A stretch of DNA of 64,000 bases, taken from NCBI RefSeq assembly GCF_003918875.1, contig NW_025766214.1:1054001-1118000 (forward strand), read 5' to 3'. This stretch comes from Haliotis rubra. Its lineage: Eukaryota. The position numbers and the translations under genes were made by a program. Of this stretch, positions 1 to 64,000 are shown one piece after another. Each line of letters opens with the position of its first letter. Position 1 is the first letter of the stretch. The notes under the pieces were generated by a model. The model ran no database searches. It was not told the origin of the DNA and saw only the letters and a list, made by a program, of their open reading frames with translations.

Positions 1-236
1 ACTAACAACTAGTCTCTGAAATGAACATATTTTACTGAAAAAAAAGTTCATAGTAAAAAAAATATATAAAACAATTTTTTTTTAAATATATAAAAAAATA
101 ATATATATATATAATGAAAAGGGGCCCTGAGACTTTCTTCATTTTCAGAAGCTGTGGAAATCTAGACTTGACACATTTTCTAGACTTGCGTGGGCTTTCT
201 TAGATATATTTGCTTCAGGGTCTGTACGAGAGACTA
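1..236. mobile_element. Non-autonomous DNA element, Academ-like, left end just outside the window
   Basis: Shares tagtctctgaa, aaggggccc, ggaaatctagacttg and the terminal agacta with 35768-35956. Confidence 0.45.
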
Positions 237-259
237 CAGTTAGAGGTACCTACTGATTA

Positions 260-491
260 ACCCGTGAAGATCCGGGTTAGAATTGTTCGTTCTTCAGCAA
301 CCCGCGCTTGTCGTAACAGGCGATAAACGGGATCGGGTGGTCAGGCTGGCTGACTTGGTTGATGCATGTCATCGGTTCCCAAATGCGTAGATCGAAGCTC
401 TTGATTGTCTGATCAAGTCTCTATTATTTACATACCACCGTCATATTGTTGGAATATTGGAGTGCGTCGTTAAACAACAATGAAACAAAAA
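260..491 (+). mobile_element. SINE-like family C (no tRNA head), near full length
   Basis: Homologous to 49506-49757 and 16850-17065; 3' tail ggaatattg..gcg.cgttaaac shared with family A. Confidence 0.75.
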
Positions 492-542
492 TGGTATTAT
501 GGAACAGTGGAGTTGCTTGAATTGAAAGCTCTAACATGTGTT

Positions 543-680
543 GTATCTCAGTGAGCTAGCACTATAAAACCAGCTTAAATCTGGGCTAGTACAAGCAGCC
601 GCACATACACACACACGCATGCACGTCGTCATATGAGCGAAATATTCTCAAGCACGACGTTAAATCCAATTTCACCTCAC
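543..680 (+). mobile_element. 5'-truncated SINE family B (MetaSINE-like)
   Basis: Matches the 3' half of 2437-2785; (CTCAC)n tail; flanked by CTCTAACATGTGTT. Confidence 0.8.
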
Positions 681-694
681 CTCTAACATGTGTT

Positions 695-794
695 CCCACA
701 TGGGTACAATGTGTGAAGCCCATTTCTGGTGTCCCCCGCCGTGGTGTTGCTGGAATATTGCTAAAAGCGGCGTAAAACCAAACTCACTCACTCA
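695..794 (+). mobile_element. 5'-truncated SINE family A
   Basis: Matches the 3' part of family A; (ACTC)n tail; flanked by CTCTAACATGTGTT. Confidence 0.82.
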
Positions 795-2436
795 CTCTAA
801 CATGTGTTACTTTTGTTAACCAGACCTGAAAACATTTCTATACGTAGGAAGCCCATTGGCTCCCTAAGTGTGGACAATGACATCGGGTGAATGTGTGCGT
901 GTGTGCATGCGTGTGCGCGGGGTGTCAGTTATTATTTGGTGTAATTATAGCGCTGCGTTGTTCAATGCATCTTTTCACGTCTCCTGGTATGAGAGTATGA
1001 TGCAGTCGGGGTTAAACGAATCGCCTTCAGCACTCTCTGCAGCTGATATTGTTCCACCACATCACGGTGGTGGTCTGTGTGAAACAACATCGAACCATAG
1101 TGACAGTATCCTTCAGCTGAGAAACGACACTGAGACGTTTGACTTTCTTAAGAATTCGTCGACAATGAACGTCAACAGGTAATACCGAGAGTCTACAGTA
1201 TCCGAACTGGTTGATTGTGTGTTATCGTACCCCCATTGTTGCTCGCGCTTTAAACTACAGGTTTACTTGCAACACTTATGTAAACTATACGAACATTCTG
1301 CATCATAGAATGATTTCATTCGTAAACCCTAACATGAAAAATGGTAAATATGTGTAATAATGTTGACGTATGACATCCCTACCGGTAACCAACCTTCACA
1401 AAATGGCGAGTCCACTGGCAGGAGTACTGGGGATTTTACAGGGGACTTTAGCTGATTCACAGTTCGTCACGTGAGTAACCAGACAAAGAGTGGAGAAAGA
1501 TCCATCAGGATACGATGACAATCATGCAGATCACAACCAGAACTCGACTCTCATGTACCCAAAATATTCTAATCAAACGACACAATTGAAAGTTTCATGT
1601 ACTTTATTTTACAACGTTAATGGTAACATCAGAAAACTAAAATAAACAGAGTGAAAATATAAAACGATTAGATCCATATATAAATTATCATTTGAAAGAA
1701 ATTACTCAACAGAAGCATATATATGAACTGAGATTCTACCTCACAGCTGCAAACCAACACATTCTCAAACAACAATTCAAATCTGCAGTAACAAATCAGA
1801 CCGTTCAGACCAAATGGGTTGGCCCGTTTTGACCGGCACCTGTAGGCCGTTGACAGAAATAATTCAGGTACATCTCTACGGTTTGTTGAACGTTTACCTA
1901 ACCTCGTAAGGTAAATCTGTGGTAGGCTGTTTGAGCTTCGTTTCGTGCTGTCTATATATGTGTGCTGACCCTTAAATCAGTCTTGGCACCCTCGTGGCAA
2001 CTTCGGGTAAGAACTGGTTACCCAGCAACCGTACGTCTTAACAGGCGGCATAATGGATGCGGTCGTCGAACTCGGCGATATAGGTCAATGTGTGTCATCC
2101 AACCCTAGCTGACGGTCTAGACACTCGCTCGTGATATCGATCACTGGATTGTCTCGTCCAGACTCGACTATTTACGGAACGCCATCATACAACTGTGCAG
2201 CCTTATAAATACCTAGAGAAGAAGTCATGTTTTGAGAGCTGATCTCAGTCCGAGAAGCCGCTGATCCGAATCCACCCGAACCCATCTTAGAAACAAAAGG
2301 CTTCTTCTGAGACAGGGCATGTACGAGGTTATATACGAAATGGTGATAATACACCCAAAACTCACAGCGTCTAGATCAAAATGTGACTGAATATGGTTTT
2401 GTGCAAGTTGTTCGAAATATCCCATGCAGTGACGAG

Positions 2437-2785
2437 GTGGTGGGATTGGGTTTAAAGTCGTGCTTGAGAATATTTCGCTCATATGACGACGTGCATGCGT
2501 GTGTATGTGTATGTGCGACTGCTTGTACTAGCCCAGGCTGAAGCTGGTTTTATAGTGCTAGCCCACTGAGATACCATGCCGCAGTGAAGCATGAATACCC
2601 CACTCAGACACATTATACTTACTCCGAGCCGACCAGTCCTTGTTGTACCCATTAATGCCGAGCGCCAGGCAGGGACCAACAAGTACCATATTTTAACGTC
2701 TTTTGGTATGACGCGGTCGGGGATCGAACCCGCGACCTTCCGCACTCCGGGCGGACGCTCTAACCACTACACCACGGAGGCGGTC
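2437..2785 (-). mobile_element. tRNA-derived SINE family B, full length, Meta-domain-like centre
   Basis: A box GGTGTAGTGG, B box GGTTCGATCC, central GTCATACCAAAAGAC..TGGTAC..CCCTGCCTGGCGCTCGGCATT; 12-bp TSD TGCAGTGACGAG. Confidence 0.88.
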
Positions 2786-2884
2786 TGCAGTGACGAGACT
2801 CGGCTGAGACACTGTACATTTTGGGGCAATAAACACGTCTTTGGTGAACACTTTAGCAACTGGGCCACCATTGTATGTCCAGCA

Positions 2885-3060
2885 AACAACGTTATAACGC
2901 TTACAACGAACTTGCACACAATGAAATATTTAGGGTTTTTCTGTCCTAAACACTTAGTGTCACTGTAAATTTTTAATTTTAAAAATGCGTATAACGAACT
3001 ATGGTTATGACGAACTAAAAATAGTGGTCCCTTTGAGTTCGTTATAAGCTTGGTTTACTG
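2885..3060. mobile_element. Tc1/mariner (pogo/Tigger-like) MITE, right arm
   Basis: Repeated ATAACGAAC motifs; ends GTTCGTTATAAGC..GGTTTACTG followed by TA. Confidence 0.55.
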
Positions 3061-4593
3061 TACTGTATCACGAAGATGACTTGATGGAGTGACATTCCTA
3101 CGCTCACTTGCACGATGCCTGTCAATCAGCTGGACACAGTACGGATAAGGTGTGAACGACAAATTTGTATCTGATCTGAAACACGGAGGCTTGGACTTTT
3201 CTGTTTTCCTAAACTGAAATTGTTGAATCATTGCTGATAGAAACAAGAACATTTCCAAAGTTGCCAATTGTTCTCCTAAGCAGGAACTTTGACCAATAGA
3301 AAAAGGAATCCATTGTTTGTGCTTTACGAAATGTCCTTTCTCATTCAGAAATCTCTCCGGTTTGAATTCGTCTGGGTTGTCCCAATGTTCTTGGTCAAAC
3401 AACGCTGATTCTAATACAGGTAATATCAGAGTGTCCTGTGGAATAAGGTATCCCCGGAACATAACATCACGGGAAGCAAATCGCCTGGCACCGTAAGGAT
3501 TCACGTTCACACACCTCAGTACCTCGGAAATGGTGGCTTGAACGTAAGGAAGGCTTTCTACGTCGGACATGTTTGGAGCACGATGTAAGCCTACGTTATC
3601 TTTGATTTCTTGATAAAATCTGTCCTGTACATCTGGGTAAGCTATGAAATAAAGAATACCCCACTGGATAGCAACAGCTGTGGGCTCCGAACCAGCAATC
3701 AACAAATTTGTAACAATATCAATAAGATTGTCGTGATTAACAGGTAAGCCCAGATTTTGGCACTCCTTTAAATATGCCGATACGAATGTCACATTGTGGT
3801 CATCAAAGTCCTTCTCAAGGCGTCTTAGTGAAGGTTTGATTATTTCATCCTCTGTAAATGCAATATTTTCGGTCAGCCGTTTCATATTGAATATATCTCC
3901 CGGCAAGTAACGCAGGTATGGCATAAACTCTAAAATGGCCGTCAAACTAAAATTCTCTTGTCGTCGTTTCAAATATTCAACAAATATTGGATCATCATCT
4001 TCGAATCGTTTGCCAAATAGAATCGAACATGTGACATTAGTGACAGCAAAGTTAATAAAAGATCGTAAATCCACATTTCGACAATGTTCGTCGTTGATAA
4101 GGCGCAGTAAATGACTGACTTCTTCGCCAGTCCGAATTTCCAAAATATCCTTTCCTGATCCTCTTGTGAAATCCCGGAGACAGACCTCCGCTATTCGCTT
4201 TTCTTCCATCCCAACTGTCACGGCCGTGTTCAGAATGCCGCGCCCATGATTGGGATACTCAGAAACGAACACGTTCGGTCGTTTGACGAACAAGTGCCCG
4301 TGTGTTGCAAGGCATTCTTTTATGATGTCATAACCGTTTATCACCACGACACGACGCAGTCCGAGGTATATACAGAATATATCACCGTAATCCTTCCTCC
4401 ATTTCTGTAATGCTTCTTTAATGTCCCGCGTTACTGAAAACATATTTCCAAACAAAGGGAAGCGCAATCTCGGTCCGGGCGGAAGTTGTGAGTGTCGTCT
4501 GCTGCTGTAAATCCACACAGCAACTAAAACAGACCCGACGACTGCCATGGTCGTGGTAACATTGTCACAAATGTTCTGCATTATCCGATCCAT
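3055..4593 (-). CDS. Cytochrome P450, CYP2-clan-like, single exon, atypical motifs (512 aa)
   Basis: Uninterrupted ORF with N-terminal anchor, PPGP hinge, I-helix AGSEPT, K-helix EVLR, PERF and heme motif FSIGQSSCLG. Confidence 0.92.
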   Translation of the reverse strand: MDRIMQNICDNVTTTMAVVGSVLVAVWIYSSRRHSQLPPGPRLRFPLFGNMFSVTRDIKEALQKWRKDYGDIFCIYLGLRRVVVINGYDIIKECLATHGHLFVKRPNVFVSEYPNHGRGILNTAVTVGMEEKRIAEVCLRDFTRGSGKDILEIRTGEEVSHLLRLINDEHCRNVDLRSFINFAVTNVTCSILFGKRFEDDDPIFVEYLKRRQENFSLTAILEFMPYLRYLPGDIFNMKRLTENIAFTEDEIIKPSLRRLEKDFDDHNVTFVSAYLKECQNLGLPVNHDNLIDIVTNLLIAGSEPTAVAIQWGILYFIAYPDVQDRFYQEIKDNVGLHRAPNMSDVESLPYVQATISEVLRCVNVNPYGARRFASRDVMFRGYLIPQDTLILPVLESALFDQEHWDNPDEFKPERFLNEKGHFVKHKQWIPFSIGQSSCLGEQLATLEMFLFLSAMIQQFQFRKTEKSKPPCFRSDTNLSFTPYPYCVQLIDRHRASERRNVTPSSHLRDTVQ

Positions 4594-5361
4594 ACTAACT
4601 ATCTGCAGCTGCGAGGGAGAGTGTTATGAACAACCATCTCCCAAACACACGAACGTGTCGAGACACATTTTACCTGTCACCTAATTCGTCAAATTGGAAC
4701 GACCCATGAGCGCGCAGTCAATATTAGGTGATTAAGGCTCGCTGCACTTGGCGCACCGTCTCGCAATGCTCTATGCTCTGTTATCGACTGACGGCGAGTG
4801 GAAAATGTCCACTTGAAGGGACGAATAGCCACGGTGAAGCCTGAATAGTCAATCCACTCGCAATATTGAGATTCAGGAATAACGTGCGCCAATATTACTA
4901 CGGAATGAGAAAGCAGACTTAAGTTAATAATTTTACTGTTGTCCGTAAGTAAGTTAAAAGTTGTAAGTTAAATGATATTCAGTTAACAGCCGTATTTACT
5001 CACTCAGAGACCATGTAATATGGTCTCTGACTCACTGTATGAGAATATAATTATATAATATTACTTGATGAGTGAACGTTCTAACTACAAGGCTATGCAG
5101 GCACCCCATACAATGGGTGAACATAAGATCAAAGATCATACGCATAAACCGATTCGACTATCGGGTTAGGCTATTTAACCAATAATATACACACACCCAC
5201 CCCCACCCCACCCCCACCCACACCCCGGAATAAACAGTGTTGTACCTCATAAAACGCCCCGTATTATAAGCATACATATAATATCAAACACCTGTCATTC
5301 ATCTGTATATGTCTCAGTAGCCTACGGGCTTTCAAGTAACAGCATATTTACTATTGAGGCT

Positions 5362-5492
5362 GGATTTGTAGCCTATTGGTGCTCGCTAGTCATGCCGAAG
5401 AACCAGATTCGAATCCCCACACGGGTATATTGTGTGAAGCTCATTTCTGGTGTCCGCTACGATGATATTGATAAGAGCGGCATAAAACAACA
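5362..5492 (+). mobile_element. Degenerate SINE family A
   Basis: gtagcct..ttcgaatccccacacgggta..tgtgtgaagc..ttctggtgtcc..gcggcataaaac. Confidence 0.7.
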
Positions 5493-5774
5493 TACAATCC
5501 TCTGGTGCTAAAATCACAAGTAACTAGAAGTGTAAATGGAGTTTATACAAAAGGCTGACTATATCTTGAGTCTGTGTATACTGACATGTAATCTACACTG
5601 GAAATACGGATCCCGCACAAACTTCACCCATTATATGTTTTTGTACATATTGAACATTTATGATTTCGAAAATGCCATTGGTGATCGGGTTTACGTACAA
5701 CAAAAAGACTCTTAACTAAAAATACGTTGACAATTACAGTATCCCTGTTCTGTTATAAAGAGCACAGTGCAAAT

Positions 5775-7262
5775 CTACTGCCTGGGTACAGACATAACCT
5801 TGAAGGGTTGCGGTTTAAGCACTGCTCCAGGTAAGGGCTCCTTAGACAGAGGCGGTTCATCTTCCGGTGGCAGGAAGTGAAACCTCTGGACGAGCCCTGT
5901 GATGAATAGGAACAGCTCCATCCGGGCAAGTGACTCTCCCGGACACGCCCTCTTTCCCAGCGAGAACGGAATAAATTCCTCGGGTTTCACAAATTTACCT
6001 TCAGCACTAAGAAACCTCTCCGGTCGAAATTGTCCAGGATTTTCCCAAATTTCAGGATCCATCATGATAGAGTCTAAGTTTGGGAAGATGATGCAACCAG
6101 CTGGGAGATGATATCCTTTGAGCACAATGTCTTCCGTGACCCCGTGGAATCCAGCTATTGGTGAAATATTGGCGATCCTCTGAACCTCTGTAATGGTTGC
6201 TTCTATAAAAGGAAGCTTCAGCTTGTCAGTCATCTCAGGACGTTTCTCTGTTCCAATATTGTCCTCGATTTCCCTGAAGCATTTCGCCTGGATGTCTTGA
6301 TGCATTGTCAGATACAACAGTATCCATTGAATTGTAGTCGACGTTGTGTCAGTTCCAGCAATAAACAAATCTCCGACGACTTTCACCAGATTGTCAAATC
6401 CAATGGACGTCTCCACCCCTTGTTTCTCCTTAACCTTCATCTCCCTTATGTATGCAGCGATGAAGTCGTCAATGTTATTTTCATCAAAGGCCTTGAGGTG
6501 TTCTTCAATGGACGGTTTTATCAGTCTGTCCTCGTAAAACGCTATGTTCTTAACAGTCCTGTGATAAAGGAACAGATCACCAGGAAGATGCTTGGCAAAA
6601 GGGATGAAGTTTAGTCCACCAAGCTTCCCAGCTGCCTTGAAGTTCTCGTCTGTCTTTTTAAGATATTCTATAAACAGTGGGTCGTCATGCTGGAATCGTC
6701 TCCCAAACACCATAGAACAGATGATATTGGACACAGATGTCTGGATGATGGGATCTGTGTCGTATTTGTGTCCCTTCTGATCTGCAATGACCTCCAGACA
6801 AACCTGCACTTCCTCATTAATCTTCTCTTGGAGTATGTTTTTACCCATTCCAAAGTCTCTCAGTGTAGAGAGTGTTAGTCTTCTCTGTTCCTTCCACACC
6901 TCCCCGTTGCTTGATATAACGCCCTTATTTTGGAAAAGATCGTTAAACACAACTGCATAGGGCCTCACGGCGAAGACATCGCTATTCTTCACCAGCGCCT
7001 CCTTAACCGTATCATATCCGTTCAGCACTATGGTTAAACGGTTGCCTAGATAGAGAGTGAATAAATCTCCGTATTGTTTCCTCCACTCTTGGAACTGCTC
7101 TCTGAAGTCCGGTTTCATTGACACAAGGTTGCCTAAGACTGGTACACCCCTCGGCCCAGGAGGCAGCCCAGATGGGCGTCTGGTACTGTACCACAGTGCA
7201 AGCAAGCATACCCCTGATACCAGGATCGGAGTCGTATATCCGATGAAAAATCCGTCCAACAT
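5775..7262 (-). CDS. Cytochrome P450, CYP2-clan-like, single exon (495 aa)
   Basis: TM anchor, PPGP, WKEQR, AGTDTT, EVQR, PERF, FSLGKRACPG; all canonical. Confidence 0.96.
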   Translation of the reverse strand: MLDGFFIGYTTPILVSGVCLLALWYSTRRPSGLPPGPRGVPVLGNLVSMKPDFREQFQEWRKQYGDLFTLYLGNRLTIVLNGYDTVKEALVKNSDVFAVRPYAVVFNDLFQNKGVISSNGEVWKEQRRLTLSTLRDFGMGKNILQEKINEEVQVCLEVIADQKGHKYDTDPIIQTSVSNIICSMVFGRRFQHDDPLFIEYLKKTDENFKAAGKLGGLNFIPFAKHLPGDLFLYHRTVKNIAFYEDRLIKPSIEEHLKAFDENNIDDFIAAYIREMKVKEKQGVETSIGFDNLVKVVGDLFIAGTDTTSTTIQWILLYLTMHQDIQAKCFREIEDNIGTEKRPEMTDKLKLPFIEATITEVQRIANISPIAGFHGVTEDIVLKGYHLPAGCIIFPNLDSIMMDPEIWENPGQFRPERFLSAEGKFVKPEEFIPFSLGKRACPGESLARMELFLFITGLVQRFHFLPPEDEPPLSKEPLPGAVLKPQPFKVMSVPRQ

Positions 7263-7954
7263 TGTTACTCTGTCCCTCCGTATATTCCTTTTCCTCGGAC
7301 CAATCTCCCTATTTGCTGTCTAACCCCGATTCACACCACACCGTATTGAGGCTTCGGGTTAGTGTGTTCACGCAGGGCAGGGCATATAAACACACTAGGT
7401 TATATTTAACTACGTGTCAAGGACATTCATGTGCATTCAAAATACGCCTTGGGTTCATCGTTTCATTTAACAAACTGGGCTGCGTGTTTTGTTGACATAA
7501 ACAGCTGCACTTTAGGTAGCGATACGCAGCGTGATCTGCATACTCAGGTCATTTTCGGTTGTTGTGGCGTTGTTGAACCACAGGATTTTTTAGTTGTTCA
7601 CAAATATACTTTTATCGACCTGTGTTCACAGACCAGTGCATCCTAGCTACCAGGCCAAAGGTCATGGGTCAATAAAAATACGTACACAGCTACGAATTCC
7701 TTTGGTTGAAGGAACGGTCAGGAGGTTATGTAGAGTAGTCTACGGGGCTGACTTGGACATATAGTCATGATCTTTGTGTAAATAGCGAGATCATTTACCG
7801 CTAGATCCATTAAGACTAAATTTGACACTTGAATCAAACACGTGGGTGGGGAGGGGCGGGCTTTACGTCACCTCGGTATTATTCCAGCCATGTAATAGCA
7901 CCAAATTTGATAGCAAGCAATTCGTCATTCACATTACATAGTTTACAATTTATG

Positions 7955-8345
7955 CTACAGGTCAACTTTCATTAGGGAGGTAACAATGAGATGCCCACTC
8001 AAGCGGGAAAACAGATCTTTCAGATTTGTCGCTTCGTAATGTGAATCCCTTGCAGTAGAAAAGTCCACACAGTCAAGCAGAATATGCTTGATGGTGAACA
8101 CTTCATCGCAAGAGACACACATAGGAGGTCCATCTCCGTCTGTTTTCAGCAGATAGTCATGATTAAACCGACTGGCCAATTATTCATCGTCGTAAAACTA
8201 CCTCATCACGTCTTGACTGACGACCCAATATAACCGATTGTTGGTTTCAATTCATGAAATTCATTTCTTCTTACTTGGGCGTCCCACCTTTTTTGCATGA
8301 GTTCTCGAGTATAACTTCTGATAGTGAGTGCTGTAGCATTAACTG
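7955..8345 (-). mobile_element. LINE ORF2 3' fragment (I/Nimb/Ingi-group-like), disrupted
   Basis: HDYLLK..PPMCVSCDEVFTIKHILLDCVDF zinc knuckle typical of RNase H-bearing non-LTR elements; upstream QKRWD..HELKP frame broken. Confidence 0.72.
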
Positions 8346-8764
8346 AAAGTATATATGACTGACTGGTATGCATGTATATCACTGTATGTATGTATATCAT
8401 GTATTTAAAAAACAACCCGTACAAGTGACCTCCAAACGTTGATTACATTTAGGTGAAAGTTCATCTCTGGAACTATTTCTGAGTAGACTGTTTTTGATAC
8501 CGAGCTTAACACTGACTCTTGGGTCTGTATATCTGGGCCAGGGTCCTTCACGAAAGGCTCCATGGTCAAAGTCCACGTTTCGTCATTTACACATACAGTC
8601 TGTGATAGTTTCGCGGACTTTACATCTAATCAAAAAAATGCGTCTTCCCGATTCGCCAGCCTGTACATTCCCTGTATGTTCGCCGGAGGTAAGATAAAGA
8701 ATGACCGGTTTGCCCTACAGTCGTGCCCGTTAAGTAACTAGTAAACACGTAAGGTAAAACTTAG

Positions 8765-9132
8765 TCGACTGGTGTGTGAAGCTATCACTGCAAAAACTGT
8801 ATCTCGACTGGTGTGTAAATCTTCAGCCTTGAATCTCGACTGATGTGTAAATCTACAGCCCTGTGTCTCGACTGGTGTGTAAATTCACAGCCCTGCATCT
8901 CGACTGGTGTGTAAATTCACAGCCCTGCATCTCGACTGGTGTGTAAATCCACAGCCCTGTATCTCGACTGGTGTGTAAATCCACAGCCCTGTATCTCGAC
9001 TGGTGTGTAATTCTACAACCCTGTGTCTCGACTGGTGTGTAATTCTACAGCCCTGTATCTCGACTGGTGTGTAAATCTACAGCCCTGTATCTCGACTGGT
9101 GTGTAAATCTATATCCCTGTGTCTCGACTGGT
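8765..9132. repeat. 32-bp minisatellite (TATCTCGACTGGTGTGTAAATCTACAGCCCTG), ~11 copies
   Basis: Direct inspection. Confidence 0.93.
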
Positions 9133-9200
9133 TTTTGAAACCCTTTTCATATATGAAACAAGTAGCTCTATTCTGAAACAGTGGAAGCATCAAAGCGACA

Positions 9201-10691
9201 ATGCTCAGTATGTTGTTCACGGACATTCCGACAACGCTTCTCACTTGTGGTGTCGGTGCCCTCATGCTGTGGCTGACGTTCCGGAGACCGCCAGGGACAC
9301 CCCCTGGACCAGGCTTCCCCTTACCACTTCTCGGCCATTTGCTGTCCATTGGGAAAGATCCGAAGAAGAAATTTCGAGAATGGCACAAACAATATGGCGA
9401 CATTTTTAGTGTGTACATTGGTAATCGGTTAGTGATCGTCATGAATGGTTATGAGGTCTTAAAAGATGCTTTTGTGAAGCACGGTGATGTTTTCTCAGAC
9501 CGTCCTCATGTTTTCGTGATTGATGAGATAAGCAACGGCATGGGCGTGCTGGGAACATCCGGGCAAGTCTGGAAGGAACAAAGGCGGTTCACGCTGTCCA
9601 CGCTGAGAGACTTTGGTATGGGCAAGAACATGCTGCAGGTGAAGATTAACGAAGAATCAGCCTCGTTTCTTGAGGCTATTGCAGAGATGAAAGGACAGAA
9701 GTTTGATTTCCGAGATTTGACACACACGGCGGTTTCCAACATCATCACATCTGTAGTGTTTGGCAAAAGATTTGTCTACGGGGACAAATTCTTCAAGGAG
9801 CTGACTTCTAGAATTGATGAAAACCTTCAGTCAGCAGGAGCAACAGCCGGCTTGAACTTCATTCCTCTTGCTCGGTATATTCCGGGAGACCCATTCAAGT
9901 TTAAGAGGACGTTGGCGAATCTGGCGTTCTTTGTTACTAATCTGACAAAACCGTCTGCAGCTGAACATTTGAAAGACTATGATGAGTCGAACATTGGTGA
10001 TTATGTATCAGCTTACATTAGAGAGATCAAGCGGAAGGAGAGTGAAAACATCGAGTCGTCCATTAATTTCGATAACCTGGAAAAAGTGATTGGTGATTTG
10101 TTCGTTGCTGGAACTGAAACCACTGCCACTACTATAAGATGGGCAGTTCTACTGTTCTTGAAATATCCAGAAATTCAAGAAAAATGTTTCCAAGAAATTA
10201 AGACGAACATCGGTCAAGAGAGGTTGCCAGAGATGTCGGACAAGCTGAAGTTACCCTATGTTGAAGCAACTATAGCTGAGGTACAGAGAGTGGCCAACAT
10301 CATCCCCGTGTCAGTCTGGCACAGTGTCCCGTATGACATACAATTCAGGGGCTACACATTCCGTAAAGGAGTAACTATAGTGCCCAACATTGACTCTGTG
10401 CTCATGGACCCTGAAATCTTCAAAGATCCAGAGAGGTTTCAGCCAGAGAGATTTTTGGCTGACAATGGAAAGTTTGTGAAGCCCGATGAGTTCATTCCCT
10501 TCTTTCTGGGCAAGCGGGTTTGTCTTGGGGAATCCCTGGCAAGGATGGAGCTCTTCCTTTTCATCACAGCATTAATTCAACGTTTCGAGTTCCAACAACC
10601 TGGAGATGAGCAACCACCAACTATGGAGGCTGTGCCAGGAGTAACGTTTGCCCCTCGGCCATTTAAGTTCATTGCGGCTCCTAGAGTCTGA
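9201..10691 (+). CDS. Cytochrome P450, CYP2-clan-like, single exon (496 aa)
   Basis: TM anchor, PPGP, WKEQR, AGTETT, EVQR, PERF, FFLGKRVCLG; clear paralogue of 5775..7262. Confidence 0.96.
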   Translation: MLSMLFTDIPTTLLTCGVGALMLWLTFRRPPGTPPGPGFPLPLLGHLLSIGKDPKKKFREWHKQYGDIFSVYIGNRLVIVMNGYEVLKDAFVKHGDVFSDRPHVFVIDEISNGMGVLGTSGQVWKEQRRFTLSTLRDFGMGKNMLQVKINEESASFLEAIAEMKGQKFDFRDLTHTAVSNIITSVVFGKRFVYGDKFFKELTSRIDENLQSAGATAGLNFIPLARYIPGDPFKFKRTLANLAFFVTNLTKPSAAEHLKDYDESNIGDYVSAYIREIKRKESENIESSINFDNLEKVIGDLFVAGTETTATTIRWAVLLFLKYPEIQEKCFQEIKTNIGQERLPEMSDKLKLPYVEATIAEVQRVANIIPVSVWHSVPYDIQFRGYTFRKGVTIVPNIDSVLMDPEIFKDPERFQPERFLADNGKFVKPDEFIPFFLGKRVCLGESLARMELFLFITALIQRFEFQQPGDEQPPTMEAVPGVTFAPRPFKFIAAPRV

Positions 10692-13600
10692 TTAATGTTG
10701 GGTGTTTCTATGTACACTGATATTGATGTTAAGTGAACAAGTGGGATTGTGTAGGTTAGTTTTAGCACTGTTTTTTAATATATTTCTGTATATCACAGCT
10801 AACCAACTTAGGACAGCCCAAGTGAAACAAGTTGTGCACATTTACACTTCCTGAAACATAATTATATGTATGTAATGATCTAAACAGGTAATAATCTAGT
10901 CCAAGGAACTATGCAATATAACTGTTGCAACAAAGAAACTTTCCTTCTTACAAAATGCACTAAATTCTGAATCGAACCTTGAAAGTATGTTAATCCAGAT
11001 GATGAGTTTGACCATATCACATTTGTCTGTTTGACAGTGTCCTTTGTCCGAATAGAGCACAGAATCCATTTTTGGGAAAAAAAGCAAGACTGCAAAATAT
11101 ATTGCAGTGAATGGGACCTCTTGCCTACCTGCGCCCCATATGTCATCTTGACCAATACTGGAAAACCTTTCTTTATTATGTCAGTGGTATGTCATTTATT
11201 ATGTCAGTGAAATGATCTATGTTCGTGAGATTATAGAACCAAACAAATTGTAATACTAGACCTACACCAAGCATAACTTCACACATGGCATTCCAGCCAG
11301 CAATCAAAGAATGAGAAATTATTATTGCAACATCCCAAACATTTTTAACTGAAGGTCACTTCATAATGAATATGTGCCATTCTGTATTGCTGCACCTATA
11401 CTGAAAACACTTAATCATGGTATGAATATTGACATGCTGAAGGTCAGAGACTTTGGACTGATGACAGGAGCAATGATTGTAATATGAACTATGAACTGTG
11501 AGGTTGATTAACACCTGGTATCATCTTCAATTGATAGTGATTAACACCATCATAATCAACTGATAGTGATTCATAAACACATTCATGAGAACCATACAAT
11601 GGACTCTTTTCTTAGCAAATTTCCTCTGATTATGGAAAGGCTTTATGTAACCCATCCTCAACAAACAGCCCAGGCGAGTGAACCAGGATTGCTGCCAGAA
11701 TATCTATTTTCATAATATACGGAGATTAGTCATTTTTTATGTTTAGAAACTTTGACTGATGTGTGTACATTGTAAGATTGAAAAATATTGTGTTATCTTT
11801 TATAATTGATAAAAAATAATGGAAACTATTGTGATACATTATTGATACATTATACAGATAAGGTATATGATATTAAGGTATGACCACTTACCACAACTAC
11901 TTATTAGAGGATTTTAGTGATATCATAACATGTTATCATAGTGTGGGTAAGAATGTCCAATGTGACTTAGGGTTTCGACATTTCCAACTTTGGTGCAGCC
12001 CATGAGCACATGTATGATGTCGTGATGAAGGCAGTCTGAAATTAAAAGTAATGATCACCAGGTCCTTACACAACTAAGGGATGCAACCCCACCCTTTGAG
12101 TTGCTGCATGACATTATTCCATGTTTCTTCACAAGCTTTGTATCACACAGCTGGGGAAGAAACCTGGAAAAATATAAAGGAACACTTGTGCTTTCATGTG
12201 ATCCCTTATTTGTTCCCTCCGTATATATGGTGAGTAATGTAATGTGTATGTTTAGAAAATTTGACCGATGTGTGTATGTAGTAAGATTGAAAATATTTTG
12301 TAATTTTTATAATTACTAAAAAATAATACAAACTATTGCTGCATGGCATATGACACATCACATTATTCCACAGCTGTTTCAAGTCGCATGTTCCCCCTAT
12401 TACGTAAAACATACTTACACGACAGTAAGTCCATGATATGATGATGACTACCACACAAACACAAAGTGTGTATTAAAATTTATTGGCTCCATTAATGTAC
12501 AATTATTTACATTCAATATAAGCACATTGCAATAATTTACACATACTGCCAAATGTCAAACGTGTTTGACAAGTGACACCGAATCACATACACAATAGTT
12601 GAATTTCCCACACCTGATTTAGTTGTTTGGACATTCTTTCTTCTCAATAAAAGCAACTAAATCTAACCACCTACATGGGAGCAAATAACCCAAGTATATG
12701 TTTTAACCAACTGAAACATATGTAAAGCATTCTTAAAATTTAAATCAATTATCCTAACCACTAAAACCTGACAATCAAACAAATATGATCATAATTAGAA
12801 TGTTCTTAAACTTATAATCAAGAGAGTTTTTCATAATCAAAACTAGCAATTATTTTGGTTATCAAAAAATCACTCACAAAAATGATATCCACTAAAACTG
12901 ATACTGAGGAAAAGAAACATTATTCACTTGAGTATAATATTGTAACACAAATAACTGTTGACATCAGCACAAATGAAACACTAAGATGCATTACAATACT
13001 GTTTACATTGTCATAACTTTGGATATAACTATGATACAATCAGCACCAATCAGACAGGTTCTGTAACTACATGTGGTAATATCCAGTATAACTCCATACC
13101 AAGTACAAGAACTGTGAACATCTTTATCTGTGTGGGTATGAAATATACTGCAGATTAGGAGGGAATAAAGTCAATATTTCCTGAAGAAGAACCTGAAAAC
13201 TAAAATGACAGACAACCCAGAGTTACCATGTTAGATATTTTCTGGGCATATTATGATAGGAAATCCGTCATATAATATTTGAAACCCAAACCAGTATTTC
13301 ATCCTTTTTCACATAATTTTGTTATAATTACCCAAAGAAAAAACATACATGGATGAAATTTACCAATTATGTTGTGGTATGACTGAAATATTTACCTGTT
13401 TCCCTTTGTCAGAAAGTAATGTTGATATCAAACTACATAGTTTTATCACATGAGTATACTGACTTTAATCCTTCCATAGTTAAACATACATGAAACGATG
13501 AATTAACTGCACACTCTGGCTACTGTGGTATTATACTCAACATAAAAAGTTCCAAGTCCCAAACACTATCAGATTGTTGGTTCCTCCCTGGAGTTCATCA

Positions 13601-13897
13601 TAACCTAGGTGGTACCATAATCATCAATATGCAATTCCTTTCCATGTCATCTCTCTATTTCTTGTATGGGGTGTGAGTGACTGATAACAGTTTTATGCCC
13701 CTTTCAGTGATATTCAGCAATATCCTATAGGGAACACCAGAAATGGGCCTTACTTATCATACCAATGTGGGAATCAAACCTGGGTCATTAGTGAGACGAG
13801 CAACCACTTTAACCACTAGGCTACCCTTGTCATACAATGTCCTACACATATATTGGTGAACACTACTGAAACAGCAAATTAAGTGGGTCAAATATGA

Positions 13898-14059
13898 GTG
13901 AGTGAGTATGGTTTTACGCCGCTTTTAGCAATATTCCAGCAATATCAAGGCAGGGGACACCAGAAATGGGCTTCACACATTGTACCCATGTGGGGAATCG
14001 AACCCGGGTCTTTGGTGTGACGAGTGAACGCTTTAACCACTAGGCTACCCCACCGCCCC
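13898..14059 (-). mobile_element. tRNA-derived SINE family A, full length (~160 bp)
   Basis: Head GGGGCGGTGGGGTAGCCTAGTGGTTAAAGC, anticodon-like GTC loop, B box GGTTCGATTCC; 13-bp TSD GGGTCAAATATGA. Confidence 0.9.
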
Positions 14060-14600
14060 GGGTCAAATATGAAACAGTATAATCAAATGTCCTCAAATCT
14101 GACTCTGCAAAACCCCGGTTTTAATCATGTTGAGTACAATATCTAGTTGTCGGACGGTGTACAACTCAGGTAATTCCGCTCTACTAACAAGTACATGAAA
14201 CAAGTCATCACCTGGTGGTTGTATCTTTGGTTTGTAAATCTGTCACATCAAACATGGGACATAATGAGATATGGCCTCAGAAACAAAATAAAATAGCAGT
14301 GTGCTGGTTTCATGTGGGTGGAAACCCCAGAGTAATAGTGAGTGAGTGAGTTTAGTTTTATGCCGCTTTTAGCAATAGTCCAGCAATATCATGGCAGAGG
14401 ACACAAGAAATCTAGAGTAATAGAGTTAAAAAATGTGTGAACTCATTGTCAAAACAGAAGCATACTAATGGTCTGACTCTTTGAACAAGTGGCAGATCCT
14501 TGTTTCTAATGTACGCTACTCTGCACAGCGCAATGCTTAGACCCCAAAACTCAAGAAAAAAATCAATGCTTGCTGCTATATACATAATTCCTTGATGATA

Positions 14601-14758
14601 CAGTAAAACCTTTTACATCTGGACCTCATCAATCCGGAAACCTGGCATTCTGGTTGCTCTTTTGGTAATGCCTGTATACAACAACCTTACTTAGGATCAA
14701 TGATCCCTAATCCAAATATTATTCATCTTGATGTTTCTAAGGTTCTAAGGTTTTACTG
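14601..14758. mobile_element. Tc1/mariner-type MITE
   Basis: 12-bp TIR CAGTAAAACCTT/AAGGTTTTACTG with TA on both sides. Confidence 0.75.
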
Positions 14759-14995
14759 TATTTCAAATGATCAAAAGCAACAGTGAGACTACAGTTAACA
14801 GAGAGAAAGAATACGCATTGTGTGTCCCTATTACCACTTGCTGGTTTGAGCTGCAAATTTTGCTGAAAATGATGAAATGTTCAAAGAACAAAGCTTTCTC
14901 CATTCTGAATGTGGTTTGGAAAGAAGAGAAAACAGCATTCATCACTGCGTCAAACTTTGTGAAACTTTGGCCAAATCAGTCCTATTTTGGAAAGA

Positions 14996-15160
14996 CTGAC
15001 TGACTGAGTTTGGTTTTACGCCGCTTTTAGCAATATTCCAGTAACATCACGGCGGGGGACACCAGAAATGAGCTTCACACATTGTACCCATGTGGGGATT
15101 CGAACCCGGGTCTTTCGGCGTGACGAGCCAACGTCTTAACCACTAGGCTACCCCACAGCC
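14996..15160 (-). mobile_element. SINE family A, full length, (AGTC)n tail variant
   Basis: 15-bp TSD CCTATTTTGGAAAGA. Confidence 0.9.
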
Positions 15161-15366
15161 CCTATTTTGGAAAGAAATATACAGGGATGTCATTGTATAA
15201 AGTTCAGCACTGATATATCGACTAAAACATCACATTGATGCATCCATTACTACCAAATTAGTTATTCTGTATATATATAGACAACACTTTCCCATCATAA
15301 ACACTAATACTGATTATGAACTAGGCTGATGCGTCAAATGTTGACAGAATATTCTGCCTTTTTCTC

Positions 15367-15441
15367 TGTAATGTAACCATGTAATGTAACATGTAACCAT
15401 GTAATGTAACCATGTGATGTAACCATGTAATGTAACCATGT
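15367..15441. repeat. 13-bp tandem repeat (CATGTAATGTAAC)
   Basis: Direct inspection. Confidence 0.75.
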
Positions 15442-16849
15442 TAATATTACAAAACACAAACGTTACTGTGGCAGTGAATAATAAATTTAGTGTTGAAATT
15501 GATAAATTTGTGGAGACAGGATCACCATAAATCCTATATTCATATAAAGCTTCTGCAATACATGATATCTGTATTAATATATCATAACCTCATGACATTC
15601 TGCATAACATCTTATAATATCAAAAATATGTTATACAAGATATCATACACTACTCAAAAAATGATAAATGACATTTTTAATATAAGTGTTGTTTATGTAT
15701 ATTCTGGCAGATTAACTGTCGTAAAATGAAGAAACCCAGTGCTTATACCAGAAACAAATATTTCCGTTTATCGGTAATGGCAACGGAGAACAAACTCCTA
15801 TGTTAACACTGCTAAAGATTACGAAAAATATAACACATAGTTGATACGGTTATTTTAGACCTGGTAATGCCCTGAAAGTCGAGTTAATACCATGAGTGGT
15901 GGAGTTTATTAATGCATCTACAGTATCACTGTCCACATCTTTTCCCATGCTGCTCTGAACAAAAGTCACGACACAATTTACTGACAATGTACACATTAAG
16001 TCTGAAATCATGTCAATTTATAAAAGTCAAGGTTCCAGGGAGCTCTTGAAACTCCAAACCACACTTACACATCACAGAGAGGCTCCAATTTGCCAATTAA
16101 CAATGTCTATCACAGCATACTGATATGACAGCATCACTCTCCATAACCATACATCCATGTACTGGGACAGTTCACCAGGGTCATTTAACTTTGGGTCATC
16201 TTAATATCTTATCTTTAGACTGTATCAGTTGGTCAAACAATTAAGCCAGCTTTACAACAATAAATGTAATTAAAAAAGGGAAAAATCTTGTAAGAAATGT
16301 ACCTTTCTGTTCATCATTCCAGACACGAATATCTTAGATATACTACTCATATTTTACAGGGATAAACAGATGCAATATGATTTAAATATACACTTGACAC
16401 ATTGTGACAATCAGTTTTGTGTATCACTGAAAGTTCACAATATCCCTAACAAAAGTGGAACAGCATAAAATGGCTTTATTAGAGGACATTGTTCAATGAG
16501 ACCTTGGGGGTTGGGGGGAGCAGATTCTTCCCAACACTGCTACAGAAGGTGACAATTTTAATTCACTTACCTATACTATTATAACAAAATGACCTGACAT
16601 CTGCTACAATTTAAAAAAGGTCGAGGAAATGATTGTTTCATATTTCTATATTTAATCTGCCATGCCATACATTAGAAAAATAATCTGACAATCATTTAGA
16701 AAGATGATAGAGGAATGCTTATGCACATATAGACACCTTGGAGACAAGAGATCAGAATTAACACATGACTTCAGTGATAAACTGTGGTTTCCTGGTTGTG
16801 TACAAGGCCAATGAGTAACTATAGACATATCCACATACAGTGAACAACT

Positions 16850-17065
16850 GAGTGAGTGAGTGAGTTTAGTTTTATGCCGCACTCAGCAATATTCCAGCTA
16901 TATGGCAGCGGTCTGTAAATAATAAAGTCTGGACCAGACAATCCTATGATCAACAGCATGAGCATCAATCTACGCAATTGGGATAGATGTGTTAACCCAG
17001 TCAGCAAGCCTGACCACCCGATCCCTTTTGTCGCCTATTGCGACAAGCATGGGTTACTGAAGACC
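16850..17065 (-). mobile_element. SINE-like family C, slightly 5'-truncated
   Basis: (ACTC)n tail; 8-bp TSD GAACAACT. Confidence 0.8.
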
Positions 17066-17736
17066 GAACAACTAGCTGAATGTGCTGAATGAATACAAAG
17101 TATACTGTAATGTCCCACACCAACACTGGTCACAAACAAATCAATCGCAAGGGACAAGAACATAAACATAAGCCGACATAATTATTGAAATGAAAGACAA
17201 AAGAAATTATGCAGGTTCTCATGATTAGGATTGGTGTACCGTACTGGTTGCAGTTGCCGTAGCAGCACTTCAATATGGAGCAGCAATGGACACCACTCAA
17301 ATGAGAAAACAATTGTGAGTCAATATTAGTTATTTTCATTACAGGCCAAACCAATTATAATTCACATTAATATTTTGCAAACATTACAAAATGCCAGTAT
17401 GCAGGTGACAAAATGTTATTTAATGAAAATCATATAAATTAAACAAGTTTATTTTTGTAAAATATGGTCAAGTTGGCAGACTTTTCCATAACAAAAAATA
17501 AATTTGATCTGGCCTTAAAACAATCCATTGGGAACTGTTCATTTAGAATTGTAATTGCAAATAACTTAGAAGACGGCAGCTCATCAGTTGTGGCTGGTTG
17601 GTACTGCAAAACAGACGGAATTCCAATTGTGAGCATATCAATGTGTGACTGAGAATGTACAAAACACAGACTGACCTGAAGTGAGGGTTTTTGGTGACCC
17701 TCCCCAAATCTCTGTTGCAAACCTGCCTCTCAAAAT

Positions 17737-19770
17737 ATGACATGTCCCCAAACTTGAAGGCTAAAACAGCTGGTACATACACCCTACAAGAAGGATTCAA
17801 CATGATGACATGTCCCTAACCTTGTAGACTTAAATAGCTGGTACATACACCCTACAAGAAGGATTCAACATGATGACATGTCCCCAACCTTGTAGACTTA
17901 AACAGCTGGTACATACACCCTACAAGAAGGATTCAACATGATGACATGTCCCTAACCTTGTAGGCTTAAATAGCTGGTACATACACCCTACAAGAAGGAT
18001 TCAACATGATGACATGTCCCTAACCTTGTAGACTTAAATAGCTGGTACATACACCTCTACAAGAAGGATTCAACATGATGACATGTCCCCAACCTTGTAG
18101 GCCTGGTACATACATCCTACAAGAAGGATTCAACATGATGACATGTCCCTAACCTTGTAGACTTAAATAGCTGGTACATACACCCTACAAGAAGGATTCA
18201 ACATGATGACATGTCCCCAACCTTGTAGACTTAAATAGCTGGTACATACACCCTACAAGAAGGGATTCAACATGATGACATGTCCCCAAACCTTGTAGGC
18301 TTAAATAGCTGGTACATACACCCTACAAGAAGGATTCAACATGATGACATGTCCCTAACCTTGTAGACTTAAATAGCTGGTACATACACCCTACAAGAAG
18401 GATTCAACATGATGACATGTCCCTAACCTTGTAGACTTAAATAGCTGGTACATACACCCTACAAGAAGGATTCAACATGATGACATGTCCCCAACCTTGT
18501 AGACTTAAATAGCTGGTACATACACCCTACAAGAAGGATTCAACATGATGACATGTCCCCAACCTTGTAGACTTAAATAGCTGGTACATACACCCTACAA
18601 GAAGGATTCAACATGATGACATGTCCCTAACCTTGTAGACTTAAATAGCTGGTACATACACCCTACAAGAAGGATTCAACATGATGACATGTCCCCAACC
18701 TTGTAGACTTAAATAGCTGGTACATACACCCTACAAGAAGGATTCAACATGATGACATGTCCCCAACCTTGTAGACTTAAATAGCTGGTACATACACCCT
18801 ACAAGAAGGATTCAACATGATGACATGTCCCTAACCTTGTAGGCTTAAATAGCTGGTACATACACCCTACAAGAAGGATTCAACATGATGACATGTCCCT
18901 AACCTTGTAGACTTAAATAGCTGGTACATACACCCTACAAGAAGGATTCAACATGATGACATGTCCCTAACCTTGTAGACTTAAATAGCTGGTACATACA
19001 CCCTACAAGAAGGATTCAACATGATGACATGTCCCTAACCTTGTAGACTTAAATAATAGCTGGTACATACATCCTACAAGAAGGATTCAACATGATGACA
19101 TGTCCCTAACCTTGTAGGCTTAAATAGCTGGTACATACACCCTACAAGAAGGATTCAACATGATGACATGTCCCTAACCTTGTAGGCTTAAATAGCTGGT
19201 ACATACACCCTACAAGAAGGATTCAACATGATGACATGTCCCCAACCTTGTAGACTTAAATAGCTGGTACATACACACCTACAAGAAGGATTCAACATGA
19301 TGACATGTCCCTAACCTTGTAGACTTAAATAGCTGGTACATACACCCTACAAGAAGGATTCAACATGATGACATGTCCCTAACCTTGTAGGCTTAAATAG
19401 CTGGTACATACACCCTACAAGAAGGATTCAACATGATGACATGTCCCCAACCTTGTAGGCTTAAATAGCTGGTACATACACCCTACAAGAAGGATTCAAC
19501 ATGATGACATGTCCCCAACCTTGTAGACTTAAATAGCTGGTACATACACCCTACAAGAAGGATTCAACATGATGACATGTCCCCAACCTTGTAGGCTTAA
19601 ATAGCTGGTACATACACCCTACAAGAAGGATTCAACATGATGACATGTCCCCAACCTTGTAGGCTTAAACAGCTGGTACATACACCCTGCAAGACGTATT
19701 CAGCTCCAGCTAACATGAAGACATGTATCCAACCTTGTGGCTATTACAGCGTCAACATACAACCTTCAAG
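17737..19770. repeat. 68-bp minisatellite, ~29 near-identical copies
   Basis: Unit ATGACATGTCCCTAACCTTGTAGACTTAAATAGCTGGTACATACACCCTACAAGAAGGATTCAACATG. Confidence 0.96.
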
Positions 19771-20736
19771 AAGTATTCAGTACTAACTATCCCCTTTCCC
19801 CTTGTTATGCAAGCCATTGAGCACTACTAGGCATCAAGGCATATTCTCCAACCAGGCACTCTCTGTATCAGTAATATTTACAGCTGTCGCCTTGCAGCAG
19901 CCCTAGCATCTAAGGGAGGTAACTATGCCTTACTAACTACAACCTAAGCCACTCTGGTGTCAGGATTAGTAGCAAACACAATACTTAAACACTGTTTCAT
20001 AGGAATGCAAGTTTTGAGATGACTGTGTCTTTCAACACGACAACATTTCTCAGGAACTCTCTTTATACATAACTCATTAGTCTGATGAGGAAAGCTGCAA
20101 GATCAGTGGTACAATGGATGTATTTCTCCCTACCGTCAGGACACACCTCTTCCCATACTGATAAAGAAAGAACTAGGCCATACATTACAGATGTACCTAC
20201 AACCCAAAGCGTTAAATTCAATACAAATCATATTCATCTTTCACCAAAACACATGCTCAGTCATGAGATTCCTATGAACACTGATTTCCAAACCTACATC
20301 TAAAGTCAATTAATTTGTTGAAATGGCTTTATGGAATTTTGTTTTGTTCTTGGAATGTCAGTTGTCGAAAAAAACATTGTCCCAAGGTACAAGAATGTTG
20401 TCATTTTCTCTCCTCCCTCTGACTTAAACATTTCATTATGTATTTTGCAGTTTGCAAAGAATCTTTTTTTCAAAACAAACTCATGTGAGTGCAATTTTGC
20501 ATACATTTTTCCCCTTTTCTTCGTACCATTTGAGTCAGTGGTGTCAAAAATATCGGAAACCTCATTTCAGTTATATATTAATACAGCTATTTATCATGTC
20601 GATGGATCCATCGACCAAAAAGCCTTAGCATGACAAAACAACATTGTGTATACAATCACAGGGTCAACATGGAAAAAACTTGCATCAAGGTACAGATTGT
20701 CACTACCGAGGTCTTAACAGTGTATAAAAGAACCTG

Positions 20737-20843
20737 GGCCCCGTTTCACAAAGCTATCGTAGCACTAAGACTGTCAGACCTCCTATACTGTAGCATAGGC
20801 TTACGACAGTCGTAGCACTACGATAGCTTTCTGAAATGGGACC
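20737..20843. mobile_element. PIF/Harbinger-type MITE
   Basis: TIR GGCCCCGTTTCACAAAGCTATCGTAG / CTACGATAGCTTTCTGAAATGGGACC; TSD CTG. Confidence 0.8.
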
Positions 20844-22628
20844 CTGGAAGTGACAGTATATACCTTGAAGCTATTTTGCTCTGCATTACAAGCCCTGTAT
20901 GAACACTGATAACATCAGCATTTCACAATGTTCGTGAGTATCACCCACACTTATCTCCCCTTCCCAACAACTGGTTCCTGGCCATTTGTATGAAGTGTAA
21001 AAATTCTTTGGAAACAAACCAAGAAAGTTGTGATCTTGGACTCTTAACATCAAATATATAACACACTTAATCTTAATACACTATTATACCGTTACAATCC
21101 AATGGAAAACTAAAGATCATCAAATATATTCTCAGGTCACATCTGTCTTTACCAAATTAATCACATAGAATCATAACTAAGAATCATGTAAAATTGTACA
21201 CAAAATAGGTAAAACAGAATTAAATGTAATGTTTTTTTTCACATTTTTACAAAACATAACACTAAACCATTGGATATCAACACTGCATTATGAAAAGGAA
21301 AAATACTTTTATCTTGAAATCACACATTAAAATGAAGGTTTTCCATGTCAGAAATATTGAACTGTATCACTTCAGCCAACAAAGGATCCTTGGTCTGGGA
21401 CCAAGCAAACCTGTCTAAGCATCAAACCTGGCCACGTACAATCAGCCAGTTTCAGACCAGGCAAACCATTGCAAACATCAAGCTTCAATTAACAAGGTGG
21501 CAGAGGAAAGTTGTCACCAATAAATGGTCCATCAAGTTCCACCGACCACTGTGGCCAACAAATCTCCACTTTTATGACAAGTATGAAGGACATTTTATGA
21601 TAAGTACGGGGGAAAAGCTATTCTGCCCCTGACTGACCAGGGGCACTTAAAAATGAGGCACTTCTCTAAGATGATGTCTGAACGAACAACATAGATATAT
21701 CTGTGTTTGTATATACATGGTTTTCTTTGACTTCCTGTGCCTTGACAAAGTCTGATGGCGAGGCACCATAGCAAATACATTACATCTGAAAACAATCAAC
21801 AATGCTTGATATGTGATCGTCACATATAACAGTGGAGCTACCATAATAAATACACGAAGCCTCACATAACACCGACAACATAGGAAATGTAGGCTCAACT
21901 CAACTTTATGCATTTGTGGATTTTCAAAGGCTGATAGAATGGCAGAAGGGATGATAGGATTGTTCAAAATACAAAATATGTACGCTTAACAAGATCTGCC
22001 CATACATATATGGAACGTTGTATCCATTAGAATAAAGACTGAGAACACAAAACCCAAACTCCCACATCATTCTATATCACAAGATCAAGATGAACAAGAT
22101 GGTAATCGTGTACATGGGGTAGGAAAATAACACTGCACAAAAATAACAAGTTTGTTTCTCTCGACCATCAATGATCAAAGAAATAGGAGAAATTTTCGGA
22201 ATCGCAACATATTTGAAATGAAATCGCAACATACAACTGAAATCTAAATGCGAAAAGAATTCTGTAATGTTTCCTTGTATTTGTTTTTGAAAGGGAAAAT
22301 ACTGATTTTCTGTTCCATCGTTTTCTAATGTTTTAAAAACAAAACCTAAATCTCAATCATTTTCAACAACAGGGGATTGAGAAAACATTCCGCTAAGCTT
22401 TGATAACTTGGCACAAAGCCTTGATAGAGATCCACAGCAAGCCTCCAACTTCATAGTTGACAGCTATAACAAGAAAATTGGCAGCGGTCAGTCCACCTCC
22501 ATCACCGACCAACAACATTCAAGGCAAGGTAGCACCTTCAGAACGCAAGACAACACTCTCTCAGTTGATTGGATAAGGGTTTGGCTTGTTTGATCGGTGG
22601 AATCGCTTGTTGACCGCCATGCTTACTA

Positions 22629-22700
22629 TCATGTCTGGTCGCTCTTCTCGCTCGGCAATGCTCTTGGTTTTGCAAATTTTTCTGGGCTGGGTCTGGGTTT
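22629..22700 (-). CDS. CCDC6: CCDC6 exon 9 coding part ([23 protein letters not shown])
   Basis: cattttcag acceptor, phase 0; RPSP..KF motif resembles the vertebrate C-terminus; stop TGA. Confidence 0.78.
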   Translation of the reverse strand, partial: KPRPSPEKFAKPRALPSEKSDQT

Positions 22701-25700
22701 CTGAAAATGATGACAGAGACATCAGTATTGGGTCTAACACTGCTTTTAAGATGGGCACCAAATAATCGTCTTAGAATCTTAGTTTGAACTCACATGATGT
22801 CATAAACATTGTGTATTTGATGGTTTTGTTTGCGTATTCAATATACTTACTCATTTTGGTCCAGTCTTTTGGGTATTATATTTCTTTATTTTAATATTTT
22901 TTTATAATTCTGCTTGAGCTGCTGTTTAAGGTGAATTTGTATTCGTTCATGTGCAAGATGTGGTATATAAACACAACAGTAACATACATGACAAAATAAT
23001 ACTAGCGAGATATAGTGGGTGTAAATAGCAAATCTCAAGCTCTGCTGTTAACAACACTTCTGTATAACAAGGATACTCAAGCTTGAAGTGATGCAGTTTG
23101 TAGGCCTACCACTGTGGTTCTTGTAGGCCTACCACTGTGGTTCTTGTAGGAATACCACTGTGGTTCATGTAGGCCTACCACTGTGGTTCTGGTAGGCCTA
23201 CCACTGTGGTTCATGTAGGCCTACCACTGTGGTTCATGTAGGCCTACCACTGTGGTTCATGTAGGCCTACCACTGTGGTTCATGTAGGCCTACCACTGTG
23301 GTTCATGTAGGCCTACCACTGTGGTTCATGTAGGCCTACCACTGTGGTTCTTGTAGGCCTACCACTGTGGTTCTGGTAGGCCTACCACTGTGGTTTGGTG
23401 TTCTGATGACAAACCAACAATTACGATCAGGGAAAATCTGGGATTCAAACTCCCAAGGTGTAGAAGCCATGAACACACATATGGTGCTGACAACCCCAGA
23501 CACATTATCACGGTGAACCAGGATCTCAATCAACAATCATCTCTTTCTGGCATACCCAAGGGATGCAACTCTGCACACAAACTGATGAGCCCCAGTTAAA
23601 ACAAAATAACAAATTTGTATCTAAGTTATCATTTTAGCAAGTGTAATGTTTTATCAGTTATTTTGTCAGCTGCTACCACACAATGTAACTGGTGTCCTAA
23701 ACACTGGGATATATGATAATGTGGGGATGATAGAGTTGTCTCCCCTGTCATACCAACAAGTACATGCTGGCAATATCTGAAGCTAATGTACATATCGTTT
23801 AGTTTTACGCCGCTTTTAGCAATATTCCAGTAATATCACGGCGGGGGACACCAGAAATGGGCTTCACACATTGTACCCATGTGGGGAATCGAACCTGGGC
23901 CTTTGGCATGACGAGCGAACACTTTTAACCACCAGGCCACCGCCCCACCTAGGATATGTATTAATGTTTAGCGATATATTGTGTCACAATTGTGTCATCG
24001 ATAATATAAACTTTTGTGCTAATCTAAGATCTAATTTACTCATACAATACACTAGGGTAGGTTTGTATTCATGGGCTGCTCCTAAATTCTGTTCAGGACA
24101 CTGTTTTGTCACCGATATTAATGTGAAATATATTTATTCCTTTCAGACTTTTTAAAAGAATTTGCTCAAAGTTAATTCTCTGATTTTTTTCGATAATCAA
24201 TCAATATTTTGTCAATGATTATCGATCTCTATAACTGATATTGATAGCCAGCCCTAGGCCGAGATAATGTATCTGCATAGTTTCTAAAACAAAGGAATCA
24301 CGAAAATTTGTTGATTTTACCACCAGAATAAACAGATTTGAATGATTTCTCCAAACATTGTGGTTGATATATAAATACATATTTTCAAAGTGAGTTTTGG
24401 TTTTACGCTGCATTTAGCAATATTCCAGCAATAGCACAGCAGGGGACATCTGAAATGGGCTTCACACATTGTACCCATGTGGGGAATCGAACCCGGGTCT
24501 TTGGCGTGTCGAGCGAAAGCTTTAACCACTAGGCTACACCACCACCCCGGGTCAAATATGAAACAGTATAATCTGGTGTCATGGAAAGTCCCACTTGGTG
24601 AAATGTCCTCAAATCTGACCCTGCAAAACCCCGGTTTTAATCATGTTGAGTACAATATCTAATTTACAAAAGACTTATTCCGTCACAGCAGCAAAGCTGG
24701 ATGTTGTACCTGCGGATATTTACGGAGGAAATTAAAGCAGCAAATAAGAGAGATGCATGCCACAGTACTAAACAATGCCACGATGGAGCTGACAATGATG
24801 ACGCACGGAAACTCACATGGATGTTGGGATTAACCATAGGCATGCTGCTGAACACTGGTGGTGATGTGCCAGGGAGGAACGCTGGTGGGGCCGTCGCAGG
24901 TGCCGCTGCCACCGACCCAGTGTGTTGGCCTGACTGATGACCAGGGGCGTGGCCAGGTGGGTGTGAGGGAGGGTGGAAAGGCTGACCCGGCAAACTGCGT
25001 CTCATCGGACTTGGGGGACTTTTAGCTACGAACGTCAAACCTGGCAGCAGAACAACACAATGTGTGATGATGGGTCAATGAGTGAGCACACCGACAAATA
25101 TGGAAGGAGGAGGAAGAGATGGTTGAGGAGGAAGAGGCAGAGGTGTATGACTGATGGGATATGAGAAGGGGGAATAAGAGAGGGATGAGAGGTTGTTAGA
25201 AAATGGGAGGAGGGAGGGAGGGGATAAGAGTGGGCTAAAGAGGAAGGAAGAGGAGGAGGGAAAAGACAAGGATGAGAGTGGGCAAGGAGAAGGGGAGGAG
25301 GGAGAAGATGAGGGGATGAGAGTGGGCTAGAAGAGGGAAGGGAAGAGGAGAGAGGGGCAAGGAAGAGAAGAGGATGAGAAGAGGGGAGAGGAGGAGGAGG
25401 ATGAGGGAGGGAAGATGAGGGGATGAGAGTGGGCTAGAAGAGGAAGGAAGAGGAGGAGGGAGAAGATGGGGATGAGAGGGCAAGGAGAAGGAGAAGATGG
25501 GGGGATGAGAGTGGGCTAGAAGAGGAGAAGAGGAGGAGGGAGAAGATGGGGATGAGAAGGCAAGGAGAAGGGAGAAGATGAGGGGAGAGAGGGCTAGAAG
25601 AGGAGGAAGAAGGAAAGAGGAGGAGGGAGAAGATGGGGATGAGAGTGGGCAAGGAGAAGGGGATAAGGAGGAGAAGATGAGGGGAGAGAGTGGGCTAGAG

Positions 25701-27081
25701 AGAGGAAGGAAGAAGAGGAGGGGAGAAGATGGGGATGAGAGTGGGCAAGGAGGAGAAGGATAGGGAGGGAGAAGACGAGGGGGGATGAGAGTGGGCTAGA
25801 AGAGAGGAAGAAGAAGAGGAGGAGGGGGAGAAGAGGGGATGAGAGAGTGGGCAGAGGAAGGAAGAGGAGGAGGAGGGAGATGAGATGGGCAAGGAGAAGG
25901 GGAGGAGGGCTAGAAGAGGGGGCTGAGAGGGGCTAGAAGAGGAAGGGAGAAGATGGGGAGAAGATGGGGATGAGAGTGGGCAAGGAGAAGGGGATGGAAT
26001 GGAGAAGAAAAGGTGGATGAAGGACAGGGTCAAAGGAGGAGAGGAGTAGGTCAAGATGCATTAGGAGGATAGCAGTTAGTGAAAATGCGAAGGAGAGAGA
26101 GGAGGTGGAGGAAGAGATGAGCATGTGTAAGAGGAGGGAAGAAGCATGTGAGGAAGATGTTAGAAGGTAAGGAGCAGAAATCAAAGAGGATGAGGGGTTG
26201 GTGGTGGCTTAGGAGAGGGGAGAACTGAGAAGAGGACAAGGTGTGGAGGAGGAGGAGGATCAGGAGACAGGGAAGGGGAGAAGGGTCAGGAGGAGGAAGA
26301 AGAAGGAGAAGGGTCAGGAGGAGGAAGAAGAGGAGGAGAAGTAGTGACTCAAGCTTGATTATCTATCCTTTCCAGTGCATAAGTCTACGAATTCAGACTT
26401 TTTTACAAAAATTGTCAGTATATAAGGTATAGAGGTGTAAGATATAAAAAAAGGGTCATCCATTCTAAGAAATATCAAAAGGAGAAAGGTGTAAATAATT
26501 TTTGAGAATTTTGTTAGGAGCAATATTACAGCTACATTCAGTCAGCCTGAATAATTGAGTCTGGATCAGGCAGGTAGTTGATACCATGACCAATACCGGT
26601 CAGTACACAATCACCAGGCCTTGACACCGAGACACACAGTCCCCGTTGACTCTTACTGTAAGCGACGGGTACCCACAGAATACCCACTGTTTAGTAATGG
26701 TTAACATTTTCAAAATTATTTATGCATATCTACTGATAAAGGTCAGACAATCAAGAATGATGGTTGCACATTACTTTCAAAATCACAAGGCAACATGATG
26801 ATCAAAGCCTGCCCGCTTAAGAAACATTTGTGACAGAGGCAAAGCAAGGCTGGGGCTGTAGATGCTGCACACTGAAGTATGGATTAGGTGTTGTCGGTGC
26901 CTGGTTCAGGGACATCAGTGATGGTTGACATATCATGCAAGCAAGATGAAGCACATCCAGCCAGCAAACAGTACTCATAGCAAACAATGGTCAGTTTCTG
27001 CAAACACTGTAACGGACAACCAATGTGACTTGTCATTGGGTTGAACACCACATTCAAGATCATTTCACTCATAGATGTACA

Positions 27082-27148
<67 letters not shown>

Positions 27149-30100
27149 TGTGTGAGAGACAGAGAGAGACAGAGAGTATGAGAGAGATGAGAGAAAGTGT
27201 GTGTGTGTGTGTGTGTGTGTGAGTGAGTATGGTTTTACGCCGCTTTTAGCAATATTCCAGGAAAATGTTTATAGCCCTTGATATGTCCTATGTTTTAAAT
27301 CCATCCTATAGCCCAAGTTAAAAATGTATTTGTACAAAAGTAAAAAGTAAATGTATGGAAGAATATATTTTAAATTGGAAATATTTGTTAAATAAGGAAG
27401 AAAGTTGAAAGGGTTCTAACAAGCTGAGAAAATATAGACTTTTTTAAAGATGATTTTTGCCCTGAACCTTATGTTATTTCTAATATGCCAAGATGTTACC
27501 GTTCAGCTATGGCCAAGTTTAGATGCGGTGTAGCCCCAATAAGAATGGAAACTAGGTGGTATGAAAATCTAAATGTTAGTGATGGGAAATGTTTCAATTG
27601 TACAGATTGTGTCGAAGATGAGTTTCATGTACTGTTTCACTGTGATGTATATAATGATATTAAAGAAAAACTTTTTCATATTGTTATTTCCATGATGCTG
27701 ACTTTTGTTAGTCAAAGTACTGATATTTCTTACTATTTTGCCAAAACCTGCTTTTTAATACGACAGAGAAGGAAATGCTTTCTATACTCATAAATTGTTA
27801 CCATTTTTATGCATTTACTACATCTTATATACGCTTGTAAGTTATAAGATTTTGAAACGGCTATTGTGTCTCATAAGTCATATTGAGTGGTTCTGTACTC
27901 TTATTTGTTTCCTACATATGTGTTTAATATTATGCTGACAGAAGTGAGACGTAAATAAACAATTGTCTGTCTGTCTGTCTGTGAGTGTGTGTGTCTGGTT
28001 GTGCTTGTGTGGACCTCTGATAGTCCACTGAGATACCATGCCACAGTTGCACATGGATACCCAACTTGAACACATTACACAGACTCCGAGTCAACCGAGT
28101 CTCAGTGTTCACTGCCAGGCAGGGAACAACACATTTTATCTTAGGACATTCTTCAGTGTAAGGCGACAGCGCGACTGAACAACCAGTCTTCATCTCAACA
28201 GGAAGATGCCTACAACTGATTGTGACATAAGACCAAAATGCATCTGCTGTTGTGATAATAAAACCTCTGGACTCTGATACTGATGCCTTCCTGGTGACAG
28301 GGGTCTGTATGTGCGCTTGCCAACATACACTATTGTGCTCTGACCTAAGCACATTTAGATACCTACCAGGTGACAGTGGTCTCGCTGTGGTATTGGAGGA
28401 GGCATAGGGTATTGGACTAGAAACTGTACGGGGACGGACTGTGTGACCAGACATATCATGCTGTTTGCTCATCTCGTTAAAGTGCCTGAAAATATGAAAT
28501 ACTTCAATTACATGGGGTGAAATATAACTTCTATGCAAGACAGTCCTTTATTCAGAGATCTGACCAAAACAATCAAACCAAATCACTCACAGGAAGAAAA
28601 AGATTAATTTTTAGAAAAATTACAACCATACTGTCCAATGTTAGGTTAAATATCATGTAATGAACATCATTTCTAAAGTCCGAGAAAGTGCACAAGTACG
28701 TTTTTATGCCACATCAGCAATATTTCAGCTATATATTGGCAACCTGTAGAAAAGTCAAGTAAGGGGGCAGGGCCACTGACCACACAAGAAAATTACCCTC
28801 ACAATGTCAAGTCACTAACTGTAACCACAAAATGCTCCACAAAATGCTCCTATCCATCAAGTCACTAACTGTAACCACAAAATGCTCCACAAAACGCTCC
28901 TATCCATCAAGTCATTAACTGTAACCACAAAATGCTCCTATCCAACAAGTCACTAACTGTAACAAGAAAATGCTCAATCTGTCAAGTCACTAATTGTAAC
29001 CACAAAATGCTCCACAAAACGCTCCTATCCGTCAAGGCACTAACTGTAACCACAAAATGCTTCTATCTGTCAAGTCACTAACTGTAACCACAAAATGCTC
29101 CTAAGAGAACTCTTACAAACAGCATGAAATAACGAGTTATTCTGCCCTGGACTTTAGGCAGGTCTGTTCCAGAGAATCTTTAGTGCCAAATGCTCCTGCA
29201 GCTGAACTTGATCTTACCTCTCATCATCCATCTCAAGACTGGACTCGCTCTCTGACAGATGGCGGCAGAGACTCTCCCTCCTCTCCATCTCCAGCTGAAG
29301 ACGACGCTGCAGTCGCAGGTTCTCCCCCGGATGTGGCTCCCTCCTGGGCTCCAGCTGAGCCATCTTCTCCTCATCTGAACACAAACCGCCACAGTATTAG
29401 AAGGGAGACACCTGCCACAATGAGAGGCGGATGTGGCATCAGGCCTCCTGGGCATACTGAGCCATGCTTCAGTGTAACTTCACAACCGATCATGAACACA
29501 AACCATACAGTATTAGAACACGAGACAAACACTGATACATTGAGTATGGTTTACATACAAGAAATACATTCTAGTGTAACTTCACAACAGTGACAAACAC
29601 TGATACATTGGTGTGGATGGTTTACATACAAGAAATACATTCTAGTGTAACTTCACAACACGTGACAAACACTGATACATTAAATGTGGATGGTTTACAT
29701 ACAAGAAATACATTCTAGTGTAACTTCACAACACGTGACAAACACTGATACATTCGTGGTGTGATGGTTTACATACAAGAAATACATTCTAGTGTAACTT
29801 CACAACACGTGACAAACACTGATACATTCGTGTGGATGGTTTACATACAAGAAATACATTCTAGTGTAACTTCACAACACGTGACAAACACTGATACATT
29901 CGTGTGGATGGTTTACATACAAGAAATACATTCTAGTGTAACTTCACAACACGTGACAAACACTGATACATTCATACAGGTGGATGGTTTAACATTCTAG
30001 TGTAACTTCACAACACGTGACAAACACTGATACATTCGTGTGGATGGTTTACATACAAGAAATACATTCTAGTGTATCTTCACAACACGTGACAAACACT

Positions 30101-33100
30101 GATACATTGATACTGTGGATGGTTTTACATACAAGAAATACATTCTAGTGTTCACACAAACACTGATACATTTGTGTATGGTTTACATTCACAATACTTC
30201 AGCAATACATATTTTCAAAGTGAGTTTTGGTTTTACTGCATTTAGCAATATTCCAGCAATAGCAACGGCGGGGACACCAGAAATGGGCTTCACACACTGT
30301 ACCCATTTGGGGAATAGAACTCAGGTCTTCAGCGTGAAAGGTGATGCTTTAACATTAGGCTATTCCACCACCCCATCTATACAAGCAGAGACACAAAGGC
30401 TAAGTAATCATAAATCTGTAATAAGCTCATCTCAAGATAATTAAAAGGTCATCAGAAATTGCTACTAGAACAACAAATAGTGAAGATTAGCAATACAATA
30501 AAAATTTAACAGCCTTTTGATATTGAGAACAGGGACAGTACTTTCAGAACACAGAAGCAGTCACAGAAATCTTTACATTCCAACACTCATTTCCAGTGTG
30601 ATACAACTACCTTCAGTTTGGCTAAATGCACACCCATTATACTACTTGTAATATATGAAATAACCCTGCTTCAAGCTAACATAACAATTAAACTAAAGCC
30701 TTTTCCTCTGTAATCACAAAATTTCAAGCATGGCAAAATATACATCTAGTACAAAACAACTTGACAGCTAAGTCACATGCCTTGTGCTAGATTCTTTCAA
30801 TAAGAAAGTTGTATGCACTTTGGCTTAATCACCTTACCCTCAATTTCAGCTAATCATCTGCTTGATTATTTCTAGTTGTAAACATGGGTGACAGCACTTG
30901 CAAACATGACATACAATAAAAGGCCTGGTAGAGTACAGATAATAGCAGAAGTACCATGAACTGCCCTAAGAACGACAAGTCCAGTTTGGCAGTAAACAAA
31001 CTCTTTTCAAGCTACAACCTTGAGGATGACCTTGTATCTGGACATGACATAAAAATGTGTTAAAACAATATCCAAGGGTTATAAAGGAGAAAATTATGAT
31101 GCACTGGACAAGTTTTAACATGAGACTGAGGTTTTGCTTGCTTCTATGAACGCACATTTTTACAAGAGAGAGCCATCTATCCTTGTGCATACTCACGTTC
31201 TGACAAGGCCTGCCGGAGCTGGTTCTTCAGTCTGTTGGTCTCCCCGCGGAGATTCTCAATGTGCTGCATCAGGTTATGTGCTGTGTCACCGTTGTTCATA
31301 TCTCGTGGTGACGGTGGCGCCGACACAGGCTGGTCCAACTTTTCCTGTAGTAACCTGCATTGAATTCACAAGACTGCTTAGTCCTTCAAACTTATGAAAA
31401 CTTCATGACATTAAGTTTTGAGTATTCATTTTCAAACGGTCACATCATATTTATAAAAGTTGAAAGAACGCATTATGACATTATGAAATTATCATGATTA
31501 CTGTGAACTGTTACCATTCACACAAAACATCATAGTTGAATGAGTGAGTGAGTATGGTTTTACGCCACTTTTTTTTAGCAATATTCCAGCAATATCACAG
31601 CGGGGGACACCAGAAATGGGCTTCACACATTGTACCCTTGTGGGGAATCGAACCCGGGTCTTCGGCATGACGAGCAAACGCTTTAACCACTAGGCTACCC
31701 CACCACCCCCACTAGTTGAATGAAAAGATCACACATAGGTCAGACATCATTGTAACTGATACTGGTCATAAAGGATCAAAATCGACTCCGAGGTTTTGTT
31801 GAAAAAGTAAGCCCACGGCAGAGGGAATTGGGGAGGGCCGACAAGCCCAACCTGATTTCCCGAGGCCAAGGCAACATTGAACTGCTATCTGACTGACTGA
31901 GTTTGGTTTTACGCCGCTTTTAGCAATATTCCAGCAACATCACGGCGGGGGACACCAGAAATGGGCTGAACTGCTATCATTAACCCTGGCGGGACAATAG
32001 AGCGACATCACTGGAGGTTTATAAATATAAGACAACGTTGAATTGCTATCATTAATCCCCCGAAAAATGTAAAATGAAAGGGTCACAGAAAACACAACTA
32101 TGAACTGACCGCTTCTCAGCCTCCAGTTTATCCATCTTCTTCCACAGACGATTGACCAATGATTCTTGTTCCTGTTCAAGGGCATTCTCCAACTCCACCT
32201 TCTCCCTACGCAACTACAAGGGAGAGAAAGCATCACACAAGATACAACATAGTACATACCACCATATTCTGAGGTGAGGTGAGGTGAAAGTGGGTTTAAC
32301 GTCGTCCTTGAGAATATTTCGCTCATATGACGTGCATGCGTGTGTATGTGTATGTGCGCCTGCTTGTACTAGCCCAGACTTAAGCTGGTTTTATAGTGCT
32401 AGCCCACTGAGATACCATGCCGCAGTGAAGCACGAATACCCCACTCAGACACATTATACTGACTCCGAGCAGACCAGTCCTTGTTGTACCCATTAATGCC
32501 GAGCGCCAGGCAGGGACCAACAAGTACCATATTTTAACGTCTTTTGGTATGACGCGGTCGGGGATCGAACCGCGACCTTCCGATCTATGGGCGGACGCTC
32601 TAACCACTACACCCACGGAGGCGGTCCCATGTTCTGAGAAGCCATGCAGTATATACAGTTATACAGGAGCTCTTATTAACATTGGTATGCCATATAGTAA
32701 CAGCAATACTGTGGCAGCCTGTAAATGATATGAATTCGGGCGTAACAAACTGGGCTGTTGTGGTTTGATGACACATATACCAAGGCAATAAAGTCACTGA
32801 GCCCATGCTCACAAGTAACAGAGAGCTTCAGATGGATTCTAACCCAGGTCCCACAAAGGCATAGCATTATTTGAAGTGATGGAGGGACCAGCTCTAGAGT
32901 CTGCTGTTTGGATATTTCTGGATGACACTTCAAGCTACTGACCTGTTCTAGGGTCTGCTGTTTAGATACTGTGTCTGCCTCCAGTTTCTCAATCTTCCTC
33001 ATCAGCTTGTTGATCTGGTATTCCTGTTCCTTCTCCAGCGTTTGCTCCAACTCAATCTTCTCCTGCCTCAACTGCAACAACAATGCACACAGATGTTAAA

Positions 33101-36100
33101 ACAAGGTCGCAACTGCAACAACAACAACGCACGTCACCCACAGCAAGGGTTAAATCTAAGTCACTATGACCAACTGGTGGCATATCTTAGCAGAAAGAAA
33201 AAAAGCTTATAAAATTATTTCATCAATAACCATTAATATTAATAATGGTCGGATTCCCCTGGTCCGTGCCAGTTCTGAGTTATAATGACATCATTTCTGA
33301 TTATCGATCTTTTTCGCCAGTCCTAGTTATATGTAGGTCATATTCACTTCAATGTCTTGACAAAAGTTTGTTTGCAAATCCCATGGTAGTTTCAAGTTTC
33401 ATAATCAATCCAACCCTTGTGGAAGAAAACACAATAAACAAATAAATATGACAATCACTTCCTGAGGACATAGCATGCGTTTCCAGGAAAACTCACACAG
33501 CGATTATTCTGGGGTTTTTTGCTCAACAGTACATAAAACCATCATAACATCAACATCCATGATTGGCAACGATGCAAGATTTCAGAGTCTATCAGCATCA
33601 AAAGATTAGCGCCACAGATGAACAGAGATAAAGGGGTTTACCTACCCAATGCCTGGGAAATTAATTAGACTCATGCCTCACCAATCACCTCTTAATCCAC
33701 TGTAACAGCATCATCCCTACCTTTTGTATCTTATCCCAGCTTTTGTATATCATTAGACTATCAGCCACCCTTTTGTACATCAATAAGACTCCTTGGCTTC
33801 CACCACTTACCCACTTAATCCACTGTAACAACACCAAATCTGCTTTTGTATACTTTATTCTCTTTCATCATGTATCCTCTATACCCATATACATTCACAA
33901 TGACTTTGAAAGTTGTTATATGGATCACTGTACATTATCTTAATCTTTTTACATTCCAATTATTCTTTTAAATCTGTTGTATTATCCTGATGAATTTTTG
34001 TAAATACATACTCAAAATCACTATGTATTCATCTACTAGTCATGTATCCTCTTACATACTATAATATTTTGTCATATACATTACTAAATATACATGTACA
34101 ACTGTTAGTTAGCATTCACCTGATGAAAGTGCAAAGAATAGCCCAAAAATGTTGTGTATAAAATAAAGAAGAAGTTGACATCCATAATATTTTGTCATAT
34201 ACTAAAAGTACATAAAAAATGTAATTTTCTGATTAAAATTGATATTTTATACTTATCCTGACTCATGCTTATTGCTCACCTCATGAGTCAGGATAAGGGG
34301 AAAATATGTAATTTTCTGATTTAAATTGATATTTTATACTTATCCTGACTCATGAGGTGAGCAATAAGCATGAGTCAGGATAAGGAAAAATTAACAATTT
34401 CATGAGATTGTTAGTAATAGTATCAGTCAGTAATCTGTCCTAACAGACAGACTACACATGCTGTCACAATATTTTTGTGTGAGTGATTGCTCTCAGGGTT
34501 GTTTAAATACTAAGCAGAGACAGAATAAAAAGCAAAAGATTGGGACAGTGATTTTTAGCAATATGCTTAGGAATTTCAATTTTAGAATTCAACTCAAAAT
34601 TTTGTTTTGAAGTGCATGAACTATGAGAATTGTTTTGGGAATACTTGAGTGTTAAAAATATATATAAAGGACAGGAAATAAATATAAAGTCATTATATTT
34701 TTTTGTAATTTTCCACCTACCAACAACTATCTTTGGACAAAAAAAATGAAAAAAGATCACATCACTGATTGCCAACATGAAAACAGTGATCACTTTTCTT
34801 TAGTTTATTCTATTTGTTTAGAAAACTAATATAACGTTATTTGAAGAACGGTCTCAAGTTGGACTGAGCAGTACTTCAGTACACAGAGCTGTCAGTTAGT
34901 TTACTGTTTTTCCCATATCATTTGGGTCAAAGCAATCCTGGAACTATGATCATACACCTACATGTGAAATAGATTTGTAAACTCATTGCTGTTGTAACTG
35001 GGGAGCTCTATAGCTGGTTACCATGGTTACCTGGATCTGATAAACATTTAGGAGTGAATGTTCATCACGACGACAAAATGCAATAAATTTGGCGAAGAAA
35101 TATTACCAACTGAATGGAATTTGAAGTTTTGGTTTGAAAACCCCATTAACATTTGTAGGAAATGAGCACAACTCCTCTTATATGAAGGCAAACAGGGATC
35201 ACTGATAACACAATATGCAAATTTGTCACCTCAACATAGTGGTGATAACTTCCATCAAGAATAATAACACTCACATCATTTAAGGAGAGCAACCTTGGTA
35301 TGTTCTCCTATGAATTTTTAAATTTTTACTGCAAAACGTCTCTATGGATGGAAAATATTGCATTTTACAAAGGTCCAAGGTTTATCAGCAACACACTGAC
35401 TATTAGCATAACTGTATCTTTGATGGTGATAAATGTTATTTGGAATCAATATCACAATTTGTCATTTTTTACACCATTCAGTATCACTGATTCAAATGAC
35501 TGACATGAATTTATTGACATTTATCTAAATTGCATGATTTCAAGATATTCATAAGAAATTATTGGTGACATGTCAACAACATCTTGGAGTGAGTGGGGAC
35601 AGAGTATCAGTGTGATAAGCATCCTTATCCTTCAGGATATAGCTGAACATATTGTTTCCTCAGCAGCATGTCTTGGACTTGACCTTTGTAACTTCAGTCT
35701 GACATAAAGGTCAAGGTCAAGTTCAAGGTCAAGTGTTACTGCATACCAGAAGGAGTCAGATCAAGCCTAGACTAATGCTTAGTCTCTGAATATATATAAT
35801 GTTGATAGTAACATTTAAATAGAAAAGGGGCCCCAGTGAGATGGGAAATTCAGAACCTGCGGAAATCTAGACTTGCTTCATTTAGGGCTTTGGCATTGCA
35901 CGGAGGGCTAGGCAGTAGGGAATATTAATGTGGGTCAGGGACTGTGAGACAGACTAGATCAAGCCCTCAACCCCAACAGTAAATACAGATAATAACTAAC
36001 ACTAATATTTAGGGAACGTTAAGTAAAACATCATATTTGCCCTTGTAACATAACCATAAAGCACTAACTTCATCATTACTATCCTGAAATGAGACAACAT

Positions 36101-39100
36101 ACCTCTCATTTGGTAGAGTTCTATCTTTCAATGACCTTGATGGTGAAAAGCATATTCATGCTTCCCCTTTATTTACTATATTTGAATCAAGGCCACTTAG
36201 TGTGCTGACATGTCATATTACCTAGGAACAATATCCATATGTCATGCAGTTACTCCAATGTGTCATGTCTTAAGGTTAGTGGTCACTGCCTAATGTCATG
36301 CAGTCACTCTCTAATATCCTGGTCAGTCCTTAATGTCATGCAGACACCAAACTATGTCACGGTCAGTCCTTAATGTCATGCAGTCACCAAACAATGTCAT
36401 GGTCAGTCCTTAATGTCATGCAGTCACCAAACAATGTCATGGTCACTCTTTAATGTCATGCAGTCACCAAACAATGTCATGGTCACTCCTTAATGTCATG
36501 CAGTCACCAAACAATGTCATGGTCACTCCTTAATGTCATGCAGACACGTAAATGTCATGGTCAGTCCTTAATGTCATGCAGTCACCAAACTATGTCATGA
36601 TCACTCCTTAATGTCATGCAGTCACCAAACAATGTCATGGTCACTCCTTAATGTCATGCAGTCACCAAACAATGTCATGGTCACTCCTTAATGTCATGCA
36701 GTCACCAAACAATGTCATGGTCACTCCTTAATGTCATGCAGTCACCAAACAATGTCATGCATAATGTCATGCAGTCACCAAACAATGTCATGGTCATGCT
36801 CATGTCATGGTCACTCCATTAATGTCAATGTCATGCAGTCACCAAACAATGTCATGGTCACTCCTTAATGTCATGCAGTCACCAAACAATGTCATGGTCA
36901 TCACTCCTTAATGTCATGCAGAATGTCACCAAACAATGTCATGGTCACTCCTTAATGTCATGTCACCAAACTATGTCATGGTCACTCCTTAATGCCATGC
37001 AGTCACCAAACAATGCCATGGTCACTCCTTAATGTCATGCAGTCACCAAACAATGCCATGCAGTCACTGCCATGTAGTCACCAAACAATGCCATGGTCAC
37101 TCCTTAATGTCATGCAGTCACCAAACAATGCCATGGTCACTCCTTAATGTCATGCAGTCACCAAACAATGCCATGGTCACTCCTTAATGCCATGCAGTCA
37201 CCAAACAATGCCATGGTCACTCCTTAATGTCATGAAGTCACTGTATGACGTCACCGAAAATCATTATGCTCATGCAGCCACACTCTGAAGCCCTGATCAC
37301 TCACATCATGCAGTCACTGCTGTACGTGTACCTCGGGTGGCAAGCACACTTCATGACCTACCTGCACAAGCTTTGTGTACAGACTTTTAATGAGGTACTC
37401 CTTAGCTACCTGCACCAATAGAGCGAAGTTTAGTTTCACGCCGCTTTTAGCAATATTCCAGCATTGGGCTTCACACATTGTACCCATGTGGGGAATCGAA
37501 CCCGGGTCTTCGGCATGACCCGCGAAAACGCTTTATCCACTAGGCTACCTCACCGCCTGCACCACTAGAGACCCACCTGCATGAGTTTTCTGGACAGATC
37601 GTTAGTGAGGTACTCTTCCTCCTGTTCATAGTTCATAGCCAGGGTCTCCTTCTCCTTCTTCAGAGACTGGATCTTCTTCAGCAGCGTGTTGCTAATAAAC
37701 TCCTCCTCTTGTTCAGCTTTGGCTTGCTGCAAACACAAAACACCAACATCAGAATTATAGCTGTCTTCAATACCATTTCCCTCTAGGGCTAAAGATGACT
37801 GATAGTCATACCACAGTGCTAACTTAGAAAGATAAGTGTATCTCTTGATTTTAATTGCATTGTTGGTTTTCGGCATTGTATAATATGGTAGATGGCCTGT
37901 CTGGACCAGACAAACCAATGATCAACAGCATGAGCATCAATCTACACAATTGGCCTGACTGGACCAGACAATCCAGTGATCAACAGCATGAGCACCGATC
38001 TACGCAATTGGCCAGAGAGGACCAGACATTCCAGTGTATCATATCATGAGAAACAATGCATGCCATCATGGTACAATGACAAGGAATCAACCATGACACT
38101 GAGTCTGGCCCTGATTTCTCGAAACAAACTTAAGTTTTTAATCAAACCTCAAACTGAGTTTCACAATTTCAAACAGCTTAATTATTAACTCAACTGCATT
38201 TTTAAAAAGCCCAAACAACTTAAGTTATCTATCCACCAAACACAATTGTCTACTATAGTTTGAGTTTAATACCGATTTCAGTTCATTCTGTGAAATGCAT
38301 TTTCCTGTGTTTTCTAAAATTTGAGTAAAAACTCGAACTTAAGTCAAAACTTCAGTTTGTTTCGAGAAATCGGGGCCTGATCCCCGAGTCCATATAGGTG
38401 CCTCTTACACAACTTATTGAAACCTACTAAACTCAGGGGTTCAATTTTTTTTAAAGAGCCACTTGCCACAGGCAAGCAAGTGACTTTAAGAAAGTAACTT
38501 GTCCTGACTAATTTTCCACTTGCCCTGATTTTATGACATAATTATGATGATGTAATTATGAAAGAAGAAATCAACATGGTATTTGATGTTAATGTTTACT
38601 GGACTATTTATTGAAAAGTGATAAATAGCAAAGAAAGATAACTCTACTTTATTATCATTGCAAAATTTAATAGCTACATTTTGAGCAGATATGAAATTAA
38701 ATCAAAGTTTATTTGCAGTTTGAAACCATAAGTGGAAATTATCTAGTAGCCCACGGACAAGTAAGATACCATTATTTGATTGCCCGAAATGAAAACTGAC
38801 TTGTCCCGGGCATCGGGCGATGGGATTTTTGAACCCATGTAAAGTACTTACTGAACTATCGATAGTCACACATACTATCGATGCATCAATAGTTTTTCGT
38901 TTCTACCATTGATTAACTGCTCATTGATTGACTCAACAATTGCAATCCATCCATAGTTTGATGCATCATTACAGCACTATAAAATACTCAGCACTATAAA
39001 ACACCAGCATGTTGCTGGTTTATACCTCATTGTATCCTAAAATGTTACAAACAGTTCTGTCAAGCAGACCTTGATCCAGTCATTGATTTCACCAGAACAT

Positions 39101-42100
39101 AAAAACATGTAGTTTCAGAAGCTCTCCACTGTGTTTGTCAACTGTTTTAACTCAACCCAAGGCCACCTAGCCCCATGCCTACAGCACTATATGTAATGTA
39201 AATGCACACAGAGCTGTTGAAAAGAACAATATGGAGGATGAGCCCTGTGGTGGCTGAAACGACCTTGGTGATGGGCATAAGCTGCATCATCTGTTGTAGT
39301 TGTAAACATAACAAAAACATGGCTCATTTCCAACAACCGGTTTCATCTAGTGTCACTTTACCCCATACACGATGCACTCTACCATATCTCTGTCATACAG
39401 ATATAAGCATGTCTAATGTCATTAAAACAATTTCATTAAATCAGCCATACACATCATTTTACCATATTTTGTCATATATTTACAGTACAATTCAGTCAAA
39501 TCAGTCATACACATCATTTCACCATATGTTGTCATATATTTACAGTACAATTTAGTCAAATCAGTCATACACATCATTTTACCATATGTTGTCATATATT
39601 TACAGTACAATTCAGTCAAATCAGTCATACACATCATTTTACCATATTTTGTCATATATTTACAGTACAATTCAGTCAAATCAGTCATACACACCATTTT
39701 ACCATATTTTGTCATATATTTACAGTACAATTCAGTCAAACACGTCATTTTACCATATGTTGTAATATATTTACAGTACAATTTCATCAAATCATCCATA
39801 CACATCATTTTACCATATTTTGTCATATATTTACAGTACAATTCAGTCAAATCAGCCATACACAACATTTCACCATATTTTGTCATATATTTACAGTACA
39901 GTTCAGTCAAATCAGTCATACACATCATTTTACCATATTTTGTCATATATTTTTAGTGCAATTTCATCACATCAGTCATACAAGGCATTTCACCATATTA
40001 TGTCATACATTTTTAGTGCAATTTCATCACATCAGTCATACAAGTCATTTCACCATATTTTGTCATACATTTCTTGTGCAATTTCAACAAATCAGTCGTA
40101 CATGACATTTCACCATATTTTCTCATACATTTTTAGTGCAATTTCAACAAATCAGTCGTACGTCATTTCACCATATTTTGTTGCACATTTTTAGTGCAAT
40201 TTCAACAAATCAGTCATACATGTCATTTCACCATATTTTGCCAACATTTATAGTGTAACTTCATCATATCTGTTATACACTTCATTTCACCTAAGGTAAT
40301 ACCCAAGGCACATTTCCTGCCATTTCATATGCAAGATGCCTAAAACACCATTCAACCATTTATCTGCCATTGTTTGTTCCCTTTAATCATTCCTGAGATA
40401 CACTGTTGATGTATTTTCACCCAATAATCTAGTATCATATGTAAGATACATCCTTGAGTCCATTCACCATACAAGAAATACATTCTAGTGTAACTTCACA
40501 ACCTGTGAGAAACACTGATACATTCGTGTGTATGGTTTACATACAAGAAATACATTCTAGTGTAACTTCACAACACGTGACAAACACTGATACATTCGTG
40601 TGTATGGTTTACATACAAGAAATACATTCTAGTGTAACTTCACAACACGTGACAAACACTGATACATTCGTGTGTATGGTTTACATACAAGAAATACATT
40701 CTAGTGTAACTTCACAACACGTGACAAACACTGATACATTCGTGTGTATGGTTTACATACAAGAAATACATTCTAGTGTAACTTCACAACATGTGAGAAA
40801 CACTGATACATTCGTGTGGATGGTTTTACGCAATACTTCAGCAATATCACAGCGGGGGACACCAGAAATGGGCTTCACGCATTATACCCATGTGGGGAAT
40901 TGAACCAGGGTCACTGGGGTGATGAGCGAACACTTTGACCACTAGGCTACCCCACCCCCTCCACCAGAACGCTAATGCTTTAACCACTATGCTATCCCTC
41001 CTTTTATTATGTATCTACCTGAGCTGTCTTATCACAATGTGATCATTTCTAAGTCTGCCTTAAACCGAAAAATCTCAAATTCCTTCATCCTGTTTACATG
41101 TTTTATTGCTGGTATTAAGCAAAGGTAAATTATGTTGATCATCCATCCCACGGAGATCTTAATCTAAAATGTGAAACATAATATGTATAGCAAAAGATAT
41201 AAGAAACTGTTGTCCCATTGATTATAAACTAGTAAAAACCTTATTGCTCTTCATTTATGCATGCACAGAAACATTAAACTGCTCATGAATACTGCACATG
41301 ATATATGCAAGAAGCTTTGAGTACCGGTATACCATTAATCTTTTAGAGTAACATTTCTCTCTGGGACTCAGCATGCCAGCAATTCTGTGGGGCACAGGGT
41401 AACAAGACTGTTTAGGACCTGGAATAACCATGCTATCTGGGGTTTAGTATGACATATAGGACCTGCAATAACAGTACTCTCTGGGCCACTATGACATATA
41501 GGACCTGCAATAACAATACTCTCTGGGTCAGTATGACATATAGGACCTGCAATAACAGTACTCTCTGGGTCAGTATGACATATAGGACCTGCAAAAACAG
41601 TACTCTCTGGGTCAGTATGACATATAGGACCTGCAATAACAGTACTCTCTGGGTCAGTATGACATATAGGACCTGCAAAAACAGTACTCTCTGGGTCAGT
41701 ATGACATATAGGACCTGCAAAAACAGTACTCTCTGGGTTAGTATGACATATAGGACCTGCAAAAACAGTACTCTCTGGGTCAGTATGACATATAGGACCT
41801 GGAACAACAGTACTCTCTGAGTCAGTATGACATATAGGACCTGCAATAACAGTACTCTCTGAGTCAGTATGACATATAGGACCTGCAATAACAGTACTCT
41901 CTGGGTCAGTATGACATATAGGACCTGCAATAACAGTACTCTCTGGGTTAGTATGACATATAGGACCTGCAAAAACAGTACTCTCTGGGTCAGTATGACA
42001 TATAGGACCTGGAACAACAGTACTCTGAGTCAGTATGACATATAGGACCTGCAAAACAGTACTCTGAGTCAGTATGACATATAGGACCTGCAAAAACAGT

Positions 42101-45100
42101 ACTCTCTGAGTCAGTATGACATATAGGACCTGGGAACAACAGTACTCTCTGGGTCAGTATGACATATAGGACCTGCAAAAACAGTACATATCAGTATGAC
42201 ATATAGGACCTGCAAAACAGTACTCTCTGGGTCAGTATGACATATAGGACCTCTCTGGGTCAAAATATAGTGCAATAACAGTACTCTCTGGGTCAGTATG
42301 ACATATAGGACCTGCAATAACAGTACTCTCTGGGTCAGTATGACATATAGGACCTGCAATGACAAATAACAGTACTCTCTGGGTCAGTATGACATATAGG
42401 ACCTGCAATAACAGTACTCTCTGGGTCAGTATGACATATAGGACCTGCAATAACAGTACTCTCTGGGTCAGTATGACATATAGGACCTGCAAAAACAGTA
42501 CTCTCTGGGTCAGTATGACATATAGGACCTGGAACAACAGTACTCTCTGAGTCAGTATGACATATAGGACCTGCAAAAACAGTACTCTCTGAGTCAGTAT
42601 GACATATAGGACCTGGAACAACAGTACTCTCTGAGTCAGTATGACATATAGGACCTGCAAAAACAGTACTCTCTGGGTCAGTATGACATATAGGACCTGC
42701 AAAAACAGTACTCTCTGGGTCAGTATGACATATAGGACCTGCATAACAGTACTCTCTGGGTCAGTATAACATATAGGACCTGCAAAACGGTACTCTCTGG
42801 GTCAGTATGACATATAGGACCTGCAAAAACAGTACTCTCTGAGTCAGTATGACATATAGGACCTGCAATAACAGTACTCTCTGGGTCAGTATGACACATA
42901 GGACCTGGAACAACAGTACTCTCTGGGTCAGTATGACATATAGGACCTGGAACAACAGTACTCTCTGGGTCAGTATGACATATAGGACCTGCAATAACAG
43001 TACTCTCTGGGTTAGTATGACATATAGGACCTGCAATAACAGTACTCTCTGAGTCAGTATGACATATAGGACCTGGAACAACAGTACTTTCTGGGTCAGT
43101 ATGACACATAGGACCTGCAATAACAGTACTCTCTGGGTCAGTATGACATATAGGACCTGCAATAACAGTACTCTCTGAGTCAGTATGACATATAGGACCT
43201 GCAATAACAGTACTCTCTGAGTCAGTATGTCATATAGGACCTGCAATAACAGTACTCTCTGGGTCAGTATGTCATATAGGACCTGCAATAACAGTACTCT
43301 CTGAGTCAGTGTGTCATGTAGGACCTGCAATAACAGTACTCTCTGGGTTAGTATGACATATAGGACCTGCAATAACAGTACTCTCTGAGTCAGTATGACA
43401 TATAGGACCTGCAATAACAGTACTCTCTGAGTCAGTATGACATATAGGACCTGGAACAACAGTACTCTCTGGGTCAGTATGACATATAGGACCTGCAATA
43501 ACAGTACTCTCTGGGTCAGTATGACATACAGGACCTGCAATAATAGTACTCTCTGGGTTAGTATGACATATACGACCTGCAAAAACAGTACTCTCTGGGT
43601 CAGTATGACATATAGGACCTGGAACATCAGAACTCTCTGGGTCAGTATGACATATAGGACATCAGAACTCTCTGGGAAACACTCTTCAAGGTTTCATTGC
43701 TGATATTTTACAGCTCGAGTAGATATTGTACTTGCATCTGTTGCTTTATTCAAGTCTATAATACTCCTGGATAGACTGAATCTATGGCGGAAGTCCAGAG
43801 TAGAGAAACATACTTGTCACTAACAGTAACAATAGCTTACCCAAGGAACTATTTTTCTTACAATGGTACTGATTATGCTGCATTGTCTGTAAATATAGCA
43901 AAACATTGCCTCATAACATGCAAGCAAATTACTAATCCATTTAACATATTGTTATCAATCATTTTCATAAAAGAGTACAGGAAAAGATTACTTATCTCTA
44001 AACTCAATGTCATGTAACGAAATTTTCAAGAAGCACTCAATCAAAAGATTTTTGGTGAGTGAGTGAGTATGATTTTACGCAGCTTTTAGCAATATTTCAG
44101 CAATATTATTGCAGGGGACACAAGAAATGGGCTATACATTGTACCCATGTGGGGAATTGAACCCGGGTATTTGGCTTGACGACGAACGTTTTAGCCACTT
44201 GACTACCACACCGCCCCAAATGTTTTTGGTGTGTGTTAGCCTGTAAATATCAATCATAAAAATACTAATATGGATTTACACACTGCACATGAGAAGTTGA
44301 GTGAACTTGGTTTAACGCTGTTTTGAACAAGTACGTTGGAACAAGTATTACTTGGATGTACACCTTAACAGCATGCAGTGTGGTACTTTATGCAATAGTA
44401 ATATGTTGTAGGGACATGTAACAAAAGCTAACTTTGCACCATATAACTTATTATGTACACATTATACTGATGTAAGCCATCACAATAATGAAAGCATAGC
44501 TTTTGATGACTAAGACCTCAAACATTTCCCTTCACATGACTCCTGGAAGCTTTGACACACACGGTAGAAGCATGATAGACATGTGAGAAAAATCATGAGC
44601 CACCAACTGCTTACTGTTTCATCATATCCGTGGTGATGAATCATTGTCATTTGCAAACAAATGCACTCTCGGTCTCTTGAGGCAATTGGGGATTACCTAG
44701 ACCTGCTCAGACACATTTGGCTCATATTTGGCCCCAATACTGTAGCAGTTGTCAGTACAAATTCCCTGGTGTGAATTAAACATTTCCTATTTCAAGTATG
44801 TACACTGTTACAACTAATCTGGTTTGCTTGTGGTGACTCCTATTACACTGACAACAGAATTCGTATAGAGAAGGCTCAACTTTACATGAATGCAGCATTA
44901 CAATGCAATGTTAAAGTACCAGGTCAAAAACATGAACTTTGAAAGAAAGGTTTTCGGAAAAAATACATAAAAAATTAAATATTTCTGCCAAGGGCACTTA
45001 GTTTGGAACTTTAGATAAATCCCTGGGCAAACACGGTTAGAGATTTGTACCGTGCCAAAAGAAGAAAAAACCTGAGAATGCAGAAACTGTTGTTCACTAG

Positions 45101-48100
45101 CATCGAGCGATGCACATGTAGAGTAGAGTCTGTTGTCTGATGCAAATGGTATCCGAAGGGCAAGTGGAATTTCAGACTTTTTAAGGGGTTACTTTAATGG
45201 GCTATTACTATTCCAGGTAGTGACAGTTTTGTAGTTGGAACAATGCAGTACTTGATCGTTTCTTGATCGTGTTTATCAATATCGTAGATAACTGATAATG
45301 GTGCTGTGAGTTAGTAAGTAATTTTAGAAAGTAATTAAGTTGGTTTTAATGTTAAATAAAAAAAATTGTTAAAAAAGTTGGTTTTAATGTCCCTCTTATC
45401 ACATATTAGAGAAATAGTTCACACATTGTACATATGTGACTTATTGTGAGGAATTGAACTCAGGACCTATGTAGGAATAGTGAATGCCTAAACTACTGGG
45501 CTACCCTAAACTACTGGGCTACCCCCTATCTACTGGGCTACCCTATCTACTGGGCTACCCTAACTACTGGGCTACCCTATCTACTGGGCTACCCTATCTA
45601 CTAGGCTACCCTAAACTACTGGGCTACCCTAAACTACTGGGCTACCCTATCTACTGGGCTACCCTATCTACTGGGCTACCCTAACTACTGGGCTACCCTA
45701 AACTACTGGGCTACCCTAAACTACTGGGCTACCCTATCTACTGGGCTACCCTAAACTACTGGGCTACCCTATCTACTGGGCCACCCTATCTACTGGGCCA
45801 CCCTATCTACTGGGCCACCCTATCTACTGGGCTACCCTATCTACTGGGCTACCCCATCGTACTGTGATGGTTGAAGGCTGTGATGTAAAAGCAGTATGAG
45901 CATGCCTTAGCTTTGGAATTTTTGTTGAAGACAGAATAGTTTTTTGAGCCTACACTTGAAAAAAGTCAGTTGTTATCTCTGAGAGACAGAGCCAAACAAG
46001 TTTTTTCATCACACAACACATTATTTTGAGAACATCCAACAAGTTAGATTTTCTAACTAAGACAAATTCTTTGTTCAAGAATTTCAGCAGCTAAAGAAAA
46101 CAACTCCCTTCCTAGCTTTTCACTGGCATCTGAGTGGTGACCATGTGTAAACCGGTGTCCATAAAGCTGTGGTAAACATAAGAAGCCTGTCAGCATAGCA
46201 CCTACTATTATTATTGTCTGTACAATGACACCAAATATTACTGTTATAAACAGCTATTTTAACATCAGATCTCTTATAAATAAGGAAAACTGTTGAATAG
46301 TAGCATGTTTGGGCTGTTGGTTTGGTTATATATTTGGTTAGTGCAGTCCTCTGTCATCTATTGCTTGTCATATCCTAAATATTTCACACATTTGTGAATC
46401 ACTCATCCCTCTGACCTTTAACTTGGTTTCAAGGTCACCATTTTGCACACTTCAACAAAAACTTTGTTTACATCCCAGCAAGGGTAGATCATGTAAACTT
46501 CAACGGCACTTTCTTGAGAGAAATACATTGTGATCCTAAAATGTTCTACTGAATGTGTATACCCAGTCTGTGCATGAGACATACCCTTAACATGCATAAA
46601 ATGTTTTTCTTGTTCTAACGAATCAATTTCATCCGTAAATATAACCTGGAAAACGATAATGAAATCTCTGGTGGATAATTTTCCAATTATGTTTGTTTTA
46701 TTCTAATGTTTTGTTTGTTTACAGTTTAATGCCACACTCAGTAATAGTCCATCAATATGAGAGCGGCCTCTTAATGATTCAGTTTGGACCACACAATCCA
46801 GTGATTGGCATCATGAGCATCAATCTACACAATTGAAACATGTGTCAACCAAGTTAGCGAGCCTGACCACCCGATCCCTTTAGTGGCCTCTTACAAGAGG
46901 CATGGGTTACTGAAGAACAATTCTAAATCAGATCTTTATGGTTTGAAAACATGAATGAAATTTGAAAGCATACTAACACAGAGGAACATACACTATACTT
47001 GGGATTACACTTTCTGAATGGTATTGTGTGTTCACAATAACACAGATTGATATGCTAATTTCTGAGGTTTCAAGCCCTGTTGCTGATTTTTGTTTTGTAA
47101 TTCTTGTTACTAACATGAAACACACAGAAAAGGAATTTTCTAAATGTTTCAGATTTCTACTAATAAATATGATCAATCGTTAAGGTTCAACTGAATTCCT
47201 GTACAGCCAGACTTAAATGATCTGCATAAATAAACCTACCTACATTTACTGAGTAGAGCCAGTAACAGATGCACTGAATATCTGTGATCTGAAGCATATG
47301 TAAGTACTGAGTAGAGCCAGTAACAGATGCACTGAATCTCTGTGATCTGAAGCACATGTAAGTACTTAGTAGAGCCAGTAACAGATGCACTGAATATCTG
47401 TGATCTGAAGCACATTTACTGACGAGAACCAGTAACAGATGCACTGTATGTCTGTGATCTGAAAGCCATTTACTGTAACAGATGCACTGAATCTCTGTGA
47501 TCTGAAGCACATTTACTGAGTAGAGCCAGTAACAGATGCACTGAATATCTGTGATCTGAAGCACATGTTACTGAGTAGAACCAGTAACAGATGCACTGAA
47601 TATCTGTGATCTGAAGCACATTTACTGAGTAGAGCCAGTAACAGATGCACTGAATCTCTGTGATCTGAAGCACATTTACTGAGCAGAACCAGTAACAGAT
47701 GCACTGAATCTCTGTGATCTGAAGCACATTTACTGAGCAGAACCAGTAACAGATGCACTGAATCTCTGTGATCTGAAGCACATTTACTGAGCAGAACCAG
47801 TACTGAGCAGAACCAGTAACAGATGCACTGAATCTGCACTGTGATCTGTGATCACATGAAGCAATTACTGAGGAGAACCAGTAACAGATGCACTGTATGT
47901 CTGTGATCTGAAGCACATTTACTGAGGAGAACCAGTAACAGATGCACTGAATCTCTGTGATCTGAAGCACATTTACTGAGCAGAACCAGTAACAGATGCA
48001 CTGTATGTCTGTGATCTGAAGCACATTTACTGAGCAGAACCAGTAACAGATGCACTGTATGTCTGTGATCTGAAGCACATTTACTGAGGAGAACCAGTAA

Positions 48101-51100
48101 CAGATGCACTGAATCTCTGTGATCTGAAGCACATTTACTGAGCGAGAACCAGTAACAGATGCACTGAATATCTGTGATCTGAAGCACATTTACTGAGCAG
48201 AACCAGTAACAGATGCACTGAATCTCTGTGATCTGAAGCACATTTACTGAGAGTGAGTGAGTGAGTGAGTGAGTATGGGATTACGCCTCTTTTAGCAATA
48301 TTCCAGTAACAGATGTATGTCTGTGATCTGAAGCACATTTACTGAGCAGAACCAGTAACAGATGCACTGTATGTCTGTGATCTGAAGCACATTTACTGAG
48401 GAGAACCAGTAACAGATGCACTGTATGTCTGTGATCTGAAGCACAAATACTGAGCAGAACCAGTAACAGATACACTGTAATCTTACTAGCCAAAGATCAA
48501 AATGCCAAATACCAAACATGCAGAAATAACTGGTGTTGCATTTCACTCTGACAACGACAGAGATAACATGGCATTATTGCTATTTATGTGATTAACATGA
48601 ATTATATATCAACTTTGGTACATGGAGGCTGTTAAGAGACAACACCATCTCAAAGCTCTCACTACACACGACTACAAAATGTTCATCAAGTAAATAGCCT
48701 TTAAAATAAAGGAGGCATAGTCTACAGCTGCAAATACATATAAATGAAAAGAGTGTATTGTTTGAAAGTCATGTACAATACACTGTTATTATATGTGTGT
48801 GGTAACCATGTGCTTAGTTAAGAGTTTGTGGGGAGATAAAAACTATGAATTTGAATCTGTGTGTACTATATTTCCTCAATTAATGAATGACAGCAATATC
48901 AAAAACATAATGAATAGTCTCAACTTTGAGGAAATGGAGCCTGGGTGCTTAAAAGATGACGGATTCTACAAAAAATATACAATTTTATCATTTCTGGCAG
49001 AAACGACATACAGGTGATGCTTTGTTAAGAAATAACATCTAAGAGGATTTAATTTTTCATTCATATAATCAAACTCATATAGCGACGTGTTTGGCTGCTT
49101 GTACTAGTATGAATCAATGTCAATTTTACAGTGCTGGGCCCTTATTCTCGAAACGTTCGTAGTCCTAAGAATTCTTAACTTTGATTGTAGCCAATGTGTT
49201 ACGAATGGGCATTAGAAGTTTGTAGGGCTACAAAACTTTCGAGAATAGCTAGCCACGTCAACTGACATACTTTGCCACAGTCTTACATCCATATTTCACT
49301 GACACAGTATACTGACTTCAAGCCTTATTTTATCCACTTCGAAACTAGTACCAGGCAGAGTAACAACAAGTATTATTTTTTAATGTATTTTGGTCTGTGA
49401 TTAGGATCAACCCACCAACTTTCTGCTCTGCAAGCAGACACACAACCCACAAGACAGGGTCCGATGCTTCATGAAAGCAGACAGGGGCATTCCTGCCTAT
49501 TGCATACCCATGAAGATATGGGTTAGAATTGTTCTTCAGTAACTCATGCTTGACGTAAGAGGCAACTAACAGGATCGGGTGGTCAGGCTTGCTGACTTGG
49601 TTGACACATGTCATCGTATGATATCGTATTCCAATTGCGTAGATTGATGCTCATGCTGTTGATCACTGGATTGTCTGGTCCAGACTCGATTATTTACAGA
49701 CCACCGCCATATAGCTGGAATATTGTGGAGTGCAGCATTTAACAACAAACCAAACCTACCTGCTGAAATCTGAAGCCACGACTGCGAAGTAAATCAATCA
49801 AGATTCATATAAACACTTGGTATTTGTGTTAATAGTAATACAGAATGATTAAGGATTAACGAGATACATGACAAGATAGTACAATCACACCAAACAGAGA
49901 TTGGGATAAATGTAGGGCAAAGAATCTGTCACTGAGAACTGTGGAAGTAGTGAGTAAGTAAGTTTAGCTTTTTGCTGCTTTTGGCAATATTCCAGCAATA
50001 TCACGGAGGGACACCAAAAATGGGCTTCACACATTGTGCCCATGTGGGGAATCGAACCCAGTCCTTCAGCGTGACGATCGAAAGCTTTAACCACTAGGCT
50101 ACCCCACCACCCCACTCTCGCAGTAAGCATGGGGAACACCCACTTTGTTGTTATTGATGTAGATCCCAACAGTCAGCTGACAATGCAATAAAATAGAATG
50201 GCTGAAAACACAACCCACACATATTTACTTAACTTCAGTTAATTACACCAACCATGGCTTCAGAACATGTGTAAAATATTAAAAGGGAGATATTTTATCA
50301 TTCCTTTTTAAACTGTACAGTATGTGTTCATTCATAATTATATAAATGAATCATTGTATTGAAGCATGACATCAGGAAACAATATGTCAGGAACAGTTTC
50401 AATATGCATACCCAGGTTTCAGCTGACAGTTTCCTTAAAAATCTCTCAGTTGTGTCAGTGTCTATATCCTGGCGTTTTGGGTTTATCCTGGCGTTGTGTC
50501 AGTCGATGCTTAGGAAACATTAGTTGTTCATGATGCTTAGGAAACATTAGTTGTTCATGAACATATGACGTCCATATAGCTGGAATATTGCTGAGTGTGG
50601 CAAACAACAAACATGGACACATGAATCACATGAGCAACTGTAAAACTTCTCATCTCAAAACTGTATCTTGACTGACTGACTGACTGACTGAGTTTGGTTT
50701 TACGCCGCTTTTAGCAATATTCCAGCAATATCACGGCTGGGGACACCAGAAATGGGCTTCACATATTGTGCCCATGTGGGGATTCGAACCCGGGTCTTCG
50801 GTGTGACGAGTCAACGCTTTAACCATTAAGCTACCCCACCGCTCCAACTGTATCTTGAAAAACAAGCCACCATCACACATTGTATTGTACTCATGTGGGG
50901 AATCAAACCCAGGTCTTCAGCGTGACGTGCAAACACTTTAACCACTAGACTAATGCCCCTCTACCATCTGAATATATACAATATGTTTGGGATGTCACCC
51001 TCTCATTATAGCACCAGTAATCACAATAAACATGACCATCCGAAAATGTGTGATGTTGAAAAACATAAATCTGATGACATATAGTTAATACAGTAACTTT

Positions 51101-54100
51101 AAAACAGAATTTTTAGATTTTTGTTTCATACATAATCTGCAGTAGAAAACTACAACCTATCACCCTAAGGTGAATGAACAACTTGCTGGCACAATTCATT
51201 GAAGCATCAAAATAACAAAAAATATATTCTTATTAGAAAGTAACAGTCACTGAGATAATGTTCTATAACTTTCTTATTGCAATTACAGTTAGGACTCTTA
51301 AAGTTACATTTCAACTCTTAAAAACAGATTTTGACTGACTGACTGAGTTTGGTTTTACGCCACTTTGAGCAATATTCCAGCAATACCACGGCAGGGAACA
51401 ACAGAAATGGGCTTCACACATTGTACCCATGTGGGGATTCGAACCCGGGTCTTCAGCGTGACGAGCCAACGCTTTAACCACTAGGCTACCCCAGCACTCC
51501 AACAGATTTTGAGGATCATGATGTGGTGTTTGGGTGTTTCTCATCACCGCTATAATCTTCAATTGAAATTCGATTTGGAAATAGAGAATAGAATTGGTTT
51601 TCATTACCCTACCTCTTCAATTGAAATTCGATTTGGAAATAGAGAACATATCGGGGTTCATACTTTTCATACGATGCCCTAGGGCAAAATATCACTTTGT
51701 CATGGTGACGTGACATCATGAGCAATGCTATGACGTCACATTTCTTCTGTGACGTTGCGCTCTACATGCGGCGACGGTGGGTAGCCAGCCTGTTTTTGAA
51801 GGTAGATTTGTGTTTATGTTCCTCAATTTGACGACTTCGGTAATAAACAGAATATTATATTTGTGCCTATGTCATACTATGTTTGCGACACTCGTGCCTT
51901 AATATCGGTATATCCCTCACTCTCGCTCGGGAAATACCAACATTTAGGCATTCATGTCGTTAACATAGTATGACATGGGCACTCATATAATATCCTCTAT
52001 ATATATCCAGCAGTTTACTGCCCTGAATATATTTTACCAACTTACTGTTTCATAAAACAAACATGTTAAAGGCATTTGCAGAAGGATAATCGAAAGAAAA
52101 AGACTCCGGCCATGGCTTTGTCTAACCCATGTTGTAACCATTCTGCTGTTTCCTCTCAACACAGAAATAGCATTGTAATGGTGAATATAACATGAGGATG
52201 CAATGATTTCACACAGTTTGAAAAAGCAAAAATTCAAATTTTATAACCATTAAGAAACTCGTCACAATTCAAACTGAGCACTATTTTACACATAATAACT
52301 AACTCATTCTCTCTCTGTAAAACTGAACGGATCATTTTGTCATGAGATGGAGAAAGAAATATAATGCTGTCTAACATGTCTAATGGACAACGCATCTGGT
52401 CATCAATCATTCAAACCAAACACACCATCATAATTCAAAGGAGGAGAGAAACTTGAAAAGACTTTGAATGTTGGACAGTTATCTTGTAATATCCAGCTAC
52501 TGAGAAACATTTCGTTCATACTTTCAGTCAGCCAGTGAACATCATGAACATGATGAACAAGTTCGGGTGTGTAATATCAAAGGATGAAAAGGAATTTTGA
52601 AGAGAATATGTACAAAGAGACCTTGAATAACTCTTAGCAGACAGTACAGTCAAGGAGTCTTTGGACTGGGTAGAAAGATGCACAGAACAAAGAAAGCTAT
52701 TTACACAGTCCATACAGGAATCTCTTCAGGTGATACCTGGGACTATTCTGAGATCGATTTTCTATTTCCGTTGATAAACACACAGGTATATAAGCTTAAT
52801 TTCAGTGACTATTCAGTGACTTAATATTTAAGGGGTGAGCATGTTAATAACAGACATAATAATACCTGACACAAGGGTATTTGTTTTTTTGAGGATATTT
52901 CGTTTTCTTAGTTGTCAATGCCATAAGGTAACTATATACTTGATCATCTTATTTCAGGCTGGAAACATATTCAGTTCTGACAGTAATGTAGTTGTAATGA
53001 GGTCCTGCAATCAAGGAATCACTGAAAGTGAAACACATAATGCTGATAAATTCAGCCACATTACAATGATATTTTATGTGGTGTTTTGAAAATGTTCACT
53101 GGCATATAGACATGACAGACCAACTATCTCACTCATTGACACATTTCCACTAAATAACAGAAATCAGCTGATTCCAGTATACATAGGGGCAATACACATG
53201 GGAGGAAAGGAGGGAGGACCAGGCAGCTGTAGAATTGGATCTGTTATATACAAACCCACATTGATAGGTGGGAGAGAAGTCATTTTAAAGTTACGGAGAG
53301 TGATGATAACATTCTTTTTCATCTCTCATATCTTTCATGAAAGTCAATGCAATCATAAAGATGTACATCAACAATGTAATTCTTTGTTCATTTTAACAAG
53401 AACTGATTCTTCTGGAACACTGAGAACCTGCCTTATTTTTGTGTTTGTCGGTTGCTTAATGCCATAATATTCGGGTTATATCATGAGAACAGTTTGAAAA
53501 TAACCGAGTCTGAACCAGGTGAAATAACAACTGATATTATGAGCAATGGTTTTCACCATCTGATCATGCTGACACAATATTAACTAAGTCATCAAGATTG
53601 ACCGCCCTATCCACTTAGATAGAATGTGGAATGCTTGACTTTAACAATGGAAAGCAAGTAAACATCTTGAACAATTGGTTCGCCCTTAGTCACAACTTTC
53701 GTCAAACTGCCATTCTCCAAATGATATTTGGCTGACAATTACTGAGTTTTAAATGTACATTTACACACAATATTCATCTGTCAAGAAGAGTATTTCAGAA
53801 TATGAATATCAATCTGCTTGGGCAAATATGATGCAATTGCAAACACGATAACATACTGAAAAAGAAAATATCCATGATATAGATGTAACCATTAATTATG
53901 CTAATGGATATCTTAGGTGATCCTTCATTCAAAACTGGCAAGAATATAGCAATGGTAACTAATGCACATGCCCGACTATGTCAGCCGATGAGAAAGACTT
54001 TGGAATAGAGAATGCTGTAGGCTTACTGGGGTTAAAGAAACTAGGAATGCTGAACATAACTTTACAAAACAAAAGCTATGACATAAACATGGAAATAGTG

Positions 54101-54798
54101 AGAAATAATCTGTGATGTAGTTGTTCCTAGTGATCACTGGCATGATATTGTCAAAGATTGATATCAGACATTGAATGTGGCAATATGAATCCTGAATCAC
54201 CAACATCCATATTGGTTGACATTGAAGACAGTATCTTCAAAATGGTATTTCTGACACTGGCAATAACACTAATCCCATGGTTTCAAGCATGGATATTCAT
54301 TATAGTAAACGAACTACATATCAGCTTGATATAACAAAGTATTTTTCCGGCCATGTGTGAGACATGTGTGAACAGATGGTAATTGCTTTTGAAGATTCAG
54401 TAACCAGAATATTTTGAGTTTCAGTTGCTATAACACAATGACAATGGTTCCAGACATCTGGAAATATTCAATGGCAACATCTCAATCAAATTCTATAGCT
54501 GTCTTCCTATTATTTTTCAAATATCGTGAGAAAAATAAATATTAGTCATGTTTCTAAACACAGACATTTGACTCACAATGTTCACGCTTGCTTTTCTCAG
54601 TTCACGATTTTCCTCTTGTAACGATTTGCATTTTAGCTTGTAGGTTTCCAACTCCATCTTCAAGACTCTGTTTTCCTGACCTAGCGATTCTATTCTCTTT
54701 TGCAGTTGTTCCATCTGTGCTGGCGACGGTGGTTTCATCGTAGGGCCCCCGTCAATGGAGCTTGTGTCGCTCTCCAACTCACTAGCACTGTCCGCCAT
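22629..54798 (-). CDS. CCDC6: Coiled-coil domain-containing protein 6, 9 coding exons, 1335 nt / 444 aa (gene span)
   Basis: Manually spliced exons of 222+150+129+104+158+157+119+224+72 nt, all GT-AG and in phase. Peptides match CCDC6 as recalled: [53 protein letters not shown]. Confidence 0.93.
23099..23394. repeat. 23-bp minisatellite (TGTAGGCCTACCACTGTGGTTCA), ~13 copies
   Basis: Direct inspection. Confidence 0.95.
23797..23948 (-). mobile_element. SINE family A
   Basis: Family consensus match. Confidence 0.85.
24389..24548 (-). mobile_element. SINE family A
   Basis: Family consensus match; flanks shared with other copies (see findings). Confidence 0.85.
24817..25040 (-). CDS. CCDC6: CCDC6 exon 8, Pro/Ser/His-rich ([12 protein letters not shown]...NPNIH)
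   Basis: ctgccag acceptor in phase 1, GTGAGT donor, GC-rich open frame. Confidence 0.8.
25100..26342. repeat. ~1.2 kb polypurine (GA-rich) low-complexity tract with recurring GGATGAGAGTGGGC motif
   Basis: Almost all G/A on the + strand. Confidence 0.92.
27086..27225. repeat. (GT)n/(GA)n compound microsatellite ending in a SINE A tail
   Basis: Direct inspection. Confidence 0.92.
27290..27830 (+). mobile_element. LINE ORF2 3' fragment (RTE-X/CR1-group-like), disrupted
   Basis: [35 protein letters not shown]-terminal zinc motif of non-LTR ORF2. Confidence 0.72.
27985..28140 (-). mobile_element. Degenerate SINE family B fragment
   Basis: ccactgagataccatgcc..acatta..gactccgag..gccaggcaggga matches family B. 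Confidence 0.65.
28367..28485 (-). CDS. CCDC6: CCDC6 exon 7 (HFNEMSKQ...[11 protein letters not shown]...RPLSP)
   Basis: ttttcag acceptor, GTAGGT donor, 119 nt. Confidence 0.9.
28805..29103. repeat. Irregular ~38-50-bp tandem repeat (TCAAGTCACTAACTGTAACCACAAAATGCTCC...)
   Basis: About 7 units. Confidence 0.85.
29218..29374 (-). CDS. CCDC6: CCDC6 exon 6 (EEKMAQ...[35 protein letters not shown])
   Basis: gttcag acceptor, GTAAGA donor, 157 nt. Confidence 0.92.
29469..30190. repeat. 72-bp minisatellite, array 1 (~9-10 units)
   Basis: Unit translates as [24 protein letters not shown]; same unit as 40468-40828. Confidence 0.92.
30218..30374 (-). mobile_element. SINE family A (diverged)
   Basis: Family consensus match. 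Confidence 0.8.
31197..31354 (-). CDS. CCDC6: CCDC6 exon 5 ([18 protein letters not shown]...RQALSE)
   Basis: atgcag acceptor, GTGAGT donor, 158 nt. Confidence 0.92.
31544..31712 (-). mobile_element. SINE family A, full length
   Basis: 11-bp TSD TAGTTGAATGA. Confidence 0.9.
31890..31966 (-). mobile_element. 5'-truncated SINE family A
   Basis: 12-bp TSD TGAACTGCTATC. Confidence 0.85.
32110..32213 (-). CDS. CCDC6: CCDC6 exon 4 ([34 protein letters not shown])
   Basis: cttgtag acceptor, GTCAGT donor, 104 nt; not captured in frame by the ORF track. Confidence 0.93.
32274..32626 (-). mobile_element. SINE family B (MetaSINE-like), full length, in CCDC6 intron 3
   Basis: Near-identical to 2437-2785; TSD CCATRTTCTGAG. 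Confidence 0.88.
32943..33071 (-). CDS. CCDC6: CCDC6 exon 3 ([10 protein letters not shown]...KQQTLEQ)
   Basis: ttgcag acceptor, GTCAGT donor, 129 nt. Confidence 0.93.
35768..35956. mobile_element. Non-autonomous DNA transposon, Academ-like
   Basis: TAG...CTA termini and a perfect 9-bp TSD GATCAAGCC (35759-35767, 35957-35965). Confidence 0.6.
36280..37242. repeat. 40-bp minisatellite built from two related ~20-bp subunits
   Basis: TAATGTCATGCAGTCACCAAAC + AATGTCATGGTCACTCCT. Confidence 0.93.
37424..37557 (-). mobile_element. SINE family A with internal deletion, 20 bp from the exon 2 donor
   Basis: Consensus match. Confidence 0.8.
37577..37726 (-). CDS. CCDC6: CCDC6 exon 2 ([10 protein letters not shown]...SRKLMQ)
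   Basis: tttgcag acceptor, GTGGGT donor, 150 nt. Confidence 0.94.
38108..38376. mobile_element. PIF/Harbinger-type MITE
   Basis: TIR GCCCTGATTTCTCGAAACAAAC / GTTTGTTTCGAGAAATCGGGGC; TSD CTG. Confidence 0.82.
38434..38839. mobile_element. Possible hAT-type MITE
   Basis: CAGGGGTTCAA / TTGAACCCATG termini and repeated CTTGCCC/CTTGTCC subterminal motifs; no clear TSD. Confidence 0.45.
39425..40290. repeat. 60-bp minisatellite, ~14 units, divergence increasing rightwards
   Basis: Successive 60-nt lines align directly. Confidence 0.93.
40468..40828. repeat. 72-bp minisatellite, array 2 (5 units)
   Basis: Same unit as 29469-30190. Confidence 0.93.
40822..40959 (-). mobile_element. SINE family A fused to the 72-bp array
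   Basis: Consensus match. Confidence 0.8.
41410..43676. repeat. 42-bp minisatellite, ~53 copies
   Basis: Unit GTCAGTATGACATATAGGACCTGCAATAACAGTACTCTCTGG; source of the repetitive ORFs. Confidence 0.96.
44056..44217 (-). mobile_element. SINE family A (diverged)
   Basis: Consensus match, (ACTC)n tail. Confidence 0.82.
45487..45856. repeat. 17/18-bp minisatellite (CTACTGGGCTACCCTAT/AAA), ~21 copies
   Basis: Direct inspection. Confidence 0.93.
46712..46942 (-). mobile_element. SINE-like family C (diverged, near full length)
   Basis: gcctgaccacccgatccc..catgggttactgaaga..ttctaa. Confidence 0.72.
47241..48480. repeat. 54-bp minisatellite, ~21 copies, interrupted by a SINE A tail at ~48249-48306
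   Basis: Unit CACATTTACTGAGCAGAACCAGTAACAGATGCACTGAATCTCTGTGATCTGAAG. Confidence 0.94.
49137..49247. mobile_element. Harbinger-type MITE, right end eroded
   Basis: CTG+GGCCCTTATTCTCGAAACGTTCGTAG ... CTACAAAACTTTCGAGAATA. Confidence 0.6.
49506..49757 (+). mobile_element. SINE-like family C, full length
   Basis: Same 5' start as the copy at 260; (AAC/AAAC) tail. Confidence 0.8.
49950..50112 (-). mobile_element. SINE family A
   Basis: Consensus match. Confidence 0.82.
50672..50845 (-). mobile_element. SINE family A, full length
   Basis: 13-bp TSD AACTGTATCTTGA. Confidence 0.9.
51334..51500 (-). mobile_element. SINE family A, full length
   Basis: 12-bp TSD AACAGATTTTGA. Confidence 0.88.
51849..51996. 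repeat. ~148-bp imperfect palindrome, probably the end of a non-autonomous DNA element (~51560-52000)
   Basis: AGAATATTATAT..GTGCCTATGTCATACTATGTT pairs with AACATAGTATGACATGGGCAC..ATATAATATCCT. Confidence 0.75.
54577..54798 (-). CDS. CCDC6: CCDC6 exon 1 ([11 protein letters not shown]...RKASVNI)
   Basis: ATG at 54798; donor GTGAGT from 54576; phase 0. Confidence 0.93.
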
Positions 54799-57049
54799 TG
54801 TGATCGACAAAGATCAACAAGCGTGACTACCTAGCCGCCACTACGACGACATATATCAATACAATTTTCAATCTATACGACTAATACCAACGTTGAATTT
54901 CAACACAAGAACACATCGGTTCGAATTTTTGTTGATTAATCGACTCCATGGATAATGCAGCGACGTGATACATCTGTCAATAAAATAAATTGACCTTGCG
55001 TTGGGTCATGACCCGAGAGGTCATTGGCATGGAAAGGGATCCCTGAAGTATTTAAAACGAATTTCTAAAATTTAAACCATATAATTTGAATTGATACAAT
55101 GTTGCAGTACATGTAACTTTTTATATCAAGTATAAAATGGATTTAGAAATATTCTGTTGAGAAACTAGGAAACTATTACACATTCTCTATCAGACAAATA
55201 TTGAAACAATAACTACTCCTAAAACCCGGAAATTAGTTGATATTCCACTAAAGGTCAAAGGTAAAGCACGTTGCGATACGCCCGCAGACGACAGATAGCG
55301 GCAACATAATGGATGCTGTGTGGAAAACCATGAATGATTATTTACCAAAGACTAAAGAAGTAAGTTGGTCATGCAAGATGTGCAACATAAAGTGCAGTTA
55401 GGATGACATCACTGTGTTGACAAAACAAATGACATGTTGACTGCACGAGTCCCATCTCTTGTCAAAGGCAACGACAAATGCGCTGATCGAGTTATTTTGT
55501 CTTTTCTATTTATGGGATTTGATGAATTGCCGGCTTAGGCTAAAGCGTAAGCTCATGACTTTCATGGAACCGCAATAACCTTCATGAAATGACGTAACTA
55601 GTGCCATAGTCTGGTTCTTGGGCAATCTGGGGAAAATCCTGGAAAATGTTGTCTTTTGACCAAAATCAAATTGAGATCTTATGCAACATTCTTCACTTGA
55701 CTGAATTATAAGGATAATAATATCCGTAAGCACGGCTAAACATCAGTAACCTATTATTGTGTGTTATTACTGTGTACAAATATTGTTGTTTTAGTTTGCG
55801 CTTAGAATCCAGAAAATGAATTGGGGAAATCTTATTTTATTTTAATTTTTTGTAGTTCTTAATGATCATATATTATCTTCCAAATAATGTAAGTTCTTTT
55901 GTGACATGCAAATATATCTTGATTCCTCCCACTGATTTTCTTCTGAGTTATGTTTATTCTAGGAATAAAACTTGCCATCTGATAAAACCTTTAGGGGAAT
56001 ATATTTCAAACAAGAGTAGGATTATTGCAACAATCTCCAAATGGTTAAACAATTCATCCTTAGAAAGAGGTGCATGTTTCTCTTAATCTTCAGAATATGT
56101 CAGTCATAAGGAAGCTCTAGGATCTGTGTGACAATGAAGTCAAATCAAGTGTATGATAAGACCATATGACAATATATTCAGAGATAGAAAGTGAATGGGT
56201 TTTTTTTCATTACATAACAAAATTATCTGCTATTGAGTTGCCATCTTCCTAAGGGTAAAAGTGGTAGTTATGTCACAAGTTCATTCTGAATAATATTTTG
56301 GATTTATGCTAATTTAAATCCCTGATCATGCTCTATTTGAAATGTTGCATAATGGGTCCAGTTTTACAAAGTTACTATAATTACTGATGATTAATCTGTT
56401 GATTATGACATGAATGGACCAGGAAGTCATTAAATATTCAGATCCCTGATTGATATGATCCACTAGTCAAAAGGCTTTGATAATGAGTCACTTACGGGTC
56501 AGATGCCATATGGCTGCACAAGGGAATGACAAGGTGGTGATGCTAAAATGTTACATCATTGAATATGTTCTGCTGTGAATACAGTACCTTTCACTGAGTG
56601 ATGATGGCTGTTGTTTCATGGTTACATTTCTTCATAGGATAATAGCTATAACAAAATATTACACCCATGTACATGGTAAATAGGCATAACTTCTAGTTTA
56701 TAGTTTCTACACATTGAAGCCATTATTCATTACACAAAGTTCTCTGAAGCTATTATGTGTTGTAATTTTATGAAAAGAGATTATCATGGAATCGGTGTAA
56801 GGACAGGATCATACTTTGCTCCATGCTATTCTCCGTTAATATATGACCAGTTCCAAAAATGTACAGTAAATTGTCACATTGCTTACATATTGTATTTGTA
56901 AGAGTAAAAATAGTTTGGTGATCTCAACCCAACTTTTACGATTTTTTAATGGCTGCCCCTTCTCAAAACAAATAACCAGTACCTCAATGGATAAATCAAA
57001 TTTTGAAAACACAGCACATTATTAGGAATAGACCGATCCAGTCTGTCAA

Positions 57050-57345
57050 TCAAAACTGGCGCATGCGTCAATTTTGGCCAATCAGCAGGCCGGGCGCGCT
57101 GTGTGGATTTGTCAGACTTATTTCCGGGGTCAAACGATGCCTCCGAAGCGATGTGCTATGAATTATGCCATTTACACTCGCTATATCTATTACATATTGC
57201 TGTGATTTGATGTGTACCTTTACCAAAACCATTACGATCAAGACAAAAAAATTGAGGCGGATCAAGGAATGCGATAGGCCTAACGAGCAGTTAAATGTCG
57301 GCACCGTTGCTCACGCGAACCTACGCCTGCTTTCGAAGGTGAGAA
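57050..57345 (+). promoter_or_regulatory. CpG-enriched promoter-like segment with possible first exon, divergent from CCDC6
   Basis: GCGCATGCGT (NRF1-like), CCAAT, TTCCGG (ETS-like), then donor AAG|GTGAGA at 57339. Confidence 0.5.
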
Positions 57346-60079
57346 TTTACACGAATTTACACACTTTCGCACATGTGCAAAAGCATTACCAATAGATGAC
57401 AACAAATAGTAGTTTAGGATTTTGCAAGTGTTATAAACACGGGCAATTCTTGTAACTACAAAATTGTTTTTGCTTCACGTTTTTAGTCACTACTAGGCAT
57501 TGAGTTGGTACACCATAAACCTGAAATGAGACAGGCGAGAAAGCCGTGACACAATGTAAACAAATCTGACAGCGAGCTGATTTCGGTTAGGGTCGACCGA
57601 AATAGAAAAACTTGTTACATTAAAGAACAATGTGGTGGATATGGTTGCATTCGCGATTAGATATTCTTAAATTTGTCACACATTTTAGGATGTTTTAAAG
57701 TTTCAAAAGCACAATCTGAAGGCCTATGAACAGTACAGTATCTGTTGATAGTGCAAAATATTCGAGGAGTAATATTTCTTTTATCCAAACAGAAATATTG
57801 TCAGTGTCAGCAGTTGCCTATCAGGCAATATCAAAACATCAAAATTAATTCAAATGAGTGTCTATAAAACCATGTCTTAAATATTTCAGAATTTCTATAA
57901 AGAGATGGGACCTTGAATTGATTTAGCTTACTCCATGTGGATCGGAGACGAAGACTATGTTAGAAGAATATGACTTTCTGGAATATCGGACGCAGTGAAA
58001 TATAAGTTTATTTTCTAACTATGAGAACATTCTTTGTTTTGATTTTTTTGTCACAGCATAATTCTTTTACATGTAGGGTGGGGTGAGTGGGTTACATTGG
58101 TACATTTTAGAAGTAATAACATAATTCTGTCATTTTAATTATAATTCACTGGAAATGATAGCAAAGTATGCTTTAAGAATCTTGCCTCCTTCAGGAAACG
58201 AGGAAAAGGTAATAAAATAGATAATAATCCAATCAATTATAAATAATTACTTAATTGACTCACATATCAGATTCATGTGAAATTAAGGCAGAACTAGGCA
58301 AACAAACACTATATTACATATCATGGCTGAACAATCACTTGATACTAAGTTAGCTTGTTTGTTTTAAGATATATTTGGTCTTTAAATAATATGTTTACTA
58401 ATAAGATTATTCAGAGAGTGAACACTAGTATCATCACTCATAATAAAGTTATTTCAACATCCAGAGAATTTGAAGAAAAAAACAAAGGCTACATTGTGGT
58501 CACACCCAGGCATTATTCAGTCTTGGAACCAAATAACTTACAGAATTCTAAGTTGACTGTTCATGTAACTGGAATGGATATTGAAACATATAATATTCAA
58601 CCCCGATTTCATGTAATACTTTTTAGAAATCATCAGCTTTTGAGGAGGTTACCAATATTTGAAGACTGAGCCAAAATAGTGTTTATTAAGATGTTGGTTT
58701 TGGACAAATTGTTCAAGGTTTGTTGATGCTTATTTGGAAAAATAAGCTTAAATTCATATTAAATTGCACACTGGTTTAATTGCAGGAGGTGAAAGCTTCA
58801 GGACATTTTCATGTATGTTTTCCTAAACTTTTGTTTTGACTTTTACCAAATTTTTAAGCAACTTTAATATAATTTTGATGACACTAGTAAGTATCTCAGA
58901 AAAGGAAATAGATCAGAATTAGTGTTATGTCCCTAAGGGATATGGTCTCAGATCTAATAAGATTATCATTGTTTAAGAAGCAATAATGTCAAGATGTAAT
59001 TTTATTGACAAAAGCTTTAAACTTTGAATATATTCTTTGCCTCTTATTTACATTAGTAGTTAGCAGTTAAATATATCTGAAGAAAAAGCAGTATATTTGT
59101 ATGTTGTGTAACATTCTATTTCAATGCTAGTTAACTGTTCGGATAACTGTGGATCCTCTGTTCAAAGATTTTGCATCACACGTTTCCTATTTACGGAAGA
59201 TGTGTCAGTGTACAGGTGCAGACTGTATCTTGGATTCTTTGTGTTTATGGTGGTGTGACATACCTGTAGATAAATGCTGGCAGTTCATGAAGTCCATTAT
59301 ATAAGTGGAGGTTTGTAGATTAGGATTCCACAACAAAGTACACATAGAAAAATAAATTGGGAAGGATTATTAAAAAAATGGATTTCCTTATATTCAGTGT
59401 CATTTTAAGATGGTGTACAGATTTTGAAGAGAGAAATTTTACTTAGAATAGCTGCAGATTAGCTGCTGAATATTTGCTTCTGGGTATATCCAGATACATC
59501 CATGGAAACATACTGTGTTAACAGGTCCAGTAACGTTTTCAAGATAATATATACAGACAAACAAGGTGGACGCCAGTAGTAGACGGGATACTGTTTTCCC
59601 TCGCGTTGTTCCTTGAAAGGTAGAAACCCATGTTTTCACAAACTTCTAATGTAACTAATTTTGAACAAAGGATAAATAAATAAAGGTGGCACGCCAAGCA
59701 GTTTTGACAATCTTTTATAGATACCGAAACGATCTGCAACTTGCACATGTGGTTGTGTTCCACGGTTTTATATTATTACGATGGGAAATTTTAGAAAAAG
59801 CAGCAAACAACATAATTCAGTTACCTTTCCCCTGCTAATAACTTACCCGAACGGAATTGCGGATAGATTATTTGGTAGAAAATATAAACTCTAATCTCAG
59901 CAGCTGGCTGAGACGATTTTTCATCGGCATGTAGATCTAACTACATTTTCACTCGCCAATTATACAACCTGTCAACTAAAATATATTGAAAATAAAATAC
60001 GTATAACTTTCCTTTTTAAATATCATTCACGAACGACGGATACCAAAGTACAACAAACAGAATTCATCAACAACATTCG

Positions 60080-60190
60080 CAATCACGTACGTTTCGCCGG
60101 CGGTGACGCCATTGTGATTAGTCAGTAGTTGTCCCCCCTAACGTCAAAAACGAAGTGGGCGGGGCTTATCGTCCGGGACTGGATCGGTCT
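60080..60190. promoter_or_regulatory. Second CpG-enriched promoter-like segment
   Basis: GC box GGGCGGGG, CGCCAT (YY1-like), TGACG half-site. Confidence 0.4.
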
Positions 60191-63190
60191 ATTGTGTTTC
60201 AGATATTGTCAAATAATGTAACTAAGCATGAGGTGGATTCTGAAATATGTATAAAAACACATTGAAAAATTGCTGGAGGTCTGAACCATCTGATCACAGA
60301 AACAAGAGCGGTATCGGGTTCATTATCCTTAAAGTGAGAGCCTTTTAGATTTGTCATTCCAGCATGTGTGAAGCATCTACAAATTTCATCAAGGTTCATC
60401 ACAAGTGGGCTGATACTGTAGTGTCAGTGAACAAAGTATGCATTTTTAATATTGTAATTAGGAGTAATTATGCTTTTGAATGATAGCCTAAATGGTACAA
60501 CTGCAATATTTTTGGATTATTCTCATGTGTCAATTATCATCAGCCACAAAATCAACAAAGTCCGGATTGTTATTAAACTGTATAATGCTGAATATGTTCT
60601 GTTCTGCATGTATGGACATTCATAAAAATAGACAAAATACAGTTTTAAACAATATGGGCACCTGTTAAGAAACTTGATTAAAATTTACACCAGATGCATG
60701 TTGACATTTTCCGCACTGCTAATCATACTGTCAATACTGATGTTCAGATTATTTAGTGACAGGCACTTGGACCCAAAACGGAAGTACAGAAGTGAAGTCT
60801 GTATCATCGGACAGTCATGTAAAATGAAAATTGCTACAGCACTAAACACAATAATTTGTACTGGAAGCGCAGAATATTTTTCTCTCTGGGTTGATGTACT
60901 GTCATATTTGGTCTCTGCACAGTCTGGAGAGAAAATGTTTGGCTCAATATTCATTTTAACAAAATCAACATGGCTGATTGTTTCCTCCCTTGCAACCTCG
61001 CTGATGTTACATTCAGCATCACAATCTGTATTCACGAAGCATCCATCAGCATAAAGTGTGTCAGCTGATACAATCCATGGAAAGAAATGGGGATACAGCA
61101 TCTGGTTTTCTCTGTTGCTTCATCAGTGGATTATTACTGTCTGAACTGACACAGGGTAATCTTATCTCATGACTACCAGTTATGAGATAATTTATCATCA
61201 TCAGATTAACGTTACTGCTGTGGAGAGAGACATGCCGATAATGAACATAACCAATGGGGATACCTGACACAAGCCAAACGTGGAAAACGTTTTACTTAAC
61301 AAATGTATAAAATATGGAGAAGCAAAATTTAAATATGCTGACAATTTATTTTATAAAGTCTGAACATACCAAAAGAGAACAAACATTAATCTGTATTCTG
61401 GAATCACCATGGCCCCATGTTCATGGACAACAGGCACTTGTAGGAAGATGTAATATGATGCATTAAAGGGAAAAGTCAATCATGTATTGACATTCTTCAA
61501 TTCAACAATTAATGAAGGGGAACAAGGGTGTAAAATAGTCAAACAAATGACTTAGCAATCGTATATAATGATGGTAACTTGCTTTAGAGTTTCAAGTACA
61601 TTGTTCAGTGTAACTCAGTGTCAGACTGACAAGCATAGTTAAGATGCATGACCAGATGCTGTCATATTGATGAGCTGTATGAGAGAAGACAGGCAGGACA
61701 AATCAACAGGCCATATCAAGTGATATATGCTTTGATACAATATCTTTGAAATAGATTCAGTAGACCAGACTGATATTAAATTCAATAGCTGTGTTTAAGT
61801 AAGGTGGCAAATGTGGAATTGATGTTACCAATCAATAAAGCCTAACAGAAATTGTTTTAATCTTTATTATAGTTCCCTTTTAGCCAGATGAAATCAGTAG
61901 CATTCTGGTGACGCCTTAGGCTGCACCGTTTGTAATGCGAAAAGATTGTGTACTGTAAGGTCTGATGATTTCTACATCGAGAGGTATTGTGGTACCTACC
62001 ATGATTAGTTACAGCAATGAAATGGGTCTGTCAGAAGTGGAAATAGCACACAACCTTGAGACTAGCGAGAGCTGACGGCTACCTCATGTTGCTTTGATTC
62101 ATTTGTCGCTACTTTGAAAAGGAATCAACCATCATTTTAGCAAGATTTGACCTTTTGGACCACCTCCATTGCAGCATCCCGAGACACAGCAACATGGTTC
62201 AGGCTGCGCTTTTAAAATTGACCATGTAAGAAACTTTGAACAGCATTAAAGAAGTGACTTTAGGACCGTAGTGATTGGCAAAGTGATAAAGGGAGATAAC
62301 TGAGGGATTTTCCCCATTGTTCAGTAAACTATTCTTGCAACAGTTTTATTTTTAAGTATGTATGTTATGCTTTAACTATTTAACTAAAGTTTCATCTATC
62401 TTGCTGTGGCACCCCCTTTTCTGTTTTATTCTGTGCTTATAATGAATTAGGTATATATAGTGATCAATGTCTTCAACTGGTACAGAGTTTATCCCATTTC
62501 ACTTATGCCTGAAGCAATTTGCAAGGAAAGAAGTGACTCAATGAGATAGTGTGGTCAGGCTTGGTGACTTGGTTGACCATATCACACCCAACAGCATGGA
62601 CTGTGCTCATTATATCAATCTGTGGTTTGTCTGATATTGACAATCATTTGGAGGCTTTTAAAATATGAAGCTGGAATATTGCAGCCGCAGTCTTAAAACA
62701 GTATTCATTCAGTTTTCTTAGTTCTAGATGAAATAGCTCTATTGCTATTTTGTTTTACAACTTGTACCAACTGTTTGTACTTTTAGAAAGTATTTTCAGC
62801 TCATCATGCTTTAAAGCATTATAAAGCAACAGACCATTCAAAAGCATCTCACCTGTCTAAATTATTAATTGCTTTTTCCATATCAATTTCGTACGTATCT
62901 AATTAACCTGTGCCTATGATCTTAAAGCATAGACTTAGCTTCTTTTGAACTTTGACCTGCAGGTCCAGCAGGTTTAGCAAGATGATTTACTAGTTATATG
63001 CTGACCTTGTTTTCAACTCAGAAATGGATTCCGTGATGTATATACACCTGCTTAAATTTGATATTTGGCCCCAAATCTGCAACAGATGTCAATTAAATTC
63101 CCAGTTTTCAATTAGAAGTTTCTTAATTTATGTAATAACTGTAACGAATTATATTGCTTTGTAGAGGTAACCTGTGTTTTATTTATGAAA

Positions 63191-63341
63191 GGGGCGGTGG
63201 GGTAGCCCAGTGGTTAAAGCGTTTTATGGTTAGTTTTATATAGACCCGGTTCGAATGCAATATGTGAAATACAATTCTGGTGTCCCCACCTTGTTGCTGG
63301 AATATTGCTAAAAGCGGCATAAACCAAACACAGTCAGTCAG
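63191..63341 (+). mobile_element. SINE family A with scrambled interior
   Basis: Head and tail intact; 12-bp TSD TTATTTATGAAA. Confidence 0.82.
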
Positions 63342-64000
63342 TTATTTATGAAAATATAAATAAATAGCACATTTTATGGTTAGTTTTATATTATTGCATT
63401 GAATGCAATATCAGAATACAAATTTAACCTACCTCTGAATCTTTTTAAATAAGTGTAAAGAAGTTTTGAATAAAATGAGAGTTTTGTCCTGAATTGTCTG
63501 CCAGGGTCACTTGTAAAGAATCCCAGACAAATCGTGGAGATTATCGTATTTGCTGTACCAGGTACCCTGCTTCAGTAAGCAGACCTGACCTACCAATCTG
63601 ACCAATACTAATACCTGTGTTTCATAAGACAGTGGTGTATGAAATGCTGTATTGATGATCTACTGCGGTTTATTATAGTGCAAAATATCCACTTGACAAA
63701 CAAGTTAGAAAGTTTATATTTGGTACGTAACATGTGGTTGCAGATTAATTTCCTTCCATCTTTGCCCTAAAAGCTCTGACATTATTTATTTAGTCGAGAG
63801 AACAAAAGTAAACATATATCAGTGTGATATCTATTTCTAGGTTATCATGTGAGAAATCACAAAGGACAATATTGATTACGGTGTTTATAAACTGCTTACC
63901 ATAACAGGAAAATACTGGTCCATTCAGGTTGGCATTTACCATGTTTAAAAACATAATACTGCTTTCGAGTTTTAGTTTCAGACATGACTGTACTAAGTTT

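What the first reader, a model, noticed from the sequence alone, without database searches (positions are those of the whole stretch)
3274..3696. P450 with rewired catalytic motifs: possibly not a standard monooxygenase
Seen: the I-helix reads AGSEPT (3679-3696), with Pro where the conserved Thr follows the acid (paralogues AGTDTT/AGTETT). The heme loop FSIGQSSCLG (3274-3303) lacks the conserved Arg, and WxxxR has lost its Trp (GMEEKR). The Cys ligand, ExxR, PERF and a full ORF are retained. Known: loss of the acid-alcohol Thr characterises P450s acting on peroxides or as isomerases (CYP5A1, CYP8A1, CYP74). Inference: either a neofunctionalised, perhaps oxylipin/peroxide-handling, enzyme beside two canonical paralogues, or an early pseudogene.
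Basis: partly seen in the sequence, partly recalled or inferred. Interest (0 to 1): 0.7.

Follow-up and report, generated by a model that had tools for sequence, protein, structure and literature searches.

The report
Conserved abalone P450 with altered catalytic motifs
An intact, single-exon abalone cytochrome P450 gene has lost three hallmark catalytic and haem-anchoring residues, yet natural selection has kept it unchanged across at least five abalone lineages, so it is a working enzyme of untested, possibly unusual chemistry and not a dying gene.

Summary
A 512-residue intronless P450 ORF (window 3055-4593, minus strand) reads AGSEPT in the I-helix, FSIGQSSCLG in the Cys loop and GMEEKR where WxxxR should be. 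Cys, ExxR and PERF are kept.

It is a CYP2-clan P450 (Pfam 2e-97; model pLDDT 88; best folds CYP2C8/2B4). It is the third gene of a tandem trio conserved in four Haliotis genomes.

**Pseudogene reading: refuted.**
- Five orthologues are intact and carry the same odd motifs, with synonymous turnover inside them.
- ML omega is 0.24, and omega = 1 is rejected (2ΔlnL 135).
- The I-helix and Cys-loop are the least variable parts of the protein.

**How rare the states are.** Among about 190 related domains, Pro at the Thr site occurs 3 times and a non-Arg at the loop site 1-2 times. Four or five conserved proximal basic residues are also lost. No closer relative exists outside Haliotis among 1.84 billion representatives.

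**Expression** is probable: transcriptome-sized assemblies hold the whole ORF. It is not proven.

**Chemistry** is untested. Non-canonical oxygen activation is plausible. The oxylipin/peroxide idea is speculation, because true hydroxylases without the Thr are known.

The scan had not reported this gene before. It had noted a different atypical P450 in the same genome.

The parts
3055..4593 (-). Gene A: intronless 512-codon CYP2-clan P450 ORF (stop included), the subject of the finding
   Evidence: ORF list. PF00067 E 2.1e-97. Best PDB sequences are CYP2B4/2C19/2R1. AF2 model pLDDT 88.3, pTM 0.88. Foldseek top hits CYP2C8/2D6/2B4, TM 0.81/0.89.
3679..3696 (-). I-helix oxygen-activation motif AGSEPT (residues 300-305). 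Pro304 replaces the conserved Thr (CYP2B4 T302). Glu303 and Thr305 are kept.
   Evidence: Sequence. Alignment to CYP2B4. Invariant in 5 orthologues, with synonymous changes at G301 and E303. Pro at this site in 3 of about 191 background domains.
3274..3303 (-). Cys-ligand loop FSIGQSSCLG (residues 431-440). Cys438 and Phe431 are kept. Q435 replaces K/R and S436 replaces the near-invariant Arg (CYP2B4 R434).
   Evidence: Background at this site is R188/Q1/S1. Codons AGT/AGC, TCC/TCA and TGC/TGT vary synonymously among orthologues.
4195..4212 (-). C-helix GMEEKR (residues 128-133), in place of WxxxR(R). W121 is G, R122 is M, and R125 is K (Q in three orthologues).
   Evidence: Background at these sites is W 102/141 and R 125/141.
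3481..3486 (-). Arg370-Arg371, replacing the Pro-His of CYP2B4 (P368-H369, a haem-propionate contact). A possible compensating haem anchor (inference).
   Evidence: alignment. Background is P113 at 370 and H144/R39 at 371. R/K370-R371 is kept in all orthologues.
3259..3261 (-). Thr445, replacing the conserved proximal Arg/Lys (CYP2B4 R443) in the L-helix start (GEQLATLE)
   Evidence: alignment. Background is R105/K61/T1 of 189. Invariant in 5 orthologues.
3514..3525 (-). K-helix ExxR (EVLR, residues 357-360), retained
   Evidence: Invariant in all 95 sequences of A3.
3349..3360 (-). PERF motif (residues 412-415), retained
4501..4560 (-). N-terminal hydrophobic helix (residues 12-31), followed by the RRHSQLPPGP hinge. 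This is a microsomal-type membrane anchor.
   Evidence: Translation. Model helix 12-31.
5775..7262 (-). Gene B: canonical intronless paralogue (AGTDTT, FSLGKRACPG), 40% identical to gene A
   Evidence: dN/dS 0.07-0.10.
9201..10691 (+). Gene C: canonical intronless paralogue (AGTETT, FFLGKRVCLG), 39% identical to gene A
   Evidence: dN/dS 0.135-0.20.

Best explanation
Gene A is a functional, ER-anchored haem-thiolate P450 of the CYP2 clan. It most likely arose by local duplication next to two canonical paralogues in the abalone lineage. It then passed through a burst of change and has since been held under ordinary purifying selection. The burst did two things. It re-lined the distal oxygen-activation groove: TETTSTT became SEPTAVA, so Thr302 is Pro and Thr305 is Val. 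It also stripped the proximal face and haem-propionate cradle of conserved basic or aromatic residues (W121G, R122M, R125K/Q, K433Q, R434S, R443T). Cys438, Phe431, ExxR, PERF and the overall fold were kept. My committed reading is as follows. The enzyme still binds haem through Cys438, perhaps re-anchored by Arg370/Arg371. It no longer uses the Thr-assisted proton relay that converts ferric-hydroperoxo to Compound I, and it docks reductase or b5 less strongly. It therefore probably performs a specialised reaction on one endogenous or dietary, lipid-like substrate by one of two routes: substrate- or water-assisted protonation, or peroxo/peroxide-type chemistry. What is shown: gene integrity, conservation, rarity of the states, fold, and clustering of the changes. 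What is inferred: haem binding, altered oxygen activation, weaker partner docking, and the substrate class.
For: The gene is intact and a clear P450. Orthologues in H. asinina, H. rufescens, H. cracherodii and one Logan contig share every odd motif, and the three genome loci are syntenic. NG86 dN/dS is 0.18-0.20 with bootstrap CI 0.13-0.28. ML omega is 0.242, with lnL -3495.5 against -3563.3 at omega = 1. Residues 301-330 have 2 variable sites among the five orthologues and residues 421-450 have 1, the lowest values along the protein. Synonymous turnover occurs inside the motifs. In the tree the gene A clade is sister to B+C with a stem of 0.95, against 0.42-0.48 for B and C. There are 13 lineage-specific signature positions. 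Five lie in the 29-residue proximal segment 419-447 (binomial p = 5e-4), and two lie in the I-helix groove. Gene A keeps 4-5 of 10 proximal basic residues, against a median of 8 in 180 relatives and 9 in genes B and C. K433, R122, R125, R126 and R133 lie at the CYP2B4-b5 interface (PMC4330534). CYP152 peroxygenases carry Pro at the Thr position together with an altered Cys loop (PMC5818669). One other gastropod P450 (P0065) independently combines E-P with loss of the loop Arg (Fisher p about 0.001 on tiny counts).
Against: No biochemical data exist, and haem binding is only inferred. Gene A deviates at only 5 of 62 columns conserved at 80% or more, which is no more than a typical relative, so the re-lining is narrow. 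A Bulinus CYP2U1-like protein has GGTEPT with an otherwise canonical loop, so Pro at this site may be tolerated in ordinary enzymes. True hydroxylases lack the Thr (P450eryF), and human CYP2D6 lacks the acid residue (AGMVTT). About 4-7% of relatives have equally few proximal basic residues. Arg at the 371 site is common (39 of 190) even when the loop Arg is present, so compensation is not demonstrated. The sister grouping with B+C has only SH-aLRT 81.
Confidence: 0.55

Rival explanations
1. Gene A is an ordinary CPR-dependent monooxygenase. The substitutions are tolerated and compensated: Glu303, Thr305 and ordered water or substrate supply protons, and Arg370/Arg371, Lys132 and Arg133 hold the propionates. 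The gene is then just a divergent detoxification or biosynthetic CYP2.
For: The CYP2 fold and microsomal anchor are normal. The acid Glu303 and second Thr305 are kept. Only 5 of 62 highly conserved columns deviate. P450eryF hydroxylates without the Thr. A Bulinus CYP2U1-like protein has E-P with a canonical loop. R126, R133, K139 and R422-equivalent basic residues remain. From my own recollection, not checked here: clan-7 P450s such as CYP7A1 lack both the Thr and the loop Arg yet use CPR.
Against: The loop Arg is 188 of 190 in relatives. From my own recollection: its substitution in human CYP17A1, CYP11B1, CYP19A1 and CYP2C19 abolishes activity. The rare changes coincide on both faces of the haem and are the most constrained parts of the protein. 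Proximal charge is in the lowest 4-7% of relatives.
Confidence: 0.28
2. This is the reader's specific idea: a reductase-independent enzyme that rearranges fatty-acid hydroperoxides or prostaglandin endoperoxides, working like CYP74, CYP5A1 or CYP8A1.
For: The proton-relay Thr and several partner-docking basic residues are lost. CYP74, CYP8A1 and CYP5A1 need neither O2 nor electron donors and have an altered I-helix groove (PMC10813956). From my own recollection: H2O2 and prostaglandin-endoperoxide chemistry have been linked to spawning in abalone (Morse et al. 1977), so such substrates plausibly exist.
Against: No sequence or fold affinity to CYP74/5/8 was found; all best matches are CYP2. The Cys loop has canonical length, and no Asn or His replaces the Thr. 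Glu303 is retained. No substrate, pathway neighbour or expression pattern points to oxylipins. The genomic neighbours are two canonical P450s and a hAT/ZBED-like ORF.
Confidence: 0.1
3. Gene A is a haem-poor or catalytically dead pseudo-enzyme, kept for a binding, scaffolding or regulatory role.
For: Three to four haem-propionate contacts are changed (W121G, R125K/Q, R434S, H369R). From my own recollection: loop-Arg mutants of human P450s fail to incorporate haem.
Against: Cys438, Phe431, Gly434, Gly440 and Glu441 are invariant, and the Cys-loop segment is the most conserved of the protein, with 1 variable site in residues 421-450. The I-helix groove is equally constrained. This pattern is expected for a working active site.
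Confidence: 0.06
4. Gene A is an early pseudogene drifting neutrally.
For: Hallmark residues are lost. The window allele differs from the run contigs by 8 nonsynonymous and 6 synonymous changes, on small counts.
Against: The ORF is intact in five taxa at dS up to 0.5. Omega is 0.24, with omega = 1 rejected. The motifs are identical, with synonymous turnover.
Confidence: 0.01

Closest known systems
Vertebrate CYP2 family microsomal monooxygenases (CYP2B4, 2C8/9/19, 2R1, 2D6) and mollusc 'CYP2U1/2J-like' proteins
   Same: They share the fold (TM 0.81/0.89-0.91), 28-32% identity, the N-terminal anchor with PPGP hinge, ExxR, PERF, the Phe-x6-Cys loop length and the Cys ligand. Gene A falls inside mollusc clan-2 sequences in the tree.
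   Different: Thr302 is Pro, Thr305 is Val, the loop Arg434 is Ser, Lys433 is Gln, Arg443 is Thr, Trp121 is Gly and Arg125 is Lys/Gln. There is a 2-residue insert after F135 and a basic C-terminal tail of about 20 residues.
CYP152 peroxygenases (P450 BSbeta, SPalpha, OleT)
   Same: They have Pro at the position of the conserved Thr, together with a remodelled Cys-loop and proximal face where redox partners dock (PMC5818669).
   Different: CYP152 has Arg-Pro, where the Arg binds the fatty-acid carboxylate. Gene A has Glu-Pro. CYP152 lacks the Phe seven residues before Cys, and gene A keeps it (F431). CYP152 enzymes are bacterial, soluble and unrelated in clan. They are not among the sequence or fold matches.
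CYP74 clan, CYP5A1 and CYP8A1 (hydroperoxide and endoperoxide isomerases)
   Same: They lack the monooxygenase oxygen-binding I-helix signature and do not depend on redox partners (PMC10813956). That is the direction in which gene A's substitutions point.
   Different: There is no homology beyond the superfamily level. From my own recollection: CYP74 has an insertion in the Cys loop and an Asn in the I-helix groove. Gene A has a normal-length loop and Pro.
P450eryF (CYP107A1) and other hydroxylases without the Thr
   Same: The conserved Thr is naturally replaced in an enzyme under selection (PMC10741444).
   Different: EryF has Ala, keeps a His/Arg-type loop and uses a substrate hydroxyl. It is bacterial and soluble. 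Gene A has Pro and additionally loses the propionate anchors.
P0065, an unnamed gastropod transcript-like contig (SRR10323723, SRR3401917)
   Same: It independently shows A-E-P in the I-helix plus loss of the loop Arg (RQAC), within the same mollusc clan-2 radiation.
   Different: It sits in a different clade, with Babylonia and Batillaria sequences. It keeps Trp121, Arg125 and Arg443. No close relatives were found that could test conservation.

Membership tests
Cytochrome P450 superfamily (PF00067) | Profile match above the curated threshold | tested here: met
   327 bits against a cutoff of 22.8, covering profile positions 1-460 of 462.
Cytochrome P450 superfamily (PF00067) | Cys thiolate ligand in an FxxGxxxCxG loop, K-helix ExxR, and PERF | tested here: met
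   F431...C438-L-G440, E357xxR360 and P412ERF are present. All are invariant in 5 orthologues.
Cytochrome P450 superfamily (PF00067) | P450 fold | tested here: met
   AF2 pLDDT 88.3, pTM 0.88. Foldseek gives CYP2C8/2B4/2D6 at E about 1e-32.
Cytochrome P450 superfamily (PF00067) | Haem binding with a 450-nm CO spectrum | not testable with these tools
   This needs recombinant protein.
CYP2 clan | Closest characterised relatives and tree position lie within clan 2 | tested here: met
   The 38 best PDB sequences are all CYP2. Gene A nests among mollusc 2U1/2J/2B-like proteins, sister to genes B and C.
Canonical O2/CPR-dependent monooxygenase signature | Acid-alcohol pair (D/E-T) in the I-helix | tested here: not met
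   The pair is E303-P304. The background is T172/S11 of 191.
Canonical O2/CPR-dependent monooxygenase signature | Arg (or His) two residues before the Cys ligand | tested here: not met
   The residue is S436. The background is R188 of 190.
Canonical O2/CPR-dependent monooxygenase signature | C-helix WxxxR | tested here: not met
   The motif is G128xxxK132, with Q132 in three orthologues.
Canonical O2/CPR-dependent monooxygenase signature | Basic proximal docking surface | tested here: inconclusive
   Gene A has 4-5 of 10 basic positions, against a median of 8. But 13 of 180 relatives have 5 or fewer.
CYP74 / CYP5A1 / CYP8A1 peroxide isomerases | Sequence or fold membership | tested here: not met
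   No CYP74, CYP5 or CYP8 chain is among the 60 best sequence matches or the 50 best fold matches that were displayed (314 sequence matches and at least 500 fold matches in all). The displayed matches are all other families.
CYP74 / CYP5A1 / CYP8A1 peroxide isomerases | Turnover of hydroperoxide or endoperoxide without O2 or reductase | not testable with these tools
   This needs an enzyme assay.
CYP152 peroxygenases | Arg-Pro replacing the acid-alcohol pair, and absence of the Phe seven residues before Cys | tested here: not met
   Gene A has Glu-Pro, not Arg-Pro, and F431 is present.
Pseudogene | Disrupted frame or neutral evolution (omega near 1) | tested here: not met
   Five intact ORFs were found. 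Omega is 0.24, and the LRT against omega = 1 gives 2*deltalnL = 135.

The most novel reading that the evidence does not exclude
Gene A would be an animal CYP2-clan P450 that has become independent of reductase and O2. It would rearrange or use lipid peroxides (fatty-acid hydroperoxides or prostaglandin endoperoxide, or H2O2 as co-substrate). That would be a further, independent origin of CYP74/CYP5/CYP8/CYP152-like chemistry, reached by the same two-sided re-lining of the haem pocket (Thr to Pro, plus loss of the loop Arg and proximal charges). The same combination appears convergently in another gastropod P450 (P0065). It could be tied to peroxide- or prostaglandin-triggered physiology in abalone.
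Probability: 0.12. Interest if true: 0.8.

Novelty: new variant of a known kind. Interest (0 to 1): 0.45.

Why it matters
The Thr after the I-helix acid and the Arg two residues before the Cys ligand are among the most conserved residues in P450s. From my own recollection, substitutions of that Arg in human steroidogenic and drug-metabolising P450s are loss-of-function alleles. Here a CYP2-clan enzyme has lacked both, plus the WxxxR pair, under purifying selection across abalone divergences of dS up to 0.5.

That makes it a natural experiment on two questions: how a microsomal P450 can hold haem and activate oxygen (or peroxide) without those residues, and whether the two changes are mechanistically coupled. 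If the enzyme proves to be peroxide-driven or partner-independent, it would be a new route to such chemistry in animals and a useful scaffold. If it proves to be an ordinary hydroxylase, it would show that these 'essential' residues are dispensable in the right context.

Either outcome can be tested directly with one recombinant protein and two revertants. In practical terms, the gene is currently annotated only as a generic '2B4/2H2/2J5-like' P450.

Tried and rejected
1. **Expression, read laying.** Transcript ends, strand and level could not be read. The gene-A contigs end at a repeat (about 5124-5167) in RNA-like and DNA-like runs alike, and they diverge from the window 3' of 2380. No AATAAA lies near the contig ends.

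2. **Logan contig L003 (DRR299178).** It is collinear with genomic DNA and ends in repeats. It therefore adds an orthologue but no expression evidence.

3. **Literature.** Searches for abalone CYP2 genes or for this motif combination found nothing on this gene.

4. **Solved structures.** A PDB search with the I-helix segment alone found no solved P450 with E-P among the five alignments it displays.

5. **P0065.** A homologue search to test conservation of its E-P / no-Arg state found no relative above 48% identity, so that lead stops.

6. **Stem-branch test.** I did not attempt a branch-site test on the gene-A stem. Synonymous sites between A and B/C (40% amino-acid identity) are saturated.

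7. **Repeat at 2425-2785.** ARAGORN finds no tRNA there, so 'tRNA-derived SINE' remains an impression from a B-box-like GGTTCGATCCC.

8. **Model coordinates.** They are not exposed to scripts, so distances from Arg370/371 to the haem site could not be measured.

9. **CYP7-clan precedent.** Monooxygenases lacking both residues are cited from my own recollection. I could not verify this with the tools.

Full report
**1. What is at the coordinates**

Reading the minus strand of window 2400-5200 and listing ORFs shows one uninterrupted 512-codon ORF at 3055-4593 (gene A).
- AGSEPT is encoded at 3696-3679.
- FSIGQSSCLG is at 3303-3274.
- GMEEKR is at 4212-4195.
- EVLR (ExxR) is at 3525-3514.
- PERF is at 3360-3349.

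Two more intronless P450 ORFs lie next to it: gene B (5775-7262, minus) and gene C (9201-10691, plus). They have canonical AGTDTT/AGTETT, FSLGKRACPG/FFLGKRVCLG and VWKEQRR.

One refinement comes from the residue-by-residue alignment to CYP2B4. WxxxR has lost both Trp (G128) and Arg (K132).

**2. What kind of protein it is**

All three ORFs match Pfam PF00067 end to end. Gene A scores 327 bits and genes B and C score 391 and 382 bits.

The 38 best solved-structure sequences are all CYP2 family members, at E 1e-64 to 1e-70. An AlphaFold2 model built on a 95-sequence alignment has mean pLDDT 88.3 and pTM 0.88, and its I-helix (287-318) is continuous through Pro304. Foldseek returns CYP2C8, 2D6, 2B4, 2B6 and 2A6 at TM 0.81/0.89-0.91.

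Residues 12-31 form a hydrophobic helix followed by RRHSQLPPGP, which is the microsomal anchor and hinge. This is a CYP2-clan, ER-type P450.

**3. Organism and orthologues**

The word-index search found only two close proteins: 90% identity in Haliotis asinina and 85% in H. rufescens. The next best hit was 35%. Cluster look-ups added H. cracherodii and one Logan contig.

The window is therefore an abalone genome. The window's own three proteins are in NCBI on a 1.5-Mb contig. My guess is H. rubra or a close relative, which I did not verify.

The genomic loci show the same gene order, C (opposite strand), then B, then A, in H. asinina, H. rufescens and H. cracherodii. A 659-residue hAT/ZBED-like ORF follows in each. 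All five gene-A orthologues are single intact ORFs.

**4. Are the odd motifs conserved?**

Yes. AGSEPTAVAIQWGILYFIAYPDVQDR and HFVKHKQWIPFSIGQSSCLGEQLATLE are identical in all five. G128 is invariant. K132 is Q in the North-Pacific group.

The codons show synonymous turnover inside the motifs: G301 GGT/GGC/GGG, E303 GAG/GAA, G434 GGT/GGC, S436 AGT/AGC, S437 TCC/TCA, C438 TGC/TGT, G440 GGA/GGT and R371 CGA/CGG. Selection is therefore acting on the amino acids, including the unusual Ser436.

**5. Selection**

| Gene | Nei-Gojobori dN/dS |
|---|---|
| A | 0.18-0.20 (bootstrap 95% about 0.13-0.28) |
| B | 0.07-0.10 |
| C | 0.135-0.20 |

These were measured at dS 0.22-0.76. A codon model on the five gene-A orthologues gives omega 0.242, with lnL -3495.54. 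Fixing omega at 1 gives lnL -3563.26, so 2ΔlnL is 135 with 1 degree of freedom.

Of 116 variable positions, only 2 fall in residues 301-330 and 1 in residues 421-450. The rewired parts are the most constrained parts. The pseudogene alternative is refuted.

**6. How unusual the states are**

An exhaustive HMMER search of 1.84 billion representatives, using a profile of three orthologues, returned the H. rufescens protein at 1154 bits. The best single domain of any other protein scored 347 bits. Nothing closer than generic mollusc clan-2 P450s exists in that library, so the lineage is so far seen only in Haliotis. One caveat applies: few annotated vetigastropod genomes exist.

I aligned 141 domains from that search and 50 more from a second search to the profile. 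The states at the key sites are:

| Site (CYP2B4 numbering) | Background states | Gene A |
|---|---|---|
| Thr302 | T172 / S11 / P3 / A3 | P |
| Arg434 | R188 / Q1 / S1 | S |
| Arg443 | R105 / K61 / T1 | T |
| Lys433 | R104 / K45 / P19 / Q3 | Q |
| Trp121 | W 102 of 141 | G |
| Arg125 | R 125 of 141 | K/Q |
| His369 | H144 / R39 | R |

Seen in proportion, gene A departs from the majority residue at only 5 of 62 columns that are at least 80% conserved. This is about the median for its relatives. The rewiring is narrow and targeted, not a general decay.

**7. Where the lineage-specific changes sit**

Thirteen positions are invariant in the five orthologues, present in 2% or fewer of about 190 relatives, and have a clear majority residue elsewhere. 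They are C74, V103, T155, D199, P304, V307, Y367, V393, H421, W428, Q435, S436 and T445.
- Five lie in the 29-residue proximal segment 419-447 (binomial p = 5e-4). Four of these remove a conserved positive charge.
- Two lie in the I-helix groove, which changes from TETTSTT to SEPTAVA.

I counted K/R at ten proximal positions homologous to CYP2B4 residues 122, 125, 126, 133, 139, 421, 422, 433, 434 and 443. Gene A has 5 (4 in the North-Pacific group). The median in 180 relatives is 8, and genes B and C both have 9. Thirteen of the 180 relatives have 5 or fewer. K433, R122, R125, R126 and R133 are at the CYP2B4-cytochrome b5 interface (PMC4330534).

**8. History**

In an ML tree of 79 domains, the gene-A clade (support 100) is sister to B+C, with SH-aLRT 81. 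This support is weak. The stem of gene A is 0.95 substitutions per site, against 0.48 and 0.42 for B and C from the same node. Within Haliotis, the A branches are no longer than the C branches.

With the physical adjacency, this fits a local duplication, an episode of fast change, and then stable constraint.

**9. Expression**

The run search found no run on record as RNA. However, three assemblies of only 37-65 Mb (X1 and X3 from study P1, X17 from study P6) each hold the complete ORF on a contig of about 2.66 kb. A 1.08-Gb assembly from study P6 (X15) behaves like genomic DNA. Four observations point the same way:
- The A:B contig depth ratio is 2.0, 1.1 and 3.8 in the small sets, against 1.1 in X15.
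- The gene-B contigs stop at 7318-7335 in the small sets, about 60-70 nt upstream of its ATG.
- The X15 contig runs on past 7600.
- Bins beyond 7423 are empty in the small sets.

This pattern is what transcriptomes would give, so transcription of A and B is probable. The tool marks the RNA label as a guess, contigs cannot show ends or strand, and the gene is intronless. I therefore treat expression as likely, not shown.

The contig allele differs from the window at 14 CDS positions, 8 nonsynonymous and 6 synonymous. One is A306S, next to the motif. The frame is intact.

**10. Mechanistic reading**

Established knowledge, cited:
- The I-helix GxE/DTT/S Thr is the catalytic residue of the oxygen-activation groove, the WxxxR Arg binds a haem propionate, and PFxxGxRxCxG carries the ligand (PMC13411725).
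- In most P450s the acid-alcohol pair relays protons to the iron-oxygen species. In CYP152 peroxygenases the pair is replaced by Arg-Pro and the proximal Cys loop is altered. Those enzymes take H2O2 directly (PMC5818669).
- CYP74, CYP8A1 and CYP5A1 need neither O2 nor donors and have a different I-helix groove (PMC10813956).

Gene A shares the direction of these changes on both faces of the haem: Pro at the Thr site, a hydrophobic groove, no loop Arg, and fewer proximal charges.

Against over-reading:
- P450eryF is a true hydroxylase with Ala at the Thr site (PMC10741444).
- Human CYP2D6 has Val at the acid site.
- A Bulinus CYP2U1-like protein has GGTEPT with a normal loop.
- From my own recollection, clan-7 enzymes lack both residues yet use CPR.

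My committed reading, with confidence 0.55: gene A is a working haem-thiolate enzyme whose oxygen activation no longer uses the Thr relay and whose partner docking is weakened. It acts on a specific substrate by substrate- or water-assisted protonation or by peroxo/peroxide-type chemistry. Arg370-Arg371, which replaces Pro-His, may re-anchor the haem; this is inference.

The rivals and their confidences are:

| Rival | Confidence |
|---|---|
| Ordinary compensated monooxygenase | 0.28 |
| Haem-poor pseudo-enzyme | 0.06 |
| Pseudogene | 0.01 |

**11. A possible second instance**

P0065 is a 547-residue protein on two transcript-length Logan contigs from different runs. It sits in a different gastropod clade, with Babylonia and Batillaria sequences. 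It has FAAGAEPV and FSTGRQAC.

So Pro at the Thr site and loss of the loop Arg co-occur in two independent lineages, out of 4 lineages with Pro and 2-3 without Arg. Fisher p is about 0.0006-0.002 on very small counts. P0065 has no close relatives, so its conservation cannot be tested. This is a hint that the two changes are coupled, and no more than that.

**12. Comparison and novelty**

Membership in the P450 superfamily and the CYP2 clan was tested and met. The three sequence signatures of the canonical monooxygenase were tested and not met. Membership in CYP74/5/8 or CYP152 was tested and not met.

The gene is annotated in RefSeq only as '2B4-like', '2H2-like' or '2J5-like', and I found no paper on it. 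I class it as a new variant of a known kind.

This gene had not been reported by the scan before.

Noticed in passing
window 2425-2785: This is a 361-bp high-copy repeat with a B-box-like GGTTCGATCCC, lying 270 nt downstream of the gene-A stop. It is absent from the contigs of all four runs laid, which join 2424 to 2786 with 12 shared bases, as a target-site duplication would give. It looks like an insertion polymorphism or a recent SINE-like insertion. ARAGORN calls no tRNA there.
   Followed up: partly
window 3055-10691; L001, L002, L004: All three clan-2 P450 genes are single-exon ORFs. The trio keeps its order and orientation in H. asinina, H. rufescens and H. cracherodii, followed by a 659-residue hAT/ZBED-like ORF about 3.3 kb downstream of gene A. 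An intronless tandem cluster suggests an origin by retroposition followed by duplication.
   Followed up: partly
window 3055-3117 (residues 492-512 of gene A): This is a basic C-terminal tail (RHRASERRNVTPSSHLR...) that extends about 20 residues beyond where genes B and C and most relatives end. It is partly conserved in the orthologues and is modelled as disordered (pLDDT 45-53).
   Followed up: no
L005 76-1719, L006 76-1719 (protein P0065): This is a transcript-length contig present in two independent runs. It encodes a gastropod clan-2 P450 with A-E-P in the I-helix and RQAC instead of RRxC in the Cys loop, which is an independent occurrence of the same pair of changes. The organism was not identified.
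   Followed up: partly
window 39422-48189: Several long minisatellite arrays give repetitive ORFs of 170-288 codons on the minus strand, with peptide periods such as [17 protein letters not shown] and [13 protein letters not shown]. They look like non-coding tandem repeats, not genes.
   Followed up: no
proteins P0018-P0031 and others: Many mollusc database proteins of 780-1480 residues contain two to four complete P450 domains. Examples are Batillaria P0018, and P0019 whose two domains are nearly identical. These are probably adjacent intronless tandem genes fused by gene prediction, and they inflate whole-protein scores in searches.
   Followed up: partly
window 3055-4593 versus run contigs: The window allele differs from the contig allele of the same species label at 14 coding sites, 8 of them nonsynonymous (D57G, H161N, N214K, A219S, I220F, A306S, D324E, D405H). 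At positions 57 and 161 the contig allele matches the other species, so the window allele carries derived changes.
   Followed up: partly
window 4594-5775: The 1.18-kb spacer between the gene-B stop and the gene-A start is almost fully covered by the RNA-like contigs, except for a repeat at about 5125-5285. Gene A may therefore have a long 5' UTR or be reached by read-through from gene B.
   Followed up: no
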